Positions 1 through 64,000 of a stretch of 64,000 bases of DNA are shown here, piece after piece; within the stretch, counting starts at the first letter, position 1, and each line of letters begins with the position of its first letter. Both the position numbers and the translations under genes were made by a program. Under the pieces are notes generated by a model. It made no database searches and was not told the origin of the DNA. It saw nothing but the letters and a program-made list of their open reading frames with translations. The DNA is from a virus: the IMG/VR virus record IMGVR_UViG_3300032173_000002, positions 36,373 through 100,372 of that record. The stretch is one strand, 5' to 3'.

Positions 1-1
1 G

Positions 2-214
2 TTGACTCTTCCTTACATGCGGGAGAACGGTTACCATATCCCAGATGTGGAGAGTGGGGAGCATAAGTGGAGTCCCAGCAAGCCAATGATCGAGTGGCTG
101 ATTAGAGACGCAGGGGGACAGGTCGTAAATTCGGAGGAGATTTCCAATGGCAGATTTTTAGGCCTGGAGGTTGTGGGAGCGGATGAAAAAGACCACTCTA
201 ATTCGATTGCCTAA
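2..214 (+). CDS. C-terminal part of a protein running in from the left edge, possibly a methyltransferase
   Basis: Frame open at the window edge; HKW...LIRDAG resembles small SAM-methyltransferase C-termini (weak). Confidence 0.3.
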   Translation: MTLPYMRENGYHIPDVESGEHKWSPSKPMIEWLIRDAGGQVVNSEEISNGRFLGLEVVGADEKDHSNSIA

Positions 215-1493
215 CTTTCACCTCCATAACGAGAGGCAGCAGCCTCCATTAGGTCTTCTTTATCTTGCTGCCTATCTTCGGGAGAGAGATCTTCCTGTTG
301 ATGTGGTGGATTTAGCGGGGATTCCTCCAGAGGACTGGGACTCGATGGTCCCCGATAATAGTCTTGTCTATGGTATCACAGCAACTTCTCCAGACTATGG
401 AATGGCTAGAAAGATGTTAGGTTTTCTTCGTGGTAGAAATGGTCATCAGGCCAAGGTGATCATCGGCGGGGTTCATTCTACAGTAATGCCTATTCAGTGC
501 GTGGAAGATGGATTTGATGCAGCGGTGGTGGGAGAGGGAGAGCAAACCCTCCTGGAAATTGTAACTGGCACTCCTTTGTCAGAAGTGGAAGGACTGGCTT
601 ATCGGGAGAATGGAAAGATAGTGGTGAATCCTCGCCGTCCTATGCTACCCACAATTGACCATTTTCCATTTCCTTCCAGAGACTTCTTGCCCAGGGAAAA
701 TGTAGTCTCAACGGACTTGGTTACGGACTCCTTACCAGCTACAGTAATCACTACTTCAAGGGGATGTCCTTTCCGGTGCTCCTTCTGTGTCCAGCAAATT
801 TGGATGAATCGTTGGAGGCACCGAACCGCACAGAGTATAAGGGCAGAACTGGAATTGATTAAAAGAGATTACCCGGAGGTAAGGGAGATACGATTTGTAG
901 ATGATATGGTGGGACTGAATGGAAAGCATAGTAGAGAGATTTGCGAAGCATTTAAGGGAATGGGTTTGTCCTGGCGTTGCCATCTACGGGTAGGGGTGGC
1001 GACAGAGAGCCTTCTGGAGAGCTTCAAGGAGGTAGGGTGTGTAGAGATTAGTATCGGAGTGGAGTCGGGCGATGAAAGGATTTTGAAGCATAATCACAAG
1101 GGATGGTCGAATATCCCTCAAGCTGCTGCCTTGTTCAGGACTGCCAAAAAGCTCGGATTGAGAACAAGAGCTTATTTCATTATTGGCCTCCCTGGCGAGG
1201 CCCCAGAAAGTGTGGAAAGGACTTGCCAGACTATTAAGGAGATAGAAGCGGATGCGGTAAATATATTCTCCTTTGTCCCTTACCCAGGATGTGATGTTTG
1301 GGAGCATCCGGAGAAGTATGATTATCAGCTTCTGGATACGAATTTAGATAGTTTTTGGATGGTTGGGAAGGGACATCGGTTTGTTGGAAGGACCAGCGCA
1401 ATGGATGTAGATCAGCTAGAGGAGGCTTATCAGAAGGCTTGGAATGTAGCAAGGGAATCTGGTAAGGCAAACTGGATGAAAGGATGGGAGTGA
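183..1493 (+). CDS. B12-binding radical SAM protein
   Basis: N-terminal PPLGLLYLAAYL...IIGGVH...VVGEGE cobalamin-binding domain; TSRGCPFRCSFC (CxxxCxxC); GVESG; FIIGLPGE. Confidence 0.9.
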   Translation: MKKTTLIRLPNFHLHNERQQPPLGLLYLAAYLRERDLPVDVVDLAGIPPEDWDSMVPDNSLVYGITATSPDYGMARKMLGFLRGRNGHQAKVIIGGVHSTVMPIQCVEDGFDAAVVGEGEQTLLEIVTGTPLSEVEGLAYRENGKIVVNPRRPMLPTIDHFPFPSRDFLPRENVVSTDLVTDSLPATVITTSRGCPFRCSFCVQQIWMNRWRHRTAQSIRAELELIKRDYPEVREIRFVDDMVGLNGKHSREICEAFKGMGLSWRCHLRVGVATESLLESFKEVGCVEISIGVESGDERILKHNHKGWSNIPQAAALFRTAKKLGLRTRAYFIIGLPGEAPESVERTCQTIKEIEADAVNIFSFVPYPGCDVWEHPEKYDYQLLDTNLDSFWMVGKGHRFVGRTSAMDVDQLEEAYQKAWNVARESGKANWMKGWE

Positions 1494-1494
1494 G

Positions 1495-1890
1495 TTGGCA
1501 CTTGCTGAGGAGTTGGATCAGGCACTGATTCGTTATCTGAAGGCAGTTAGGCTGGAGGGACTTGCTGAGGGAGAAGCATGGAGAACATATGTTTCTCCTG
1601 TTTCTGAGCGATGTAAGGAAGTCCTTGGCTCTGTAAAACCGTCTGAGCTCAGTCATATTGTGGACCTTCTACTGGCCATCCACAAAGCGATTTGGGATAG
1701 GGATACTCATGTTCGCAATTTCTCCGGCCCGTTTCTTGGAGACGATGGGAAAATGACCCTAATTGGATTGTTAGCGATTGATGCCCGTGATTTCAACCAT
1801 CTGAGAGTAAGAACTGTGAATCTTTTGAAGGCAATTCTTGGGGAAGATGATGGCGAGCCTAACTTGAAGGATGGTAGGCTAACTCGATGA
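1495..1890 (+). CDS. Hypothetical protein of a type often found beside glycosyltransferases (DUF6165-like)
   Basis: IHKAIWDRDTHVR...ARDFNHLR pattern and gene context. Confidence 0.4.
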   Translation: MALAEELDQALIRYLKAVRLEGLAEGEAWRTYVSPVSERCKEVLGSVKPSELSHIVDLLLAIHKAIWDRDTHVRNFSGPFLGDDGKMTLIGLLAIDARDFNHLRVRTVNLLKAILGEDDGEPNLKDGRLTR

Positions 1891-1930
1891 GCTAATAGGA
1901 TGAACAGATAAGAGAAAGGAATTCAAGATA

Positions 1931-2854
1931 GTGGAACCCATTACTATTGGGGTCAATACTAGGAATCGTCCTGAAGCCCTTGCTGTTCAAATCCACTCCA
2001 TCATTCACCAGACTTACCCTTTCTGGTCTTTGATAATCATGGATTGTAGCGACATCCCTGTGATTCAGTTGGAGCCGATTCAGAAGCTTCTGGAGCTTGC
2101 CAAGAAGCTAGGGCATTCTGTTCAGGTTATCAGGCATAAATCTACTTTTGGTATTCCCCAGACCTACCAGAAGCTAATGGAAATATCGAACACCGAGCTG
2201 AATGTAAGGGAGGAAGATGATGCTCCATGGCATCCAGAGCTTCTCATTAGGCTTTACGAGGAGATGGTTAAGAATCCTAACTTGGGAGCGGCAGGACCTA
2301 CCTGTCCTAACTGGAATGATGCTGGGGCAGTGCATAATACTTGGCCGGGAACTAATTACTTCTACATAACTGATAATCATGCTTGGCGACAGCAGTTGGG
2401 TCCGGTTTTGATAGCGGATGATGTTCAGCGCAGACCATGGCCGTCCGTGGAGCCTATTCCTGTGTGCGTGATGCATGGTGGGTTTATGTATCGTAAGAGT
2501 TTGATGGTAAAAGCTGGTGGATTCTGCACGAATCTTTCTACCCAGGGACACAGGGAAGAGACCTGGGCTTCCTTGCGGTTGTTTCTTTCGGGTGCGGATA
2601 TTCTATTTGTTCCCAGAGCCATTCGATGGCATCTGGAACTTCAATCTGGAGGTAGCAGGGACAGATCAGTTGACAATGATCGGATGGCCCTAAAAATGAG
2701 AGATGAAAGACTTTTCCAAGACTGGATGAGGGGTGTGTTAGGGTCGGGCAATTCCCGCATATCGGAGATACCTATCTTCGCTGACGAAAGTTTACGGGAG
2801 AGGATTAGTGCCCAGCAGGCATTAGAACTATTAACCGAATGTAAAGTGGGGTAG
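1931..2854 (+). CDS. Glycosyltransferase family 2
   Basis: ITIGVNTRNRP N-terminus, IIMDCS, EEDDA (DxD-like), GGF...REET. Confidence 0.8.
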   Translation: MEPITIGVNTRNRPEALAVQIHSIIHQTYPFWSLIIMDCSDIPVIQLEPIQKLLELAKKLGHSVQVIRHKSTFGIPQTYQKLMEISNTELNVREEDDAPWHPELLIRLYEEMVKNPNLGAAGPTCPNWNDAGAVHNTWPGTNYFYITDNHAWRQQLGPVLIADDVQRRPWPSVEPIPVCVMHGGFMYRKSLMVKAGGFCTNLSTQGHREETWASLRLFLSGADILFVPRAIRWHLELQSGGSRDRSVDNDRMALKMRDERLFQDWMRGVLGSGNSRISEIPIFADESLRERISAQQALELLTECKVG

Positions 2855-2862
2855 GGAGCAAA

Positions 2863-3306
2863 ATGAGCAGAGCAGGAAGAATCATTGAACTGCTAGAGGA
2901 AGTAGATATGGGTGCTCAATGTACTTGTGATGATCCACTTCCGATGAAGTATGGACAATGGGACCCACCTGTTTATGTCTGTGCCAAATGCGGTAAGAAT
3001 TTCATGAAACGAGTAGAGTCTGGTGAAGTGGTAGTAGGGGAATCAAAGGCGAAAAGTCTTGGGCTTGTAGAACAGGGAGAAGGGAAGACTTATATAGCGG
3101 TTGGCCCCCTGTGCTGGGGCAAAGCATCCAGCAGGGAAGACGCTATTAAAAGCTGTAAGGGATTCTGGCCTTCGTATATTAAGTTTTCTCCTGAGAAGGT
3201 AAGTATTTATGTAACAGATGATCCAAATGCGTGGGTTGATGAGTACGGCATGATCCATTATAGAGGAAGTCTTGAGCAGATTCAGAAAGCAGGACCTGTG
3301 AGATGA
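2863..3306 (+). CDS. Leader-bearing hypothetical protein with a small Zn ribbon
   Basis: MSRAGRIIELLEE leader; CTC...CAKC; SD GGGAG. Confidence 0.7.
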   Translation: MSRAGRIIELLEEVDMGAQCTCDDPLPMKYGQWDPPVYVCAKCGKNFMKRVESGEVVVGESKAKSLGLVEQGEGKTYIAVGPLCWGKASSREDAIKSCKGFWPSYIKFSPEKVSIYVTDDPNAWVDEYGMIHYRGSLEQIQKAGPVR

Positions 3307-3382
3307 ATAGCAATGCAAGAAAGGTCATCGAGTTGTGAGGGCGGTTCGAGATTGATATTGATCGGAATTTGAGGGATATAAG

Positions 3383-4699
3383 TTGATTCATGCAAGGGAT
3401 TTTCTTGAGGATCGAATAGTAAGGGAGCAGAGCTATACCACAGGAGTGGATTTATCCAAGAAGACTGTTTTGGTTTATGATTTTGGTCTTTTCTCTGGAA
3501 TAGCGGAGCGCCTCGGTAGAAGCTTCGGAAAGGTCTATTACCATGTTCCGTGGGAGGACGCCTATCCCAGGGCTGGAAAGGCCCTCGTTGGGCGAGGTCT
3601 TCCTGGAGTGGAGAAGGCTTTGGAGTTTTGGCCTTTGGTGGACAAAGTGGACCTGATTTTCTTCCCGGATACTCATTGCTCAGCACTGGCAAGACACCTG
3701 AAGGATCTAGGTTATCCTGTTGCTGCTGCCTTGGAGGCGGAGAGTTTGGAACTGGACAGGGCTTTCGGTAGGCAAGTTCAGAAAGAGATGGGTTTGGACT
3801 ACCAAAAGACAGATCGAGTAATTGGTGTCTCCAACTTGCTAAAGTATCTTGCAGACTATCCAGATGGTGGAAAGTATGTGAAGATTGATATATTCCGGGG
3901 AGAAGTGGAAACATTTCAGCACATTGACTTACCTACCAGCAAAGGGATTTTGGATGTGTTTACCGCAGATATGGGACCCGCAGCAGAGACCATTCCCTTT
4001 TTAGTGGAGGAGAAGGTATCTGGTGTGGAAGGGGGTCTAGATACCATCGTTTGGGATGGGGAGACTCTTTCTCCTACTTGGTTTAGCTACCTTGATGAAA
4101 ATGCCTATATTGCTAAGACGATGGATTTCAAAGAAGTTCCTGACCCGTTTCGGAAAGTTCACGAAGGGTTAGCTCCGGTATTCCGTAAATGGGGCACTAA
4201 GTTTTTCTTCTCCACTGAGATTATTTATGGAAAGAGTCATAGTAAGGCATATCTGATAGATTATACTCTGCGGAACGCAAATCCCTGTATCTCTACTTTA
4301 CAAGCGGAGGTGATCAAGAACTTCCCGGAGCTGATTTGGGCTATGGGTACTGGGGAGAGAGTGGATCCCTGGATCGAGGCTCCATATTGTGGTAGTGTGA
4401 TACTCAACTCTCGGTGGTTCATAAATAACTGGGGACATGTGAAGGTGGATCCCTCTGTGAAGCCTTTTGTTACTTTTCGCTTTCACTATCGGGATAAGGA
4501 CGGAGAGCCGTATCGGTTGCCTGGCTACTCCTCGATGGTGGCTTTTGCTTTGGCTTGGGGGGACTCGGTAGAAGAGGTGATTGCCCTTCTGGAGGAAAGG
4601 CAAGCAAAGGTGAGCTTCCCTTGTCAGGAGAAGTCTTTTCCCAGGGACGAGATAATGAAGGGTTTAGCTGCTTTTGAGAAGGAAGGTATCGAATTCTAA
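3383..4699 (+). CDS. ATP-grasp (PurD-like) ligase with leader
   Basis: AESLELDRAFGRQV, YVKID, FLVEEKVSGVE, YLIDYTLR motifs; begins MIHARDFLEDRIVRE. Confidence 0.65.
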   Translation: MIHARDFLEDRIVREQSYTTGVDLSKKTVLVYDFGLFSGIAERLGRSFGKVYYHVPWEDAYPRAGKALVGRGLPGVEKALEFWPLVDKVDLIFFPDTHCSALARHLKDLGYPVAAALEAESLELDRAFGRQVQKEMGLDYQKTDRVIGVSNLLKYLADYPDGGKYVKIDIFRGEVETFQHIDLPTSKGILDVFTADMGPAAETIPFLVEEKVSGVEGGLDTIVWDGETLSPTWFSYLDENAYIAKTMDFKEVPDPFRKVHEGLAPVFRKWGTKFFFSTEIIYGKSHSKAYLIDYTLRNANPCISTLQAEVIKNFPELIWAMGTGERVDPWIEAPYCGSVILNSRWFINNWGHVKVDPSVKPFVTFRFHYRDKDGEPYRLPGYSSMVAFALAWGDSVEEVIALLEERQAKVSFPCQEKSFPRDEIMKGLAAFEKEGIEF

Positions 4700-4720
4700 G
4701 GAGACAGAAAGGAGACAGAA

Positions 4721-4945
4721 ATGAGCAAAGCGCAGGAGTTACTAACTCAACTTCTTGAGCGGGATGTAGGTTCTGTTTACTCTAAAGCAGTTTCCTTGGG
4801 ATATACCTACATTCGTGGGGGGAAACCTGATAAGACAGGCAAAGTCTGGCTGACCAGGTTTACCAAGTCGGGTGACCCGGATAGCCCTGCTATTTTTGTT
4901 GGGTATGATGAGGAGACGGGAGAGTTTGTAGTAGAGGAAGAGTAG
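4721..4945 (+). CDS. Leader-bearing hypothetical protein
   Basis: MSKAQELLTQLLE; SD AAGGAG. Confidence 0.7.
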   Translation: MSKAQELLTQLLERDVGSVYSKAVSLGYTYIRGGKPDKTGKVWLTRFTKSGDPDSPAIFVGYDEETGEFVVEEE

Positions 4946-5028
4946 AGTGTCGAATTCTAAGCCTAAGACCAGGGCTATGCAATTCCTTGAAGATGGTGAT
5001 TAGCAGGAACGGAAAAGGGAGGCTAAAA

Positions 5029-5361
5029 ATGAGCAAAGCGCAGGAGTTAATTGGTGTTCTTAATGAAACAGGGGAGATGTCATACAGGGATATTGAACCT
5101 GGCGGAGAGGATTATGAATGGGCTAAGGCAATTGAGGGTGCCGTAAGGAGGATAGAGAGCAAAACGGGAGGCAAGCTGAAATTCATCGAGATGAGACCTT
5201 TTGACAAGTACCAAGGACCATATGCCAGTGTTACAATAAATGGAAGGAGAGATCGTATTTGGGATGCCGGTGATCCTGAAAAACCGCTTGCCCTTTACAT
5301 AGAGGAACTCGGTTTTACTGGAACTGAGGATGAAGTAGCAGACTATATCAATAGTCTTTAG
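5029..5361 (+). CDS. Leader-bearing hypothetical protein
   Basis: MSKAQELIGVLNE after SD GGGAGG; start reassigned from 4987. Confidence 0.7.
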   Translation: MSKAQELIGVLNETGEMSYRDIEPGGEDYEWAKAIEGAVRRIESKTGGKLKFIEMRPFDKYQGPYASVTINGRRDRIWDAGDPEKPLALYIEELGFTGTEDEVADYINSL

Positions 5362-5410
5362 TAGTCCTGTATGGGCATGCAAGAAGCTATTAGCAGAGGA
5401 TTCGGGTGAA

Positions 5411-5812
5411 ATGAATAGGGCCCGACAGTTTCTCGAATATAACAGTCAAGGCTGGATTGGCGTGGACTTGGATGGTACTCTTGCTCATTACGATTCTGGA
5501 TATTCTAGTCACTTCATGGTGGGCCCACCTATTCCAGCTATGCTGGCGAGAGTGAAGGATTGGCTGGCTCAAGGGAAGGATGTGAGAATCTTTACTGCTC
5601 GTGTAGCACCACCTCACTCCGAGGAGGTGATTGCAAGGCAGAGAGGAATAATTGAAGATTGGTGTTTGGAGCACCTCGGTACTGTCTTGCCTATTACAGC
5701 TACCAAGGATTACGAGATGCTGGAGTTATGGGATGATCGCTGTGTGACTGTGGAAAAGAACACAGGAAGGTGTTTGACTTTATTGCGAGGAGAAATAGAA
5801 GGACTACAATGA
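5411..5812 (+). CDS. HAD-superfamily phosphatase with leader
   Basis: GVDLDGTL, IFTAR, K...WDDR HAD motifs; begins MNRARQFLE. Confidence 0.8.
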   Translation: MNRARQFLEYNSQGWIGVDLDGTLAHYDSGYSSHFMVGPPIPAMLARVKDWLAQGKDVRIFTARVAPPHSEEVIARQRGIIEDWCLEHLGTVLPITATKDYEMLELWDDRCVTVEKNTGRCLTLLRGEIEGLQ

Positions 5813-5843
5813 GAGAGGGTTTTGAAATTAAGGGAGGTCAAAG

Positions 5844-6137
5844 ATGAATAGGTCGCAGAAAGTTATGAAACTTCTTGAAGAAGAACAGGGCGATGCTCCG
5901 TTTTTCATTGACAAAACAAGTAAATATGGCTATAGGCTTGTCTTGAATAATAATCCATCCGGAAGGGCTTATCTCTATCTATACAATCCGGATGGAAAAC
6001 TTGGGTTGCAAGAACCCTTAGAGACTTATTTTCAATGGACACCAAACGGATGGTCTTCTGTATTTTTGGGGCTCGGCAAGTTCAAACCCTTGGAGGAGAA
6101 GGATGTCCTGAAAGTGTTCAAGAATTATGGCTTTTAA
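5844..6137 (+). CDS. Leader-bearing hypothetical protein
   Basis: MNRSQKVMKLLEE; SD GGGAGG. Confidence 0.7.
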   Translation: MNRSQKVMKLLEEEQGDAPFFIDKTSKYGYRLVLNNNPSGRAYLYLYNPDGKLGLQEPLETYFQWTPNGWSSVFLGLGKFKPLEEKDVLKVFKNYGF

Positions 6138-6219
6138 TTCCATGGTAGCCATATTTGTTCATGTCGGATGAAACAGGAAGGTGCTTGACTTTGCCAACTA
6201 AATCCCAGGGAGGACTAGA

Positions 6220-6450
6220 ATGAGCATAGCAAATAGATTTTTGGAGCAATTTATGGAGGGCTATAAGATTAGAGGTTGGATTTATGATGGAGATATTCAC
6301 TGCGAGGGTTGTGCGTATGATCGGTTTGGAGTTAGAATTTACGACGAGGAGAATCCTCCAGAGGACAGCGAAGGGAATCCTATAACTCCTTTGTTTGCAT
6401 CAGATGCAATAGGAGATGAGGTTTGTGGCGATTGTGGCTCACCGTTATAG
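6220..6450 (+). CDS. Leader-bearing small Zn-finger protein
   Basis: MSIANRFLEQFME; CEGC...CGDC. Confidence 0.7.
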   Translation: MSIANRFLEQFMEGYKIRGWIYDGDIHCEGCAYDRFGVRIYDEENPPEDSEGNPITPLFASDAIGDEVCGDCGSPL

Positions 6451-6844
6451 TAGCAGATCGGAAGCGAAGTCTAAAGCAGCTATCTTGATACGGGGGATTG
6501 AGGAGCTTTATCCTCTTTCAGAAGAGATGATTTCGGTAAAAAAGCTAGATGGAAGAACAGAGTATAAGCTGGGTCCTGTAACAGTGATTGTCTGTTACGA
6601 CGATATTGTTCTTGATTCGGAGGGGACTCGGCTCTCGCAAGAGACGGGATGGTGGGATTATAGAGGGATAATCTACATCTGGGGGCCTGAGTTAAGTCGT
6701 ATGCAGAAGCTGGGAATAGGAATTCATGAGTTTGTGGAGATGGTCTTAGAAAGTAAGTTGAGGATGCCCCATAGCTGGTCTCATTTTGTAAGTAACGTCT
6801 TAGAGTTTGTTTTTACTCTGGGGAGATCAAAACCTGATTGGTAA
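6416..6844 (+). CDS. Hypothetical protein, possibly zincin-like
   Basis: HEFVE...H..SH motif; internal leader-like SKAAILIRGIEE; start uncertain. Confidence 0.45.
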   Translation: MRFVAIVAHRYSSRSEAKSKAAILIRGIEELYPLSEEMISVKKLDGRTEYKLGPVTVIVCYDDIVLDSEGTRLSQETGWWDYRGIIYIWGPELSRMQKLGIGIHEFVEMVLESKLRMPHSWSHFVSNVLEFVFTLGRSKPDW

Positions 6845-6855
6845 GGAGATAAGAG

Positions 6856-7050
6856 ATGAAAAAGATTATCCCAGATACTGCTGAAGAGTTTACTTCCTGG
6901 CCAGAAAGCAAAGGAGGGGATGTCCTGGAGGAAACTCATCAGACTACCCCTTCCGGAAAACCTACAGAGTCAGGCTCTCCAAAGGGCTCCACTCCTGATT
7001 GGTTATACAAGAGGGAGATTTCAAGAGCTCACGGCGATTTAGTGATTTAG
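6856..7050 (+). CDS. Hypothetical protein
   Basis: ORF with SD AAGGAG. Confidence 0.5.
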   Translation: MKKIIPDTAEEFTSWPESKGGDVLEETHQTTPSGKPTESGSPKGSTPDWLYKREISRAHGDLVI

Positions 7051-7065
7051 GAGGGGACATCTACC

Positions 7066-7989
7066 ATGAGAGATGTACTCTATGAAGCGGAGCAGGAGGA
7101 GATTGGTCGCATAAGGGATCAGATCGCCGATCTCCAACAGCGAAAGTCAGATGCTGAGGACGAGGAGGAGAAGGCGAGGATCAATCTGGAGATAGCCCGA
7201 CTAAAGAAAGACCTGAGTGATTTGAAAGATGAGATCAAACCGGAGGAGTTCTCAGGAGGAGGTCGTTATATGAGCAGAGCAAGGTTTGTATTGCGAGAGT
7301 TTCATGCTCTGGAACAGCAAGCCATGGATGTTGAGGTACAGAAGAAGCTGGACGAGTTTATTTCTCTCTATCGTGAGATGAAGTCTCTGGAAGCAAGAAT
7401 AGAGGTCCTATCTGCTCGCAGTGATATTCTCCAGAAGGAGCTTGTTCCCATTATAAAGGAGTCTGCCGAGCAGATGGCTCTAGTGGAGAATGCGACAGTC
7501 AAATATAAGACTAGAGCAGTTACATCTCTTTCTTACAAGACTCTCTTTGAACAGGCCTTGGGTAAGGTGAATAAACAGACTCGTGCCATATTGGAGGACC
7601 TGAAAGAAAAGCTCACTTCCTCCTATGTGAAGGAGTTTCTGGATGTGAAGGCAGAGTCCTGGTTTACGGATTTGGTGGACAAATTTCGTAACTGGATTCG
7701 CTCGGTGGTGGAAAAGCTTGGTGTATTGAAGAGCGCTGTAGCTGAGTTACTTTCTGTGGCACAGCGGGAGCCTTCTGAATCGGAAGCATTTAGATATGGG
7801 GATAAGATTAGGTCTGCGGTAGACAAGGCTGTAACCCTCTTTCATAACAAGGGTAGCATTACGAAGGATGATGTGGTTTCTGTTTTGATAAAAGTCCTTG
7901 GCAGGATGGGGTGGGTGGCAGAAGATGTAGAGGAGGTAGTAGATCAGTTGAGGTCTGCTCATGGTATTAGAGTGAAGGAGAGCAGGTGA
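7066..7989 (+). CDS. Coiled-coil hypothetical protein with a probable internal start at 7270
   Basis: Internal GGAGGAGG SD followed by MSRARFVLREFHALE leader. Confidence 0.6.
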   Translation: MRDVLYEAEQEEIGRIRDQIADLQQRKSDAEDEEEKARINLEIARLKKDLSDLKDEIKPEEFSGGGRYMSRARFVLREFHALEQQAMDVEVQKKLDEFISLYREMKSLEARIEVLSARSDILQKELVPIIKESAEQMALVENATVKYKTRAVTSLSYKTLFEQALGKVNKQTRAILEDLKEKLTSSYVKEFLDVKAESWFTDLVDKFRNWIRSVVEKLGVLKSAVAELLSVAQREPSESEAFRYGDKIRSAVDKAVTLFHNKGSITKDDVVSVLIKVLGRMGWVAEDVEEVVDQLRSAHGIRVKESR

Positions 7990-8714
7990 GATTCCATTCT
8001 GATTGTGATAAACGACTCTTCCTCTTAGAAGTGGGGAGAGTCGATTTACTGGATAAAGTGAAGGGCGATTCCTGGGAACCCTCCTCTGACTTGGTGGAGC
8101 TTTTTATCAAGGGTCGGCAATCCTTGATTCCTAAACTGAAGGACTTCCGCAGGTCACAAGCCACAAAGTCAGCATGGAGGCACCACCGACCTGCCTTCTT
8201 AAAGGGGATTCGTACCTTTCATAGGTCAACAGCGGGAAAGCGGTTCCACCGAACATTAGGCAGGTGGTTAGCCACTCGTCTTCAAGATAGGGATAAGTTT
8301 GGTTCTATCTACTCTTTGCGAAATGAGTCCCTGGAGCAGAGAGTGGATTTGCTTAGGGCTATTACTTCCATTATGAACTATGCTTTTCAAGAGTTGGAGT
8401 TCTATCACGATCTTTATGAGGAGCTGGATTACTGGGAATTTTTGGAAGAGCTTTTCCCCATTGCTGAATCCATAGAGAGGAAGCTGTTTTCTGGGGAGGA
8501 TGAGTTGACTGAGGAAGAGATAGATGTGCTTGCAAGAATGGTAGAGGATGATGAGATAGTAGCTTCTGTCGCAGAGGCCATAGGGAGAAGCAGGGAGGAT
8601 GTCTGGAATAGGCTAAGAGAAGTTAGGTCAAAGAGCGAATCGGATGAGGAGATCGGGTGGGGACTGAGATTATTTCAGGAAATGTTATCTCTGACGGAGG
8701 TCAAGAATGACTAG
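7986..8714 (+). CDS. Hypothetical protein
   Basis: 242-aa ORF overlapping the upstream stop (GTGA). Confidence 0.6.
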   Translation: MRFHSDCDKRLFLLEVGRVDLLDKVKGDSWEPSSDLVELFIKGRQSLIPKLKDFRRSQATKSAWRHHRPAFLKGIRTFHRSTAGKRFHRTLGRWLATRLQDRDKFGSIYSLRNESLEQRVDLLRAITSIMNYAFQELEFYHDLYEELDYWEFLEELFPIAESIERKLFSGEDELTEEEIDVLARMVEDDEIVASVAEAIGRSREDVWNRLREVRSKSESDEEIGWGLRLFQEMLSLTEVKND

Positions 8715-8733
8715 GAAAGGAGGGAGTTGAGGG

Positions 8734-9324
8734 ATGAGTAAGCTAAGGTCGGGAAGAATTACGGAGGAACTGGGGACTCTCTGGGTAGCCCCAGGGATGG
8801 GAGCTACTGTAGATGAACTACTGGCCAGTTTGCAAGGTGCGCAACATTTGGCTGGCTGGGAGGCTGCTGCGGCAAACTTACTCAGACTGAAAAATGAGAG
8901 GGGTGAGGATTGGAGGACGAACTTGGCACTGATGACGGGGTGGCCTCTTCAAGAGTATGATATGGCTCGCATGGCTTCTGCTGCTGTTGAGTCCAAGAGG
9001 AAGCCAGTTTCTGCCAGCAGCTTTATAGCTGAGTTTCGGTGTTTAGAAGGAGAAGAGGATGAGGAGCAAGTAAGAGAATATGAAAAAAGGAAGAAGCTTG
9101 AAACTCGTACAGCAGAGGACGGTAGTCTTCTGGTCAAGATTGGGGAAGACAGGTGGCAGAAGCTCCCCAGAGGCTGGACTGAGGATAGCCTACGAAAGTT
9201 TTGGAAGAGCTTGACTGGGGATCGTAAGCACAAGATCACTGCTTGTATGAAGAAGATGGCGGGGATCATTGATGATCCAGGGGCATTCTGTGGTGGTCTC
9301 GCTTCTCGACTGGGGGAAAGATAA
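8734..9324 (+). CDS. Hypothetical protein
   Basis: ORF with SD; C-terminal ACMKKM...DDPGAFC segment. Confidence 0.6.
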   Translation: MSKLRSGRITEELGTLWVAPGMGATVDELLASLQGAQHLAGWEAAAANLLRLKNERGEDWRTNLALMTGWPLQEYDMARMASAAVESKRKPVSASSFIAEFRCLEGEEDEEQVREYEKRKKLETRTAEDGSLLVKIGEDRWQKLPRGWTEDSLRKFWKSLTGDRKHKITACMKKMAGIIDDPGAFCGGLASRLGER

Positions 9325-9584
9325 TGTGGACAGGGACAGCAGCACAGTATATTCTTCCATTTCATGAATCCGTTCGTGAATCCGTTCTTGATGGGGTGGA
9401 CAGGCTGATAGCTGATCACGGACTGGGGGATGTGTTATCGGCATTGGTCCAGACTTGTGAGAACCGTTACAGCAAGGCATCTCTAAATGGGTGGTCTGAT
9501 AGAGCCCAATTCTGGAAACGATTGAGGGACAGGCTAATTCCATTGGCTACGGAGGTATTACAGGATGAGGGGACTGCCCCATGA
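9324..9584 (+). CDS. Hypothetical protein
   Basis: TAATG overlap with the upstream stop. Confidence 0.5.
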   Translation: MWTGTAAQYILPFHESVRESVLDGVDRLIADHGLGDVLSALVQTCENRYSKASLNGWSDRAQFWKRLRDRLIPLATEVLQDEGTAP

Positions 9585-9651
9585 TCTCTGCTAAGAGTTT
9601 TCTCAAGGGACAGAAGTACGATGTTAAAACTGGAAAGAAGTTGGAGGGGCA

Positions 9652-10473
9652 ATGAGGAGTGCAAGTGAAGTAATTAGACTATGGGAAGATGCTGATGAGG
9701 ATTCTTCCCAGCAAAGTGTTTCTAATCTGGGTGCTATTCCTAATCCTGCGGCAGGAGTAGTGACTATCCAGCATCCAAATCGAATTCGCAGGAGATTCAA
9801 GAAAACAAAGTGGCCTTGGGGCTACGAAGACAGGGAGGACAGAAAAATGTCGAGGGCTAAGGATTTCCTGGGCATATTTGAGCAGGATGAGCCGGCTGTA
9901 ATGGATGTTACGCCTGGGGAAGTAGAGACTTCAGTAGAGGAGAAACCGATTGACAAAGAGGAGCTTCTCACTAAGATCTCATCTATGAAGGATCTTATTG
10001 ATGGGTCTATGGACACTTGTATAGCTACCATCAAGAGAGCAGAGACGGATGACGAGATTAAGATGGCGTCTTCTGTACTCCGGGCAACCCTGAGTGGGGT
10101 TGTGAGTGGTTTTCAGGAGGGGCGTAACAAGCCAAAGGTGAGGAAGCGGGAAGTTCGAGAGCAGGCCTGGCTAGACACGGGAGAAGTAGACTTATGTGCT
10201 AACTATGATCCGGATGAGGCTTCTTGCAAGTCCGGCTGCTCAAGTGAAGTGGTAGTGGCAGGCGATGTGTGTCCTTACATACAGGACCAATCTGTGTGTG
10301 ACTGCTATTTGGCGGAGTCGGGTGAGTCGCAAAAGAAAGTCCGGGAGCAATTTGATTGTGGTAACTTAATTGAGGGTGAAATATGCGAAACAGGATGTCC
10401 AACAGAAGGGGTAGATAAGGGTAGCAAGTGTCCATTTTTAGGTAGTCAAATGGGCTGTGGCTGTTATCAATAG
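9652..10473 (+). CDS. Leader-bearing protein with two 6-Cys modules; probable internal start at 9847
   Basis: MRSASEVIRLWED and internal MSRAKDFLGIFEQ; repeated C-x-N...C-x-[ST]GC...CP[YF]...CxCY. Confidence 0.65.
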   Translation: MRSASEVIRLWEDADEDSSQQSVSNLGAIPNPAAGVVTIQHPNRIRRRFKKTKWPWGYEDREDRKMSRAKDFLGIFEQDEPAVMDVTPGEVETSVEEKPIDKEELLTKISSMKDLIDGSMDTCIATIKRAETDDEIKMASSVLRATLSGVVSGFQEGRNKPKVRKREVREQAWLDTGEVDLCANYDPDEASCKSGCSSEVVVAGDVCPYIQDQSVCDCYLAESGESQKKVREQFDCGNLIEGEICETGCPTEGVDKGSKCPFLGSQMGCGCYQ

Positions 10474-10482
10474 GAGCTTGAA

Positions 10483-10713
10483 ATGACTAAAGCAGCTAAT
10501 CTGATCCGCGAGCTTTCTGAAGAGGAAGCTCCTCGCTGCGTCAATTTGGGGAGTGATCAGCAATGTGTCACAGGCTGTATGGTCCGTGAGGAGGGGATAG
10601 TTCCCCAGGGTGCACCTTGTCCCCACTTGGATTCATTCACTGTATGTCCGTGCTATCAGGCTTCCAGACCTTACAGGAAGCCCTGGGAAGGGAAGACGAA
10701 GAAAGGCCCATGA
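10483..10713 (+). CDS. Leader plus one 6-Cys module
   Basis: MTKAANLIRELSEE followed by CVN...CVTGC...CPH...CPCY. Confidence 0.7.
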   Translation: MTKAANLIRELSEEEAPRCVNLGSDQQCVTGCMVREEGIVPQGAPCPHLDSFTVCPCYQASRPYRKPWEGKTKKGP

Positions 10714-10958
10714 ACATAGTTTCGAGGGCTCGGCGAGTCCAAGATGCGCTTGGAGAACCCCTTAGCGAAGGAGACTCTACAGTTCTCTACTTTACAAGAG
10801 TTTTTGTAGGTGGCCCTTTTGCTGGAGTGGCTATGAATGACTATAAGCTTTTCTCCTCCGCCAAGGAAGCAATCGAGTGGGCTAAGAAAGGCAAGGAGGG
10901 AATTGAAAATTGGAAAGTGATCAAGGCTTCTTTCCAGAAGTATTGGAGGGACAGGTAA
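10710..10958 (+). CDS. Leader-bearing hypothetical protein
   Basis: ATGA overlap; MNIVSRARRVQDALGE. Confidence 0.6.
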   Translation: MNIVSRARRVQDALGEPLSEGDSTVLYFTRVFVGGPFAGVAMNDYKLFSSAKEAIEWAKKGKEGIENWKVIKASFQKYWRDR

Positions 10959-10959
10959 G

Positions 10960-11331
10960 ATGGGTTTGGCCAGAGATGTTTTGAAACTGGTGGAAGAGAT
11001 AGAGAAGGGGGGATCGCTGAGGTTTAAGAGGACCCTTAAATCTGGCTCTTGGTTAAGGCCAGGAAGCTTTGCGCCTCACAGGTCGAAGTGGGGTATTTAT
11101 TCGAAGGACGGAAAGATTTTGGGTATTCTTCAGCATGGGGGTGGAAACAATGGCTGGTGCGTATTGGATGCTGTGACTAGGAAACCCGTGACTAATAGTG
11201 ATCAGCTATTGAATTTTAGACAGGCCTGGGATGCGGCCAAGGGAATTTTTTCAGGAGCGCCAATCTCCCAGGAGACTGGTGGGGCTGTATTGCCCTCCTC
11301 TGAATCTTTGATTCTTAGGAGAATGAGGTGA
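10960..11331 (+). CDS. Leader-bearing hypothetical protein
   Basis: MGLARDVLKLVEE. Confidence 0.65.
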   Translation: MGLARDVLKLVEEIEKGGSLRFKRTLKSGSWLRPGSFAPHRSKWGIYSKDGKILGILQHGGGNNGWCVLDAVTRKPVTNSDQLLNFRQAWDAAKGIFSGAPISQETGGAVLPSSESLILRRMR

Positions 11332-11335
11332 GCAG

Positions 11336-11608
11336 TTGAAAGGGAATAATGTTGCTCTGGACTACTTGTATTCTTTAGCTACTCACAGACCTGCTTCTTG
11401 GGATTTCATAGACTCCACTGACTTTAGTTTACTCCCTTCCTGGGTCAGGTCTTATCTGGAGGGATTGGAGGTCCGCGAAGTAAGTGGTAATCCGGAGTCT
11501 ACAGGAGAGGATTGTCTGTTACGGAGGGAGGGACAATTGTTCTGGGTAAGTATAGGTGCTCGTTATTTGAGAATTGAGAATTTTGTAGCAAAGGGAGGTG
11601 ACTTATGA
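11336..11608 (+). CDS. Hypothetical protein
   Basis: ORF in operon context. Confidence 0.45.
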   Translation: MKGNNVALDYLYSLATHRPASWDFIDSTDFSLLPSWVRSYLEGLEVREVSGNPESTGEDCLLRREGQLFWVSIGARYLRIENFVAKGGDL

Positions 11609-11814
11609 AATATGGAGTGTGGTGGATAGATGCTGATCAGAAAGAGCAGAAGGAGTATTTCGACACTGAGGATGCAAGGATGGCGAAGGTCAAGGAGTTG
11701 ATGGCCACTAACTTGCCCTGGAAGCTGATACCGGAGCATAGGGTTGCGGGATCAAGCATGACAACAGCTAAGGATGTCCTTAAACTGGTGGAAGAGATAG
11801 GCTCAAGAGGCTAA
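11605..11814 (+). CDS. Hypothetical protein ending in a leader copy
   Basis: SD GGAGGTGA; C-terminal MTTAKDVLKLVEEIG. Confidence 0.55.
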   Translation: MKYGVWWIDADQKEQKEYFDTEDARMAKVKELMATNLPWKLIPEHRVAGSSMTTAKDVLKLVEEIGSRG

Positions 11815-11843
11815 ACAACTATAACAGAAGGAGGTAACAAACA

Positions 11844-12377
11844 ATGGCATATCGAATCATACCTACCGATCCAACAAAGACGCTGTTTATCAAGACTAAC
11901 GATGGGGAAATCTACCATACTTTCGCTAGTGGATCTACGCCGTATTGGATTGTCGTGTCCAATTCGGTGTACGATGAGATTGACGACAGTGTAGAGCGAT
12001 TGAAAGAATCTGGAGCGCTGAGTGTTAGTGTAGTCCAGGATTTCTCCCCCATAAAAGACCCAGTTAGGGTGGTTGCGACTAGCAACATTACTCTGGCTAA
12101 TCAGCAGACAATTGATGGTGTTGCTGTTGTTGCAGGGGACAGAGTGCTGGCTGCGGGACAGACTGATGCTAAGACCAAAGGTATTTATGATGTAGCTTCT
12201 GGGGCAAACTGGACTCGCTCCGGTGATTTTGATGCTTCCTACAAGATTCAGGGTGGGGTTCTGATCCCGGTAGCTGAGGGAACAGCTAATCATGATACCA
12301 TCTGGATCTTGACGACAGACGACCCGATTATTTTGGGAACTACCAGTCTTACCTTTGAAGCTTACGCCTCCCTGTAA
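11844..12377 (+). CDS. Virion structural protein (head decoration or fibre-like domain)
   Basis: VRVVATSNITL...TIDGV...GDRVL...GIY...WTR domain common in phage virion proteins; shares the 16-nt RBS AGAAGGAGGTAACAAA with the major capsid gene. Confidence 0.65.
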   Translation: MAYRIIPTDPTKTLFIKTNDGEIYHTFASGSTPYWIVVSNSVYDEIDDSVERLKESGALSVSVVQDFSPIKDPVRVVATSNITLANQQTIDGVAVVAGDRVLAAGQTDAKTKGIYDVASGANWTRSGDFDASYKIQGGVLIPVAEGTANHDTIWILTTDDPIILGTTSLTFEAYASL

Positions 12378-12417
12378 GGTGACTATATTGTGATGCCCTG
12401 CGAAGGGAGGTGATAGA

Positions 12418-13824
12418 GTGGGTAGATTGATCAGAGGAGTGTTTGATCCAGGGGTCAAGTTCGAGTTTGTGGAAGGTGCGCCAGGGGAAGTGGACGGGGA
12501 GCATATCCTGGGTAAGGTGCGAGGGAGGTTCTTCGTCCCTGGTGGAGTTTCTCGGAATTCCCGTTACTATCCTCCAGAAGTATGGGAACGACAGCTTGGT
12601 CTTGAAGAAGTAAAGTCCAGGCTGGAGAACAAGCAGATGTTCGGAACGATTGGCCACGAGGATGAGATTAGTGATAAGAATCTTCGTGATGGAAAGATGT
12701 CGCATATTGTTACTCGTCTCACTCCTGACGGACAGAACTGCGAGGCCTTGATTCTGAACACACCTGCCGGGAAGGTGCTAAATACAGTTCTTCGTGCCGG
12801 GGCAAAGTTGTATGTTTCCAGCAGAGCAGATGGAGAGTATAAGGGAACGCACAATGGGGTTCCTATGGTTGACCCAGAGAAGTTCAAACTGGAGGGTTTT
12901 GATTTTGTTTTAGATCCTGGATTCCTGGAGGCAAACCCAGGTCTAGTGGAAAGTTACAAAGCTGATTTTGATTCTGTTCTTGGAGGTGATGCAATTCCGA
13001 AGAGAAATTTTACTGAAAAGGAGGTAGTGAAATCTATGGAACAAGAATTTGCAGAGGCCTTGATGAAGAAGAATAGTCGTCTGGAGGAGGAACTTAATCG
13101 GGTGTTAGGTGAACTTCAGATGCAGACTTCTAGAGCCAATAGTTTGGAGGCTGAGAGGTCAGTTTGGTCTCAGAAAGAAAGGGATCTCACCGAAACTAAG
13201 AAAGCCTTGGAAAGTGCGCAGGCTTCTCTGAAAGAGTATGAGTCTTTGGGGACTCCTTCGGAGATTTCCAGAGCATTTGACTTAGCTATGAAAATGAAGG
13301 AGTCTTTCAAGGAGCTTGGCACCCCGAAAGAGATTTCCAGGGCATTTGATTTGGCAGCTAAGAGGTTGAGGGAGTACAAGTCCCTTGGATCAGTTTCTGA
13401 GATTAGGAAAGCTCTTGATCTTGCTCGCAAACTTCTGGAAGCTTACAAGCCTCTTGGAAGGCCGGGAGAGATCAAGGCTGCTTTCGATAAGGCAGAGGGA
13501 TTTATCAGGAGAGTCCGGGAGACTCAAAAGAAGAAAAAGGTTGAGGCCTTATCGAAGGAACTGGGTGTCCCTGAGAAGGATATTACCAAAGTCCTGGGCA
13601 AGCCAGTGAAGGAGGAGGATATAAAGGACTTGGTGAAATCGCTCAGAGAGAGCACCAAGGCTAAGGACAGGTTCGGTGCTCGGCCCAAGGACAAGGATTC
13701 GGGCGGTTCCGATAACGAGTCTAGGGGCGTTGACTTCAGCGAGTCCTTAGCAGACAGGCTGTCCAGGCAGTTCAATCGGACAGTCCCAACTTCGAAGAAG
13801 AAAGTAAGTCCAATTAACAGTTAG
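12418..13824 (+). CDS. Prohead protease (T4 gp21-like) fused to a scaffold domain
   Basis: RNSRYY, GTIGH, VSSRADG, FDFVLDPGFLEA motifs; coiled-coil C-terminal half with four ~21-aa LGTPxEIxxAFDLA repeats. Confidence 0.85.
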   Translation: MGRLIRGVFDPGVKFEFVEGAPGEVDGEHILGKVRGRFFVPGGVSRNSRYYPPEVWERQLGLEEVKSRLENKQMFGTIGHEDEISDKNLRDGKMSHIVTRLTPDGQNCEALILNTPAGKVLNTVLRAGAKLYVSSRADGEYKGTHNGVPMVDPEKFKLEGFDFVLDPGFLEANPGLVESYKADFDSVLGGDAIPKRNFTEKEVVKSMEQEFAEALMKKNSRLEEELNRVLGELQMQTSRANSLEAERSVWSQKERDLTETKKALESAQASLKEYESLGTPSEISRAFDLAMKMKESFKELGTPKEISRAFDLAAKRLREYKSLGSVSEIRKALDLARKLLEAYKPLGRPGEIKAAFDKAEGFIRRVRETQKKKKVEALSKELGVPEKDITKVLGKPVKEEDIKDLVKSLRESTKAKDRFGARPKDKDSGGSDNESRGVDFSESLADRLSRQFNRTVPTSKKKVSPINS

Positions 13825-13841
13825 AAGGAGGTAACAAAAAT

Positions 13842-15257
13842 ATGCCGGAAATGCAAGAAGCTTTAGCAGAGGCGCGAGTTAATAAGATGCGGCGGGAGGC
13901 CGAGCGCCTGTATGAGAGATATCCCAAACAAATGAACACCCTGGAGAGCAAGTCCTTGCTATCCAGAGTTAGACAGATTGAGTATTGGGATATTTATGGT
14001 CTTGGGAAAATTCTGGAGCAATTTTCCGAAGACCTAAAGATGTTTGAGGAGCAAGGGAATGTGGGGCTACTGGGCGTTATCCCCAACATTGCCTTCGATG
14101 TCTTGACAGTAGCATATGGTGCAAGCATCGTGCCTTTAATCTGCTCGGTACAGCCTATCGAGGAAGAACAGGGCACAGTGTACTTCAAGACAGTTCGGTC
14201 TGCCACCCAGAAGGGGAACTTGACTGCTGGCCAGACCATCTTGGATCCTCGCTCGATTCAGGTAACTCCCTATGCCTTCGCTAGCAACTATGTATCTGGG
14301 GAGGTAGCGGGAACTACTTCCAATGGTGTAACTGAGTATGCCCTGACAACCAATACTACCCCAGTGAGACCGAGAACCTTTTCCGTTGCTATCTCTGAAC
14401 TCTCTGTTTCGGGAGTGGATGATGGTAGCGGGAATATTGCCGGAGTGGGTTGCTCAGGGACAATCGATTACACCACAGGAGTAGTGAACCTGACCCTTGT
14501 GGAAGATCCGGGCGATACTTACAACATCACCTTTAGCTACCAGATCAACTATGAGTTAGCTGAGACTCTTCCGAATATAGATAGTTACTATGCAAGCCAG
14601 ACCATTCTTGCTAAGGTGTTTGCCCTTAGAGGAACTGTCGGCTTGCTGATGAGCTATGGATTAAGGAAGAGATTCGGGCTCATCGCAGAGGATGAGCTTG
14701 CTAAGGATCTGGTGAACGAGATCAATGCGGAAATTGGGGGAACTCTGATCCGTATGATGTATAGCAAAGCAGTGGGAAATACAGATTGGGATCAGACAGT
14801 CCCTGACGGAGTCAGTTGGTTCGAGCACCAGATGAGTTACAAGAAAGCGGTAGCCTATGCAGAGTCCACCATTGTAGGGAATGCCGGTCGCGGGACGATC
14901 AGTGGTTTGATCGTTGGACAATCCCATTCTGCGATCTATGAGACTTTGCCTGGGTTCGAGAAGCTAACCGATGGGAACACCATCGGGCCGCATCTCTTCG
15001 GCACCTTCGATGGAAAGTCGGTTATTCGGGTTCCTGAAACTTCCATGCTGGGGACTTGGAATGGACTTGCTTTCTGGAAGGGTACAAGCCCGTTTGAAGC
15101 TCCTGCGGTGTATTCCCCGTTCATGCCGTTAGTGGTTACAGATTTGCTTCCTATCGGCCTGAACCCGTTGGGAACACAGCGGGCGGCTGCGGTATGGGCT
15201 GGACTGGATGTGTTGGTCGAACGGTTCATTACCAAGCTGACTGTAACTCAGACCTAA
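13842..15257 (+). CDS. Major capsid protein (T4 gp23-like)
   Basis: SVQPI...GTVYF, EINAEI, YSPFMPL motifs; follows the protease; strong RBS; hairpin downstream. Confidence 0.9.
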   Translation: MPEMQEALAEARVNKMRREAERLYERYPKQMNTLESKSLLSRVRQIEYWDIYGLGKILEQFSEDLKMFEEQGNVGLLGVIPNIAFDVLTVAYGASIVPLICSVQPIEEEQGTVYFKTVRSATQKGNLTAGQTILDPRSIQVTPYAFASNYVSGEVAGTTSNGVTEYALTTNTTPVRPRTFSVAISELSVSGVDDGSGNIAGVGCSGTIDYTTGVVNLTLVEDPGDTYNITFSYQINYELAETLPNIDSYYASQTILAKVFALRGTVGLLMSYGLRKRFGLIAEDELAKDLVNEINAEIGGTLIRMMYSKAVGNTDWDQTVPDGVSWFEHQMSYKKAVAYAESTIVGNAGRGTISGLIVGQSHSAIYETLPGFEKLTDGNTIGPHLFGTFDGKSVIRVPETSMLGTWNGLAFWKGTSPFEAPAVYSPFMPLVVTDLLPIGLNPLGTQRAAAVWAGLDVLVERFITKLTVTQT

Positions 15258-15269
15258 GTGAAGTGAAAG

Positions 15270-15307
15270 CCAGAGGGAGAGGTCTTATCCCTCTCCCTCT
15301 GGTGTTT
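15270..15307 (+). terminator. Stem-loop terminator after the major capsid gene
   Basis: Perfect 13-bp stem CCAGAGGGAGAGG/CCTCTCCCTCTGG followed by TGTTT. Confidence 0.7.
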
Positions 15308-15312
15308 GCATT

Positions 15313-15382
15313 CTTGCCTTGGGGCTACAAGGCATGGGGATTTCCCCTAAAAGTCCCCGACTAAAGTCGGGGGAGTAGTCAC
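15313..15382 (+). mobile_element. Probable IS200/IS605-family end remnant (tiny non-autonomous element)
   Basis: Hairpin CCCCGACTAAAGTCGGGG followed by GAGTAGTCAC, resembling IS605-group right ends; second hairpin TGCCTTG/CAAGGCA. Confidence 0.45.
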
Positions 15383-15399
15383 TAAGTCGAGGGAACAGG

Positions 15400-16050
15400 A
15401 TGACTATTAAAGAGATTTTTGAAAAGGTGCTCATTCTATCCGGACAATACCATCTCTCAGTAGATCAAATAGACTTGGACTACCAAGCCTTTGTAAAGCT
15501 GGTGAAGCATACCCTGACTACATTTAATCGTTGGTTCCCAAGGACCATTAGGTATAACAAGAATATCCCGGAGACCTTTTATACCTTCAGCGATGCGGAA
15601 GGAATACCGGATTGGGTTTCTGAGTGTAATCCTATTCAGGTATTGGGAATGCCTTGGCAGCTATTCGATTGGAGAAAACAGAAGCTTCAAGAGAAGCAGT
15701 CCTTTGTATGGGAATATCATAGCGAGACCCATACTCTTTATGTTCAAGCTGGGGGTTTGTTTGAGATCATAGGAGTAATCGGCCATAAGATTACTGTCCC
15801 GGTGGGGAAGGAGGACTCTCCCCAGGATTGGGAGATCACTACAATTAACGAAGTAGAACATGACAAGTTTTTCGAACTGCTCGCAGGAAGGTTTATGTAC
15901 ACAGTAGGCCTTGCCCGTGGCAGCTTTGGTGGCCTTGATCTTGGCTTTACCATAAATTCTCAGTTAATGCTGGATGAGGGGAAGAGGATGATTTCCGAAG
16001 CTACAAGCTGGTTAGAGAAGAACGGGAAACAATATCTGGCATGGGGGTAG
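15400..16050 (+). CDS. Neck / head-completion protein (gp13-like)
   Basis: Position after the capsid gene; GGLDLGFTINSQLMLDEG resembles the gp13 C-terminus. Confidence 0.55.
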   Translation: MTIKEIFEKVLILSGQYHLSVDQIDLDYQAFVKLVKHTLTTFNRWFPRTIRYNKNIPETFYTFSDAEGIPDWVSECNPIQVLGMPWQLFDWRKQKLQEKQSFVWEYHSETHTLYVQAGGLFEIIGVIGHKITVPVGKEDSPQDWEITTINEVEHDKFFELLAGRFMYTVGLARGSFGGLDLGFTINSQLMLDEGKRMISEATSWLEKNGKQYLAWG

Positions 16051-17013
16051 ATGGGGATGGCTCTTACATTGAGGGATATTGCGAATCGGATGCTGTCAGC
16101 CTACCGCAAAGCGGATTACTCTTTAGTGGGGGTACATAATGTGGAAGTGGATGCCTGGGTTGGGACAAAGGCAATCCTCTTTACTGCAGACGTGGATAGT
16201 AGTGAGGGTGGAACTTACGATGTAGGAGTTGAGTTTTTTCAAGTTGTATTCTCCAATGGACCGAAGCCAGGCTGGATTCCTGTAGAGTCTGAAGATGGGG
16301 TGATTTACGCAGAACCACCTTCTATGACCTATAGCAACTGTGCCTTGAAGTGTGCATGTTTTACTGGCGATACTCTGATCCCTCTTGCCGATGGGTATTC
16401 CGTTCCTATCAAAGACCTTGTGGGAAGAGAGGAGTTTTTTGTTTATTCCTATGATTTGGATAAGAAACAGATTACGATTGGAAGAGGACACTCTTGTTGT
16501 CTGACTCGTGAGAATGCTCAAGTTCTTACTGTTCCTTTGGATAACAAGACAGTTATTACCTGCACACCAGATCACCTTTTCCTTATGAAGGACGGTAGGT
16601 ATAAGAAAGCGGAAGACCTTGTTCCAGGGGACTCCTTGCTTCCTCTGTATAGAGATCTGGCTGAAAGTGGTAAAGCTTGTGGAAAGGTTGCTGGTTTCCC
16701 TCTGCCGAAAGATGAGCCTGCTGATGTATATTGTTTTACGGTGGACAAATACGAGAACTTTGCTGTTGATGTTGATCGAGGGGCTTCGCTATCCAGCGGG
16801 GTTTTCGTTCATAACTGCCCTGATTTTCGTTACCGATTTGAGAAACCGTTGTATGATGTCGGCTCGCTCATTGGGAACTGGAGGAGGTATCGCCGGAGGG
16901 TAGGTGCCACAAGAACTATGCCCCCAGTAAATCCACGCCAGATACCTGGCTACTGCAAACATGTTTATTCCTTAGTTCAGGCTTTGGTCAATTCCAGGAT
17001 GGTAAAGGGATAA
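16051..17013 (+). CDS. SWIM zinc-finger protein interrupted by a mini-intein
   Basis: Exteins CA|CPDF...CKH; intein CFTGDT...FVHN. Confidence 0.8.
   Translation: MGMALTLRDIANRMLSAYRKADYSLVGVHNVEVDAWVGTKAILFTADVDSSEGGTYDVGVEFFQVVFSNGPKPGWIPVESEDGVIYAEPPSMTYSNCALKCACFTGDTLIPLADGYSVPIKDLVGREEFFVYSYDLDKKQITIGRGHSCCLTRENAQVLTVPLDNKTVITCTPDHLFLMKDGRYKKAEDLVPGDSLLPLYRDLAESGKACGKVAGFPLPKDEPADVYCFTVDKYENFAVDVDRGASLSSGVFVHNCPDFRYRFEKPLYDVGSLIGNWRRYRRRVGATRTMPPVNPRQIPGYCKHVYSLVQALVNSRMVKG
16357..16815 (+). mobile_element. 153-aa mini-intein without homing endonuclease
   Basis: Block A CFTGDTLI, block B TPDHLF, block F VYCFTV, terminal HN followed by Cys+1. Confidence 0.9.
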
Positions 17014-17020
17014 ATCGGCT

Positions 17021-17482
17021 GTGGGTCTTATCAATTGTGTTCCAGATGTATTTCGAGATAATGTCCCAAAATGGCTAACCCACCTTCAGTCTTACTATGG
17101 ATTGAAGTGTGAGTATTTTTATCCTATTCAGTCCGGTAGTTTTTACTGGACTGAGGATGCTGGCTGTCAGTATGATGCTGAGCCAGCGGAGGTGGAAACC
17201 GATGTAGTGGTTGGAAAAGGAATCTTAGGACAGAGGTTTAAGTCGGATGCTAGCCTCGATATGTTTACAGAGAATTCAACAGTGATTCTTCTTCCTCCAG
17301 AGCGAACGCTACCAAAGGATACCAAGGTCAAGGTGCATCTGGGGAAGGAGATAGCTTCTGGCTCTTTGTTTCAGGAGTTCCGAGTGGAACGAATTGAAGC
17401 AGTATATGCTGCTTCAGGTTCTATCATTAACAAAGCTGTACTGTGGCCTTTCAATGCGCCAGTAGATTATGAAGGAGGGTAA
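17021..17482 (+). CDS. Probable head-closure / neck protein
   Basis: Position and size; beta-rich sequence. Confidence 0.45.
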   Translation: MGLINCVPDVFRDNVPKWLTHLQSYYGLKCEYFYPIQSGSFYWTEDAGCQYDAEPAEVETDVVVGKGILGQRFKSDASLDMFTENSTVILLPPERTLPKDTKVKVHLGKEIASGSLFQEFRVERIEAVYAASGSIINKAVLWPFNAPVDYEGG

Positions 17483-17484
17483 AA

Positions 17485-17691
17485 ATGAGCAAAGCCAGAG
17501 AGTTTTTGGAGATGGAGTTACTAAGTCAAGATCTGCGGAGGGAAGCTGCTGCTGTCGAGGATCATTTGAATAAGTTTTATGATCGTTGGCATCTCGTATT
17601 TAATGATGAGGAGTTAGATGCGATTACCTCAGCTTTGAAGATCCTTCGCAATCTTCAAAAAGTGGACTTGCTGGTCAAGCCTCAGCGTTGA
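17485..17691 (+). CDS. Leader-bearing small protein in the neck region
   Basis: MSKAREFLEMELL; SD GGAGGG. Confidence 0.6.
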   Translation: MSKAREFLEMELLSQDLRREAAAVEDHLNKFYDRWHLVFNDEELDAITSALKILRNLQKVDLLVKPQR

Positions 17692-17712
17692 AGATCCTTC
17701 ACGATCTTCAAA
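17627..17712. repeat. Two 33-bp palindrome-containing direct repeats around a 20-nt spacer
   Basis: CCTCAGC[T/G]TTGAAGATCCTTC[GCA/ACG]ATCTTCAAA at 17627-17659 and 17680-17712; 17662-17681 is identical to 20118-20137. Confidence 0.85.
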
Positions 17713-17731
17713 TGAATGAGTAGGAGATAAA

Positions 17732-18370
17732 GTGATTACTGTCCTTGTCTTGAACTCCTTCTCTAACTACCTGCGGGATGATGTTCTCAATATAGAACCC
17801 ATCCACGGCTATATACTGGGAGACACGATCTATACCTGGAGTGTTGAGAACTTCCAGCTTGTCAGAAAGCATGTGGTAGAGCAGGATGAAGAGAGGAAAG
17901 CCTCTGGAATTCCCTATTGGTTAGTCTTTCTCTGCTCACGGAGTAAGATAGATGTGAGCAAATTACAGGCTCGTCATTTCCCTAAGAAGGTCTGGGCCAA
18001 TTCTACACAGGAGCCAGATGTAATGAGTTATGAATACCGCATGGCGAGCCTGGATTTCAAGCTGAACATCTATTCCAATTCTATTAAAGTAGCAGAAGAT
18101 GTAGAGGAAATCATTCTGGCCAGGCATGTGGATCATCCAATAGAGGTAACTGTTCCTGGTCTGTTTGATGATCTAAATAAGCCACTAATGGCCGATGTAA
18201 TGGATTTCAAGGTGGATGCTCTTCAGAAAGGGGACTCTTCTAAAGCAGGTACTATGGTCTACCTGCAGTGCTCTGGCGCTTTGCACTATCCTTTGTTATT
18301 GTCCAATGAGGTTTTGCCTCTGATTACAAATATCGTTACGACTATCAATTTCAAAATAGATATGGAATAG
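17732..18370 (+). CDS. Probable tail terminator / completion protein
   Basis: Position before the sheath gene. Confidence 0.45.
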   Translation: MITVLVLNSFSNYLRDDVLNIEPIHGYILGDTIYTWSVENFQLVRKHVVEQDEERKASGIPYWLVFLCSRSKIDVSKLQARHFPKKVWANSTQEPDVMSYEYRMASLDFKLNIYSNSIKVAEDVEEIILARHVDHPIEVTVPGLFDDLNKPLMADVMDFKVDALQKGDSSKAGTMVYLQCSGALHYPLLLSNEVLPLITNIVTTINFKIDME

Positions 18371-18383
18371 GGGAGGTGATTCC

Positions 18384-18602
18384 ATGAATAAACCGAGGAG
18401 GCCTTATGTTTCTCTGGATTCTCCTGGGGAGGTAAGTGGGGGGTCTCAGTTTGTGATTCTGAAGTCCAAACGGAATCACAATATCTACATTATGTATGAT
18501 GGGAGTACCCTGGTGCTTCCCCCTGGGGGGAAAACTTCAAAGCTGGAGGCTTCGAAGTTGGGGACGATTCCAAGTGGTGTTATCAAAATCGAAGTGAAGT
18601 AA
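18384..18602 (+). CDS. Small virion-associated hypothetical protein
   Basis: SD GGAGGTGA; precedes the sheath gene. Confidence 0.55.
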   Translation: MNKPRRPYVSLDSPGEVSGGSQFVILKSKRNHNIYIMYDGSTLVLPPGGKTSKLEASKLGTIPSGVIKIEVK

Positions 18603-18632
18603 CTTTACAAGTGAACCGGAGGTGAGAACAAT

Positions 18633-20228
18633 ATGCTAGGCAATGTAACGATATCAGAAATCTCTCTCGATACAAGGGTGCCGTCTTTTCCTGGTGCCTA
18701 TGGCTATATCGCTGGACCTTTCAAAAAGGGTCCGGTGAATCAAGTTACCTTGGTGACCAGCGATGCGCAATTCCTTCGTCGGTACTCCCCAAACGAGAGG
18801 GTAGAAGTGGGATATGATCTCTCCTACTTCTCTGCATTAGCCTTTTTGCAGAAGTCAGATAAATTACAAGTGATCCGGGTAGCTTCGGGCTCCCTGTATG
18901 GAGGAGTGGAAATCTTTGAGAAATCCGGATCTTCTAATCAAGGTGTGGCAGGGATGATTGATCCCACCGGAGAGCTTGAGGGGAGCGAGCCATATACATT
19001 CTCCTCTGGTGCGACTTTGCTACTGTATGGGGCTAATCAGGGCGACTGGAATAACGAGATTGGTGTGAGGATTTACAACTACGCAGAGAGTCCGGATGAA
19101 GTGAAGGAGCCCAATGCTTTCTTGATCGAAGTTTACAAAGGAAGTTCTAAGAAGGAAAGCTGGGTAGTATCAAGGCAGGAGGACCATGTAGACGGGTATG
19201 GAAGGAATATATTTGTTGAGACCCTCTTGGAGGGGAGTGAGTACATTCGGGCAATCAATAATGATGCTCTTGATTCGGATACTTATCCCTATCCAAAGGA
19301 GCAAACAACAACTCTTGCTTTGACTGGTGGTGATGATGGAGGTACAGTAACTGATTCTGAGTTAATTTCCGCATTAGATGTCCTGACGGAGAGCGTACCA
19401 GTTACCCTCTTGATGGATGGTGGTCATGCAACTGCAACTTACCATGATGCCTTGCTGGATAAGGCGGAGGCAAGAGGGGATTGCTTCGCTATTCTGTCTG
19501 TACCTTATACAGCAGTGGCTAGCGCAGATTACATGACGGAGATTCAAACCTATCGTCAGACGACTCTGAACGCAAATACATCATGGGGTGGGTTATGGAC
19601 ACCGGATCTGTATCTCTATGACAAATTTAACAACCGCTCTATCTATGTGTCGCCAGATGGCCACATAGCTGGGCTGATCTCCCAGAATGCGGCCAGGACG
19701 GAGCTGTGGTATGCAGCAGGGTTCGCTGGAAACAAGGCACAGATCTCCGTCCAAGGTCTCAGGAGGTACTTGACCAAAGCTGAGGGAGACACATTGTCTA
19801 ACTATGGGGTCAACTGTATTATGTTTGCTCCAGGTCGTGGAATTAGACCCATGAGCCAGTTGACCTTGCTGTCCAGACCCTCTGCTTTGGATCGTGTCAA
19901 TGTGAGACTGATGCTGATTGTGATTGAGCCAGCAGTGAAAGTTGCTCTGGAAGACTTCTTGTTTGAGTATAATGATGAGGATACCAGAGCAAGAGTTGTA
20001 GCGACCTTGGGAACTTACATGCTTGCCATCAGGGCTCGTAAGGGAGTCGCTGATTTCCAGATTAAGTGTGACTCTGACAACAACTTACCTTATGATATTG
20101 AGAATCATATTCTCAATGTGGACTTGCTGGTCAAGCCGCTGCTCACGGTAGAGTTTATCAAGTGTAATGTGGTGATTACGCCTCAAGGGATGACCTTCAG
20201 CGTCGCTGAAGAAATGATCCGAGGTTAG
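18633..20228 (+). CDS. Tail sheath protein
   Basis: GPFKKGPVN, LTGGDDG, RGDCFAIL, DRVNVRLMLI, FLFEYND motifs. Confidence 0.92.
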   Translation: MLGNVTISEISLDTRVPSFPGAYGYIAGPFKKGPVNQVTLVTSDAQFLRRYSPNERVEVGYDLSYFSALAFLQKSDKLQVIRVASGSLYGGVEIFEKSGSSNQGVAGMIDPTGELEGSEPYTFSSGATLLLYGANQGDWNNEIGVRIYNYAESPDEVKEPNAFLIEVYKGSSKKESWVVSRQEDHVDGYGRNIFVETLLEGSEYIRAINNDALDSDTYPYPKEQTTTLALTGGDDGGTVTDSELISALDVLTESVPVTLLMDGGHATATYHDALLDKAEARGDCFAILSVPYTAVASADYMTEIQTYRQTTLNANTSWGGLWTPDLYLYDKFNNRSIYVSPDGHIAGLISQNAARTELWYAAGFAGNKAQISVQGLRRYLTKAEGDTLSNYGVNCIMFAPGRGIRPMSQLTLLSRPSALDRVNVRLMLIVIEPAVKVALEDFLFEYNDEDTRARVVATLGTYMLAIRARKGVADFQIKCDSDNNLPYDIENHILNVDLLVKPLLTVEFIKCNVVITPQGMTFSVAEEMIRG

Positions 20229-20244
20229 AGAAAGGAGGGTAGAT

Positions 20245-20817
20245 ATGCCGAGAGTTCAGATTGATCAGATTAGAGGAAGTGGGCAGGTAGTTACAAACTA
20301 TAACTGGATGATAAAGATCCTCCGAAAACCTGCGATCCCGTTTCATGTTCCTGGGGATCTGATGCTAGACTTTCGCTGCGTCACAGCAACTGAGCCTGTT
20401 TACTCTGATGCAACTCCAATGGAGCCGACAATTAGGGGACATACAATTGCCGTCCCAGGGATGGTTAAGTGTAGCAGGGATTTTAAGATCACTGTACTTG
20501 AAACTGCAAATCTGGATATGCGAAAATTGTTTGTCCCCTGGTTACAGGCAACTTACGACCCCATTACAGGTATTGCTGGACCGGATTTAGCGGTTACAGC
20601 GGATATCATGCTTGTTCGGATGAACAGGCATGATATCCCATTGTGGGAGTTCGTAATTTTCTATGCCTTCCCCACGAGATTTAGTGACGGAGCAAATGCG
20701 TTCGCTAATGGGGCTACTCCTGGGAGCATTACTTGCGAGATAGACTTTGCTTATACCTACTTCAAGCAAGGCCTGTCTACGCTGTCTGTAGCAAGTCCTG
20801 TTCCTGTGGTGCTGTAG
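20245..20817 (+). CDS. Tail tube protein
   Basis: Follows the sheath gene; gp19-like size and AFPT...FAY pattern. Confidence 0.75.
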   Translation: MPRVQIDQIRGSGQVVTNYNWMIKILRKPAIPFHVPGDLMLDFRCVTATEPVYSDATPMEPTIRGHTIAVPGMVKCSRDFKITVLETANLDMRKLFVPWLQATYDPITGIAGPDLAVTADIMLVRMNRHDIPLWEFVIFYAFPTRFSDGANAFANGATPGSITCEIDFAYTYFKQGLSTLSVASPVPVVL

Positions 20818-20919
20818 CCGATTTTCTTAGAGAAGCAAAGGCAGCACCCACTTTACTTTACCCTCTTTTGCCCACTCGCATCGCTACTGTCTAAACTCCT
20901 TTCTCAAGGAGAATACCCT

Positions 20920-21444
20920 ATGGCTGTTCCCACAGTTGAGCAGATCAGAGCCGTCGGTCGGTATCGGGTGAACTATCTGTGGAATGTTCAGTTCCCGACA
21001 AGCCCGTTCTCAGACTGGTTTCCAGCGACTTCTGTAGATGAGGATGTAGTGGAAGTGGAATCCTATTCCTTTAATGGATTTCTCCACAAACACTCAATCC
21101 CGTCTTCTGGCTTTTCAGAGCCAAGAAAAGTTAGCATAACTTTCCTGGATGCAGAGGATATGAGATTATTCAACTGGCTAACGAACTGGATGAAGAATAC
21201 TATCTTGAATGGAGGCAGAGGAGTAAGTCCTCTGGCGGATTGTGTCAAACCTGTGTTAATCTCCCGATTGGCAAATCAGAATGAAGTCGGGAAGTCTTCG
21301 TGGAAAGAACTCTCCACTGCTACATACTATGTCTATCCAGTTGGTAAAATCTCATTTGAGGGGAAGTCCACTGAGGGGAAGTCCACAGAGCTCAGCTTAG
21401 TGTCTTACAAGCTGGATTTTGTTGTAGTTCATGTACTGGAGTAG
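20920..21444 (+). CDS. Tail tube-like protein (second tube or initiator)
   Basis: N-terminus paralogous to the tube gene (EQIR...NYLW versus DQIR...NYNW). Confidence 0.6.
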   Translation: MAVPTVEQIRAVGRYRVNYLWNVQFPTSPFSDWFPATSVDEDVVEVESYSFNGFLHKHSIPSSGFSEPRKVSITFLDAEDMRLFNWLTNWMKNTILNGGRGVSPLADCVKPVLISRLANQNEVGKSSWKELSTATYYVYPVGKISFEGKSTEGKSTELSLVSYKLDFVVVHVLE

Positions 21445-21459
21445 AAAGGAGCTTGTGTA

Positions 21460-22350
21460 ATGCCCAAGGTGGTGCTGAAGGAGAAGAAGGCTATACTTAC
21501 GAAGGAACCCACCACTGAGAAGCTTTCCTGGATAAAAGTCAAGGGAGCTATCCCTTCAAAATGGTTGCCATACCCGAAGGGCCTGGAGATTTACTATCGT
21601 CCTTACACTCATGGCGATCTGCTCCTGTTTAATCAGACGAATCCAGATGGTAGCCCAGTAATGGATGCTGTTCAGAGGATAGAGTTTGTAATGAAGGGAA
21701 TTGATGTAGGAGGTGCTCCATTCGATAAATGGAGCATCTCTTATAGGGACTTTTTGTTCGTTTCGCTTTTGCGCAGATTATCTACCTTTGACACCAATCA
21801 GTTTGTTATGGCTTACAAGTGCTCAGTATGCGGTGGAGAGAATCAAGCAATATTCTCCCTGGAGCAAGTAGATATTATGGATGTGGAAGTGCCTGCTCTC
21901 CCTGTAGTATATACGACCACAGAGGGAGAAGTGCTCCATTTTTCCTTGCTCACGGTGGGAGGTTATATGCGCCTACTGAAGGAAGGAAACTTGAAGGATG
22001 AGTTGGCTATTCTTTCAGAGATGCTAGTCAACTTTCAGGATAGGGAGAAAGCCTACAAGATCCTGTACGATGCAAGGGGGAAGGGTGGACAGGACATAGA
22101 GGCTTTGATAGAGATCAATACCATGCTTCTGACTGGGATTAAGCCTCTGGAGCACAAGTGTCAATTTTGTCTGAAGTTTAATGAGGAGGAGGAGCAGAAG
22201 GAGAAGAGCACACCGGGATACTCTGCTTATTTTCGTGATCCGACAAATTATCTTAGTTTCTACGACCCAGAGGTGGTCGTATTTCCCTTTCGTCAACCTG
22301 ACGACACTTTTAGAAATCGAATTCGCTTTGGCTTACAAGGGAATCGTTGA
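21460..22350 (+). CDS. Baseplate hub / tail assembly chaperone (gp26-like)
   Basis: IPS..LPY...YYRPYT, CSVC and CQFC pairs; lies before the tape-measure-like gene. Confidence 0.7.
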   Translation: MPKVVLKEKKAILTKEPTTEKLSWIKVKGAIPSKWLPYPKGLEIYYRPYTHGDLLLFNQTNPDGSPVMDAVQRIEFVMKGIDVGGAPFDKWSISYRDFLFVSLLRRLSTFDTNQFVMAYKCSVCGGENQAIFSLEQVDIMDVEVPALPVVYTTTEGEVLHFSLLTVGGYMRLLKEGNLKDELAILSEMLVNFQDREKAYKILYDARGKGGQDIEALIEINTMLLTGIKPLEHKCQFCLKFNEEEEQKEKSTPGYSAYFRDPTNYLSFYDPEVVVFPFRQPDDTFRNRIRFGLQGNR

Positions 22351-22447
22351 TGCTTGGAATATCAAGGAAATGGATTTTCAGGAAGTTACTGCTCTGTATG
22401 ATCGCTTGAAGAAGCAAATAAAGGAAGAGAACCCGAATGCCGGATGA
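22289..22447 (+). CDS. gp51-like chaperone extension, probably reached by +1 frameshift
   Basis: FALAYKG...IKEMDFQEV..LYDRL lies in the +1 frame with no SD-supported start; TTT CCC TTT CGT C at 22282-22294. Confidence 0.5.
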   Translation, partial: FVNLTTLLEIEFALAYKGIVDAWNIKEMDFQEVTALYDRLKKQIKEENPNAG

Positions 22448-24860
22448 GATAACAAGAGAGAGCATCAAAAGAGAAGCTAAGGAAATGGCCTCGCAGCTAG
22501 CAGAGGATGTAGCTGCTGGAGTTGGTGATGCCCTGACTGGGGCCTTGGGAGTTAGAGCTTTGGAGAGTTCTTTCGCAGAGTTGGGAAAGAAACTGGGAGA
22601 GACTCTCACTAAGTCTTTGGCTGAGGAAGCAAGAAAGTCTCCTATCAGTAGGGAGATTCCCGGAGTGGTTTCCCCTACGGGACTTGGAACAGAGTTGGAG
22701 CATTTTCGGGAGCAGTTAGAGAGGCTTGTAGTCCAGCTAAGAAGTACGATTGATCTTCTAAGCAAGTCTGGGACTACCCTGGTTGGCGAAAGAGAGATGG
22801 GGCAGATACGCCAAGTGGCTGAAGCCATTCTGGAGAGGCAGGGGATTACTCCTGAGACTGCAAGGAGTTTTGTAGATACGGTCAAGCAGGTTCAAGATAC
22901 CTTGGGCCAGATGGGAGAAGAACAGAAGCAGTTTCAGGTAAGCATAAAAGATATTTTCGATGTCTATCATAAAATTCTTGAGGATCACCGAATTTCCTTG
23001 GATGTCCAGAGAGATTTGATAGAGGATGTCCAGCGATATATGTCAGGGGAGGAAACTCCGCTGGCCCGTGAGATTAGGGCTTTCGATGTTTCCCAATTAG
23101 ACAAGGAGAAAGTTAAGGAATTCCTGGCTCTGATTGACCGAGCGAGGGAAGAGGAGTCAGGGGAGTTGAAGGGCACTTTGGAGGAGCTAAATCAAACTTT
23201 CCAGGAAGCTTTCCTCACTCCAGGAGAGACCAGAGCTACTTGGTTTGAGAGAGTTCGATCTGCTGGGAAGCCTTTTGTCGAGGCTTTCGTGGAGGCTCCG
23301 GGGAAGTTTACTATCGGAAAAGATATTCGTGCTGGGTTGATGGATATGTTATTTGGTGGCATGGGGTTAGGGCCTTTGGCAAGAGAACTCAGGCTTCCAG
23401 AGAGGATGGAATCTTTGTGGGGGGTGGGAGTAGGAAAGATCCGGGAGCTTGCGGGAGGAATGTTCGGGAGAGGGGGACTATCACCAAGTGAGGAGATTCG
23501 TGAGACGAGAGAGGAAGTTAAAAGAGGTTCAGAACAGATACTGAAGACCATAGAATTGAAGGAGAAGAAAAGGGAGCTTACAGATGGAGAGCATCGGAAG
23601 AATATCCAGGCAATACTGAAACGGGTCCATGCTCGACCTTCAGAGATGGTTCCTGAGATTGAGGAGTCTGCTGATATTGCCGCTTCCCCAAAAATGATAG
23701 AACGCTTGGGTCCTCGTTTTACTGGCTGGTTGACCAAAATGTTCCCTGGCTTATCTCAAATGCTCATGGGAGGTGGACTGGCTGGTGCAGCTTTGACAGC
23801 TGCGGGGGTTGCCGCCACGATTGGAATGTATGTTACAGCAGCAAAAACAGGCCTCGAGGCAAAGAAAACACTGGAAGACATAGGCAAGGCTAAGGAAGCT
23901 AAAGCAGTAGAATATGCGACAAGGGACATCGGTGGACTTACTGCTATGATGGAGTCTCGAAGGGATTCTGGTGCGATTAGTGTAGATGTAAACCGAGCCA
24001 AGTCTTATGGAACTTATCAAATGAATGTGAAGGGAGAGTTACCTGGGTTTGTAGCGAGATATGGAGAGAAATTTGGATTGACTGCTCCGCTTGGTGAGAA
24101 AGAGTTCGATGTCCAGTGGAGAAAGGCTTATGCAGAAAGACCACAGGAGTTTGCAGCCAGTCAGCACATGTATATGGTTGATGTTCCCTATACTCGCCTG
24201 ACCAAGCATATGAGGGGCAAGGGGATTGAAACTGCGGGGAAAAGTCGTCTCGCTTCTGCTATCTTTTCTGTTTCTACAACTCATGGATTTGAGGGACAAA
24301 AAATAATTGTAGAAGATGCGATTAAGTTTGCAAAAGAGCAAGGATTGAACTTCTCCGACTTACCAGAGGATAGACAGATTGATATTCTTTATTCTGCTCG
24401 TAGTGCTTATGTATCCAGAGCTCGTGGAATACCTGAAAAAGCGAAGCCTGAGCTGTTAGATCGTTTTAAGAGGGAGAAAAGAATCTTAAAGGGAGAAGAG
24501 ATGGCACCTGTAAAAGCTCCCGTTCCATCTACAGTGGCTCCTACTCCATCTGTAGGAGCTCCTACTCCCTCCGCAGTGGCTCCAGGAGGAGAGTATATCT
24601 TACCAATTCCTGCTGGTGAAGAGTTGAGGCCGACTGCATTGTCTCCGACCAGAAAGCCTGCCACAACGATTACTGCCACCCCAACTCTAGCGAGAGAGCC
24701 CGTGGAGACTGTACCAGCGTTGGTTCCTCCTGCTGCTCCGCCTTCCGAGGCACCTGCTCCTCCTCCAGTTACTATGCCTTCTATCGTTCATATTACTGAG
24801 AGACGAAAATCTATTGACGATTATGGGATTGCAATTGCTAATCTTGGCATGTGTTCGTAG
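22437..24860 (+). CDS. Tape-measure-like protein with a peptidoglycan hydrolase domain
   Basis: Helical N-terminal part, hydrophobic Gly/Ala segment, ES...GAIS...SYGTYQM lysozyme-like motif, Pro-rich tail. Confidence 0.75.
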   Translation: MPDEITRESIKREAKEMASQLAEDVAAGVGDALTGALGVRALESSFAELGKKLGETLTKSLAEEARKSPISREIPGVVSPTGLGTELEHFREQLERLVVQLRSTIDLLSKSGTTLVGEREMGQIRQVAEAILERQGITPETARSFVDTVKQVQDTLGQMGEEQKQFQVSIKDIFDVYHKILEDHRISLDVQRDLIEDVQRYMSGEETPLAREIRAFDVSQLDKEKVKEFLALIDRAREEESGELKGTLEELNQTFQEAFLTPGETRATWFERVRSAGKPFVEAFVEAPGKFTIGKDIRAGLMDMLFGGMGLGPLARELRLPERMESLWGVGVGKIRELAGGMFGRGGLSPSEEIRETREEVKRGSEQILKTIELKEKKRELTDGEHRKNIQAILKRVHARPSEMVPEIEESADIAASPKMIERLGPRFTGWLTKMFPGLSQMLMGGGLAGAALTAAGVAATIGMYVTAAKTGLEAKKTLEDIGKAKEAKAVEYATRDIGGLTAMMESRRDSGAISVDVNRAKSYGTYQMNVKGELPGFVARYGEKFGLTAPLGEKEFDVQWRKAYAERPQEFAASQHMYMVDVPYTRLTKHMRGKGIETAGKSRLASAIFSVSTTHGFEGQKIIVEDAIKFAKEQGLNFSDLPEDRQIDILYSARSAYVSRARGIPEKAKPELLDRFKREKRILKGEEMAPVKAPVPSTVAPTPSVGAPTPSAVAPGGEYILPIPAGEELRPTALSPTRKPATTITATPTLAREPVETVPALVPPAAPPSEAPAPPPVTMPSIVHITERRKSIDDYGIAIANLGMCS

Positions 24861-24869
24861 GAGAACAAA

Positions 24870-25661
24870 TTGGCTATCCTGAGAACAGAGTTTATCGAAG
24901 ATACAATCAAGAATCCAAATGCTAGGGTTCAGATCATAGCAGATGGAGCAGGAGTGAATGTAATTAGCTGGCTTACTCGACCACTTCAGTTTACACAGCT
25001 GGGCTCCACTTGGAAAGCACCATTTGAGTTTACCCAAGCCCAAGGGATTCTCACAAATTTATACAATGTGTTCGCTCGGATGGGTGGCCTCCCGCAAGGA
25101 AAAATGGAATTACCAGCGCAGACCATTGCCTTCTGGGGAGGTAGTTCCAGACCGATCATAATCGCTGAACTCATGTTCGTTTCCTATATGAAGGGGGAAG
25201 ATCCACGACAGCAAATACTTCAACTCATAAAGTGTATAGCACCCACTACATTAGAGCTTACTATTCCCATCTTAGGCAAGGTCCAAGCAACTTACCAGGC
25301 CCCTCTTGGCTACGCTGGTGGTGCAGGTAGAACAGCTACCAGTGGGGCGACAGGGACAGTCCAGTTGAGTATTGGACAATGGTTCTGTGCTCGGAATTTG
25401 CTGGTGAGTTCTGTTAGCCCTGGTTTCTCTATCCAGACTACAAATGAGAACTGGCCTTTGTATGCTACTGCTACCGTAAACTTTGAGCCCTATATGATGC
25501 CCACTTTTAATGACTTCTGTGGCTGGTTCAAACAGCCAGTACAAGCGGAATCTACGCCCGGAGAAATAGTGGGTAAAGGCTCAAGAGAAGTTGGTAAGGA
25601 TATAGTAAAAACTCCCTGGGGTGGAGTAATCCCGGAGAAATGGGGGGAGGTAGGTCCGTAA
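24870..25661 (+). CDS. Baseplate / tail-tube junction protein
   Basis: Synteny. Confidence 0.5.
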   Translation: MAILRTEFIEDTIKNPNARVQIIADGAGVNVISWLTRPLQFTQLGSTWKAPFEFTQAQGILTNLYNVFARMGGLPQGKMELPAQTIAFWGGSSRPIIIAELMFVSYMKGEDPRQQILQLIKCIAPTTLELTIPILGKVQATYQAPLGYAGGAGRTATSGATGTVQLSIGQWFCARNLLVSSVSPGFSIQTTNENWPLYATATVNFEPYMMPTFNDFCGWFKQPVQAESTPGEIVGKGSREVGKDIVKTPWGGVIPEKWGEVGP

Positions 25662-25663
25662 CT

Positions 25664-26002
25664 ATGTATTATATCAATTCGGATTTGGAAGGAAATAGAT
25701 TCGACTTGGCTCGCTTCTGTGCTTTTACCGAAAGCATCTACGACGACTTGGACTCATACTTTATGAGTGCTCTTCTGAAAATTCCTCCTGCAGGTGTTTA
25801 TGTAATTCAGAAGGAGAGTAATCGTCCGGATGCTCTATCTTTCACTCTTTACAGAGACACGCAGTATTGGTGGATTCTACTCGTCTATAATGGAATGATT
25901 AGTCATGAAGAGCTTACTCCAGGGAGAACTATTAGTTATCCCTCTTTGGATCAGCTTGAAACTCTCTACTTCCAACTAAATGCAATGGGTTCCTCTGTAT
26001 GA
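25664..26002 (+). CDS. Baseplate wedge protein (gp53 / LysM-like)
   Basis: RPDALSFTLYRDTQYWWILLVYN motif. Confidence 0.8.
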   Translation: MYYINSDLEGNRFDLARFCAFTESIYDDLDSYFMSALLKIPPAGVYVIQKESNRPDALSFTLYRDTQYWWILLVYNGMISHEELTPGRTISYPSLDQLETLYFQLNAMGSSV

Positions 26003-27135
26003 TCGGCGTAGAAGGTCAGTATGTATTGAAATTCAAAATAGGTAAGTTTGACGACTTCCTTGCAGAGAGTGATTTGGAAGAGTTTACGATCATTGAAGAA
26101 GCTGGGAATGTCCTTCCCACCTTTGATTTGCTGTGCCGGGTTCGCTTTCCTGAAGTGATTGCTTATCTGAACGAGGGAAATATATTAGAAGCTGCTTTTG
26201 GTCAGAGACAATCGGAGATGATTAACTCCCGACTGCTGATAATGAACAAAGAGCTAATCGGGACAGGTTTGAGTCTTTATACAGTGAGGCTGAAAGGAAT
26301 TTCCTGCTATCCTGGGTACCTATCCGACAGCAAGACAAGAGTGTTGGGACCAATGTCGGCTATTGAAGCTGTAAGTCAAGTTGTTAGATCCTGGTTCAAG
26401 ACGAACTTTAATGTTTCGTCCTCCCAGGATAACCAACGATGGTACCAGGTGGGTATTTGCGACAAGCTATTCATAAATCACCTTTGGATTCATGCTTGGC
26501 TACCTAATTCCTTTCCCGCTGTGGGTATCACTTGCGACGGGACATTTGTCCTGAGAGATGTTAGAGTACTGGCTGGACAAAAATACAAATGGAAACTCGT
26601 TCCTTATACTCCAGTGAAGAATGAGGAGATTGGATTTAGCGGGGACTACTCTGTAAAATCGGAGTCTGGATTCTATAATCAATGGATGGGTTACGGTCGG
26701 GAGCGCCATGTATTGAATCTGGACACCGGAGATGCGAAGGTTGAATCACCTAATCCTATCGGGCCTATCCTTCCAGTTGCTTCCAAATTGGATCGTTACG
26801 GACAAGTTCAGAGCAAAAAGGATGAGTCCGGTTTCCTTAGTGAGAATGTAGATCCCAACTACCACAAGGCATATCTTCAGAATCTCTCCAGCTTAGCTGT
26901 TTTTTCCTCCACCGGGATTGAAGTGAGTTACGCAGGGAGATTCAAGAATACCAGGGTGCTGGATCTAGTAATGGTTACTGACAAGGACATAAGGACACCG
27001 AGTCAAGCAGCCGAGGCGCAGTCTGGTCTATATCTTGTTGGAAGGGTGACCAGGACTTTTACTAACAAGACCTTGGATACTTCGTTGAGACTTACAAGAG
27101 AGTCACTAAGCCAGATGAAGGGGGAGTTTAAGTAA
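25999..27135 (+). CDS. Baseplate hub protein
   Basis: Synteny; SGLYLVGRVTRTF C-terminal motif. Confidence 0.6.
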   Translation: MIGVEGQYVLKFKIGKFDDFLAESDLEEFTIIEEAGNVLPTFDLLCRVRFPEVIAYLNEGNILEAAFGQRQSEMINSRLLIMNKELIGTGLSLYTVRLKGISCYPGYLSDSKTRVLGPMSAIEAVSQVVRSWFKTNFNVSSSQDNQRWYQVGICDKLFINHLWIHAWLPNSFPAVGITCDGTFVLRDVRVLAGQKYKWKLVPYTPVKNEEIGFSGDYSVKSESGFYNQWMGYGRERHVLNLDTGDAKVESPNPIGPILPVASKLDRYGQVQSKKDESGFLSENVDPNYHKAYLQNLSSLAVFSSTGIEVSYAGRFKNTRVLDLVMVTDKDIRTPSQAAEAQSGLYLVGRVTRTFTNKTLDTSLRLTRESLSQMKGEFK

Positions 27136-27252
27136 AACCTCCTTAAAAACACCCTGAATTTCAGTAGAAATGCCCCTTAAAACCTATTTTCTTTTCTTAC
27201 CCCTAATTTTTCCTTGGGTAGTGCTGTTAATTAGTGGAAATGGGAAATATCT

Positions 27253-27915
27253 ATGCTGATCCAGTTACCTGAATGGCTAAAGAAAAATTTCGATTTGAGG
27301 CGTCTCCACGAGGGTACTGTTCTGGACAATAATGATCCACTCATGCTGGGGAGAGTCAAGGTGACAGTACCCGGAATCTTGGAAGGAAGTTCCTCTGACT
27401 TGCCCTGGGTCTACCCAATGACTCCCACCTTCTTGGGAGGCGGTCAGGGGAGCATAGCATTCTTCGTTCCAGAATTAGACTCCAAGATTGCCGTATGGTT
27501 TCCAATGGAGGAAGTCTATTTTGGTTTCTACATTGGTCACTTTCATACCCAGTCTGCTCACGAGAGCCTCTTTGAGGAAGACTATCCTAACAGCTATGGA
27601 TTCAAGGACTCCGGCGGCACTTACCTTTTAGTCAACAAGACCCAGGGTTACTTAAAGGTCTTTCATCAGTCTGGCTCTTCCATCGTCATTTACAAGGAAG
27701 GAAAGATAGAACTGCAAGGGAAGGCTAACATCCTGGTCTCGGCGGATGGGAATGTGGAAGTCAAAGCGACTGGGGATGTATCCTTGAGCACTCAGATGGG
27801 TAGGATTCTGCTGGGAGGAGATTTCGCAGTAGCGGGAGTAGTAACTGAAAATAGCTATTGTCCACTTCGAGGGACTCACTCAGGTGCAGGGTCTACTACC
27901 GTGAAAGCAATGTAA
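27253..27915 (+). CDS. Baseplate spike (gp5 / VgrG OB-fold)
   Basis: NNDPLMLGRVKVTVP...LPW...FFVPE motif. Confidence 0.85.
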   Translation: MLIQLPEWLKKNFDLRRLHEGTVLDNNDPLMLGRVKVTVPGILEGSSSDLPWVYPMTPTFLGGGQGSIAFFVPELDSKIAVWFPMEEVYFGFYIGHFHTQSAHESLFEEDYPNSYGFKDSGGTYLLVNKTQGYLKVFHQSGSSIVIYKEGKIELQGKANILVSADGNVEVKATGDVSLSTQMGRILLGGDFAVAGVVTENSYCPLRGTHSGAGSTTVKAM

Positions 27916-27924
27916 GGAGTATCT

Positions 27925-28299
27925 ATGAGCATTTACTCTGATATTAGACAGGATACTGGATTAACAGCCACAGTAGAAGATGAAGAGGCAATGGGCCAGG
28001 CGCTTGCTATGCTTTTGCTTACAGAGCCTGGGGAACGCCTGTTCATGTCGGACTACGGAGCAGGCCTGGAGAGCTTGCTATTCGAGGTAATGGATGAGAC
28101 CACCGCAAATCAGATTTATGCGAGAGTTATGGGATCAATTGAGCGGTGGGAGCCCAGGGTAATTTTGATGGAGAATCGTTGCTCGGTGACTCCCGACTAC
28201 GATAATCACTCTTACACAGTAAATCTGGTATTCATGATCGCTGGTCTTAGTGGGCAAAGGTTTGAAAAGCAATTTTCCTTGTCTATGCAAGGAGGTTAG
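27925..28299 (+). CDS. Baseplate wedge protein (gp25-like)
   Basis: LLTEPGERLF...YG...LLFE...IERWEPRV. Confidence 0.9.
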   Translation: MSIYSDIRQDTGLTATVEDEEAMGQALAMLLLTEPGERLFMSDYGAGLESLLFEVMDETTANQIYARVMGSIERWEPRVILMENRCSVTPDYDNHSYTVNLVFMIAGLSGQRFEKQFSLSMQGG

Positions 28300-28304
28300 C
28301 TAAT

Positions 28305-29630
28305 ATGATTGAGCAGGAGTCTGTGTCGTTTGAAGCAATAGAACAAGATTTTCTGGACTACCTATCGGAGTTGCCCGACACATATAAGTGGAAGGATCAA
28401 TACGAGGATAGTGTAGGGCAGACTCTCATTGAGTTACTGGCTGGATTTGGATCTTTCCTTGGGACTCGGATTCTGCTGACTCGCAGAGAAGCCTTTCTAT
28501 CAACTGCTTTGCTGCGGTCATCTGTCCAGGGGATCGCTGGTAGCAACTTAGGATACTCAGTCTACCGAGGAAGGAACCCTCATGTCCAGCTTACAGTTAC
28601 TGCGAGCAGTCCAGTCACTCTGAATAAGTTTCAATCGGTGGGTTCCTATGGTCAGTATGATGTAGTGATGGCTACTCAACAAAGCCTGGTTGTAGGGAGT
28701 AATGTAGTAGAGGTGATAATAGGGGACACCAAGACTTCCTCTCAATTGATCCAGACCAATGACCCAACTACATTTCGATTCTATGATTCGGGGGTTTCGG
28801 AGGACTACTTTGTTGACTTGAATGGAAATGAAGTTCCTGTATCGTCTGAGTACAAGGATCTCCTCGAAGACTATTATCTGGCAATAACAAACTATCTGAA
28901 TTCTGTTGATGTTTCTTATTTGAACGATGGGAGTTATAACTATTCAGTGGGGGATACCCTGACTCTTCACTATGTGGAGAAGGCAAGCATTGGTGCTGTG
29001 GATTTGTCATCTGTTATGTTTGACTATGGAGTGGTTACTGATAGTGAACTTCTCTACCCGGACATTTCTGCTGATAGCTTGGATTTGATTCGGATTAAGG
29101 CTCCTATGTACCATGAGACTCAGTCTATGGTAAGGAGCAAGGAGGATTTCAAGAAGCTTACCACTACTCTGATCGAGGGCGGCAAAGATGTGAACGGAAG
29201 GGATGTATCTCCTGCGGTAATCGAGTTGGTTTATGTTAAAGAGGATGGCTCTCTAATGACCGAGCAGGAGAAGGATGATCTGATAGAGGCCCTGGACTCT
29301 TACCGGCTGTTTGGAACTTGTCCTCCAACTATTATTGATCCTACAAAGGTGGATATTCCCTTAGATGTTTCCGTTACTCTCCTCCCTGGATCTTCCCAAA
29401 CAGTTTCTAACATAGAAGATACAATAGATGACTCGCTTGATGATTATACCAAAGTGTTGGGTGCCTCATTTGATATGACTGGCCTGGAGTATGATATAGA
29501 GCGGCTGGATGGAGTAAAGTATGCAAGAGTATATCTTGCTTCTGGGAGTCCTGTGGTGGCTTCTGGTTCCATTATCAATCTCGACTGGGATGAGTATGCT
29601 GAGTTTTACTATAATTTGTCTGTGTTTTAG
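28305..29630 (+). CDS. Baseplate wedge protein (gp6 / J-like)
   Basis: FEAI...WKD...GQTLIELLA...REAFLSTA..RSSV motif. Confidence 0.85.
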   Translation: MIEQESVSFEAIEQDFLDYLSELPDTYKWKDQYEDSVGQTLIELLAGFGSFLGTRILLTRREAFLSTALLRSSVQGIAGSNLGYSVYRGRNPHVQLTVTASSPVTLNKFQSVGSYGQYDVVMATQQSLVVGSNVVEVIIGDTKTSSQLIQTNDPTTFRFYDSGVSEDYFVDLNGNEVPVSSEYKDLLEDYYLAITNYLNSVDVSYLNDGSYNYSVGDTLTLHYVEKASIGAVDLSSVMFDYGVVTDSELLYPDISADSLDLIRIKAPMYHETQSMVRSKEDFKKLTTTLIEGGKDVNGRDVSPAVIELVYVKEDGSLMTEQEKDDLIEALDSYRLFGTCPPTIIDPTKVDIPLDVSVTLLPGSSQTVSNIEDTIDDSLDDYTKVLGASFDMTGLEYDIERLDGVKYARVYLASGSPVVASGSIINLDWDEYAEFYYNLSVF

Positions 29631-30460
29631 TGAGGCAAGAGATGCTGGTATATAAGGGAAATGTGTTAGACAAGGATTTAGTGTCACCTCCTCCGGCTCC
29701 AGCCCAGGGAGATGTCTATATTGTTGGCAGTGAGGCTACCGGGGAGTGGGAGGGACACGATCAGGAAATTGCTACCTTCAGTGGGTCCTCTTGGTTATTC
29801 TATCGGCCAAGAACAGACTGGAAGGTTTGGGTGGAAGACGAGTCCCTATTCTACCTTTACACACCTGACAACCTTTGGGTAGCAAAAAATTCAGTGGCTG
29901 ATTATATCCCATTGGCCCAGAGGGAGAAAGACTTCTGGGTGCTCACGACAACTCTAATCGAGCGTAAGATAGCAGATCTCGATCCAGAAATCAGAAAGAT
30001 CGCTACCAAGTGGGATGCGATAGACGAATATGATGAGGAGTCCTTGAGAGGGATTATCTCGGAGATGGGCTATGGATACATTTCTGATATGTTCGAGCTT
30101 ACAAATCAGCAGCTTCGCTCCCTGGTAAATTTCCTCAACTTGATACACTATCTGAAGGGGACTAGGGCTGGCCTGGAGCTTGTCTTTAAGTTGACCGGAG
30201 TGATCTCTTATGAGATCAAAGAGTGGTGGGAACTTACCTACTGGGATGTATGTGAGATATTTGGTGTCCTGGGAAGCTGGGATCATCTTTTGAGCACCCC
30301 ATCTTCTGCCGGGTTGTGGACACCAAATGTTGAGCCCCACACTTTTGTTATCCTGAACGCAAATGTTCCTAATAAACAGCCGGACACAGAGAAGAAGATC
30401 AGGAACTTCTGTCGTAATTATGTTTATCCAATGCTGGTAATGCTTACATTTTCATCGTAG
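29630..30460 (+). CDS. Baseplate protein (gp7 / I-like) with an N-terminal DUF2793-like domain
   Basis: PPPAPAQGDVYIV...WEGHD..IA...W.F..P; LKGTRAGLELV. Confidence 0.65.
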   Translation: MRQEMLVYKGNVLDKDLVSPPPAPAQGDVYIVGSEATGEWEGHDQEIATFSGSSWLFYRPRTDWKVWVEDESLFYLYTPDNLWVAKNSVADYIPLAQREKDFWVLTTTLIERKIADLDPEIRKIATKWDAIDEYDEESLRGIISEMGYGYISDMFELTNQQLRSLVNFLNLIHYLKGTRAGLELVFKLTGVISYEIKEWWELTYWDVCEIFGVLGSWDHLLSTPSSAGLWTPNVEPHTFVILNANVPNKQPDTEKKIRNFCRNYVYPMLVMLTFSS

Positions 30461-30472
30461 TGGGAGGGAGCT

Positions 30473-32050
30473 ATGACTCTGCCTTTTGGAAGGGATGGAA
30501 AGCCATTTCAGTTGGAGACTCAAGATCGCTCTTTTATTGGGGCTCCTCCTCACAAAGGAGTTCCAATACCAGATCAAGACCTGGGTGCCATGCAAAGAAT
30601 CTTGGGAGACCGCCTTGCGGAATTTACAAAGAGAATGTTCACTGCGGGCTGGTTGTCCAAGGGAGCTTTGACTGGAGGGACAAACTGTGTCAAGATGGCG
30701 CCAAGTCAGGCTCTGGTAGATGGAAGGGAAGTTCACTGGGAGAGTAGTTTTACTCAAGATGGGCAAATCACTCTACCCAGTGCTGGGGAATCAGATCGTT
30801 ATGACCTAGTCTTTGTGGAGTTTTGGGTCGAGACCGTAACCTATACTTCCACAATTTTCCGTTATGGAAATGTAGACTACTATGGGGAGAACTTCACAAA
30901 TGACTTAGTAGATCCTGATTGCCATCACCCGAATGGAGACGAGGTAACTGCCAGGCTCCAGCTTCGATACCGAACAAGGTATCTGGAGGACGCTAGTTCA
31001 CTGAGCGATAGCGATTGTCATGTCCAGGGGAAGAAAGCTGTTCCGGACTCTTCTAAGCACTGGTCTTTTGATCCGGTGAACAATATATGGTATTGCAATG
31101 CAGGGACAGATTTCGATGACTTGACAGGCTATGTATATGCCCTCCCGATTTGCATCGCCTTTCGTCCTGCTGGGAACAGTTCTGTCTCCACTATTTATGA
31201 TATGAGAGACTATGTACACATCAAGCCATTCGCTCTCAATACTTCCTTCTCCCAGTCTTCAGAGGAGGTGAACGATCTTATCATTGAAGACAGGGATATC
31301 ATTATTCCTAGCACTTCTCTGGATGGTTTCGTCCTACAAAATAATGAAGATGATCCAGACTATGCTATTGACATAGGTGGCGGGATTGCTATGGATAGCA
31401 CCCACACCTATCTGATGGTGCTGGAGTCTAAGGTGAAGAAGTGGCTGAATCTCCCCTGGGAACAGGGGGATGATAAGGGAATGCTAGACTCAGGTTCGAT
31501 GGCTGCTGATGAGTGGTATTATATCTGGGTGATTCGTCAGGATATTGGTGGAGCAGTAGATATACTGGCTTCTACATCGTATTCAGATCCAGATCTGCCC
31601 TCTGGTTGGTCTATCAAGCGAAGAATTGGAGAGATATATTCTGATTCTAATGGACACATAAAGCAATTCCTATCTTGGGGGAACGATGTCTACTGGAAAA
31701 CAGCTGTGCTAGATGTAAATGTTGCGGGATTTCAGGGTCCTGCTCTATTTCAGCTTACTGTTCCAATAGGCTTCCGGGTGAAGGCTTATTGTTCAGCCTC
31801 AATTGTAGGGGAACATTCTCCCTGGCTATATGTATATAGTCCAGAAGTAAGCTCATACGGACAGTATGTGTGTAGAGCAGTTACAGATAATCACGAAGCA
31901 AGTAGGACTACCGTATTGACTGATGCCACCGCTAGGGTTACTGTTTACACTTCTCAGTCCGATTGTGAAGTTCAGGTCTATACGCTCGGTTATGAGTCCC
32001 CAAGAGGAAGGACAATGAGAGTGGCATCGGGGACAGAGCTGTCATTTTGA
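30473..32050 (+). CDS. Tail fibre / baseplate-attached protein
   Basis: RYDLVFVEFW motif; position. Confidence 0.6.
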   Translation: MTLPFGRDGKPFQLETQDRSFIGAPPHKGVPIPDQDLGAMQRILGDRLAEFTKRMFTAGWLSKGALTGGTNCVKMAPSQALVDGREVHWESSFTQDGQITLPSAGESDRYDLVFVEFWVETVTYTSTIFRYGNVDYYGENFTNDLVDPDCHHPNGDEVTARLQLRYRTRYLEDASSLSDSDCHVQGKKAVPDSSKHWSFDPVNNIWYCNAGTDFDDLTGYVYALPICIAFRPAGNSSVSTIYDMRDYVHIKPFALNTSFSQSSEEVNDLIIEDRDIIIPSTSLDGFVLQNNEDDPDYAIDIGGGIAMDSTHTYLMVLESKVKKWLNLPWEQGDDKGMLDSGSMAADEWYYIWVIRQDIGGAVDILASTSYSDPDLPSGWSIKRRIGEIYSDSNGHIKQFLSWGNDVYWKTAVLDVNVAGFQGPALFQLTVPIGFRVKAYCSASIVGEHSPWLYVYSPEVSSYGQYVCRAVTDNHEASRTTVLTDATARVTVYTSQSDCEVQVYTLGYESPRGRTMRVASGTELSF

Positions 32051-32071
32051 ATTCTAAAGTAAGGAGTCTCT

Positions 32072-33889
32072 ATGTACCAGAATCATTTAAGGTTTTATTT
32101 TAGAGAAGTAAAGTCTTTTGCTGACTATGATCCAGTTTTTGGTTGCTTTATTGACTATGGCGAGGTATTGACTGCATATGCCCAGTGGGAAAACACAAAA
32201 GGCACATTCTATATTTTTGTAAATTTTGACAGGCTTCAATTGAATGGGAAAAAGATCCAAGTTCGATGGAAGGTTGGTGCTGCTTCTCCCCCACCACTTC
32301 CTGTATTTGTAGAAGTGTATGATGGAAGTTACGATCGTACCAATGATAATGATTTCCCTGAGAATCAAAGCACTCCCCTTCTTAAAGGGAATGGACTGTT
32401 ACAGACTATATTCCAGCAAGAATCTACCGACGGAGAGTGGGTTGAGACTAATATAGCAGAAATAGATACATCAGGAGGCAAAGAGAGTCAGTGCTGTTTG
32501 ATGTTTCGATTTGTTGATGCTTGGGCTACAATGTATTCCATAGATAGCGAATGGCTGTATATTGACTGGATAAAATTTTATACTAACACGGGGGAGCTGT
32601 GGATCGTTGAGGATTTTGATCCTCCGGCAGATATTCTTTATGAGCAGGACAATACCATAAAGGATTATGGCTATATTTCATTTAACGATCCACCAGAACC
32701 ACCAGTTACTTTGCCAGAAGACGAGTACAGTTACACCAAGGGAGGGAAAGATATGTTTGTAACGAAGAGTGTTTATGTTCCCAAGTTCACGGTTAGTGAA
32801 CTACCTGGGATAGTATTCGGCGGATTTATTGTAGATAAGTATGTTTGTAGTCAGCCAGGGGCAGGCCCTTCCAATGGTTCTCCGGTGATTGCGCATGGGG
32901 AGAGCCCAAGGGGTACCGCAGCCAGGTCGGCTCCGGGTGTTCCTGCTTGGGATTATATCAAGATGGCACAGGCGATGATCGCTTGCTGTAATCGAGGGAA
33001 GGGCTGGCATTTGATAACTCCCTTTGAGTGGGCAGCCATAGCCTGGATGTCCAAGAAGCTTAACTCCCAGCCCAGAGGACCAAATGCAAATACTAATCCT
33101 CCTTCAGATGCGGATTGTCCCTTTGAAACTGCTATACTGGACAGAGATTTACTCCAGTACGAGTCAGGGGCATACAGAGCACTGACGGGTACTGGGCCTG
33201 CGTCCTGGGCTCATAATGGTCAACCAGTCGGGGGAATCTATGATCTAAATGGGGTTGTATGGCAATGGGTAATGGCTTTCATGACCACAGATGGGTATTT
33301 GAGATATCCGGCCAACTTCAACTTAACTTACCTAGGTAGTCCATTTGGCAGGGGGACTATCACTGGATCAGGTGGGGCTACCCCCACTTTAACTTGTAAT
33401 GGGTCTGGAGGAAACTGGCTGAAAGAGTGGCAGGAAGATGAATTCAACGGTTCACAGTATTCTGTATTTATAGCAGAAGCGAATGATACAGAGGGAGCCC
33501 TTTATCAAAACATTCAAGATACTACACCAACTACCATCGTCCTTCCCAATGGGGCAGATCCTGGGGATGGGATCGCAACTTTCGTGATCCTCAAAACAGG
33601 GAGCACGGACATCACCCAGGGGATGCTCTCTGAGAATTTGATTACCAGCCTGATCACAGATATTTCCAGTGATCTTTCTAGGATGACAATACCTGCAACT
33701 TCCGACGAGACTGGCTCAGAGGAGTTTGGTTATGATGTCTACTCATTTGACCAGTTCAGCGAGCGGGGGATGGTGAGAGGAGGGGCTTATAATACAGGTA
33801 AAGGGGCTGGGGTTTTCTCCTTGAGCTTTAGCAATGACCCTGACTCCTATCTCCCCAACATTGGGTTCAGGGCTTCAAAGGCTCTGTGA
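32072..33889 (+). CDS. Putative receptor-binding protein with FGE-sulfatase / C-type-lectin (Mtd-like) C-terminus
   Basis: GFIVDKY, GWHLIT..EW, GIYDLNG.VWQW, RGG.Y..G..AGVF...NIGFR. Confidence 0.75.
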   Translation: MYQNHLRFYFREVKSFADYDPVFGCFIDYGEVLTAYAQWENTKGTFYIFVNFDRLQLNGKKIQVRWKVGAASPPPLPVFVEVYDGSYDRTNDNDFPENQSTPLLKGNGLLQTIFQQESTDGEWVETNIAEIDTSGGKESQCCLMFRFVDAWATMYSIDSEWLYIDWIKFYTNTGELWIVEDFDPPADILYEQDNTIKDYGYISFNDPPEPPVTLPEDEYSYTKGGKDMFVTKSVYVPKFTVSELPGIVFGGFIVDKYVCSQPGAGPSNGSPVIAHGESPRGTAARSAPGVPAWDYIKMAQAMIACCNRGKGWHLITPFEWAAIAWMSKKLNSQPRGPNANTNPPSDADCPFETAILDRDLLQYESGAYRALTGTGPASWAHNGQPVGGIYDLNGVVWQWVMAFMTTDGYLRYPANFNLTYLGSPFGRGTITGSGGATPTLTCNGSGGNWLKEWQEDEFNGSQYSVFIAEANDTEGALYQNIQDTTPTTIVLPNGADPGDGIATFVILKTGSTDITQGMLSENLITSLITDISSDLSRMTIPATSDETGSEEFGYDVYSFDQFSERGMVRGGAYNTGKGAGVFSLSFSNDPDSYLPNIGFRASKAL

Positions 33890-33892
33890 GAA

Positions 33893-33927
33893 CAAAAAAG
33901 GGGGAGCTTTCGGCTACCCCCTTTTTG
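33893..33927. terminator. Bidirectional terminator between the convergent structural and accessory operons
   Basis: AAAAAAGGGGGAGC-TTTCG-GCTACCCCCTTTTTG. Confidence 0.8.
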
Positions 33928-33952
33928 CTGAGATCAATTTGTTGAGATCATT

Positions 33953-34117
33953 TCACCTCCTTTCTTGGGTTTCCTCCTTGGGGGCCTTCTGCCCCCTCCG
34001 CTTTGGTCTTGAGGTTAAGTATCTCCCGTAACAACGGCGGCAGTATTGCTTGCCATCCGCAATCCAGACAGTTCCATTTTCAATGCTTCTCTTGCATGTA
34101 TAACAGATGTATTCCAT
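33953..34117 (-). CDS. 54-aa Zn-finger protein (not in the ORF track)
   Basis: MEYICYTCKR...DGKQYCRRCY...; SD GAGGAGGAG. Confidence 0.6.
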   Translation of the reverse strand: MEYICYTCKRSIENGTVWIADGKQYCRRCYGRYLTSRPKRRGQKAPKEETQERR

Positions 34118-34128
34118 TTTGCTCCTCC

Positions 34129-34281
34129 TCATTTCTGTAACTCTCTCAGATTTTTCAGGACGAAGTACCTTATCTGTCCTGAAACCGACCTATTGGCTTC
34201 ATTTGCAGCCTTCTTTAGGGCTTGGTAAACTGAAAGTGGTAGTAATACTGCCACCAGTTTCTTGTCTGATCTCTTCTTCAC
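34129..34281 (-). CDS. 50-aa Arc / ribbon-helix-helix DNA-binding protein (not in the ORF track)
   Basis: GTG start; KKLVAVLLPLSVYQALKKAANEANRSVSGQIRYFV. Confidence 0.6.
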   Translation of the reverse strand: MKKRSDKKLVAVLLPLSVYQALKKAANEANRSVSGQIRYFVLKNLRELQK

Positions 34282-34289
34282 TAATCATT

Positions 34290-34478
34290 TCACCTCCTTT
34301 CCCTTTCTTCTTCATAAATCATGTCATTCCTGATTTGTCTGGCTGTCTCCTTAGCCAGATCATCCTGAGCGTCCTCGAAGGCTTGGCGACGAAGTTCTGC
34401 TAACTCGCAGTCTGTATCAGCATGAGCTCTCGCTATGATGCTGTCAATCTCTGCTGTTGGACAACCAAGCTCAAGCAT
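34290..34478 (-). CDS. Hypothetical protein, possibly 5'-truncated
   Basis: Frame stays open upstream into the hairpin element; no good SD at the ATG. Confidence 0.4.
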   Translation of the reverse strand: MLELGCPTAEIDSIIARAHADTDCELAELRRQAFEDAQDDLAKETARQIRNDMIYEEERERR

Positions 34479-34584
34479 TCGGTGAACGATAACCGCGGAA
34501 ATGCATTCCTTAAATCGGTTAGGTTCACCGGTAAGGCGTAGGAATTCCGCCTTGGGGGCTTGTGGCCCCCGGTTTAGTTAAAGG

Positions 34585-35016
34585 TTAGAAAACACAGAAA
34601 CGATTGGGATTCATTCGCTTCTGCTCCGACGCCACTCGCTCATATCCTGCGGCGGGGATCATTGCAACAACCTGCCCGGGATATGCTTGAGCGGCGATGA
34701 TACTACCAACGATGACATCAGCCCCGAGGGCTAATGCCTTGTTGATGATTTCCTGACCCTCGTCATCGGGAACGAAGCGGGTTCGAACGAGAGTAAATAC
34801 GAAATCTTCAGCATATTTGTAATCAAAATCGTCTGGTGGAGGGTAAATTGGGAGAACACAGTTGGGGTATCTGTATTCTACCACCTCCTCGACCACTTCA
34901 GCGTTGATGACTTTATCCGTCTCAATGCTGATTGGCTCTGTCCACCCCGGCGCCCAGAATGTTATAGGATGTGGAGTGGCATTAAAAACACGGACTTGAT
35001 TTGGTAGGGTTTTCAT
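34585..35016 (-). CDS. Hypothetical protein
   Basis: NATPHPI N-terminal motif; SD AAGGAGG. Confidence 0.7.
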   Translation of the reverse strand: MKTLPNQVRVFNATPHPITFWAPGWTEPISIETDKVINAEVVEEVVEYRYPNCVLPIYPPPDDFDYKYAEDFVFTLVRTRFVPDDEGQEIINKALALGADVIVGSIIAAQAYPGQVVAMIPAAGYERVASEQKRMNPNRFCVF

Positions 35017-35082
35017 TTTTTCCCTCCTTGGGGGCCTTTCGGTCCCCGATTAATGGAAAGGGGGCAAAATCCCCCCCAAGAG

Positions 35083-35451
35083 CTATTCCACAAAATTGTC
35101 ACTACTAACCTTGAACCAATACCCCTGCGCGCGGGCGGGGGTATCAGCCGATCCGCGCCTAAAGTTAGTAGTGACAATTTTTATGTCACTACCGTCTATC
35201 TCGCCTTCCTGGCCGAGACAGAAGTTTACCAACCAACCATATCGCACTGTCTCATAACGAGACAGTGCGTGAGGGACGTGGGACATTTCGAGACGGCACT
35301 GCCGGTGATGCCCCTCATAGTTGAAGCTCTGCAGGCGCCTCCGACCGTCCCCGGACAGATTCTCGCGGAGCAACTTGGCCACCTCGGCTTTCACAAACTC
35401 CTCGACTTTTTCGTCGAGGTTAAAAATTTTTATTAATTCTTGCCATTTCAT
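35083..35451 (-). CDS. Hypothetical protein
   Basis: SD AAGGAGG then MKWQEL; start reassigned. Confidence 0.6.
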   Translation of the reverse strand: MKWQELIKIFNLDEKVEEFVKAEVAKLLRENLSGDGRRRLQSFNYEGHHRQCRLEMSHVPHALSRYETVRYGWLVNFCLGQEGEIDGSDIKIVTTNFRRGSADTPARAQGYWFKVSSDNFVE

Positions 35452-35467
35452 CTTCCTACCTCCTTGG

Positions 35468-36049
35468 TTAACTTCTATTCCTCTGGGAGTATCTTTTGAT
35501 CTCCCATACCGCCTCCCAATTCGGGTATTCCGCAAAGAGCCGCGAGGAGATAAACTCCTCTTGCTCCTTAGTGAGCCACACCTTTTCTTCCGGCTCACCC
35601 AACGCGGTCAAGGTGACGGAAGCGAAGATGCGCTCTTTATTTCCCTGCGCGGCCCACACGGGCCGCATAAAAAACTCCTTCAGGCCGTCCACTCCGTGTT
35701 TTGCGTAAGCGAGGTCGAGATACCCACCCTCGCCACACAGGTTCCTTGCATAGTTTTCATCGATCTCGGTGGGGACTTCCCAACCAAGACATTCTGCGAC
35801 TTCTTGCCAAATTTTTAGCATTTTCCCTCCTTCTTGCTGCTCTTCATTTTCAAGAGCAGCAAAAAGCTGATTACAAATTTCGCAACAGGGATCTTCTTCG
35901 CATACCCCTCCCACGAGTTCCCAGCCCTCCCCCACAAGATCAACAACTTCTTGGGGCGAAGAAGTTGTTTTCCACTCCCGGTCAGTTCCTGTTTCAGCTC
36001 CTCCAAGGTGAAGAAGCTTTGACACCTCAAATTCATGCTCTTTCATCAT
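35468..36049 (-). CDS. Hypothetical protein (possibly two fused ORFs)
   Basis: SD AAGGAGG; internal SD before MLKIWQE. Confidence 0.6.
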   Translation of the reverse strand: MMKEHEFEVSKLLHLGGAETGTDREWKTTSSPQEVVDLVGEGWELVGGVCEEDPCCEICNQLFAALENEEQQEGGKMLKIWQEVAECLGWEVPTEIDENYARNLCGEGGYLDLAYAKHGVDGLKEFFMRPVWAAQGNKERIFASVTLTALGEPEEKVWLTKEQEEFISSRLFAEYPNWEAVWEIKRYSQRNRS

Positions 36050-36058
36050 AATCCTCCT

Positions 36059-36259
36059 TTATTTTTCCTCATAGTCACACGGGCACTCCTCGATCTTCAT
36101 TGCCAACCGCCGTTGCGTGCTCTTCGACGGCTCACGAACAACAGCGCCGGCTCGGAACAAATCGCGGTCGTGCAGGTTCACGCGTTCAGAGACGTGAAAC
36201 GCGTGATAGTTACCGTCATAAACAAACGCCAATTCTTTACCGCAACGTGGGCAATTCAT
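36059..36259 (-). CDS. Small Zn-ribbon protein
   Basis: CPRC...CPC; SD AAGGAGG. Confidence 0.6.
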   Translation of the reverse strand: MNCPRCGKELAFVYDGNYHAFHVSERVNLHDRDLFRAGAVVREPSKSTQRRLAMKIEECPCDYEEK

Positions 36260-36744
36260 TTTTCCCTCCTTGGGGCCTTCCGACTCCGGCGTTGCTCAAG
36301 TTGGCAAGGCAAGGAAGTTTCGTCGACTTCTTGCCATCTATTTTTGCAAACTGGGCAGGCGAACAAATCATCCCGCCCACCCAGAATTTCATCGGACTGC
36401 GGAATACAAATACTTCCGCAGCTCTGGCAAATTACTTTATATTCCTTTTCAGCTCCCTTGAAGATAATGCTATTCATTATCTCCAGAGATTCCTTTTTGA
36501 CAAGCGCACTTTCAGAACGCTCGTCAGGGGTTTGGTTCGGTCGGTAGCAGGCATCGGCATACCGATTATATGCCAATGCAAGCCGCTTAGCCTGCTCCTT
36601 GCTCGAGCAGGCAATAATATCGTCAACTGCTTCCGCATCCCTCTTGGCTTTTGCCAAGGTGGGGTAAACAATGGCCGGCGTGGTCTGGAGTTTGTGAAAC
36701 TCAGACCACGGAATTATTACATAGAAGTTGCTATCTTTCTTCAT
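36256..36744 (-). CDS. Hypothetical protein with Zn ribbon
   Basis: CQSC...CPVC; ATGA overlap. Confidence 0.6.
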   Translation of the reverse strand: MKKDSNFYVIIPWSEFHKLQTTPAIVYPTLAKAKRDAEAVDDIIACSSKEQAKRLALAYNRYADACYRPNQTPDERSESALVKKESLEIMNSIIFKGAEKEYKVICQSCGSICIPQSDEILGGRDDLFACPVCKNRWQEVDETSLPCQLEQRRSRKAPRREK

Positions 36745-37202
36745 GATTCTCTCCTTTCTTTGGTCTTCAGATACTCAAAATGTGCCGCCAGATGCTTAAG
36801 GAACTCGCGACACAGCCGCAGATGGACTTGCCGCTCCAGGTCAGGATCCGGCGGGTAGTTCTTGGAGAGTTCTGCAACGATCGCTTTGGCATCGTTGCGC
36901 AGTCCTTGAAGCTCTGCCACCAGCTCGCGCCCGATGCCATCTCTGGCCCAGTTAGTCTGCGCCGAGTCGCGCCCAACGCGGAACTTGAGAAAATCGATAA
37001 TATCAGCGACAGAAAAGGTTTGGTGAGCAAGAATTTGAAGCGACCGCATTTGATTCTCGAATAGTTCGAAAGCTTGGCGGTCGTCTTTCATTTTTAGGTC
37101 TGCCCACACTCTATGCAGCGCATCGGCATATCTCGATGCGCTATCAAGATTGTTAAACCGGGCAATCGCCTGATTTAACTCAATTCTTTCTATGCAATTC
37201 AT
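36741..37202 (-). CDS. CRISPR type III-D small subunit (Cas11)-like protein, orphan
   Basis: QMRSL...S...IIDFLKFRVGRD...W...IGRELVAEL...LCREFLKHL...FEY pattern; SD AAGGAGG before the ATG at 37202. Confidence 0.6.
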   Translation of the reverse strand: MNCIERIELNQAIARFNNLDSASRYADALHRVWADLKMKDDRQAFELFENQMRSLQILAHQTFSVADIIDFLKFRVGRDSAQTNWARDGIGRELVAELQGLRNDAKAIVAELSKNYPPDPDLERQVHLRLCREFLKHLAAHFEYLKTKERRES

Positions 37203-37306
37203 GATCTCCTCCTTGGGGTCGCAAGGCCCCGGTTTGAAGTTAAGTGACACTTACGGGTCGGGGATGTAAATCTGGTTTGGGATGCTGTTCCTACAGCGTA
37301 TACATA

Positions 37307-37651
37307 TCAGCTTCTTAGGCATGATCTTATTTCTTTAACGATGTCGGCTGCTTCTTTGGTGGTGCAACCGGTAACGATTCTGGCCAGTCTCTTTGGCGAG
37401 AACCGTTTACCACCAAATAGCCAGTAAATCTCCATTACCTCGCCAGGGGAGGCCAATATTAGCTCTACGAGTTGCTTCGCCTCCTCGGAGAGACTGTTCA
37501 ATGTCTCCTTCCTCAGCAGTATCGTCTCTGGGGTCTCCTGGACGACTAACTGAGGATACTTGTGTGGCTGTTCGGACTCCAATGGTGCTGGGCTAAAGAC
37601 ACTCCACCATACTTCAGCTGCACTAACAATGCCGGAGCCTTCTCTCATCAT
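37307..37651 (-). CDS. Possible sigma-factor C-terminal / HTH-like regulator
   Basis: TPETILL...LNSLSEEAKQLVELIL..P pattern. Confidence 0.4.
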   Translation of the reverse strand: MMREGSGIVSAAEVWWSVFSPAPLESEQPHKYPQLVVQETPETILLRKETLNSLSEEAKQLVELILASPGEVMEIYWLFGGKRFSPKRLARIVTGCTTKEAADIVKEIRSCLRS

Positions 37652-37765
37652 TTTCTCACCTCCTTTCTCTGAGGAATATATAAAATTATATAAAAAATAT
37701 AAATCCCTGAAAAGGACGAGATCTCCCAACTTTTGGGAATTTAGGGAGAGCTTGACTTATTTCCT

Positions 37766-37805
37766 AACTATTTTCATTTATTTTCAACTATTTTCAACTA
37801 TTTTC
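37766..37805. repeat. Four tandem 10-mers (consensus AACTATTTTC) in the divergent control region
   Basis: AACTATTTTC ATTTATTTTC AACTATTTTC AACTATTTTC. Confidence 0.85.
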
Positions 37806-37877
37806 TTGTGTTTTCGCTTATACTCATATTTCATGCTCCAATCCTTGTCCGATTAGCCCAGAAAAGGGTTAAGATAA

Positions 37878-37896
37878 AAAAGGGGTTATAATAGAA
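37878..37896 (+). promoter_or_regulatory. Putative promoter motif AAAAGGGGTTATAATAGAA
   Basis: Related copies at 39720, 45902, 47083 and 55721, each shortly before an RBS. Confidence 0.55.
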
Positions 37897-37904
37897 GCAG
37901 GGAG

Positions 37905-38360
37905 GTGAACAGAATGGAGACAAGAAAGAGAAGAAAGTTCGACCTAAATAACAGCCCCCAGCCACAGCAAGAGCAAGATGCACCACCTTCTGCACCGGCT
38001 CCTCCCTATGATCGAGTTCTGATCCGGGGAGGGAAGTTAGCCTTCGCCGACGGCCACAAAGAGGATGTGCCAGGGTATCTTGCTCGTAAGACAAACTTGA
38101 AAATCTCCGGCGGACTATGGTGCTGGCATTGTGACCGATCCATAGGTGGCCACAAAGAGACAGGTTTCCCATGCGAGACTTGTGTCTTTGTCCGGTTTGT
38201 TCCGGGACAATATCCTCCAGGATTGGCTGATCAGATAAGGGTGACCCTCATCGTTGATGGGTGGACGAATTACTTCGCTATCTCTTCCTCTCAGGGTGAG
38301 TGGACAGTGTATCAAGTTTATGGTATCTCTAAACCCGTCAAAAAGGACCACGAGATATAG
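37905..38360 (+). CDS. Hypothetical protein
   Basis: CWHC...CETC; SD GGGAGG. Confidence 0.6.
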   Translation: MNRMETRKRRKFDLNNSPQPQQEQDAPPSAPAPPYDRVLIRGGKLAFADGHKEDVPGYLARKTNLKISGGLWCWHCDRSIGGHKETGFPCETCVFVRFVPGQYPPGLADQIRVTLIVDGWTNYFAISSSQGEWTVYQVYGISKPVKKDHEI

Positions 38361-39706
38361 AGACTAAAGTTTCTATAAAAATCATAGATCCTGTTCTCAC
38401 GCAAGTCGAACAAGGCGCTGCTCTAATCTCTCCTTGTCTGTCTTATCCAGCTTACTATTGGCGTCAGGGACCATACAGGCGGGAGAAAGTCAGATATACA
38501 AAGCACTTGATTCACAATAAGCACTTCTGGACGGGTCTGGTTCCTCGCGTAAAACGATTCTGCGACCAGCAGGGGCTACCTATCCAGGTGAAAGAGAGTA
38601 GCCCCCAGGACAAACTCCCTGCTACTTTCCCTCCCAAGATGATAGGAATCGCCCTGAGACCTGATCAGTTGGCCCTAATTGAGCGAGTAATCACCAACCT
38701 TCGTGGGGTGATCCATGCCCCGACAGGATCCGGGAAGACAGCGTTAGCAACGGGAGTAATCAAATGCTTCCCCGGTGCTAAAACTCTGTTTCTCTGTCAT
38801 ACAAAGACTCTGATAGATCAGACGGCTTCGATGTTTCGCGAGCAGGGCCTTGATGTCTCCCTGGTGGTAGAGGGAAAAATGAATCTCTCCGGGGAGGTGG
38901 TTGTAGCTACTCATCAATCTTTCTGTAAGATCAAAGATAAAACCCTTCCATTTCAGATTGTGATAGTAGATGAATGTCATCACTTGTCCAACCCTTCTGT
39001 TACCTATGCCGAAATACTCTCCAAGCTTCTTTCCCCTATCCGCATTGGACTTACTGCTACAGTTCCTTCCTCTCTTGAGTCTATACTGACTATGGAAGGG
39101 TTTCTTGGACCTGTGGTTGGTGAGCTAACTGTAGAGGAGGGGATTGACTTGGGGATTTTGGCAGCTCCTCGAATTCAGCTAATGAGGGTTCCGAAAGACC
39201 ATGAGGCATCCGATCTGAGGCGCTACTCGGATATTTATGATTGCTGTGTAGTTGAGAATGGAGCCAGGAATCGGCTGATAACAAGGATAGCCAGGGGGTT
39301 GGTCAAGAGTGGGAGATCAGTGCTTATTCTTGTAACCAAGATCGAGCATGGAAAGAGGCTGCTGGAAACCGGAGCAATGCTGGGATTAGAGATGGAGTTC
39401 ATTCAGGGAGCTACTGAGCGGGATGCGAGGATTCGTCTTCAATCCGCTTTACAGAACAAACGAATAAAGTGCGTGGTATCAACCGCAGTATGGAGGGAGG
39501 GAGTCAATATACCTTCTCTGGATTGTGTTATCAATGCCTGCGGAGGGAAGTCCGAGATTATGACTCTTCAGGCAATTGGAAGAGGGCTTCGCACCACAGA
39601 AGGTAAAAGAGATGTTCTTATTGTGGACTTCTTAGATCCCCACAGATATTTAGCGGAACATGCGATACAGCGCATCAGTCTCTATGTGGAGAATGGTTGG
39701 CTGTGA
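38357..39706 (+). CDS. SF2 DNA helicase (UvsW-like); possible ATA start
   Basis: PTGSGKT, DECHH, GLTAT, QAIGRGLR; frame open 50 codons upstream of the TTG at 38507. Confidence 0.85.
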   Translation: METKVSIKIIDPVLTQVEQGAALISPCLSYPAYYWRQGPYRREKVRYTKHLIHNKHFWTGLVPRVKRFCDQQGLPIQVKESSPQDKLPATFPPKMIGIALRPDQLALIERVITNLRGVIHAPTGSGKTALATGVIKCFPGAKTLFLCHTKTLIDQTASMFREQGLDVSLVVEGKMNLSGEVVVATHQSFCKIKDKTLPFQIVIVDECHHLSNPSVTYAEILSKLLSPIRIGLTATVPSSLESILTMEGFLGPVVGELTVEEGIDLGILAAPRIQLMRVPKDHEASDLRRYSDIYDCCVVENGARNRLITRIARGLVKSGRSVLILVTKIEHGKRLLETGAMLGLEMEFIQGATERDARIRLQSALQNKRIKCVVSTAVWREGVNIPSLDCVINACGGKSEIMTLQAIGRGLRTTEGKRDVLIVDFLDPHRYLAEHAIQRISLYVENGWL

Positions 39707-39768
39707 TTAGGGTGGGAATGGGGTTAAAATTAGAGTAGGGACAATAGACCGGAGAAAGGAGAAAAAAG

Positions 39769-40836
39769 ATGTTACAGGGAAAAACAATCCAGGAGTTAGC
39801 AGCTGAAGTACAAAGGAGGGAGGCGGAGAAGCGGGATTTTGTTACAGATACTCGTTTGATGGATGCTGTGGGAACCGCAGAGGAAACATCGGTACTTCTC
39901 CGGGTCTCTGATATTGACTACTGGGAGGAGTTTAGACCGACTCCTGTATTTCACCAGCAGGTATCCGATACTCTTGGAATACCAAAGAAGTATTATGATA
40001 GGATGATTCAAGAGGCCCCTGAACTTTGGGCTAAGAATGTGAATCACTGGCTGCATGAAGACCCAAAGAGGCGCATGGTGAGGACTCTGGGCGGGGATGC
40101 CAGAGCCTTCTTGTCTCCTCGGTATCGGAGACTGGACAACTTTGCTTTGATGGAGGCCGTCCTCCCCGTCTTGGCAAAGACAGATATGATAGTAAGATCT
40201 GCCGAGATTACCGAGTCCCGACTTTGGTTGAAGGTTAGCTTCCCCTCCAAACAGATGGAAGTCAAGAAAGGAGATATCATTGAAGTGGGCTTTGCTCTTT
40301 CCAATTCAGAGGTAGGACTGGGAGCGGTTAGAGTGGAGCCGTTGCTACTGAGATTGGTTTGTATGAACGGAGCTATTGTGAATGATGCTGCGATCAGGCA
40401 ACTCCATATTGGCCGAAGCACAGGCGGGGATTCCGATATTGTGGAGGAGCTTATCTCCGACCGAACAATGGCCTTGGAGGATGCTGCTTTCTGGAACAAG
40501 GTTAGAGATGTTGTAGTTGCGTTTCTTAAGGACGGAAGCAAGGACGCCTTGATGAGCCGCATTGAGCAAGCGATGGGTAGGGAAGTCAAGAAACCAGAAG
40601 CCTCTATTAAGGTTTTGGCAAAGACTCACGGCCTGGCGGACAAGGAGGCTGATTCAATCCTTGGTTATTTGGTTTCTGGCGGCGAGCTTTCCGCTTGGGG
40701 CCTGAGTCAAGCAGTATCCAGGTTTTCCCAGGATATTCCCAACTATGACAGGGCCACAGATCTGGAGTACTTGGCAGGGAATATCATTACCCTCCCTGCA
40801 AGGGACTGGAAAGTGTTGGAGGAGGCTATTGTATGA
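39769..40836 (+). CDS. DUF932-like protein
   Basis: RAFLS.RY..LDN, NSEVG, RLVCMNG motifs. Confidence 0.75.
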   Translation: MLQGKTIQELAAEVQRREAEKRDFVTDTRLMDAVGTAEETSVLLRVSDIDYWEEFRPTPVFHQQVSDTLGIPKKYYDRMIQEAPELWAKNVNHWLHEDPKRRMVRTLGGDARAFLSPRYRRLDNFALMEAVLPVLAKTDMIVRSAEITESRLWLKVSFPSKQMEVKKGDIIEVGFALSNSEVGLGAVRVEPLLLRLVCMNGAIVNDAAIRQLHIGRSTGGDSDIVEELISDRTMALEDAAFWNKVRDVVVAFLKDGSKDALMSRIEQAMGREVKKPEASIKVLAKTHGLADKEADSILGYLVSGGELSAWGLSQAVSRFSQDIPNYDRATDLEYLAGNIITLPARDWKVLEEAIV

Positions 40837-41060
40837 GAACCAGAATTCCAAAGACTCATAGAAGAGTAATGGAGCTATGGCCCACAGTAAATATCATTGA
40901 GGGAGAGGGGGAATTTGCTCTGTTGGATTGCGACCGGGTTAAGATCACCCTGTGGGAAACTTTGGAGGAGGCGGAGGAGGAGAAGGAGATCTTGGATAGG
41001 ATTAGCTGCGGGGCTTTCTGCTCCAGAAGACACGCAGTGAAAAGGATACCTATGGATTGA
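40833..41060 (+). CDS. Hypothetical protein
   Basis: ATGA overlap. Confidence 0.55.
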   Translation: MRTRIPKTHRRVMELWPTVNIIEGEGEFALLDCDRVKITLWETLEEAEEEKEILDRISCGAFCSRRHAVKRIPMD

Positions 41061-41076
41061 AAGAGGAGGTAGCTAA

Positions 41077-41553
41077 ATGGATCTCCAGGACTTAGAACAG
41101 CTTGCCAATTACATCATGGAGTATACAAAGAATACTCTTCTATCTACTGGATTTTTCAATCCCATCGGATTTGTAGTCAGAGATGATGGTAGGGTTACTG
41201 CTGTCCAGATTGCACCATTCGAGAGGTGGCAAACTTCCGCAATGCAAGACAGCTTCAAATTGATGGCTATATCTTTGCTGCCAGATGCGGTTTTGTTTGC
41301 TGCCGCTTCCCATCTTGTGATGTGCGAAGAAGAAGATGTACCTCTCACTCCATTAGAAGAAGACCCAAGGCATCTCAACGCACTCAGGGTGAGCGGAGTG
41401 TGTAGAGCTGGTGAATTTACCCTTCTCCAATCTTATACAGAGACCGACGGACATATAGTATTCTTGGAAGAGATGGAGATCAGGGATTCTGGAAATATCA
41501 GGAAGAGAAATGACTGGCTAGACGGCATTTTTCCGAGGCTATCCTCTAACTGA
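41077..41553 (+). CDS. Hypothetical protein
   Basis: SD GAGGAGG. Confidence 0.6.
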   Translation: MDLQDLEQLANYIMEYTKNTLLSTGFFNPIGFVVRDDGRVTAVQIAPFERWQTSAMQDSFKLMAISLLPDAVLFAAASHLVMCEEEDVPLTPLEEDPRHLNALRVSGVCRAGEFTLLQSYTETDGHIVFLEEMEIRDSGNIRKRNDWLDGIFPRLSSN

Positions 41554-41587
41554 GGAGATAAGCGACGGAAGACCATAAGGGGTTTTA

Positions 41588-42514
41588 TTGGGCGTGAGAT
41601 TAGACCGGTTTGATGTCGAAGCTTACCTACAAGACAGAGATGTTCCTTATCTCACCCAGGGGAAGAATGTAAGCAAGGGCTGGATAGAAATAAACTGTCC
41701 TTTTTGTGGGGATGATCCCTCCTTCCACCTGGGCATCAATCTCTCCTCAAAAAGACTCCATTGTTGGCGATGCGGGCACAGGGGCTCAGCGCTGGAGTTA
41801 ATCCGTGGTTGGGAGCGGTGCTCCTGGAATGAGGCGGAAGAGATATTGAAGCAATATCGGGCTGTTGTATTTGAAGATCAAGAGAAGGAGTCCGAAAATC
41901 AGACAGAGGAGAGAAAGAGGAATTTGTGTCTGCCGTCGGGGATAGTCGAAGAACTCCCGGATAGGCATAGAGCTTTTCTGGAACAAAAGGGCTTCGCTCA
42001 GCCAGACAGGATAGTTAGCGACTATCACCTACTGGCTTGCAATGAACTGGGAGAATACAAGTTCCGCATTATCATTCCCATCTATCAGAACGACTTGCTG
42101 GTAAACTATACCGGAAGGGCTGTGATAGAATGGATGACCCCTAAATACAAGACTTGCCCAAACTCCGAAGCGATTACTCCTCTGAAGCAATGTGTTTACA
42201 ATCTTCACTCTACCCAGGACTCTGCTCTCATTGTAGAAGGGCCGTTGGATGTTTGGAAGATAGGTTCTGGATCAGTTGCCCTGATGGGGATGGAGTGGTC
42301 TCTTCATCAAGTAGCAAAGATAGTAAATAGGGGTCTGAGGAGGATAGCTGTAATGTTCGATGGGGAGCAAGCTGCCAATAGGAAAGCCCATAAGCTTGCC
42401 CACTTCTTGGCAAGCTTTGTGTCTGAGGTTGAAGTGCTAGAGATAGAGAAGGGGAGCCCACATGATTTATCATCTGGGGAGGTGGAAGAGGTGAGAAGGG
42501 AGCTAAGCTTATAG
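41588..42514 (+). CDS. DNA primase (Zn finger + TOPRIM)
   Basis: CPFC...CWRC; IVEGPLD; FDGE. Confidence 0.85.
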   Translation: MGVRLDRFDVEAYLQDRDVPYLTQGKNVSKGWIEINCPFCGDDPSFHLGINLSSKRLHCWRCGHRGSALELIRGWERCSWNEAEEILKQYRAVVFEDQEKESENQTEERKRNLCLPSGIVEELPDRHRAFLEQKGFAQPDRIVSDYHLLACNELGEYKFRIIIPIYQNDLLVNYTGRAVIEWMTPKYKTCPNSEAITPLKQCVYNLHSTQDSALIVEGPLDVWKIGSGSVALMGMEWSLHQVAKIVNRGLRRIAVMFDGEQAANRKAHKLAHFLASFVSEVEVLEIEKGSPHDLSSGEVEEVRRELSL

Positions 42515-42841
42515 ATGGGTGATCGAGATAAGGTGTTAGGTGGAAAAACGGTAGAGATTCAAACTGGATGTGGTGCTCTTTATGTTACTATAAACTTTAA
42601 GGATGGTAAGCCTTTTGAGATATTTGCCCGGTTGGGAAAAGCCGGTGGATGTGCTATGGCCCAGATGGAAGCGATTGCCCGGATTTCTTCTGGATGGTTA
42701 CAAGGGGGTCTTAGCAGGGAGAAACTGATTAAGGCTCTCAGCGGGATATGTTGTAATAATCCTATTGGATTTGGGGAGGACCGAGTGCTCTCCTGCGCAG
42801 ATGCTATTGGGAAAGTCCTTTTGAAAGCTTGTGGTGAATGA
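42515..42841 (+). CDS. Stand-alone TSCPD domain (class II ribonucleotide reductase C-terminal domain)
   Basis: TGCG.LYVTIN...PFEIF...GKAGGC...SCADAI. Confidence 0.8.
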   Translation: MGDRDKVLGGKTVEIQTGCGALYVTINFKDGKPFEIFARLGKAGGCAMAQMEAIARISSGWLQGGLSREKLIKALSGICCNNPIGFGEDRVLSCADAIGKVLLKACGE

Positions 42842-42844
42842 GAT

Positions 42845-44233
42845 ATGGAAAAAGAAGAGATCAAGAAAATTCGTTCCCTTATGAAGGAGTACCACAATCG
42901 CCCAGTATTTGATGGGATAGTATCTTTGGTGGGTCTTGATTCGGCCTATCTGTTAAGTTATTTGATGTCCCTTTCAGCTGCCTTTGAATGTAGGGATAGG
43001 ATGGACGGTAGTGGATTTTTCTACAGAGCTATGGATGTAATAGAAGAGGAGACGACCTTCTCTCATTTCCAACAGCGACGGTGTTTCGATAAGCTGGTGA
43101 AAGCCGGACTAATTTCGATTAAGAGATCAAAGGTAAGTACAGGCCCTCTTGGAGATAAGGACCCCAGAAGAATTACTCACTTTCGGGTAGAAATAGACAG
43201 GGTCCTTTCGGTCTTGGATGACTACTCTACAGCATTGAGTCTCTCAAGGATGCAAGATAAAGAAACTTTAGGTTGTAACTTTAGAAAACTTAATGGTAAT
43301 AATAATAACGAATATAATAATACGAATAAATATGACGAAGGACTATTTTTCCTAAGAAGGAAAAATAGTAAGCACTTTCAGACAGAAAGTGCTGTTTCAT
43401 CACTCACTTCTTCTTTACCAGAAGGTAGTCCTCCTACTAAGAGTATCCGCGAGGCTATTCGTACTGATGGCTTGCCCACTTCTCCACGCAAAGGTTTTTC
43501 TATTAAAGTGTCCCCTATCATTCAGCAGCTAATAGACCATTGGAATGAACTGGGTCTCCGCAGACACCGGCCTAACTCTAAGGTGTTTGTTCAATCAGTA
43601 AAGACTCTACACAGTTTCCTCAGTGGGAAGTTCTTTACAAATTCATCTGAACCGGATCTCCAGGGAAGAGCCTTTACTCCGGATGAGATTTCCAGATCTA
43701 TTTTTGAGTTTTCTAAGGCTGCGCTTGATCCTGACTACTGGCCCAATGGAGTGTTCAAGGAGAAGTTCCGTGGACTCTCCTTGGGGGAGTTCCTATACAA
43801 TCCGCGATGGGATAAGGAGATGCGCAGTCCTTTCCTTATGTTTCTCAATCAGCCTGCTAAGCTTACTAAGGAAGCGATTAGGGAGAAAATTCCCTTGGTG
43901 GAGGATAAACATCCTAAAGTGTCTTCTGTATTGGTAGATTTTTGTAGAGAGCAGATTGGGAAAAAGTTGAACAATAGGGAGATCAACTGCTGTAGGCTCG
44001 GAGCGGAGCGGCTAGTCAAGTTCTTTGATAGGTTTATGTTCTATCTGAGTCAGAGATCACCGGAGGAGTTAGTGCATGACATGGTTGATGCAATTACTAG
44101 GGATATGGAGTCTACTGGTCACCACTTCTCCGCTGGGTGGCTCTGTTCTGACTATACCTTTGAGGTCCGCTTGCCTAAGCTCCTGGGTATAAATGTCCAC
44201 AGGAGGGAGAGAGCTATTGTGGAGGATGGATAA
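42845..44233 (+). CDS. Replication initiator-like protein (N-terminal winged helix)
   Basis: GFFY...IEEET.....QRR...L...GLI pattern; internal AT-rich linker; precedes the helicase. Confidence 0.55.
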   Translation: MEKEEIKKIRSLMKEYHNRPVFDGIVSLVGLDSAYLLSYLMSLSAAFECRDRMDGSGFFYRAMDVIEEETTFSHFQQRRCFDKLVKAGLISIKRSKVSTGPLGDKDPRRITHFRVEIDRVLSVLDDYSTALSLSRMQDKETLGCNFRKLNGNNNNEYNNTNKYDEGLFFLRRKNSKHFQTESAVSSLTSSLPEGSPPTKSIREAIRTDGLPTSPRKGFSIKVSPIIQQLIDHWNELGLRRHRPNSKVFVQSVKTLHSFLSGKFFTNSSEPDLQGRAFTPDEISRSIFEFSKAALDPDYWPNGVFKEKFRGLSLGEFLYNPRWDKEMRSPFLMFLNQPAKLTKEAIREKIPLVEDKHPKVSSVLVDFCREQIGKKLNNREINCCRLGAERLVKFFDRFMFYLSQRSPEELVHDMVDAITRDMESTGHHFSAGWLCSDYTFEVRLPKLLGINVHRRERAIVEDG

Positions 44234-44305
44234 TGCCTGATCTGGTGGTGGATAAGTATCTAAGAGTTGTTTCTTTTCTTGAGCGTGTATCTGTGGAGGG
44301 AATAG

Positions 44306-45883
44306 GTGCCAATTCTTCGTAAGGTAATAGATAACTCGATAGAAGAGAAGATACTCACTGGTCTCATTATATCTACCACTTATTGTAAGCAGGCCGTTCC
44401 GCTCCTCAAGCTGGAGTATTTTCAAGCCGAGCATTGTAAGCAGGTTGCCCGTTGGTGTCTGAGATATTTTCGACAGTATAGGGCGGCCCCAGGGAGACAC
44501 ATACAGGACCTGTTCGAGCAGAATAGAAACAAGATGACACCGGAGGCTGCTGGCCTACTGGAGGATTTCTTAGGCCGTCTATCTTCCGAGTATGAGCGTT
44601 CAGAAACTTACAATATTGAGTATCTGCTTGACCTTACTGTTCGGTATTCAAAAGAGCGGGCACTCAGCATTCTCAAGGAGGAGATTGAGGCTCTATTGGC
44701 GGAGGGCAAGACCGATGAGGCAGAAAGAGCGGCTCTGGAGTATAAACAGATTGAGCGTAGGTCTCTACCTATCGTGGATGTGTTTGATTCGGATACCGCT
44801 CGGCATCTCCTCTCTGAGGACGAGTCTCTTGGTGAGGAGATTATTGTCCTTCCTGGGTCCCTGGGGGAGATGATTGGCCCTTTTCGGCGGAATTCCTTGG
44901 TTGGGGTGATGGGGGTGATCAAGAGGGGCAAGAGCTTTCTGGTCCAAGAAGTGGCCACCATGGCTGCTTTGAAGGGATATAATGTTTTCTATGTGTCCCT
45001 GGAAATGGGTGATCGTTCAATTTCCAATCGGCTCTATCGGAGGTTGTCAGGTCGGGTTAAGTCTTCTTACAAGCTTCCTGTAGTCCTGTTTCCTGTTTTC
45101 GACTGTCAGCATAATCAGACCGGGGAGTGTTCCTCTGATAAGAGGGAGAATCAGGTGGGGTTAGCTGGGGTTCCATCTGATCCCAGCAGTTATTACCAGA
45201 ATCCGAAATACAAGTCTTGCACAGCTTGTCGGGGGGACCAGCCCGCAGGGAGCTTTGATCCTGCTCTGTGGTGGTATGAGGAGAAGGCTCGTTTTTTGGA
45301 TAATGCTGCGGTTCAGAAGTTCTTACGGGGGGCTGAGGTTCAGTATGGTGGACTGAAGGGAAGGTTTCGCTTGCTTTGTCAAGCTCGGCTGACCTTGGAA
45401 CAGATCGAGGGGTATTTGGATTGCTTGGAGGATACAGAGGGATTTGTGGCTGATGTGATTGTGGTAGATTACCCAGCTATTCTGTCCTGTGATAATAAGT
45501 CAGACAGTCGGTGGGAGCGACTGGATGAGATTTGGCAGAAGATGAAAGTGCTGGCTGGAGTAAAGCATTGCTTGGTATTAGCTCCAGTTCAGTCTAACCG
45601 TCGCGGGGCATCTCGCAGGAGTTTGTCTCCGATTGATGTTGCTGGTGACTGGGGTGTGATGGCCCATGTGGATACTGCCCTCTCTTTGAATCAGCTTCCT
45701 GCTGAGAAGAGGCTAGGGGCAGCAAGGGTGGGGATTGTTGCGGAAAGGAGCGGGGAGTTTGATATAGAGAAGGAGTGCTTGGTTTTACAGCAGTTGGACA
45801 CGGGACAAATGATCCTGGATTCGGAGGTGTTGGATTTTGGTGCCTCCTGGAGGAAGCGTTTGCGTGGGATGGAGGATTTTTAG
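44306..45883 (+). CDS. Replicative DnaB-like helicase
   Basis: GxxKxGKS, YVSLEM, VIVVDY, QSNR; Cys-rich insertion. Confidence 0.85.
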   Translation: MPILRKVIDNSIEEKILTGLIISTTYCKQAVPLLKLEYFQAEHCKQVARWCLRYFRQYRAAPGRHIQDLFEQNRNKMTPEAAGLLEDFLGRLSSEYERSETYNIEYLLDLTVRYSKERALSILKEEIEALLAEGKTDEAERAALEYKQIERRSLPIVDVFDSDTARHLLSEDESLGEEIIVLPGSLGEMIGPFRRNSLVGVMGVIKRGKSFLVQEVATMAALKGYNVFYVSLEMGDRSISNRLYRRLSGRVKSSYKLPVVLFPVFDCQHNQTGECSSDKRENQVGLAGVPSDPSSYYQNPKYKSCTACRGDQPAGSFDPALWWYEEKARFLDNAAVQKFLRGAEVQYGGLKGRFRLLCQARLTLEQIEGYLDCLEDTEGFVADVIVVDYPAILSCDNKSDSRWERLDEIWQKMKVLAGVKHCLVLAPVQSNRRGASRRSLSPIDVAGDWGVMAHVDTALSLNQLPAEKRLGAARVGIVAERSGEFDIEKECLVLQQLDTGQMILDSEVLDFGASWRKRLRGMEDF

Positions 45884-45933
45884 GATTTGTAAGGAGTGAC
45901 CGGGATATAATAGGAGAGGGAGGGAAGTTGGAT

Positions 45934-46308
45934 ATGATATCAGTGACGAAGATTTTTAGGTTTGAGTATGCTCATCGGTTGCCTTTTTACAATGGGGAGT
46001 GTAATCGGTTGCATGGACACTCCGGTAAGTTAGAGGTGGAAGTCACGGCTGATGGTCTTGTTGGTGGTGGGCATGACCGTGGGATGGTCGTGGATTTCCG
46101 AAAGTTGAGTGAACTGGTTGAGAAGGAAGTGATCCAGCTGCTGGATCATTCCTGCTTGAACGACTATAGTTCTAATCCTACCTGTGAGATTATGTTGAGT
46201 TGGATAGTAGACCGTTTGCGAGCTCCCTTGCGAGATGCTGGACTGGCTCTGGTATCTCTTAGGATGTGGGAGACGGAAACAACATTTGCTACTTGGAGGC
46301 CCGACTAG
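45934..46308 (+). CDS. queD: 6-carboxytetrahydropterin synthase
   Basis: FEYAHRL...C.RLHGHS...DF...LDH..LND...NPTCE...ET. Confidence 0.92.
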   Translation: MISVTKIFRFEYAHRLPFYNGECNRLHGHSGKLEVEVTADGLVGGGHDRGMVVDFRKLSELVEKEVIQLLDHSCLNDYSSNPTCEIMLSWIVDRLRAPLRDAGLALVSLRMWETETTFATWRPD

Positions 46309-47012
46309 TGAATAGAGTTAAGTTGGTAAGTATCTTTAACTCGGTTGAGGGGGAAGTGAACTATCGAGGACAGGGTACCCTTACTACATTTATTCGGTTT
46401 GCTGGGTGTATCCCTCCTTATTGTACCTATTGCGACACTCCCTGGTCGCAGGAGATGGGCTCATCCTATGCTATCGAGATGACGGTAGAGGAGGTATTGG
46501 CTAGCGTCAAGAAAATAGGTTGTCGGAGAGTCACTATTACCGGGGGGGAGCCTTTGCTTCAGATGGATGGGTTTTTGGAGCTATGTACTGAGTTATATCG
46601 TTGGAATGCGGAGATTTCTGTGGAAACAAGTGGCTTGGTGGATTTGCCTTCGAGAAGGTTAGGTGGGGTATATTGGGTCGTAGATTATAAGCTCTCTTCT
46701 TCTGGCCGCCCTGCAGAGCAGTTGAATAGGCTCGGTTTATTTGCTCGTCTTCGGTGTTGTGACTGGGTCAAGTTCGTTGTTTGTAGTGAGGGGGATTGCA
46801 ATCTGGCTTATGAGGTTGTCTGTGGGAGAGGTGGTTTGATGGAACTGGGGTGTGGGGCAAGGATGGCCTTGAGCCCAGTGTTTGGGAAATCCGGTTGGGG
46901 GCCAGCGGATGTGGTAAGCTGGATTCAGAGGAACAGGTTATGGGGGTTTTCCTTGAATCTCCAGGTACATAAGTTCATTTGGCCGGCAACGAAGCCTGGT
47001 GAGGAGCGTTAA
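46308..47012 (+). CDS. queE: 7-carboxy-7-deazaguanine synthase (radical SAM)
   Basis: SVEGE...FIRFAGC...CTYCDT, TGGEPL, LQVHK. Confidence 0.92.
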   Translation: MNRVKLVSIFNSVEGEVNYRGQGTLTTFIRFAGCIPPYCTYCDTPWSQEMGSSYAIEMTVEEVLASVKKIGCRRVTITGGEPLLQMDGFLELCTELYRWNAEISVETSGLVDLPSRRLGGVYWVVDYKLSSSGRPAEQLNRLGLFARLRCCDWVKFVVCSEGDCNLAYEVVCGRGGLMELGCGARMALSPVFGKSGWGPADVVSWIQRNRLWGFSLNLQVHKFIWPATKPGEER

Positions 47013-47151
47013 ATACTTGATTCTAAAAGGACAAAATTTTTGTCGGTTTTTTCCGTAAAAAGTAGTACTTAATGGCTGAAAAGGGATATAATAATAGTAG
47101 GAGGGTCTTAAAAGTCCCTCGAAACTTAACCTAATTAACAGGAGGAGGCGA

Positions 47152-47685
47152 ATGGAACGGAAAAGAGTGCTTGAAGCGGTAAAGATCCTGAATGAGAAGT
47201 TGGAGAAGAAGATCTCCTACTTTGTCAAGCAGGGGGAGCTTGAGAGGTTGTTTCTGGAGGCGATAGATGAAATGCCTGACAATGCCGCAAAGGCTCTCCC
47301 TGACGAGGTCAAGAAGGTGTATAATGACCTCATGGACGAAGCTGAAGGGGAGGTGGTTCCGATGACATCCGCGAAGTCGAATGCTAAGAAGAATGCCAAG
47401 GTCCCAAAGAAGCCCAAGACGGGGACCGAGACCAAGCGTGCCCCTGCTGCGGGTAGGGATAAGTTTGGTTTTAGGATTGGTAGTAAAGGCAACTTGTTTG
47501 TGGAGGCAGTTCTGGCGAAGCCCGGCATCACGATGGCTGAAGTCCAGCAGTTACCCTGGAATAAACGACATGCTACCTACTGGGGTTATGCCCATAAGTT
47601 GGCAGAGATGCGTTACCTCGTGAACGATGGGGGTAAGCTATCAATTTCGACCAGTCCGACCAGGGGGAAAAATGGCAAGTCGTAA
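47152..47685 (+). CDS. Basic, probably nucleoid / DNA-binding protein
   Basis: Lys/Ala-rich linker; own promoter-like motif and terminator. Confidence 0.55.
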   Translation: MERKRVLEAVKILNEKLEKKISYFVKQGELERLFLEAIDEMPDNAAKALPDEVKKVYNDLMDEAEGEVVPMTSAKSNAKKNAKVPKKPKTGTETKRAPAAGRDKFGFRIGSKGNLFVEAVLAKPGITMAEVQQLPWNKRHATYWGYAHKLAEMRYLVNDGGKLSISTSPTRGKNGKS

Positions 47686-47712
47686 GGTCGTGAGATGACG
47701 GTAGTGTGAACG

Positions 47713-47752
47713 AATAGTTACCCCAACTCAAAGTCGGGGTAACTATTTGTTT
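47713..47752 (+). terminator. Stem-loop terminator
   Basis: AATAGTTACCCC/GGGGTAACTATT 12-bp stem followed by TGTTT. Confidence 0.7.
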
Positions 47753-47793
47753 ATGTGCAGAGATTTTTGAGATGTTCGGATTGGGGGAAAGAA

Positions 47794-48495
47794 ATGCAAG
47801 TTGTTAGTCTTCTGAGTGGTGGACAGGATTCGACCACTTGCTTGTTTTGGTCGATTCAAAAGTTTGGGGCGACTGAGGTAGTTGCTCTTACTATTGACTA
47901 TGGACAAAGACATAACTCCGAAATTGGGGCCGCTGCTCGGATTGCGGAAATTGCTGGAGTAGAGTGGAAGTTACTTTCTTTCCCTGCACTTCAACAGATT
48001 GGGGATTCACCGTTGGTTTCTTCTAGTGGCAGTATTGTTGGTACTCATCGTGGTCGTTCGGATTTGCCTGCCTCTTTTGTTCCTGGTCGAAACTATTTAT
48101 TTTTGGGTCTTGCCGCTGCTTTGGCTTACAAAGTTGGTGCGGATAGTGTAGTTGGTGGCATGTGTCAGACGGATTATTCCGGGTATCCGGATTGTCGGGA
48201 AGTAGCGATTCGTCATATCGAGCAAGCTATTTCGACCTCTATGGATTTTCCTTTGAAGATTTATACTCCTTTGATGTATCTAACTAAGGCAGATTCCGTT
48301 CGTATGGCGCAGGGGTTGGCTGATTGTATGGATGCGTTGGCTTATTCTCAAACTTGTTACGAGGGGAAATACCCACCATGTGAAGTTTGTCCAGCTTGTA
48401 GACTTCGTGCGAAAGGATTTATGGAAGCGGGCATTCCGGACCCGTTGATTGTCCGTTCAAGGATGGATTTGAGAAAGGGGGGATGGCATGTCTGA
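47794..48495 (+). CDS. queC: 7-cyano-7-deazaguanine synthase
   Basis: SGGQDSTTC, YGQRH, VPGRN, YPDCR, C..CPAC.LR. Confidence 0.95.
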   Translation: MQVVSLLSGGQDSTTCLFWSIQKFGATEVVALTIDYGQRHNSEIGAAARIAEIAGVEWKLLSFPALQQIGDSPLVSSSGSIVGTHRGRSDLPASFVPGRNYLFLGLAAALAYKVGADSVVGGMCQTDYSGYPDCREVAIRHIEQAISTSMDFPLKIYTPLMYLTKADSVRMAQGLADCMDALAYSQTCYEGKYPPCEVCPACRLRAKGFMEAGIPDPLIVRSRMDLRKGGWHV

Positions 48496-49099
48496 TAGAA
48501 TACCTGATAGAATAGATAGAATAGAGGAGAACCTTCGTGAGATTATTAGGTTTATAGGGGACGATCCAGATAGGGCCGGTTTGCTAGATACACCTAAGAG
48601 GATGATCCGGTCTTGGGAACATCTTTTCTCTGGATATAATGAAGACCCTGTGGCTTGTATTAAGTCCTTCGATTTCGATAGATATGATGAGATGGTGTTG
48701 CTCCGTGATTGCGAGTTGTATTCGGTTTGCGAGCATCATTTTCTACCCTTCTGGGGGAAGGCCCATGTGGCTTATATTCCGTCGAAAGGTGGAGGTGTTG
48801 TGGGTGTGTCGAAGCTAGCTCGACTTGTAGAGGTGTTTTCCCGTCGGTTGCAGTTACAAGAACGCATTTGTGAGCAAGTAGCATCTTGCTTAATGGACAA
48901 TCTGAAATGTGTTGGGGCAGCTTGTATTATCGAGGCTACTCACCTTTGTATGAGGATGAGGGGTGTGGAGAAACAGAACTCGATAGTCGTTACTTCCTCT
49001 TTGAAGGGAGCATTTCTGGTTAAGAATTCACAAGGTATTGCCGCGAGGCAGGAGTTGTTGACACTAGTTTTTGGGGGTCGTTCGAGGGGAGGTTATTAG
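48488..49099 (+). CDS. folE: GTP cyclohydrolase I
   Basis: GL.DTP.R, CEHHFLPF, SKLARLV, QER, HLCM.MRG. Confidence 0.95.
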   Translation: MSDRIPDRIDRIEENLREIIRFIGDDPDRAGLLDTPKRMIRSWEHLFSGYNEDPVACIKSFDFDRYDEMVLLRDCELYSVCEHHFLPFWGKAHVAYIPSKGGGVVGVSKLARLVEVFSRRLQLQERICEQVASCLMDNLKCVGAACIIEATHLCMRMRGVEKQNSIVVTSSLKGAFLVKNSQGIAARQELLTLVFGGRSRGGY

Positions 49100-49103
49100 T
49101 GAG

Positions 49104-49982
49104 ATGAATAGGTTACTTATTGACTTGTCCAATTTACCATCGGGTAGTACTTATGAGGATCGGTACGGTGGGTATATGAGTATTTTCAGGTCTGTTTTCG
49201 AGTCAGTTGTTCGTGGTCAGGATGTTGTAGTGGTGAACCCACCGTTTTGTTGGATTCCGTTGATTTGGTGGTTAGGTGGTGAAACGGAGGGTGGTCAGAT
49301 TTTTTTCGAGCATGACTTCGTGGTTCGTCAGCTTGTTAATAGTAAGACTATTGATAGACAGAGGATTTTGTCAGATCGAACTTTGTTGGAGGCGATTACT
49401 TGTTTACGGCCTGAGCTTGTTGATACCTTGTGGAAGTCAGATATGGAGTGGGTCGTCGATCCAACTATACTTGATGCCCTTCGTTATCAATCTATCCGCT
49501 CAGAGTTCGTTATTACAAATAATGGCTCTTATCATAGGTCTGAAGTGTTAGCTTACTTGAAGAAGTTGTGGGCGTTTAAGTCTACCTTCCAGAAGTGCAT
49601 ATTAGTTCCGTGCGCAGCTGATAAGCCATATCCGTCTCGTTTACATAGGGCTATTCTAGATTTTCTGCCCGACGACTATCATCTTATTGTTGCCACTGGC
49701 GTTCTTGGCCTCGTTCCTCAAGAGCTGTGGGCTGTTATGCCCCATTACGATAGTGGGTTGCCGAACGAGTGGCGGCTTATGTCTATCGTATCGGATTATT
49801 TTCGTAGGCACACTTATAGTAAAGTTGTTGTTTACTGCGATTACTACAATGAAGCTATTGAGAGAGGTCTGATGGGCATTAGTGGGCTTGAGCGTGTGTT
49901 CGTCAACCCTGTTAAGTTTTACTATAATTACATTGATCTTTTGGACAGTCGTCGTTTAGGTCGACTTAAGGAGGTTTTGTAG
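49104..49982 (+). CDS. Archaeosine synthase (ArcS)-like amidotransferase domain
   Basis: LVPCAADKPY.S..H...VATGVLGLVPQEL...YD resembles the ArcS PC-x3-KPY-S-H / GLVP.E motifs; gene context. Confidence 0.65.
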   Translation: MNRLLIDLSNLPSGSTYEDRYGGYMSIFRSVFESVVRGQDVVVVNPPFCWIPLIWWLGGETEGGQIFFEHDFVVRQLVNSKTIDRQRILSDRTLLEAITCLRPELVDTLWKSDMEWVVDPTILDALRYQSIRSEFVITNNGSYHRSEVLAYLKKLWAFKSTFQKCILVPCAADKPYPSRLHRAILDFLPDDYHLIVATGVLGLVPQELWAVMPHYDSGLPNEWRLMSIVSDYFRRHTYSKVVVYCDYYNEAIERGLMGISGLERVFVNPVKFYYNYIDLLDSRRLGRLKEVL

Positions 49983-49986
49983 GTAG

Positions 49987-50976
49987 ATGAAGCAGCCAAT
50001 GAGGCGGCCGGAGAGGCGGGCATCTCTTTTCTTAGATTCAGGGGCTTATTCTTCTTGGACGAGGGGAGTTACCATAGATTTGCAGGGTTACATTGACTAT
50101 GTAAAGAGGCATGTCGATTTCCTCGATGTTTATGCTTGCTTGGATGTAGTTGGGAATCCTGAGGCAACTTATCAAAATCAGCTTGAGATGGAACGACAGG
50201 GTTTGCGGCCTTTGATTGTTTTTCATAAGGGGGAGGACTATAAGTGGCTTGAGTTGTATGTCAGTCGTTATGACTACATTGGCATTGGTGGTGTTGCCGC
50301 CCCAAGGTTGACTGGTACTAAGTCTTTTGAGGAAGTGCAGTCTCATTTGGATCGTTGTTTTGAGATTATTTGTGATCGGCCTGGTCATATACCTCGCTGT
50401 AAAGTGCACGGTTTTGGGGTGGGTACCCCGGTGTTAATTCTTCGTTATCCGTGGTACTCGATTGATACTACTTCTTGGCTTATGACTAGCAGGTATGGGT
50501 CTGTATATGTTCCCGTGTTTCGGAATGGCAAGTTTAGATATGACCTCGTGCCCTGGAAGATCATTGTTTCTAGTCGGTCCCCTCATCTTAAGGAAGAAGG
50601 TAAACACTTTGATACTTTAACAAAAATGGAGCAGGAAGTAGTTCTTAGGTATTTCCACTTGAAGGGGTTTAAGTTAGGCAGGTCTTCGTTCAGAAAGGAA
50701 ACTCCTGATTACAAGTTGAAACCTGGGGAGAGATGGTTCGGACAGGAGGAAGCTGATAGTCAAAGATCTATCCATGGTTTGCGGGATGGGTATGTTGATA
50801 GAGGTTGGAAGAAAGAATCTATAGTTGAGATAGTTGAGGAGCCTGGCCTTTGTAACGACTATCGAATGAGAGATGAGTTGAATATCATTTACTATCTCGA
50901 TTTGGAGAGAAGTATTCCGGAATGGCCCTGGCCGTTTAAGCCCCTAAGAGGTAGTCAAGGATTTGGTTTGTTGTAG
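49987..50976 (+). CDS. DpdA / TGT-like DNA-guanine transglycosylase
   Basis: LFLDSGAYS, LDVVG, VFH.GE, IGIGG, HGFG, SIDTTSW; adjacent to the preQ0 genes. Confidence 0.8.
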   Translation: MKQPMRRPERRASLFLDSGAYSSWTRGVTIDLQGYIDYVKRHVDFLDVYACLDVVGNPEATYQNQLEMERQGLRPLIVFHKGEDYKWLELYVSRYDYIGIGGVAAPRLTGTKSFEEVQSHLDRCFEIICDRPGHIPRCKVHGFGVGTPVLILRYPWYSIDTTSWLMTSRYGSVYVPVFRNGKFRYDLVPWKIIVSSRSPHLKEEGKHFDTLTKMEQEVVLRYFHLKGFKLGRSSFRKETPDYKLKPGERWFGQEEADSQRSIHGLRDGYVDRGWKKESIVEIVEEPGLCNDYRMRDELNIIYYLDLERSIPEWPWPFKPLRGSQGFGLL

Positions 50977-50985
50977 ATAGGAGGG

Positions 50986-52041
50986 ATGACAATGAGGGTA
51001 AAAACAGAAGATCTCCGAAGGGCGCTGTTGGCCGTAAAGCCAGGGTTAGCCAAGAGGGAAATCGTTGAGCAAACGACCTACTTTATCTTTACAGGAGAGA
51101 GAGTTGTTACTTACAATGATAGGGTCTGCATTAGCTACCCCTTCAGTACAGACTTTCGATGTTCCGTTGTTGCGAAGGAGCTTTTTGATGTTTTGTCTGA
51201 TATTGAAGAAGAGTTTCTTGTAATGGAGTTTCGGGATAAGATGTTAAGGTTTTCTGCAAGAAAAGCCCGGTTTGGACTGCAAGCTTTGGAAGAGAACGCT
51301 CTTGAGCCTGCTATCGAACAGTTGGCAGTTTGGGATAAATCTAGGATCTGGAGGCGGTTGCCCAAGGATTTTACTCAAGGGTTGTTTCTTTGCCTTTTTT
51401 CTACCTCTACGGATATGACCCACAAGTATTTGACTTGTCTTTATATCTGCTCTGATCGTGTTTTTTCTTCTGATAATATTCGGATTAGTAGATATGAGTT
51501 CGTGGGTCGAGTTCGGTCGTCTTTCCTTCTGCCCCTGTCATCTGCTCGGGATTTAGTTAAGTACGATGTACGATTTATATCTCTGGACGATGCTTGGGTT
51601 CACTTCAAGACTGCTGACGAAGCTGTATTTAGCTCCCGTCTTTATCTTTCGGATGTTCCATTCCCTGAGGAGGTGATGACTTCGCACTTGGTAGTCCAGG
51701 GCTTGACTTTTATTCTCCCCGAAAAGTTGGGTCGGGTAGTCCAAGAGATGTTGGTTGCTGTGGAAGGTAAGGAAGAGATAGAGAAGGAGATTCAGGTAGC
51801 CGTAAGTAAGGGTGTTATTACCTGTCGGGGAGAATTTGTTCAGGGGAAGGGGTGGTTGGAAAAAGATGTTGACTTTCCAGAGTATAAGGGGGGAGATATC
51901 TCGTTTTCTATTCAGCCTGTCTTTTTTTCTCAAATATTGACAAAAACAACTACTATGACTTTGGCTGACGACCGGGCTCTATTCGAGTCAGGGCCGTTTA
52001 AGCATGTAATGCTTCTACATTCAAAGGTGCAGGGGATTTAG
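50986..52041 (+). CDS. Sliding clamp (beta-clamp-like)
   Basis: About 350 aa; SSDNIRIS (cf. ATDxxRL); precedes the polymerase. Confidence 0.7.
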   Translation: MTMRVKTEDLRRALLAVKPGLAKREIVEQTTYFIFTGERVVTYNDRVCISYPFSTDFRCSVVAKELFDVLSDIEEEFLVMEFRDKMLRFSARKARFGLQALEENALEPAIEQLAVWDKSRIWRRLPKDFTQGLFLCLFSTSTDMTHKYLTCLYICSDRVFSSDNIRISRYEFVGRVRSSFLLPLSSARDLVKYDVRFISLDDAWVHFKTADEAVFSSRLYLSDVPFPEEVMTSHLVVQGLTFILPEKLGRVVQEMLVAVEGKEEIEKEIQVAVSKGVITCRGEFVQGKGWLEKDVDFPEYKGGDISFSIQPVFFSQILTKTTTMTLADDRALFESGPFKHVMLLHSKVQGI

Positions 52042-52045
52042 TTAG

Positions 52046-54601
52046 ATGTTGAAGGGTTTTTTCTTTAAGAGCGAACAAGTAAGGGATTCAATAGTAAAAG
52101 GGGACCCTTGCGAGGTCTGTGGGTTGTATCGAGGATGCAAGTCCCCTCGGATGCCTTATTCAGGGCAGGGGAGGTTGGGGGTTCTAATTGTTGCTGAGGC
52201 TCCTGGGAAGGAGGAGGACGATCAGAATACCCAGCTTGTGGGGGAGGTGGGGCAAGCTTTTCGGGGTTGGTTGAAGGAGTTCGGTTTGGATTTGGACAGG
52301 GACTTCTACAAGACGAATGCGGTCGCTTGTCGTCCGCCCGGCAATCGCACACCGACTCGTAGAGAGGTTAAGTGTTGCCGGTTCCAAGTGGAAAGGGTAA
52401 TTAGGGAGCTTAGGCCCAGATTTATTTGGGTAATGGGGGGCGTTGCTACAGAATCGTTTTTCATGGATCATTGGACTGATAATTTGTCCATATCTCGTTG
52501 GCGGGGTAGGTGTATTCCAGATAGACGATACAAGGCTTGGCTGATTCCTATGTTCCATCCCTCGTTTGTGGTTCGGAAGGGAGATGAGAGAGCAAGGGCT
52601 TTCTTTTTGAGAGACTTGCAGTGGGCTTTGGGTTGTTTAGAGAGAGAACCCCCCGTGTTTTTCGACCCGGAAGAGTATGTTCAAATTTTGTATAGAACTG
52701 AGGAAGTGGCCGGGTGGATAGATAAGGCGCTGGTGAGGAAAGAGCCTATTGTTATAGACTATGAGACTTCCTGTATTTCCCCTTACAAGAAGGATGGTGA
52801 AATACTTACTGTCGCATTATCTCAAGGCGGGGAGACTATTGCGTTCCCCCTTGATTGGCCAGGTGTGTGGGGAAGGAGTGATTTAGAGGTTGTTGAAGCC
52901 AAGTTAAGGGAATTGTTTGTTTCTCCCTTGGGGAAGGTTGCTCATAACATTAAGTTTGAGGAGGGGTGGACTCGAAGGCGATTTGGTTCGGGGGTCGAGA
53001 ACTGGCTTTGGGATACGATGCTGGCTGAGCATGTTCTTGATTGTCGTCAAGAGGTCACGGGGCTAAAGTTTCAGGCCTATGTTCGATGGGGAGTATCGAG
53101 TTATGATAGCGATGTAAAGCCTTACTTGTCCAGGGAGGATGAGTTCGAGTACAATAGGCTCCGGGAAGCGGATTGGCGGAAGGTCTGTTTGTATTGTGGA
53201 TGTGATGCATTCTTAGAGCATAAGTTGTGGTTGGAGCAGGTTTCTCAGATGCGGGGAAGGCTGAGTAGAGCTTACCGTCTTCTCCATGATGGAGTTCTGG
53301 CCTTCGTTGATGCTGAGCAGGAAGGTATTTGTGTAGATGAGAAGTATTTTGTGAGAGAGCACGAGAGGCTTTCCAAAATGATAGAGGAGACCGAAGCAAA
53401 TTTGCTGGGGGGCGATGAAGCTGCAGCGTTTCGGGAAGCTACCGGGAAGCAGATTAACCTTCAATCTCCATCAGATCTTCGGTGTCTATTCTTTGAAATC
53501 CTTGGTATCAAGCCTTTGAAGGTTACAGCGAAGGGAAATAACTCAGTGGATCGAGATATTTTGGAGCGTCTGGATGTTCCATTCGCTAAGAAGTTAGTCT
53601 CCCTTCGCAAGTTGTTGAAGATCAGAGACACTTATATTGCGCAGATAGTTAGGGAAGTTGTTAATGGGAAAATACACCCCAGTTTTAACCTTCATATTGC
53701 AAGATCTTATCGTTCTTCCTGTGATCGTCCTAACTTTCAGAATATACCTGTGCGGGATGAGGAGTCTAAGAGGTCAATTCGTACCGGGATCGTTCCCTCC
53801 TCTGGCTGGCGGCTAATGGATGTTGATTATTCCTCACTGGAGGTGAGGATCGCTGCTTGTTTGAGCAGAGATCCAGAGCTTGAAAAATACATTTACGACC
53901 CGGCAACTGATCTCCACAGGGATCAGGCAATGGAGTTATTTTTGCTTAGGAAGAGACAGGTAAATGAGACCCTTCGTTTCTACGCAAAGAATATGTATGT
54001 TTTTGCAGAGATTTACGGGAGTTACTGGGGATCAATTGTCCAAAGTTTGTGGCCCCTAACTCTGGAGTTGAATGTTGGCGAGTTGACTCTCCGAGATCAT
54101 TTGCGGAGGAAAGGGATTAGGAGCTCCTCTGATTTCGAGGAGCATGTGAGATCAGTTGAGAGTAGATTCTGGGAGCGTTTTGCCGTTCTCCGGGAATGGC
54201 AGATGAGTATGATGGACAAGTACATGAAGAAGGGTTATGTTGAGATGCCTACTGGTTTTCGGAGAGGCGAGTTTTTAGATCGGAATCAAGTTTTTAATTC
54301 TCCCATTCAGGGAGCCGCTTTTCATTGCTTGCTCTGGTCGTTTATCGAATTGAATAGGATTAGACGGAAAGAGGGATGGAGGACAAAACTGATAGGTCAG
54401 ATACATGATAGCATTATTTTTGATCTATGTCCTGAAGAGCAGGATTATGTGTTGAGCATTACAAATTGGGTAATGACAGAGAGAATTCGTGAAGCCTTCG
54501 GTTGGGTCTCAGTTCCTCTGAAGATCGAAGCAAAGGTGTCGGAAATTGATGGAAACTGGTGTGATATGAGATCTGTAGATGTAGGGGGAGTTAATGACTG
54601 A
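52046..54601 (+). CDS. Family A DNA polymerase with an N-terminal family-4 uracil-DNA-glycosylase-like domain
   Basis: AEAPG.EE, CRPPGNR.P, HPS; DYET, HNIKFE exonuclease motifs; PNFQNIP, DYSSLEVR, QIHDS. Confidence 0.92.
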   Translation: MLKGFFFKSEQVRDSIVKGDPCEVCGLYRGCKSPRMPYSGQGRLGVLIVAEAPGKEEDDQNTQLVGEVGQAFRGWLKEFGLDLDRDFYKTNAVACRPPGNRTPTRREVKCCRFQVERVIRELRPRFIWVMGGVATESFFMDHWTDNLSISRWRGRCIPDRRYKAWLIPMFHPSFVVRKGDERARAFFLRDLQWALGCLEREPPVFFDPEEYVQILYRTEEVAGWIDKALVRKEPIVIDYETSCISPYKKDGEILTVALSQGGETIAFPLDWPGVWGRSDLEVVEAKLRELFVSPLGKVAHNIKFEEGWTRRRFGSGVENWLWDTMLAEHVLDCRQEVTGLKFQAYVRWGVSSYDSDVKPYLSREDEFEYNRLREADWRKVCLYCGCDAFLEHKLWLEQVSQMRGRLSRAYRLLHDGVLAFVDAEQEGICVDEKYFVREHERLSKMIEETEANLLGGDEAAAFREATGKQINLQSPSDLRCLFFEILGIKPLKVTAKGNNSVDRDILERLDVPFAKKLVSLRKLLKIRDTYIAQIVREVVNGKIHPSFNLHIARSYRSSCDRPNFQNIPVRDEESKRSIRTGIVPSSGWRLMDVDYSSLEVRIAACLSRDPELEKYIYDPATDLHRDQAMELFLLRKRQVNETLRFYAKNMYVFAEIYGSYWGSIVQSLWPLTLELNVGELTLRDHLRRKGIRSSSDFEEHVRSVESRFWERFAVLREWQMSMMDKYMKKGYVEMPTGFRRGEFLDRNQVFNSPIQGAAFHCLLWSFIELNRIRRKEGWRTKLIGQIHDSIIFDLCPEEQDYVLSITNWVMTERIREAFGWVSVPLKIEAKVSEIDGNWCDMRSVDVGGVND

Positions 54602-55526
54602 GCAGCGGGGGGCATTACATATCAAACACCGTCCCAAATGCTGGGATGAGATTGTGGGCAATGAGTCAGTCGTGTCTGCCCTGCGGCTGGTGCTGAGTCG
54701 CCCACTGGAAGATATGCCCAGGTCGTTTCTGTTCACTGGCCCCTCTGGCTGTGGAAAAACAACCCTGGCTCGGATTATGAAGGTCCACCTCGGTTGCTCG
54801 GATCAGGATTTTTATGAGTATAATTCCGCCAATGTTCGTGGCATTGATACGATTCGGGATATTGGATCTAGTTGTCAGTATTCAGCCTTTTCGGGTGGAG
54901 TTAAGATGTATCTGCTAGACGAGTGTCACAAGATAACACTCGATGGTCAACATGCTCTCCTGAAACTATTGGAGGATACTCCTCCGCATGTTTTCTTTGT
55001 TCTTTGTACGACAGAACCTGATAAACTAATTCCAACAATCAGAACCCGGTGTTCTCGGTTCGATGTGGCGTCTCTTACTCGGCATAATCTGTTGAAGTTG
55101 TTGAAGAATGTATGCGAGAAGGAAGGTGTTCAAGTTGATCCGGCTGTTTTGACTAAGATTGTTACTTCTTGTAATGGGTCCCCCCGTCAGGCTCTTGTAA
55201 TGTTGGATCAGGTCATAGATATTTCTGATCCAGATCTAGCGATCCAGGTGATTAGGGATTGCACCGTTGATGATGTAAAGGTTCTTGATTTGTGTAGGGC
55301 ATTAGTAGGGGGGAGGGTTAGTTGGTCAGAGGTGGCAGGAATACTAAAGGGTTTAGATTCAGACCCGGAGTCTGTTCGATATGCTGTTTTGGGATACCTG
55401 AATGCAGTGATGCTGAGCAATCCGAGTGAGCGGATAGCCAAGGCTATTTCTGCTTTCTCTGAGAGCTATATTTATACTGGGAAAGCGGGTCTTACTTTGT
55501 CTTGTTATATGGTATGTAATTTATGA
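54594..55526 (+). CDS. Clamp loader AAA+ (DnaX-like)
   Basis: KHRP, GPSGCGKTT, LDECH, TIRTRC. Confidence 0.9.
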   Translation: MTEQRGALHIKHRPKCWDEIVGNESVVSALRLVLSRPLEDMPRSFLFTGPSGCGKTTLARIMKVHLGCSDQDFYEYNSANVRGIDTIRDIGSSCQYSAFSGGVKMYLLDECHKITLDGQHALLKLLEDTPPHVFFVLCTTEPDKLIPTIRTRCSRFDVASLTRHNLLKLLKNVCEKEGVQVDPAVLTKIVTSCNGSPRQALVMLDQVIDISDPDLAIQVIRDCTVDDVKVLDLCRALVGGRVSWSEVAGILKGLDSDPESVRYAVLGYLNAVMLSNPSERIAKAISAFSESYIYTGKAGLTLSCYMVCNL

Positions 55527-55732
55527 AGATGTATTTTGCAGGGTGTACCGGGGAAGAGCATGCGGAGCAGATTCTTGTTAATTATAGGGTGAACCGTCTT
55601 TTTTCTTTTTTCTATTGTTGTGAGCAGCGTAAGGTGGAGGACTGTTTGAAGATGTGGGTTAGATCAGGGATAATAGGTGATTGTGACTATCGTGGTAAGG
55701 TTTCTAAGGAGGTAACGGGGAAAAGGGGTTAG
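55523..55732 (+). CDS. Small protein resembling the N-terminal segment of phage TGT-like enzymes
   Basis: MKMYFAG...RLFSFFY. Confidence 0.4.
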   Translation: MKMYFAGCTGEEHAEQILVNYRVNRLFSFFYCCEQRKVEDCLKMWVRSGIIGDCDYRGKVSKEVTGKRG

Positions 55733-55752
55733 AATAGAAATAGGGGGTAAAA

Positions 55753-56253
55753 ATGGAGAAGGGACTTGTTGAAGGACTGAAGATTGACAAACTAGCTCTG
55801 GATGAAGAGTGGGAGCTTCAACCGATCAAGTTCATAGAGGCTGCTGAGAAGAGTGTTAAAGCACAAGAGTATAGGGACGCCTGTAAGAGGGCACTGGAAG
55901 TGGAAATGGCGGAGTGTGAAGATAAGATCCGCCGGGACCCTTCCGCCTATCTTGCCAGTGAGAAGCCCACAGAAGCAGCTATCAAGTCCGCAGTCGTCTT
56001 GGACCAGAGAGTTCAGGAGGCGCAGGATAAGCTTCAAGATGCGGTTACCGGCGCTAAGATTCTGGATGCTGTGGTACAGGCTTTGGATCAGAGGAAGAAA
56101 GCCTTGGAGAATTTGACTCAGCTTTTCCTCGCAGGTTATTACTCCCGTCCCTACATTCCTGAAGAGGCAAAGGAGCAGGCGAGGGAGCGGAGACACAAGA
56201 AGCAAGTTGAGGGTTTGGAAAACAGTTTGAAGAGAAGGAAGAGGTCTTTGTGA
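55753..56253 (+). CDS. UvsY-like recombination mediator
   Basis: LKID...LDEE...QP; KPTEAAIKS; ALDQRKKALENL. Confidence 0.65.
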   Translation: MEKGLVEGLKIDKLALDEEWELQPIKFIEAAEKSVKAQEYRDACKRALEVEMAECEDKIRRDPSAYLASEKPTEAAIKSAVVLDQRVQEAQDKLQDAVTGAKILDAVVQALDQRKKALENLTQLFLAGYYSRPYIPEEAKEQARERRHKKQVEGLENSLKRRKRSL

Positions 56254-56438
56254 TGGTGGATGTTTTTGCTTGGATAGGGATTACGATTCTCCAAGCGTTT
56301 TATGTACTCGCTTTAGTTTTTGTAGCCTTGGTGCTATGCTATGTCTTTGTTAGAGTGGTTTCTTTTGCCGCTGTCCGTAGCTGGTTCCAGGTAAGTGGAT
56401 ATTACCGTCGAAAGAGGAGGGAGAAAATGAGAAGTTAG
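56250..56438 (+). CDS. Small membrane protein
   Basis: Long hydrophobic stretch followed by a basic tail. Confidence 0.55.
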   Translation: MMVDVFAWIGITILQAFYVLALVFVALVLCYVFVRVVSFAAVRSWFQVSGYYRRKRREKMRS

Positions 56439-56439
56439 G

Positions 56440-57648
56440 ATGGATTACATTTCCTCTGAACTAACTACAGAAAGGAGAAGGGAAGTGAAAGGAAGATTTT
56501 CAAGAGAGCAGATGAGAGCAGAACTTTTGAATAGGACAAGAGAGTCCTATGAGGCGAAGGATAGGGGGATCAGAACTCAGTCAGTGCTAAAGCCAGAGTT
56601 GGGGATTCCCACTTGGTGGGCCAGCGAAGGCCTACACCTGATTGATATTATCCCCTTCTACACTTCGGAGGATGGACTTCACCCTGATCCGAAAGTCAAG
56701 CCTGGAGCCCTTGACTATCGCTGGGAGGGCTGGCTTCACCGATTCATCGGACCTTCGGATCAGGATTTTGTTTGCCCATTGTTTACATTCTATCAGGGGC
56801 ATAAACTGCGTGGGCCTTGTCCCATCTGTGAGAGGCGCAGGGCTCTCCTGGAGGAGGGAGCGGACCAGAAGCTGGTGAACTCCCTTAGACCGACCCGGTA
56901 TTGCCTCTACAATGTATTAGTATATTCTGGACAGGGTCTGGCAGATAGAAAGGAGGTGGAAGATAGGGGTATTCATGTGTGGGCTGTCTCCCATTTCCAA
57001 TTTGAGCGGGAGATTATCTCTATTGCGCAGAAGGCCAAGGGTGGGGGGCAAATTCTCTTTGTCTCCCCCGATAAGGAGTTAGGGAAGTCAATCCGTTTCG
57101 AGCGGAGAGGAACAGGGAGGGACAATACTCAGTACATTGGTTATGCCTTCGAGGATAGGGATTATGATATCCCTGACGAGGTACTGGACTCCGCTTATTG
57201 CCTGGATGAGGTGATCTATGTAGCATCCTACGATGAGATAGCGGAAGCCTTCTTTGCCTCGACTAAGGTGGAGCCTGCTGTCGGGACTGCTGTGGATGTG
57301 GATTCAGAGCCGGAGACCCCTCCTGCTGCTTCTACAAGGTTTTCAAGGGTCCTTTCCAAGATGAGACCAGAGGAGACCGAGGAGTCTGTTCCCACTCCCG
57401 AACCGGCTCCTTCAAGGGCTTCAAAACCTTCGGTTTCTCCTGGTAAATGTCCTGCCGGTGCAGAGTTTGGATCTGATATAGATCAACTGGATGCCTGTGA
57501 AGATTGCGCTCAGTACGATCGATGTGCTGAGCGTGCTGATGAGATAGAAGAGGAGAGACGAAAGCGTCAGCTTCATAGGGTTTCTCCTCGTTCAAATGTT
57601 AGGGAGAAGACGGAAGAGGCGCCAGGAGCTGGTAGGAGGCGGTTGTAG
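56440..57648 (+). CDS. Single-stranded DNA-binding protein (gp32-like)
   Basis: H...CP...CPICE Zn site, G..I.FER.G.G..T.Y, acidic/Pro-rich tail. Confidence 0.7.
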   Translation: MDYISSELTTERRREVKGRFSREQMRAELLNRTRESYEAKDRGIRTQSVLKPELGIPTWWASEGLHLIDIIPFYTSEDGLHPDPKVKPGALDYRWEGWLHRFIGPSDQDFVCPLFTFYQGHKLRGPCPICERRRALLEEGADQKLVNSLRPTRYCLYNVLVYSGQGLADRKEVEDRGIHVWAVSHFQFEREIISIAQKAKGGGQILFVSPDKELGKSIRFERRGTGRDNTQYIGYAFEDRDYDIPDEVLDSAYCLDEVIYVASYDEIAEAFFASTKVEPAVGTAVDVDSEPETPPAASTRFSRVLSKMRPEETEESVPTPEPAPSRASKPSVSPGKCPAGAEFGSDIDQLDACEDCAQYDRCAERADEIEEERRKRQLHRVSPRSNVREKTEEAPGAGRRRL

Positions 57649-57778
57649 ATTGATTGTGTCGGTGGCCACGATCTCTCCCCTTGGTCGGCGAGCATGAACC
57701 GGAGGGGAAAACGAGATTATATATGTATGACCCACTACCGATGTGGCGTAGGTTGTGGGGGAATCATAGGAGGGAGGA

Positions 57779-58033
57779 GTGATGAGGGAAAGTTATGTGG
57801 AAATAACCAAAAACTTGGAGGGGGATATTGAGTTCCATGGTGTTCTCACTCAGCACGATTTCTTGGCCTTGCGACTCGATCCCTTTGACTTAATGTTGGT
57901 TAAGGAATGCACCAAGGATAACAGCAAGTCAAGCGATTGGCTCCTTGCTTTGGAGTACCTCTTTCGGCGGATGGATGAACAAATGAAAGTGAGGATTGAG
58001 GGGGAGGTGGAGGGTATCTTATATGGAGGATAA
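57779..58033 (+). CDS. Hypothetical protein
   Basis: Strong SD. Confidence 0.55.
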   Translation: MMRESYVEITKNLEGDIEFHGVLTQHDFLALRLDPFDLMLVKECTKDNSKSSDWLLALEYLFRRMDEQMKVRIEGEVEGILYGG

Positions 58034-58334
58034 CTGGGCTTGGGAATATGTAAAAAAGCATGATAGCGCTGTTTCGTCTATGCTGGATGCTGGAATGAGT
58101 TTGGAGGAGATTATCGTTGCTCTTTCCAGGGAAAGGGAGCAAACTCATCGTCAGCTACTGAAGCTTATTAGCCTTGTTCCCAAGAAGGTGATTTCGCCAG
58201 ACGGGAAGGTTTATGTCTGGCATTGTCCAGATGAGTTGATTCCTGTTATTGGTGACCTGCTAAAGATGGGGCCAGTTATAGTGGAGTCCGTTATAGGGGA
58301 GGAGGTAAAGTTAGATGAGGCGAAGGAGGTTTGA
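58023..58334 (+). CDS. Hypothetical protein
   Basis: Operon context; start reassigned. Confidence 0.55.
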   Translation: MEDNWAWEYVKKHDSAVSSMLDAGMSLEEIIVALSREREQTHRQLLKLISLVPKKVISPDGKVYVWHCPDELIPVIGDLLKMGPVIVESVIGEEVKLDEAKEV

Positions 58335-59358
58335 AGATGTTTTGGGAGAAGAGGTATCTCGTGTAAGGGATTCATTTCGGGATACAGGCTCAGTTTCTGA
58401 GAAGAGAGAGGAGTTTCGTAGTGGTGTCTTATCTACTGGCTCAACTCTCCTCGATCTGGCTATATCGGGGAAGAGGATACGAGGAGGTGGAGTTCCGGGT
58501 GGGATTATAATGGAAATTTATGGTCCCTATGCTTCCGGGAAGACAGCCATTTTGGCTGAGATATGTGCTTCCGCCCAGAGAAACGGGGGCAAAGTTAGAT
58601 TTCTCGACCCAGAGGCTCGTTTGGATCAAGAGTATGCCAGGATCTATGGAGTCAGCCTTTCCGAGGAAGACTACTATCGGCCTAATACAGTTTCTGAAGC
58701 ATTTGCTCTGATTCAAGATTGGGAGCCTGGTAATTCAAATACAATCAATGTGATAGCTACCGATTCCCTTGCCGCTTTGTCCACTGAGATGGAACTGGAT
58801 AAAGGGGATAAGATGGGAATGAGGCGGGCAAAGGAGTTCTCGGAGGGTTTTAGAAAGACTGCTCGCCTGATTGCTAAGAATAACTGGATTGTTGCTTGCA
58901 CTAATCAAGTTCGTGAGGGGGAGTATGGAGAGACGACTCCAGGTGGTTTTGCAATTCCTTTTTATTCCTCTCTGCGAATACGAGTGGGGCAAACGGGGAA
59001 GATAGAGAGGAAGACCAGAATATCTTCTGGGAAGGAGGTCTCTAAGGTAATTGGGATTGAGAGTCTATGTTATATTCGCAAATCTACTGTAGATGATCCT
59101 TTCCGTGAGGCTCCAATTTGGATTGTGTTTGGTTATGGTATTGATGATGTCCGTGGCAATCTTCAGTGGCTTAAGGATATGGAGAAGAGTTCAGTCTATG
59201 TTGCTCCTGATGGTAAGGGATTTCAGGGGATGGAGCAGGCGATCTCTCATGTTGAGGGGAATTCTCTTCAGGAGAAGCTAAGGGAGCAGGTGATCAGCCT
59301 GTGGGAGGAAGTTGAGGCCAAGTTTGTTGCGGATCGAAAACCGAAGATTAGGTTTTAA
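58315..59358 (+). CDS. recA: RecA / UvsX-like recombinase
   Basis: STGS..LD.A, EIYGPYASGKT, DPE, DSLAAL, NQVR, TTPGG. Confidence 0.9.
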   Translation: MRRRRFEDVLGEEVSRVRDSFRDTGSVSEKREEFRSGVLSTGSTLLDLAISGKRIRGGGVPGGIIMEIYGPYASGKTAILAEICASAQRNGGKVRFLDPEARLDQEYARIYGVSLSEEDYYRPNTVSEAFALIQDWEPGNSNTINVIATDSLAALSTEMELDKGDKMGMRRAKEFSEGFRKTARLIAKNNWIVACTNQVREGEYGETTPGGFAIPFYSSLRIRVGQTGKIERKTRISSGKEVSKVIGIESLCYIRKSTVDDPFREAPIWIVFGYGIDDVRGNLQWLKDMEKSSVYVAPDGKGFQGMEQAISHVEGNSLQEKLREQVISLWEEVEAKFVADRKPKIRF

Positions 59359-59507
59359 TGGGGATGGCGGAGTGACGAAGAGTCAGGGGAGATCATGGTA
59401 ATTGGCGATTTTGGCCCCCTCCCGTTGCAGCCATGAGCATAATCGGGCGTTGGTGAACTGTTGCCGGGCAGTGAATCCGACCCGCCATCCTTGTATCAAG
59501 GAAAGGG

Positions 59508-60389
59508 ATGCTTTTGAAATCTAAAGTCGTTCTGATAGTTGATTGTAATTGTATTTGCCATATGTCTTACTATGTTTTTCGGGACTTATCTTATGGGGGA
59601 TTAGGAACTGGAGTTATTTTTGGCTTCCTCCGGCAAGTGTTTCAGTTGGCCTCAAGATTTGAGTCCAATTTTTTCATCTTTTGCTGGGATCACCCCCATC
59701 TGATTCGCAGGGATATGTATCCTGATTACAAGAAGTCTCGTCGTGAGAGGAGAACTCCTGAGCAGAAGATAATGGACAGAGAGGCTTTTAGACAGTTTTC
59801 GGAAGTCAGGGAGACAGTTTTGCCTTCGTTGGGGTTTAGAAACATATTTTGGGAGGACGGATACGAGGCAGATGATTTGATCCATGCTGCGGTAGAGACT
59901 GTTTTAGAGAAGGGCCTCCCTGCTATGGTGGTGAGTACTGATGAGGACCTATTCCAACTGCTGGATAGAGCGAGTATGTTTAATCCTCGGCATAAATACA
60001 TCTATACGAAAGATTGTTTAATGAAGAAGTGGAGGGTGACTCCTGAGCAATGGGTGGATGTTAAAGCCATGTCAGGTTGTCCCTCTGATGGGGTAGAGGG
60101 ATTGGAAGGGGTTGGGCTGAAGAGTGCTATAAAGTACCTGCTGGGTGAGACGAGTCGCATGGGCTATCAGACGATAGCTCGGATTCGGTCAGATGAAGGG
60201 AGAAAGATTATCCGTAGAAATCTGGAATTGGTTAGCCTAATGGGAGAGGATTTAGCTCCTCTCCCTTTGGTGTGGGAGGAGAATTTTTCTCGCAAAGTGT
60301 TTTTAGATATTTTTGACGGGATGAATTTTCGCTCCTTCTTGTCTCCAGAGATGTTCCCCAAGTGGGAGAGGCTATTTAACTTGAACTGA
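59508..60389 (+). CDS. 5'-3' exonuclease / RNase H (FEN family)
   Basis: VDCN, YK.SR, EADD, DEDLFQL, G..SD...G..GVG.KSA. Confidence 0.9.
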   Translation: MLLKSKVVLIVDCNCICHMSYYVFRDLSYGGLGTGVIFGFLRQVFQLASRFESNFFIFCWDHPHLIRRDMYPDYKKSRRERRTPEQKIMDREAFRQFSEVRETVLPSLGFRNIFWEDGYEADDLIHAAVETVLEKGLPAMVVSTDEDLFQLLDRASMFNPRHKYIYTKDCLMKKWRVTPEQWVDVKAMSGCPSDGVEGLEGVGLKSAIKYLLGETSRMGYQTIARIRSDEGRKIIRRNLELVSLMGEDLAPLPLVWEENFSRKVFLDIFDGMNFRSFLSPEMFPKWERLFNLN

Positions 60390-60400
60390 GGAGGCTTCGG

Positions 60401-60610
60401 ATGCAAGATTACAGGGTAAATCAGTTCTCTCGTGATTATCTTGTGGGCTTTAAGGACGGGGCTCAAGCTGTGGTGAATATGATTTACCGGGAGTGTTTTG
60501 GGGGTAAGGGTAATCTGTCTAACCCGAATCTTCTCCCATCCGACTTATCAGGGAGAATCAAACTCTTAATCAGAAGAATCAGTAACTCTAAGGAGGATGG
60601 AAATGAATGA
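60401..60610 (+). CDS. Hypothetical protein
   Basis: SD GAGGAGG. Confidence 0.5.
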   Translation: MQDYRVNQFSRDYLVGFKDGAQAVVNMIYRECFGGKGNLSNPNLLPSDLSGRIKLLIRRISNSKEDGNE

Positions 60611-60872
60611 TAACACTGTTGCGGCCCAGCTTTTATCTTTCCAGCTTTTATCTTTGAAAGAGATCGGTTTCGATCAGGAGTTCTGTATGAGTACGGTGGA
60701 AAAGCTTGCCAGCTTTGAAAGGGATAGTAATACGATAGGAGACCTTCTGAAGAAGGTCAGTGTCTCCTTATCTTCTCTGGATGCTAAGGAAGCATTCCTC
60801 ATGGGATTTTTCACATGTGGTTTCCTATGCTTTGTACAGGGGTTAGGCGAAGAAGGCAAAAAACAGCAATGA
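60597..60872 (+). CDS. Hypothetical protein
   Basis: SD AAGGAGG. Confidence 0.5.
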   Translation: MEMNDNTVAAQLLSFQLLSLKEIGFDQEFCMSTVEKLASFERDSNTIGDLLKKVSVSLSSLDAKEAFLMGFFTCGFLCFVQGLGEEGKKQQ

Positions 60873-61444
60873 AGCCAGGAGGGGGGAAGAACAAGGGATC
60901 GAGTTTTGAAAGACAGGTCTGTCGAATCCTGACCGAGTGGATTACAGGAAAACCGAGGCCGGAGATATTTTGGCGGACTGCCACCAGTGGTGGTAAGTTT
61001 ACAGTGGATGCTAAATCTGGTATTCGAGGGAAAATGCCTGGGGATGTCATGGCAATAGCCGGCGGGGGTGGGTCTTGGTTTGCACCACCAGATGGGGCAT
61101 TTGTTATTGAATGTAAGAGTGTCGGTAGGCTGGACTTGATGGGAATAGTTTTCCGTAAGGGTGATCTTTATTCCTGGTGGACAAAGCTAGTCCAATTGGC
61201 TAAGGGCTATTCTATTCGTCCGCTCTTGATAGCCCATCAGAAAGGGAGACCTACTTTGGTGATGTTCGATGGGGAGTTCTGGAGGCTTTTTACGGATTAT
61301 GGTGGGGGATACCCACATGGTACGATCAGGGCACGAGTTTCTCCCTCTGATGAAGCGGTTATTTGTGTTTTGGATGACTGGCTGAAGTTTTTTGATCCAG
61401 CGACAATAAAGCTTTTCCTTAGGGTTACTCTTGGGAGGAGGTGA
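60869..61444 (+). CDS. Holliday junction resolvase (PD-(D/E)xK)
   Basis: KGSSFER, R...SGG, GD, IECK. Confidence 0.8.
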   Translation: MKPGGGKNKGSSFERQVCRILTEWITGKPRPEIFWRTATSGGKFTVDAKSGIRGKMPGDVMAIAGGGGSWFAPPDGAFVIECKSVGRLDLMGIVFRKGDLYSWWTKLVQLAKGYSIRPLLIAHQKGRPTLVMFDGEFWRLFTDYGGGYPHGTIRARVSPSDEAVICVLDDWLKFFDPATIKLFLRVTLGRR

Positions 61445-61501
61445 TGCAAGTAGGTGTTTGTAGTTTTTGAGTTATGTTGTTCCAATAGAAAGGGAGGTCA
61501 G

Positions 61502-61712
61502 TATGGACGCAAAGCAGATTTACTTGGACGGAATTAGGAGGGTAAGACAGGATTCTCACCAGTTGCTTTCTTCTGGAGGAGTGATACGACCTGAGCAGGT
61601 GCTTCAGAGATTGGTAATGCTGTGTGATGCAATTACGGCTATTCCTAGCGAGGAAGAGGAATCGCAGGAATCTACAGCAAAGGGTTCTAGGCGTCGTAGG
61701 ATGGATGAATGA
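61502..61712 (+). CDS. Hypothetical protein (start approximate)
   Basis: SD GGGAGG before MDAKQ. Confidence 0.45.
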
Positions 61713-61720
61713 GCTAGGCC

Positions 61721-62776
61721 GTGCTAACTAAGGTTAAAATTACTAACTTCCAGTCTCACCATAGCACAGAGCTTGACTTCCATCCAGGAGTAAATGTCGT
61801 AGTTGGTAAGAGCAATGATGGGAAGTCTGCTCTAATTAGAGCTTTGCTATGGCTATTTGAAAACCGACCGCTTGGGTTCCGATTCCATACCAAGGGGAGG
61901 AAGGGACCTACCGTTGTAGAATTGACGACACCGGAGGGGGTGGTTACTCTATCTAAAACGGATCGGTCCGCTGAGTATTCTCTGGACGGAGAGAAGTGGA
62001 GTAGCCCTGGTGGTGGTGTTCCAGAACAGATCTCGTCGCTATTGAATCTTTCTGAGGTGAATGTCCAGCGACAGTTTGATCCTCATTTTCTTATCTGCTC
62101 CCCACCTGGAGAGGTGGGGAGGGTAATCAATCAAATTACTAGGATCGAGAAAGTAGATGGCTGGATCTCGGATACTACATCTAGCATCAATGATACAAAT
62201 CGGGAGATTCATATTTTACAATTCCAATTGCAGGATGTGAGGGGGAAACTTGCTTTCCTTTCTGCATTGAGGTTGGATGAGCTAAAGGAAGATCTGGAGG
62301 AGGTGAAGAAGATAGAGGAGAGGATTGCTAGTCTTGACTTGGAGGCTGAGCAAATCTCCTCTTCAGTTGATAGGATTTCCGAATTAAGGAAGGAGATGAG
62401 GGATAGCAAGGAGGAGATAGAACGCCTTTCTCCTGGGCTGGAACAAATTCGGGAACTAGCAGAGGAGATAGGGGAACTAAATTCTGTGACTACCTTGCTG
62501 GAGAGGTTTGTTTGCATAACAAAGATGGCGGATCGTCTTGAAATGGATTTGCATCCTCTTGTCGAAGGAGTCAAGAAACTGGATGGTCTAGTAAGGGAGG
62601 AAAGTTTACTTGTTGAGGTCTGTGATTTGCGGTATAGAATGAGAAGGGAAGGAGAGGAGCTGACTCTTGTTGCAAGGGAGCTTGGGGACCAGCTTAGAGC
62701 AGTCAGGAAATGCCCTTTATGCTTGTCTGATCTGGATGAAAAGCAGATAGAAAGGATTGAGAGAGGTTATGCATAG
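61721..62776 (+). CDS. SbcC / gp46-like recombination ATPase
   Basis: NFQSH, G.SN.GKS, coiled coil, CPLC hook. Confidence 0.85.
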   Translation: MLTKVKITNFQSHHSTELDFHPGVNVVVGKSNDGKSALIRALLWLFENRPLGFRFHTKGRKGPTVVELTTPEGVVTLSKTDRSAEYSLDGEKWSSPGGGVPEQISSLLNLSEVNVQRQFDPHFLICSPPGEVGRVINQITRIEKVDGWISDTTSSINDTNREIHILQFQLQDVRGKLAFLSALRLDELKEDLEEVKKIEERIASLDLEAEQISSSVDRISELRKEMRDSKEEIERLSPGLEQIRELAEEIGELNSVTTLLERFVCITKMADRLEMDLHPLVEGVKKLDGLVREESLLVEVCDLRYRMRREGEELTLVARELGDQLRAVRKCPLCLSDLDEKQIERIERGYA

Positions 62777-62862
62777 ACCTAAGAAGGTATTATTTGGCCC
62801 GAATGGACAGAGAATGGAGGCACCGTGCAATCTGTTACAAATCATAAACCAAGAAAGGAAGT

Positions 62863-62967
62863 ATGAAGATGAAAGACATGGAGAAAGTGGGTTACTTTGT
62901 TATCATTTTGGCCACGCTTAATGCCATAGTGATAACAATACTATTCGTGATTCGTTGTTTTCGATAA
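62863..62967 (+). CDS. 34-aa single-TM peptide (copy 1)
   Basis: MKMKDMEKVGYFVIILATLNAIVITILFVIRCFR. Confidence 0.55.
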   Translation: MKMKDMEKVGYFVIILATLNAIVITILFVIRCFR

Positions 62968-62983
62968 ACAATGAAAGAAGGCT

Positions 62984-63088
62984 ATGGAGATGAAAGACCT
63001 TGACAAAATGGATTGGCTTATTTTAGGCGCGGTTACGCTTAATATAATGCTGATAATAATAGTATTCTTGACCTATCTTTTTCGATAA
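62984..63088 (+). CDS. 34-aa single-TM peptide (copy 2)
   Basis: MEMKDLDKMDWLILGAVTLNIMLIIIVFLTYLFR. Confidence 0.55.
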   Translation: MEMKDLDKMDWLILGAVTLNIMLIIIVFLTYLFR

Positions 63089-63136
63089 ACAATTCGGGAA
63101 AGATCAAGAATTGAAGAAGAGGGAGGTGCACAAGCG

Positions 63137-63355
63137 ATGAAAGACTTTATACTTAAAACTATTGTTGCGACAATAATGGGTTTGATGGTCGGAGGAATTG
63201 TCGCCCTATCTATTATTTATTTTTTCCATCCTGCGCCACCATGGGCTTTTCTAAATGGTTTTTACTGTATGGAGTGGTATATGTATTGCAAGATTTGCAA
63301 AAATCTCGCCTTGGAGGCGGCTGCGGAGAAGCAAATAATACTGGTAAGAGAATAA
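63137..63355 (+). CDS. Small membrane protein
   Basis: Hydrophobic N-terminal half; SD GGGAGG. Confidence 0.55.
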   Translation: MKDFILKTIVATIMGLMVGGIVALSIIYFFHPAPPWAFLNGFYCMEWYMYCKICKNLALEAAAEKQIILVRE

Positions 63356-63445
63356 AATGAGGGGGTGGGGTACATAAGCGATGAAAAACTTTGGGCTTTT
63401 CTAAAATGACTTCCGTTCCAATACTTCAACAAAAAGGAGACCAGA

Positions 63446-63640
63446 ATGACTCGCGATAGCTTCTGCTTAGCAAAACAGATATTTACTACAATGGATACGA
63501 TTGATTCTTGGATAGGACATCTCTACATGCTAAGAAACAATACTGTGAACAGCTCCTCCTTATGGCAACACTATCAAGAAATGATAGATTGGTTTACCCA
63601 GAAGAAGAAGGATCTGGAGAATGAAATCACTTTGCTTTAA
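63446..63640 (+). CDS. Hypothetical protein
   Basis: SD AAGGAG. Confidence 0.5.
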   Translation: MTRDSFCLAKQIFTTMDTIDSWIGHLYMLRNNTVNSSSLWQHYQEMIDWFTQKKKDLENEITLL

Positions 63641-63852
63641 GGGTAACCCATGACCCAACACAGAGTAGTTGCCTTGCCAAAGGAACTCCCCCTTGCCCCG
63701 TTCCTCCTTCGACCGGCTTGCATCACCCCACCCGGCCATCTCCATGCGCATCAGGGCCCTGTCGGGGGGCAAGGAATTCTCTCATGGCGGCAGGGCCTCG
63801 GCGGTGGAGAATTTACTCTGTGGGGAAGATTATGGAAAGAAAGGAAAACATA

Positions 63853-64000
63853 ATGTTTGACTATTATATCCTCGATGGACATCAACCAATAAAAACCGAT
63901 CTTGCAACTTGGGCTAAATGGATTGAGACAACAAAAAAATATGTCGTTGATGAATTAGTAGGAGGCGTTCAGATTAGCACAGTCTTCGTTGGATTAGATC
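63853..64000 (+). CDS. Hypothetical phage protein, truncated by the window edge
   Basis: MFDYYILDG...WAKW...ISTVFVGLD; SD AAGGA. Confidence 0.55.
   Translation, partial: MFDYYILDGHQPIKTDLATWAKWIETTKKYVVDELVGGVQISTVFVGLD

What the first reader, a model, noticed from the sequence alone, without database searches (positions are those of the whole stretch)
2863..11814. Array of unrelated cargo genes sharing a portable N-terminal leader: candidate capsid-targeting and protease-maturation system
Seen: about 15 starts share M-[S/T/N]-[K/R]-A-x-x-hydrophobic-hydrophobic-x-x-hydrophobic-x-E. They are 2863 MSRAGRIIELLEE, 3383 MIHARDFLEDRIVRE, 4721 MSKAQELLTQLLE, 5029 MSKAQELIGVLNE, 5411 MNRARQFLE, 5844 MNRSQKVMKLLEE, 6220 MSIANRFLEQFME, 7270 MSRARFVLREFHALE, 9652 MRSASEVIRLWED, 9847 MSRAKDFLGIFEQ, 10483 MTKAANLIRELSEE, 10710 MNIVSRARRVQDALGE, 10960 MGLARDVLKLVEE, 11758 MTTAKDVLKLVEE, plus an outlier at 17485 MSKAREFLEMELL. 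The downstream sequences are unrelated (ATP-grasp ligase, HAD phosphatase, Zn fingers, Cys modules). I did not see the motif at the starts of replication genes. The array ends just before the gp21-like protease and gp23-like capsid genes. Established: T4 internal proteins carry a short N-terminal capsid-targeting sequence that gp21 removes after a Glu. Inference: this is a distinct, much expanded address-tag system that loads a swappable set of effectors into the head for delivery at infection.
Basis: partly seen in the sequence, partly recalled or inferred. Interest (0 to 1): 0.85.

Follow-up and report, generated by a model that had tools for sequence, protein, structure and literature searches.

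The report
Shared head-loading tag on phage proteins
About twenty unrelated proteins of this uncultivated 100-kb phage, and many in its relatives, start with the same 13-residue helical peptide, which looks like a much-expanded version of the phage T4 tag that loads proteins into the virus head and is then cut off; no experiment has tested this.

Summary
The leader is M-[S/N]-[K/R]-A-x-x-Φ-Φ-x-x-Φ-x-E. A scoring matrix built from it finds 19 start sites at 14.7 bits or more in the 100,372-bp genome, and the next best start scores 9.6. All 19 are on the + strand. All lie between the portal gene and the tail-sheath gene; none is among replication genes.

The conservation is at peptide level, not DNA level. 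Cargoes are diverse: 92 fall into 69 clusters. Two cargo families (a PurD-like ATP-grasp and a HAD-like phosphatase) have many homologues without the leader, so the leader is a portable add-on.

The leader recurs in uncultivated relatives (43-79% capsid identity), always on the capsid-gene strand, with lineage-specific variants.

The phage has a T4 gp21-type (S77) prohead protease and a gp23-type capsid protein. The leader ends in Φ-x-E, the T4 cleavage logo, and the capsid propeptide has an invariant Φ-x-E. Applied to T4, the matrix ranks gp24, IPIII, IPII and gp21 among the top six of 229 N-termini.

The best reading (about 0.55) is a T4-like capsid-targeting propeptide system, greatly expanded. 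Packaging and cleavage are untested, most cargoes are acidic, and relatives carry leader clusters far from the head genes. The scan has noted analogous leaders with other sequences in other phages.

The parts
2801..2839 (+). Leader-like peptide RISAQQALELLTE at the C-terminal end of the glycosyltransferase ORF 1931-2854. Probably a relic of a leader.
   Evidence: 12.4 bits in the all-window scan; Glycos_transf_2 hit.
2863..3306 (+). Leader-bearing cargo of 147 aa, with CxC...CxxC Zn-ribbon-like pairs.
   Evidence: MSRAGRIIELLEE, 21.4 bits, Shine-Dalgarno GGGAG upstream. No Pfam, PHROG or Atlas assignment.
3303..3338 (+). Leader-only mini-ORF MNSNARKVIEL*. Its start overlaps the stop of the previous gene (ATGA).
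   Evidence: Read from the sequence.
3383..4699 (+). PurD-like ATP-grasp protein of 438 aa with a leader-like N-terminal extension (TTG start).
   Evidence: 14.7 bits. Profile against PDB 2yw2, E 1e-7. Homologues P0122-P0126 begin about 22 residues later and have no leader.
4721..4945 (+). Leader-bearing cargo, 74 aa.
   Evidence: 23.3 bits. Its first 23 nt are identical to those of the 5029 leader (D6).
5029..5361 (+). Leader-bearing cargo, 110 aa.
   Evidence: 21.4 bits. An orthologue with the leader is in L045.
5411..5812 (+). Leader-bearing HAD-like phosphatase, 133 aa.
   Evidence: 21.4 bits. DLDGT motif and PHROG hits. 118 of its 120 best homologues lack the leader.
5844..6137 (+). Leader-bearing cargo, 97 aa.
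   Evidence: 18.2 bits.
6220..6450 (+). Leader-bearing cargo, 76 aa, Cys-rich.
   Evidence: 23.0 bits.
6416..6844 (+). Cargo with a displaced leader, KSKAAILIRGIEE, at 6467-6505. The codon where the ATG would be is AAG.
   Evidence: 14.0 bits internally; DNA read.
7270..7989 (+). Leader-bearing coiled-coil protein of 239 aa, in frame behind a 68-aa upstream segment (7066-7269). Candidate scaffold or core protein.
   Evidence: 20.8 bits, own Shine-Dalgarno AGGAGGAGG.
7986..8714 (+). Leaderless conserved head-module protein. By N-terminal similarity seen by eye (not scored), it resembles the gene between portal and protease in Rhizobium phage RHph_TM30. Context only.
   Evidence: N-terminal similarity to RHph_TM30 gp280 and to L004, L044 and L076 orthologues.
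9652..10473 (+). Two-leader polyprotein: leader 1 at 9652, leader 2 in frame at 9847 with its own Shine-Dalgarno, then two 6-Cys modules.
   Evidence: 16.2 and 22.7 bits. The same in-frame architecture is conserved in L001.
10483..10713 (+). Leader-bearing cargo of 76 aa with one 6-Cys module.
   Evidence: 19.0 bits.
10710..10958 (+). Weak, offset leader (MNIV-SRARRVQDALGE), 82 aa. Similar N-termini occur in L005 and L009.
   Evidence: 8.4 bits.
10960..11331 (+). Leader-bearing basic cargo, 123 aa.
   Evidence: 18.1 bits. Its orthologue in L001 is fused in frame to a second leader-cargo unit.
11758..11814 (+). Leader stub (MTTAKDVLKLVEE...) at the end of ORF 11605-11814.
   Evidence: 19.4 bits; 89% DNA identity to the 10960 leader (D3).
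12418..13824 (+). Prohead protease (S77, gp21 type) fused to a coiled-coil or repeat scaffold-like C-terminal domain. Proposed to remove the leader.
   Evidence: Pfam PF03420, 29.1 bits against a cut-off of 27. BLASTP to T4 gp21, E 9e-7, with His80 and Ser134 aligned to T4 His85 and Ser140.
13842..15257 (+). Major capsid protein (gp23 type). An invariant Glu69 in M-F-E-E-Q-G-N is the putative maturation site.
   Evidence: Pfam PF07068; alignment A1.
17485..17691 (+). Leader-bearing 68-aa protein among the neck genes. A similar small protein (similarity seen by eye, not scored) occupies the same position in RHph_TM30.
   Evidence: 21.0 bits; resemblance to RHph_TM30 gp285.

Best explanation
The 13-residue leader is proposed to be a capsid-targeting propeptide of the T4 type. 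It forms a short amphipathic helix (Ala4, Φ7, Φ8, Φ11 on one face) that docks a newly made protein onto the scaffolding core of the assembling prohead. Once the shell has closed, the gp21-type (S77) prohead protease cuts after the conserved Glu of the terminal Φ-x-E, at position 12 or 13 and in some copies also position 9. The mature cargo then stays inside the head with the DNA and is available for delivery into the next host cell.

The leader is portable, so it has been put in front of many unrelated proteins. Cargo is gained and lost behind it, which leaves empty leaders and in-frame multi-unit polyproteins.

Shown here: the motif, its restriction to N-termini and to one strand, its peptide-level conservation, its portability, its spread in a phage clade, and the presence of the protease and capsid families. 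Inferred: docking to the core, cleavage, packaging and injection.
For: 1. The leader is sharply defined and specific to N-termini. All 100 matches of 10 bits or more in the genome plus 78 related loci are on the capsid-gene strand, none on the other strand.
2. Selection acts on the peptide. Nucleotide identity at codon positions 1/2/3 is 0.45/0.59/0.32. Where two leaders share an amino acid, they use the same codon 41% of the time, against 34% expected. Only two DNA-level repeat pairs exist.
3. The leader is portable. 92 cargoes fall into 69 clusters. ATP-grasp homologues begin about 22 residues later. 118 of the 120 best HAD-like homologues lack the leader.
4. The machinery is present: an S77 protease with the catalytic His and Ser aligned to T4 gp21 and a gp23-type capsid protein.
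5. The leader ends in Φ-x-E in 87 of 96 cases, against 14 of 109 other N-termini. The capsid propeptide has an invariant Glu in [MIL]-x-E-[ED]-x-G-N across 25 relatives. T4 proteases cut after Glu in a short motif (PMC5694885, PMC9026906).
6. The matrix, truncated to positions 2-10, ranks T4 gp24 first, IPIII third, IPII fourth and gp21 sixth of 229 T4 N-termini. Hypergeometric p is about 3e-5, assuming 10 of the 229 are gp21-processed. The conserved leader positions 4, 7, 8 and the terminal Glu correspond to the T4 CTS positions mapped as targeting (4, 7) and processing (8, 10) in PMC9026906.
7. Synteny. In relative L004 the leader genes lie between portal, protease and capsid genes, where T4 has the core genes 67, 68 and 22. 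No terminator separates the array from the head genes.
8. The conserved leader protein next to the portal has a very K/R-rich tail in relatives.
9. In-frame two-leader polyproteins are conserved between the genome and L001, which fits processing.
10. The structural proteins (portal, capsid, sheath, decoration-like protein) and all replication genes lack the leader.
Against: There are no proteomic, N-terminal or packaging data. No cultivated relative with the leader was found: RHph_TM30 and IME392 both lack it.

Sequence similarity to the T4 CTS itself is weak, at 1.6-3.1 bits.

Most cargoes are acidic after leader removal (net charge -18 to +10), unlike the basic T4 internal proteins.

In complete relatives, many leader genes sit in clusters of small ORFs 25-50 kb from the capsid gene. 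G002 has about 19 in 20 kb. These could be non-virion accessory genes.

Φ-x-E is a low-information motif in any amphipathic acidic helix, and the capsid cleavage site is itself inferred.

The PurD-like ATP-grasp co-occurs with leader-rich genomes (3 of 3, against 0 of 7 leader-poor ones). That could point to a different partner for the leader.
Confidence: 0.55

Rival explanations
1. The leader is a docking helix for some other phage-encoded hub: the virion exterior, the neck or tail, an assembly chaperone, or a replication or other intracellular complex. It is not removed by the prohead protease, and the conserved Glu is simply part of the binding helix.
For: The leader is predicted to be a helix (residues 3-17 of the 15936-family model). 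Leader genes in relatives are interleaved with neck genes and also lie in distant clusters of small ORFs. The cargoes are acidic. Lineage-specific variants suggest co-evolution with a phage-encoded partner, but do not say which one.
Against: The one clear surface-type protein (the decoration- or fibre-like 11844-12377) and all tail proteins lack the leader. The leader ends exactly where the Φ-x-E lies, and conservation stops there. The matrix picks T4's protease-processed N-termini. Internal leaders in conserved polyproteins fit processing.
Confidence: 0.17
2. The leader is a recognition sequence for a tailoring enzyme encoded nearby: the PurD-like ATP-grasp, the B12-radical-SAM enzyme or a glycosyltransferase. 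That enzyme modifies or ligates the tagged proteins, for example at the conserved Glu carboxylate, in the way RiPP leaders recruit maturases.
For: The array sits directly behind a B12-radical-SAM enzyme, a glycosyltransferase and an ATP-grasp. The ATP-grasp family is present in all three leader-rich near-complete genomes and absent from seven leader-poor genomes that are at least 88% complete (Fisher p=0.008). In G002 an unrelated radical-SAM gene lies inside the leader cluster. Earlier notes from this scan linked a different phage tag to a radical-SAM enzyme.
Against: There is no constant radical-SAM partner: the window's enzyme has no homologue in G001 or G002, and G001 has only a weak sub-threshold radical-SAM match. 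The ATP-grasp association is confounded by phylogeny. Leader-like N-termini at low copy number occur in complete genomes without the ATP-grasp. The cargoes are folded proteins of 60-440 aa, including enzymes, not short core peptides. The ATP-grasp itself carries a leader in this genome.
Confidence: 0.12
3. The shared start has no protein-level function. It would be a translation-initiation or recombination cassette that spreads with gene shuffling, like the promoter or stem-loop cassettes of T4-type phages.
For: Two leader pairs are similar at DNA level (D3 and D6). Leader-only stubs and fused units show recombination at leaders. The A-rich second and third codons could favour initiation.
Against: Third codon positions are close to random (0.32 identity), and synonymous codons are used almost as expected from the genome. 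The conserved positions follow a helical hydrophobic pattern up to residue 13. The motif persists down to 43% capsid identity with different codons. No long DNA repeats flank the genes.
Confidence: 0.05

Closest known systems
Capsid targeting sequence (CTS) of phage T4 internal proteins IPI, IPII and IPIII, and the 10-residue propeptide of gp24 (Mullaney & Black 1996; reviewed in PMC9026906, PMC3012670, PMC5694885)
   Same: Both are short N-terminal peptides shared by otherwise unrelated proteins. Both show conserved positions 4, 7 and 8 followed by Φ-x-E. Both phages encode a gp21-type S77 protease and a gp23-type capsid protein. Cargo sets are variable, and the genes partly sit among prohead-core genes. 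T4 gp24 (MAKINELLRE) is the best T4 match to the leader matrix.
   Different: The leader here is 13 residues, not 10, and has a different consensus (M-S-K/R-A...). Similarity to MKTYQEFIAE is only weak. There are about 19-24 copies per 100-kb genome and at least 30 in a 181-kb relative, against a handful in T4. The cargoes include enzymes and are mostly acidic rather than small and basic. The T4 ipII and ipIII leaders are identical in DNA, whereas these have diverged at synonymous sites. Function here is untested.
Protease-processed propeptides of ejection and inner-body proteins in giant phages (phiKZ, 201phi2-1, SPN3US; PMC5694885, PMC10052503)
   Same: Many head proteins are processed after Glu by a gp21-related protease, and paralogues can share identical N-termini.
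   Different: Those propeptides are mostly long (over 100 residues) and have no common leader consensus. Their cleavage motif is S/A/G-x-E or A-x-E. Those phages are over 200 kb and have an inner body or ejection-protein bolus.
Encapsulin cargo-loading peptides
   Same: A short portable peptide directs unrelated cargo into an HK97-fold shell.
   Different: As I recall (not checked here), encapsulin loading peptides are usually C-terminal and are not cleaved, and no maturation protease or genome packaging is involved.
RiPP leader peptides recognised by ATP-grasp or radical-SAM maturases
   Same: One conserved N-terminal sequence sits on many variable downstream sequences, next to tailoring enzymes.
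   Different: The downstream parts here are folded proteins up to 438 aa, and no maturase family is constantly linked to the leader.

Membership tests
T4-type capsid targeting sequence / gp21-removed N-terminal propeptide | A short (10-20 aa) N-terminal peptide shared by otherwise unrelated proteins | tested here: met
   A 13-residue motif on 19 starts. 92 cargoes fall into 69 clusters. Conservation stops after residue 13.
T4-type capsid targeting sequence / gp21-removed N-terminal propeptide | The peptide ends in the prohead protease's cleavage motif (hydrophobic-x-Glu, cut after Glu) | tested here: met
   Φ-x-E ends at residues 9-14 in 87 of 96 leaders, against 14 of 109 other N-termini. This is a sequence-level test only.
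T4-type capsid targeting sequence / gp21-removed N-terminal propeptide | The same genome encodes a gp21-type (S77) prohead protease and a gp23-type shell | tested here: met
   PF03420 and PF07068 both score above their cut-offs. His80 and Ser134 align with T4 His85 and Ser140.
T4-type capsid targeting sequence / gp21-removed N-terminal propeptide | Recognisable sequence homology to the T4 CTS MKTYQEFIAE | tested here: inconclusive
   The T4 CTS scores only 1.6-3.1 bits with the leader matrix. Even so, gp24, IPIII, IPII and gp21 rank 1st, 3rd, 4th and 6th of 229 T4 N-termini.
T4-type capsid targeting sequence / gp21-removed N-terminal propeptide | The tagged proteins are present in proheads or virions and the leader is removed | not testable with these tools
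   No cultivated member and no proteomics. RHph_TM30 and IME392 lack the leader.
T4-type capsid targeting sequence / gp21-removed N-terminal propeptide | The leader is sufficient to package a foreign protein | not testable with these tools
   This needs a fusion experiment.
T4 internal proteins (IPs) | Small, basic, DNA-associated proteins | tested here: not met
   Net charge after the leader runs from -18 to +10, and most cargoes are acidic or neutral. Only the portal-adjacent family in relatives has a K/R-rich tail.
RiPP-like leader with a dedicated maturase | Constant co-occurrence with one maturase family | tested here: not met
   For radical SAM there is no homologue of the window's enzyme in G001 or G002, and G001 has only a sub-threshold hit. 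The ATP-grasp is present in 3 of 3 leader-rich and 0 of 7 leader-poor genomes, but low-copy leader variants occur without it.
RiPP-like leader with a dedicated maturase | The substrates are short precursor peptides | tested here: not met
   The cargoes are 60-438 aa and include ATP-grasp and HAD-like enzymes.
Peptidase S77 (T4 gp21 prohead protease) | Profile match above the curated cut-off, with the catalytic His and Ser conserved | tested here: met
   29.1 bits against a cut-off of 27. Pairwise E 9e-7 with His and Ser aligned. That these are the catalytic residues is from my own knowledge of T4 gp21.

The most novel reading that the evidence does not exclude
A clade of uncultivated gp23/gp21-type myophages uses one 13-residue address tag to load some 20 to over 30 swappable proteins per genome into the capsid for co-injection. 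The cargo includes enzymes (a PurD-like ATP-grasp and a HAD-like phosphatase) and Cys-rich modules. This would be by far the largest capsid-targeting set known. It would also be a natural plug-and-play effector-delivery system with a readable consensus, possibly coupled to an ATP-grasp enzyme that co-occurs with the expansion.
Probability: 0.35. Interest if true: 0.8.

Novelty: new variant of a known kind. Interest (0 to 1): 0.6.

Why it matters
If the tag really loads proteins into the head, three things follow.

- T4's capsid-targeting principle would be widespread outside the T-even phages and could be scaled up to dozens of cargoes.
- The tag would serve as a sequence handle for listing candidate injected effectors, such as anti-defence and host-takeover proteins, in metagenomic phages that cannot be grown.
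- It would offer a short, well-defined peptide and protease site for packaging foreign proteins into other phage capsids.

Leaderless homologues of two cargo families show directly how a phage recruits ordinary proteins by adding a 13-residue prefix.

Tried and rejected
1. Leader as a mimic of the scaffold repeats. The protease C-domain repeats (EISRAFDLA...) looked leader-like by eye. They score only 1.0-8.8 bits, and the same LG[TS]PEE[IL] repeats occur in the leaderless phages RHph_TM30 and IME392. I dropped the idea.
2. Radical SAM as a constant partner: not supported.
3. DNA-level cassette. Only two short repeat pairs were found, and there is no excess of promoter-like sites.
4. Cargo function. 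PHROGs and Pfam give nothing for most cargoes. An AlphaFold model of the portal-adjacent family (pLDDT 76) has no significant Foldseek match in PDB or BFVD. The ESM Atlas gives only sub-0.9 leads. The HAD-like protein has no PDB hit by sequence.
5. Close relatives in IMG/VR using the protease alone: none found. The capsid alignment worked.
6. Near-identical DNA in cultured phages: none.
8. Literature searches found no prior description of this leader.

Full report
**What the window is.** The window is bases 36373-100372 of a single 100,372-bp virus record. Nearly all genes are on the + strand. The head genes are a Peptidase_S77 (T4 gp21-type) prohead protease fused to a coiled-coil C-terminal domain (12418-13824) and a Gp23-type major capsid protein (13842-15257). 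A tail sheath gene lies at 18633-20228.

The protease domain aligns with T4 gp21 (27% identity, E 9e-7). Its His80 and Ser134 sit opposite T4 His85 and Ser140. Terminase and portal lie upstream of the window, at genome 12216-14078 and 14179-15870. They are homologous to those of Rhizobium phage RHph_TM30 (31-32% identity). RHph_TM30 and its kin are the closest cultured relatives, at 48% capsid identity. No near-identical DNA exists among cultured phages.

**Checking the observation.** All listed starts are present, and most have a GGAGG-like Shine-Dalgarno sequence 6-10 nt upstream. I built a position matrix from 18 leaders and scanned all 5,688 candidate start codons of the genome.

- 19 sites score 14.7-23.5 bits. 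The next best scores 9.6. All 19 are on the + strand.
- When every 13-residue window of every protein is scored without counting the Met, the top 15 of about 30,000 windows still all begin at a start codon. The motif is therefore specific to N-termini.
- The T4 genome, used as a control, gives no real gene above 7.5 bits.
- Leaders outside the window lie at genome 15936 (right after the portal), 16787, 18557, 19141 and 34992 (a 24-residue stub).
- There are none in genome 0-15.9 kb or 54-100 kb, the region holding baseplate and replication genes.
- About 19 of 54 + strand ORFs of at least 55 aa between portal and sheath carry the leader.

Caveats on individual starts:

- 3383 uses a TTG start, and leaderless homologues begin 22 residues later, where there is a GTG.
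- 10710 is a weak match.
- 7270 and 9847 are in frame behind upstream segments.
- 11758 is a stub at the end of another ORF.

Further relics lie at 2801-2839, 3303-3338 and 6467-6505.

**Peptide or DNA?** The conservation is at peptide level. Pairwise nucleotide identity at codon positions 1, 2 and 3 is 0.45, 0.59 and 0.32. Where two leaders share an amino acid they share the codon 41% of the time, against 34% expected from genome codon usage. Only two leader pairs are alike as DNA (D3 and D6). No long repeats or promoter-like excess flank the genes.

**Portability.** Across the genome and 78 related loci, 92 leader-bearing proteins of at least 45 aa fall into 69 clusters, of which 59 are singletons.

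- The 438-aa protein belongs to a small family whose profile matches PurD, an ATP-grasp enzyme (PDB 2yw2, E 1e-7). Its five homologues start about 22 residues later and have no leader.
- The HAD-like protein belongs to a family with at least 7,994 members. In 105 of the 120 best hits the DxDGT motif starts within the first 14 residues. Only the window's own protein and one other carry the leader.

The leader has therefore been added to pre-existing proteins.

**Relatives.** An alignment of capsid homologues retrieved 78 IMG/VR loci. All 100 matrix hits of 10 bits or more, counted over the genome and these loci together, are on the capsid-gene strand.

- Leader counts are L021 14, L001 11, L044 10, L069 6, L076 6 and L004 5.
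- Other lineages have variants, for example M-x-L-V-x-x-L-K-x-L-L-E in L013, MRAKxLLQLLNEAE in L006 and M(K)T(K)AQEMLDFLNE in L076. Some have only one to four leader-like N-termini near the head genes.
- Conservation ends sharply at residue 12 or 13.
- In L004 the order is portal, leader genes, a conserved leaderless protein, leader genes, protease, leader gene, capsid. These are the positions of T4 genes 67, 68 and 22.
- A degenerate DNA pattern for the leader gives 8, 14 and 7 forward hits in G001, G002 and G003, none on the opposite strand and none for the reversed-pattern control. It gives 0-3 hits in 24 other relatives.

In the complete relatives some leader genes are far from the capsid gene. 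G002 has about 19 in a 20-kb block of small ORFs 37-53 kb upstream. G001 has some next to a glycosyltransferase cassette 25-35 kb downstream. The cultured relatives RHph_TM30 and IME392 lack the leader.

**Link to the protease.**

- The leader ends in hydrophobic-x-Glu in 87 of 96 cases, against 14 of 109 other N-termini.
- The capsid N-terminal region has an invariant Glu in [MIL]-x-E-[ED]-x-G-N, ten residues before the conserved IPNIAFD block, in all 25 aligned relatives. I take this to be the maturation site.
- T4-type proteases cut after Glu in a short motif, and T4 head proteins carry 10-20-residue N-terminal propeptides called CTS (PMC5694885, PMC9026906).
- From the T4 record I read the N-termini of IPII and IPIII (MKTYQEFIAE, identical DNA), gp24 (MAKINELLRE), gp22 (MLKEQLIAE), gp21 (MNEPQLLIE) and gp67 (MEGLIE).
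- The leader matrix, cut to positions 2-10, ranks gp24 first, IPIII third, IPII fourth and gp21 sixth among 229 T4 ORFs of at least 80 aa. Hypergeometric p is about 3e-5, assuming ten processed proteins in that set.
- The T4 mutational map puts targeting at residues 4 and 7 and processing at residues 8 and 10 (PMC9026906). This matches the conserved positions here: Ala4, Φ7, Φ8 and the terminal Glu.

**Other supporting details.**

- The leader protein next to the portal is conserved in seven phages. In relatives it has a very K/R-rich tail.
- Its AlphaFold model (pLDDT 76) shows the leader as a helix spanning residues 3-17.
- Two-leader in-frame polyproteins are conserved between the genome and L001. 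A fused pair in L001 corresponds to a separate gene here.
- Leader-only stubs point to cargo turnover.

**Against, and rivals.** Nothing shows that these proteins are packaged or cut.

- Most cargoes are acidic.
- The distant clusters in relatives could be ordinary accessory genes.
- Because earlier notes of this scan tied a different phage tag to a radical-SAM enzyme, I tested that link. The window's B12-radical-SAM enzyme has no homologue in G001 or G002. G002 has an unrelated radical-SAM gene inside its leader cluster. G001 has only a sub-threshold hit. There is no constant radical-SAM partner.
- The PurD-like ATP-grasp, however, is present in all three leader-rich near-complete genomes and absent from seven leader-poor genomes that are at least 88% complete (Fisher p=0.008). 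This is confounded by phylogeny, and low-copy leader variants occur without the enzyme. It remains an open lead.
- A resemblance between the leader and the scaffold repeats did not hold up.

[quoted passage not shown] This case is the same kind of system with several differences:

- a new consensus sequence;
- a different and uncultivated phage clade;
- far more copies per genome;
- enzyme cargoes;
- mostly acidic cargo.

I found no prior description of this leader. Other notes of this scan report analogous leaders with different sequences in other phages.

Noticed in passing
window 3383-4699; G001:C1:65924-67090; G002:C1:55774-57003; L006 2-1117; L007 3757-5118: A PurD-like ATP-grasp family co-occurs with leader-rich genomes: 3 of 3 leader-rich, against 0 of 7 leader-poor genomes that are at least 88% complete. 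In several relatives it sits in the head module. Only this genome's copy has the leader-like extension.
   Followed up: partly
window 12418-13824 (C-terminal half) and relatives' proteases: The protease is fused to 3-7 repeats of about 25 aa (LG[TS]PEE[IL]..A[LF]D.A...Y) and, in most relatives (diverged in this genome and L001), ends in a conserved peptide R-L-x-E-x-F-S-K. Both features also occur in leaderless cultured relatives. The end peptide may be the protease's own shell-binding tail.
   Followed up: partly
window 16051-17013: A head-tail region gene contains an intein (Pfam Intein_splicing and PT-HINT hits).
   Followed up: no
window 9652-10473 and 10483-10713: A 6-Cys mini-domain (C-x2-G-C-x8-12-C-P-x6-8-C-x-C-Y) occurs three times in the window, only in leader-bearing proteins. 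One copy is in the L001 orthologue.
   Followed up: partly
window 7986-8714: A leaderless protein is conserved between portal and protease, including in Rhizobium phage RHph_TM30. It has its own conserved N-terminal F-[LC]-x-E motif near residue 15, which may be a second type of cleaved propeptide.
   Followed up: no
window about 46419-46640 and 47755-48495: A second radical-SAM hit lies near a gene with a QueC-like SGGQDST motif. This suggests a 7-deazaguanine DNA-modification module. Similar radical-SAM hits are in G001 and G002.
   Followed up: no
window 15269-15303: A strong 14-bp GC-rich hairpin with a T-rich tail lies directly after the capsid gene. It is the only convincing terminator-like site in the first 20 kb.
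   Followed up: no
L094 (G002:C1:4001-24000): A 20-kb block of small ORFs in a complete 181.6-kb relative holds about 19 leader-bearing genes, HNH-like genes and an unrelated radical-SAM gene, 37-53 kb from the capsid gene.
   Followed up: partly
window 3303-3338; genome 34992-35066; window 11758-11814: Leader-only mini-ORFs (11, 24 and 18 residues). The first starts in an ATGA overlap with the preceding stop codon. They look like remnants of lost cargo genes.
   Followed up: partly
window 11844-12377: A leaderless 177-aa protein just upstream of the protease matches PHROG head-decoration and tail-fibre domain families (E 1e-30 to 1e-32).
   Followed up: no

Follow-up and report, generated by a model that had tools for sequence, protein, structure and literature searches.

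The phage gene described here encodes an orphan homologue of Cas11, the small subunit of type III-D CRISPR complexes, an assignment well supported by sequence, by the operon context of its homologues and by fold, and one that bears out the identity proposed in an initial annotation made from the sequence. By analogy with known viral inhibitors, we regard its product as a credible candidate inhibitor of type III immunity that derives from a Cas protein, and we give about an even chance to the reading that it is a stand-alone III-D Cas11 from a Chloroflexota-type host that acts as a decoy anti-CRISPR in the manner of AcrIB3 and AcrIB4. The virus record, 100,372 bp in length, is that of a myovirus from sediment, with genes for tail sheath, baseplate and maturation protease. 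Coordinates are those of the window, by which we mean the whole 64,000-nucleotide stretch of this record that was analysed.

The gene and its accessory operon

The gene, its operon and the elements around it are as follows.

36741..37202, minus strand: orphan cas11 (type III-D small-subunit homologue), 153 amino acids and stop codon, identified by reading frame, homologues, operon slot and fold
33953..37729, minus strand: accessory operon with some ten small genes, lying between plus-strand tail-fibre and helicase genes
36256..36744, minus strand: 162-residue gene downstream of cas11, with a C-terminal CxxC...CxxC pair, from the list of reading frames and the sequence
34129..34281, minus strand: ribbon-helix-helix (RHH; CopG-like) gene, 50 residues, matching PF07878 RHH_5 (E 6.7e-6; 26.2 bits against a cut-off of 26)
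37208..37237, minus strand: hairpin-SD cassette directly upstream of the cas11 start, a member of repeat family D1
37675..37825, minus strand: divergent AT-rich intergenic region (GC 0.33-0.35) that carries a tandem repeat and sites resembling promoters for the operon

The gene had been annotated as encoding an all-helical protein of 153 residues, and both parts of that description hold: the reading frame is exact, and an AlphaFold2 model built with 27 homologues (mean pLDDT 89.8) contains six helices and no strand. The start is the ATG at 37202, which a GGAGG precedes by seven bases, and translation ends with the TGA at 36743-36741. A longer alternative frame begins with GTG at 37250, but this is the less likely start, since the frame passes through the hairpin-SD element.

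cas11 is the second gene of its operon, which is flanked by a tail fibre and phrog_2889 on one side and by a DNA helicase on the other. Repeat family D1 has five same-strand copies within 33973-37237, and the word CCCCAAGGAGG (minus strand) occurs in four exact copies in the 64 kb, all within 33973-37218 and on the operon strand. One of these copies directly precedes cas11, so that the cassette lies where it had been placed, and within the 64 kb the exact word is confined to the operon. The cassette and start context of cas11 are shared with another operon gene. The 121-nt region upstream of cas11 folded no better than shuffled sequences (z -0.5), from which we take the cassette to be a short local hairpin and not part of a large structure. 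The AT-rich region ahead of the operon carries the 10-nt tandem repeat AACTATTTTC (family D2), together with promoter-like sites at 37713-37685 and 37797-37770, the count of which is not above that in shuffled sequence.

The operon neighbours are unfamiliar small genes. When nine minus-strand genes were scanned against Pfam and PHROGs, seven had no family match and none matched a known anti-CRISPR (Acr) or anti-CRISPR-associated (Aca) family; a 66-residue zinc-ribbon gene had a Pfam match below threshold only. The 162-residue gene is translationally coupled to cas11 through an ATGA overlap at 36741-36744; it has no Pfam or PHROG family, and the leads from the Atlas search (zinc ribbon, RNase H1 N-terminal-like, HTH-like) were weak and under the trust marks. 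The RHH gene, near the promoter-distal end, is a possible candidate for an Aca-type regulator. Aca14 is a regulator of this RHH type, and some viral genes for AcrIII-1 and Csx20 ring nucleases share an operon with it (PMC13551039). Hardly any of the operon was found in three distant sibling phages, the sole match being a weak one to the first operon gene in phage L016 (34% identity, E 9e-9), and no cas gene was present at the locus, which differs from one sibling phage to another.

Homologues occupy the Cas11 slot of type III-D operons

We found 79 metagenomic homologues of the phage protein, at 41-69% identity, and examined genomic context in one metagenome contig and nine loci from genomes. 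The position of the homologue is fixed in seven genome loci of Chloroflexota type (L001-L008): Csx10 precedes it and a Cas11 paralogue follows, in the order Cas10-Cas7-Csx10-X-paralogue-p358-Csx7-Csx7-p180-RAMP, where X is the homologue of the phage protein and the genes beyond the paralogue include further RAMP genes of Cas7-like type. The Csx10 of these operons matches TIGR02674 (E 2.5e-40), and the phage protein is about 54% identical to the Cas11-slot protein of one of them (L001:3501-3938). The homologue and the product of the adjacent gene are related as paralogues (hhalign probability 97.7%). The phage protein also aligns, in a search against the whole library, to residues 578-692 of P0158 (E 2.4e-5), a 701-residue fusion with Csx7 and Csx10 matches, of which it matches the C-terminal domain (Cas7-Csx10-Cas11). 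It had been expected that the closest matches would lie within III-D operons and so indicate the host, and they do so, pointing to Chloroflexota. A sister lineage (P0079, locus L010) is found outside any cas operon, beside an AAA_15/AAA_21 ATPase.

Family databases were silent on this protein: Pfam returned PqqD alone (E 0.039), NCBIfam gave zero matches, the best PHROGs match had an E of 0.15, and sequence searches of the PDB with the phage protein and two family profiles gave no meaningful match. The NCBIfam Cas11 models likewise failed to match five small members of the wider family. The curated libraries appear to be without a model for this clade of III-D Cas11, and a clade with no curated model and two tandem paralogues is useful for annotating III-D loci.

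The small-subunit motif that had been described for type III-D (Q51-x-R53-x-L55, S64, F71-L-K-F-R-V-G-R-D79, W85, R132-E-F-L135 and Y144 in the phage protein) agrees with the family consensus. Six residues that hardly vary in the broad family (Q51, L55, W85, G91, L130 and R132) are all kept in the phage protein, as are four arginines conserved in the close family (R53, R75, R78 and R129). Its net charge of 0 and pI of 6.97 fall inside the cellular range, so that it bears no charge signature.

Structural comparison

Among 48,161 chains, the best structural matches to the model were 8bmw_A (Z 9.5) and then residues 628-780 of 8s9t_A (Z 7.9), with Csm2, Cmr5 and the Cas11 domain of Cas7-11 ranking lower; Z values below about 13 are common for helical bundles, and the fold thus supports the evidence from sequence and context but is alone no proof of membership. 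Similarity to Cas11, Csm2 and Cmr5 structures had been proposed as a check, and the top two chains of the structural comparison are of this kind; Foldseek found no significant match in the PDB or BFVD, with several Csm2 chains among its weak PDB rows. 8BMW serves as the III-D structure in PMC12669027, and 8S9T is a III-Dv complex in which R678, R706, R769 and R773 face the target RNA (PMC11026444). As a rough inference, estimated by offsets and not by residue-level superposition, the retained phage arginines may align with these. If the alignment holds, there is no obvious signature of lost function, and a working Cas11 is possible. In a complex prediction that combined the Cas10 and the Cas11 paralogue of L001 with the phage protein, a control scored nearly as high, and we count the prediction neither for nor against.

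In size and all-helical fold the phage protein resembles the III-D Cas11 proteins, which are separate in the III-D1 complex of Saccharolobus solfataricus (8BMW) and part of a Cas7-Cas5-Cas11 fusion in the III-Dv complex of Synechocystis (8S9T). It is homologous in sequence to Cas11-slot proteins and to a fused Cas11 domain, and the invariant residues are kept. Unlike these proteins, it is encoded alone, without cas10, cas7, csx10 or an array, and it differs from them in 47 unmatched first residues, a 13-residue insertion, eight changes at 50-71 and a long branch.

The gene stands alone in the phage record

The initial annotation had reported no other cas gene or array in the window, and this proved true of the full 100,372-bp record. 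Profile searches of the whole record for Csx10, RAMP and the Cas10 palm gave no match; in tblastn with all twelve III-D operon proteins the cas11 region alone was matched, by Cas11 itself and weakly by the paralogue p149; and a repeat scan of the whole record found no CRISPR array. The phage protein is a family homologue and not a component of a resident system, there being no cas10, cas7, csx10 or array. Some 27 kb separate the gene from the nearer end of the record, phage structural and replication genes flank it, and the description of an orphan gene in a phage accessory operon stands.

We also considered whether the gene might be the remnant, or a dispersed part, of a phage-borne III-D system, the rest of which was deleted or lies in an unassembled part of the genome. 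The record is linear, without terminal repeats and 89% complete (CheckV), and a III-D effector operon spans about 10 kb, which gives this reading some room. Against it, a complete type III locus elsewhere in the phage was looked for and none is present in the 89%-complete record, nor is there any further cas gene or array across the 100 kb; the small genes that surround cas11, on the opposite strand, are unrelated to it, with no cas remnant adjoining, while in seven of seven cellular loci csx10 and the paralogue tightly flank it; and the three distant siblings carry no cas gene at the locus. We consider this origin very improbable.

The two ends of the gene have diverged unequally

The region that had been described as more GC-rich than its surroundings is readily delimited.

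36800..37024, minus strand: host-like GC-rich segment (about residues 60-134), defined by GC content and nucleotide matches

This segment has a GC content of 0.578, compared with 0.467 for the genome, and falls at the 99.8th percentile of 225-nt windows; the C-terminal part of the gene is host-like, as had been supposed. Residues 61-153 have a GC3 of 0.60 and residues 1-60 one of 0.45, a marginal contrast (Fisher p 0.05). At the nucleotide level there is a match to the cas11 of an Anaerolineae MAG (L001; 77% over 242 nt, window 36765-37004) and another of 89.5% over 86 nt (window 36765-36850), and both matches overlap the GC-rich segment and extend beyond its 3' edge. Capture of cas11 from a Chloroflexota-type host is part of our best explanation.

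At the protein level, identity between phage and cellular sequences over four successive segments is 32%, 49%, 53% and 77%, compared with 57%, 82%, 57% and 76% between cellular pairs, and in its C-terminal half the phage protein is no further from host Cas11 than host copies are from one another. Residues 1-47 searched alone matched no family member, and the alignment places a 13-residue insertion within them; both observations fit the remodelled or replaced N-terminus that had been suggested as possible. Within residues 48-78, eight positions that are conserved in 23-26 of 26 aligned cellular homologues are changed (T50N, V52M, G54S, E56Q, T61Q, D63F, S66A and W71F). Third-codon-position identity at conserved residues is 10 of 29 for residues 1-78 and 30 of 47 for residues 79-148 (p 0.018); the counts behind this mosaic signal, like those behind the contrast in GC3, are small (p 0.018 and 0.05). 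The phage protein sits on a long branch (0.83 plus 0.46; median 0.074) nested inside the cellular crown group, in what is a quick tree and not a careful maximum-likelihood one. The phage is listed for one DNA sequencing run, a sediment metagenome that may be its source, and for no RNA run; none of the contigs of this metagenome could be placed on 35500-38500, which spans the GC step.

The host-like end of the gene could also indicate a recent passenger, that is, a piece of host cas11 gained by illegitimate recombination and carried without function. The GC of residues 79-153 is indeed still that of a host, their nucleotide identity to cas11 genes from Chloroflexota is 77-90%, and cas11 is unique among the known phages searched: no other mobile element with a homologue was found in IMG/VR (by pattern scan), in GenBank phages or among PLSDB plasmids, and recurrence, an argument for selection, is therefore limited to one 2.4-kb contig. 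We nevertheless hold this origin to be decidedly unlikely. The frame is intact and full-length, the gene carries the hairpin-SD cassette and start context that belong to the operon, it overlaps its downstream neighbour by ATGA, and the conserved core residues of Cas11 are kept. Further, in the 5' third the synonymous sites are saturated and GC3, at 0.45, resembles that of the phage, so that this part was either long resident in the phage or rebuilt there.

Host links were sought in two other ways. A spacer search by short-match BLAST of ten loci against the phage returned cas11 itself only, and when a 20-kb phage stretch was compared with 401 genomes from the phylum of L001, the matches were cas11 and two marginal ones of 41-50 nt outside arrays.

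A candidate decoy subunit

Under the decoy reading, the phage would express cas11 from the accessory operon, and its product would enter or titrate the host Cas10-Cas7-Csx10 complex in place of native Cas11, docking probably through its conserved half; the outcome would be weakened target-RNA sensing, RNA cleavage or Cas10 signalling. The protein would then be an anti-CRISPR that works as a decoy subunit, as AcrIB3 and AcrIB4 do, with type III-D as its target. Modification of DNA is no evasion of type III immunity, since the latter senses RNA.

As signs of retention or selection we counted the intact frame, the strong SD, the ATGA overlap, the kept core residues and the long branch. The existence of RHH-type Aca regulators, together with the RHH gene (a putative regulator) in the cas11 operon, was counted for the decoy; counted against it were neighbours without a known Acr or Aca, the retention of all conserved arginines (provided that they align with those of III-Dv), the lack of a spacer link to a III-D host, the finding of no homologue in the other phages and plasmids searched, and the small counts of the mosaic signal.

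Some of these same observations would suit a Cas11-fold protein exapted for RNA binding, for regulation or for re-tuning, as opposed to blocking, the host complex. The conserved arginines of Cas11 are retained, the operon neighbours give no role (seven of nine without a match when scanned, and another sub-threshold), and the sister lineage beside the ATPase is likewise outside a cas operon. Positive evidence for another role is absent, however, and a half conserved to the host level is most simply explained if the protein must still fit its III-D partners in the host, so that we judge such exaptation unlikely.

A more specific form of the decoy reading takes the mosaic into account: the protein may be a chimera of a phage-specific front (residues 1-78) and a docking half (residues 79-153) kept matched to the Cas11 of the current host by repeated recombination with the host gene during infection. 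We put this forward tentatively, as a possibility somewhat on the unlikely side.

Relation to known inhibitors and significance

That stand-alone viral cas homologues can inhibit CRISPR complexes, as the initial annotation took to be established, is borne out by AcrIB3 and AcrIB4, homologues of Cas5 and Cas8b that assemble into a defective Cascade, and 358 orphan viral cas genes, type III included, have been catalogued (Katz et al., bioRxiv 10.1101/2023.06.24.545427). The phage Cas11 resembles these inhibitors of Listeria phages and mobile elements in being a virus-borne homologue of a class 1 subunit, encoded without an array or operon in a variable accessory region. The assembly of a defective complex is proven for AcrIB3 and AcrIB4, whereas for the phage Cas11 the same mechanism is proposed by analogy; the former act on DNA-targeting type I-B, whereas the candidate target here is the RNA-sensing III-D, and there is no sequence relationship.

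AcrIIIA1 of the staphylococcal phage Twillingate resembles the proposal in that it acts at the Cas11 (Csm2) position and dampens Cas10 outputs, but it differs from the phage Cas11 in that it binds Csm2, carries RNA fragments, is not a Cas homologue and targets III-A (PMC11662646). AcrIII-1 and the viral Csx20 homologues are, like the phage Cas11, CRISPR-derived genes in viruses, and theirs serve against type III; they are enzymes that destroy the cyclic-oligoadenylate signal and not structural mimics of an effector subunit (PMC13551039). Only four families of anti-CRISPRs acting on type III have been reported, and none copies an effector subunit (PMC11662646).

If the phage Cas11 is indeed a decoy, the subunit-mimic strategy proven for type I-B would extend to the signalling type III complexes, and the protein would offer a tool for switching off III-D effectors and indicate which Cas11 surfaces are important for assembly and for Cas10 activation. 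If it is moreover chimeric in the manner suggested, no earlier inhibitor of type III CRISPR immunity would share its derivation from a Cas protein, and the gene would exemplify a form of counter-defence that keeps up with its target through gene conversion and not through point mutation.

Identity of the phage protein

Searches of Pfam, NCBIfam and PHROGs with the phage Cas11 gave no usable profile match, and PDB sequence searches returned no meaningful match. A large protein collection contained 79 relatives (41-69% identity), those with names belonging to Anaerolineae and Chloroflexus MAGs, and an exhaustive HMMER search gave 115 representatives. Nine genome loci were fetched, and they bore out the initial expectation that the closest relatives lie within type III-D operons. 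Gene order in L001, an Anaerolineae MAG, was as follows:

5' side of the homologue: Cas10 (PF22335 palm domain), Cas7-like RAMP, Csx10 (TIGR02674, E 2.5e-40)
3501-3938: homologue of phage Cas11
3' of the homologue: 149-aa protein, 358-aa protein, two Csx7 RAMPs, 180-aa protein, TIGR03986 RAMP, CARF protein

Using these twelve L001 proteins in tblastn, we found this order repeated in the loci of sufficient length. The flanks of the homologue were constant in tblastn of the fetched loci, with Csx10 on one side and the 149-aa protein on the other (L008 stops within the homologue, and the Csx10 flank alone is visible there). Csx10 is the signature of type III-D (PMC11026444), and the slot between it and the 149-aa protein is the Cas11 position of the operon. 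The same operon, at 52-84% protein identity, occurs in L006 and L008, MAGs labelled Methanotrichaceae (an archaeon) and Thermogutta (Planctomycetota), reflecting either horizontal spread or a binning error.

The 149-aa neighbour (L001:3935-4384) is a paralogue of the Cas11 family (hhalign probability 97.7%, E 2e-12, about 27% identical), so that these Chloroflexota-group III-D operons have two distinct small-subunit genes side by side; phage Cas11 is the counterpart of the first. The paralogue holds the same slot in L002-L007, and neither tandem protein matches any Pfam or NCBIfam model. Two independent lines, a fusion protein and the fold, agree with this identity. In a search of 1.8 billion proteins, P0158 (701 aa, with Csx7 and Csx10 matches) aligns its last 115 residues with phage Cas11 (E 2.4e-5); type III-Dv has this same layout, a Cas7-Cas5-Cas11 fusion. 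In some cellular homologues (P0049, P0059, P0061 and P0064) the loop that joins the last two helices contains an inserted tandem pentapeptide, GEGRV (up to about nine copies); the repeat is absent from phage Cas11.

The small-subunit motif that the initial annotation had given for type III-D is present and equals the consensus of the homologue family (Q51-x-R53-x-L55, F71-L-K-F-R-V-G-R-D79, W85, R132-E-F-L135, Y144). The all-helical character noted initially was also confirmed: the AlphaFold2 model (27 homologues as input; mean pLDDT 89.8, pTM 0.84) consists of six helices and no other element. In a search independent of Foldseek, covering 48,161 solved chains, the best matches were 8bmw_A (Z 9.5, 102 residues, rmsd 3.2) and residues 628-780 of 8s9t_A (Z 7.9, 132 residues), although Z values of 7.9-9.5 are common among helical bundles; Csm2 chains, Cmr5 chains and the Cas11 domain of Cas7-11 ranked next. 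Foldseek alone gave no significant match. The 2025 classification (PMC12669027) takes 8BMW as its structure for subtype III-D, and chain A of 8BMW, at 121 residues, is of small-subunit size; 8S9T is the Synechocystis III-Dv complex, with a Cas11 domain at the C-terminus of chain A (PMC11026444). The predicted fold supports the sequence and context evidence and is no proof by itself.

The gene and its accessory operon

The reading frame noted initially was confirmed. The gene lies in a block wedged between tail-fibre genes and a helicase gene, both on the plus strand:

33953-37729, minus strand: block of about ten small genes, cas11 second
36741-37202, minus strand: cas11, 153 codons, ATG at 37202, TGA at 36741-36743

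GGAGG stands seven bases 5' of the cas11 ATG, and the cas11 stop and the ATG of the following gene overlap in ATGA (four bases, 36741-36744), an arrangement typical of translational coupling. Of the nine other minus-strand genes scanned, seven had no Pfam or PHROG match. A 66-aa zinc-ribbon gene matched Pfam below threshold only, the last gene (59-aa zinc-ribbon protein) gave a weak LIM match, and the sole clear family match was a 50-aa ribbon-helix-helix (RHH) protein towards the distal end of the operon (PF07878, E 6.7e-6). An acr operon can be under an RHH regulator, Aca14 being an example (PMC13551039). At this locus, nearly all of the operon genes are absent from three distant siblings of the phage (helicase 36-48% identical), the first gene alone having a weak match in one of them (34% identity, E 9e-9); the locus is a variable accessory region.

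A hairpin-SD cassette before cas11, noted at the outset, was confirmed. Its word, CCCCAAGGAGG on the minus strand with a short G+C stem on its 5' side, occurs in four exact copies and one with a single mismatch between 33973 and 37237, and nowhere else exactly in the 64 kb. One copy precedes cas11 and another the 66-aa zinc-ribbon gene. These two genes have in common a 25-nt repeat (36251-36275 and 37194-37218) spanning the SD, start codon and first three codons (ATGAATTGC), which suggests a shared initiation cassette behind which genes are exchanged.

An ATG near 37651 with its own SD, GAAAGGAGGTGAG, is the probable start of the first operon gene (37307-37729), in preference to the TTG at 37729. 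The stretch 37713-37685 resembles a promoter (TTTTCA-17-TATAAT). Upstream of the operon, the AT-rich (GC 0.33) divergent intergenic region holds about five head-to-tail copies of a 10-nt unit, AACTATTTTC (37766-37825), which could be an operator or iteron-like site. Inside the operon, at 35092-35181, is a 21-nt inverted repeat with arms 95% complementary and 48 nt apart.

The virus record (IMG/VR; 100,372 bp, of which the window is bases 36373-100372; CheckV completeness 89%) encodes tail sheath, baseplate wedge, tail fibre, head maturation protease, helicase, DNA polymerase, and RecA, gp32-like and DnaB-like proteins. The virus is a myovirus, and the one sequencing run that contains it is a sediment metagenome. 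Its replication module (39769-40836, 58315-62776) includes a DUF932 protein, a RecA homologue (PF00154, E 1e-37), a gp32-like protein and an SMC/AAA_23-type ATPase. The initial statement that the window has no other cas gene or array extends to the whole record: profile searches found no Csx10, RAMP or Cas10 palm, tblastn with the other eleven III-D operon proteins found no match outside the cas11 region, and a repeat scan found no CRISPR-like array. It appears very improbable that cas11 is one piece of a III-D system carried by the phage, with the other pieces missing.

Divergence and suggested mosaic structure

In a quick maximum-likelihood tree, phage Cas11 fell within the cellular crown group, its branch (0.83 plus 0.46) being more than 10 times as long as the median of 0.074. 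Divergence was unevenly distributed along the protein.

Amino acid identity by segment of phage Cas11
Residues 1-47: phage-cellular 32%, cellular pairs 57%
Residues 48-78: phage-cellular 49%, cellular pairs 82%
Residues 79-116: phage-cellular 53%, cellular pairs 57%
Residues 117-153: phage-cellular 77%, cellular pairs 76%

As sole query, residues 1-47 matched none of 193 family members even at E 10, whereas residues 79-153 matched the crown group at E 1e-34. The first part also has a 13-residue insertion in the alignment, and residues 50-71 carry eight changes (T50N, V52M, G54S, E56Q, T61Q, D63F, S66A, W71F) at positions conserved in 23-26 of 26 aligned cellular homologues. The protein keeps all six residues that are near-invariant across the broad family, and also every arginine that is conserved among its close relatives.

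At the nucleotide level, gene bases 199-438 are 77% identical to the L001 gene, and over the final 86 bases of the comparison identity to cellular cas11 is 89.5%. Third codon positions at residues conserved with L001 agree at 30 of 47 in residues 79-148, the level between cellular homologues, versus 10 of 29 in residues 1-78 (p 0.018). The matching part had been described as richer in GC than its surroundings, and 36800-37024, at 0.578, lies at the 99.8th percentile of the phage genome. Residues 61-153 have a GC3 of 0.60, against 0.45 for residues 1-60 (phage mean 0.47; host cas11 genes 0.59-0.75); with the cut at residue 78 the values are 0.46 and 0.63, a marginal difference (p 0.05) in a direction that some cellular genes follow more weakly. 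These comparisons suggest that the two parts have different histories, the back half having been recently common to the phage and Chloroflexota cas11 and the front having either been in the phage for much longer or come from elsewhere. The possibly replaced N-terminus proposed initially fits the unmatched residues 1-47 and the insertion there.

The sister of phage Cas11 in the tree, P0079, a metagenomic homologue also on a long branch, has derived residues in common with it (LAHQT-[FW]-SV). A close P0079 relative (L010:1121-1513, on a 2.4-kb metagenome contig of 63% GC) is flanked by a 215-aa protein without known family and an AAA_15/AAA_21 (OLD/Abi-type) ATPase, not by Csx10 and the paralogue. 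This one short contig hints at a lineage of Cas11 genes outside cas operons.

A candidate decoy subunit

The phage has retained, intact, with good expression signals and within an operon, a gene for one structural subunit of a host immune complex; half of the protein is host-matched and the other half altered. One study counted 358 orphan cas genes in IMG/VR, spanning types I, II, III, IV and VI, and AcrIB3 and AcrIB4 of Listeria elements, homologues of Cas5 and Cas8b, assemble into a defective Cascade (bioRxiv 10.1101/2023.06.24.545427). Type III complexes are already known to be attacked at Cas11, by AcrIIIA1 (PMC11662646), and in III-Dv, Cas11-domain arginines lie at the RNA cleavage sites (PMC11026444). 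By analogy, we give roughly even odds to the decoy that the initial annotation had proposed: phage Cas11 would dock via its conserved half, replacing native Cas11, and the altered helices 3-4 and new N-terminus would interfere with the minor filament, with the handling of target RNA or with activation of Cas10. Exaptation for a different role is, in our estimate, unlikely, and a functionless recent passenger seems a still less likely account. Viral orphan cas genes acting as decoy Acrs are already known; new here are the subunit (Cas11) and target type (III-D) of the candidate decoy, a Cas11 clade without any curated model, and the apparently mosaic, host-matched structure of the phage gene.
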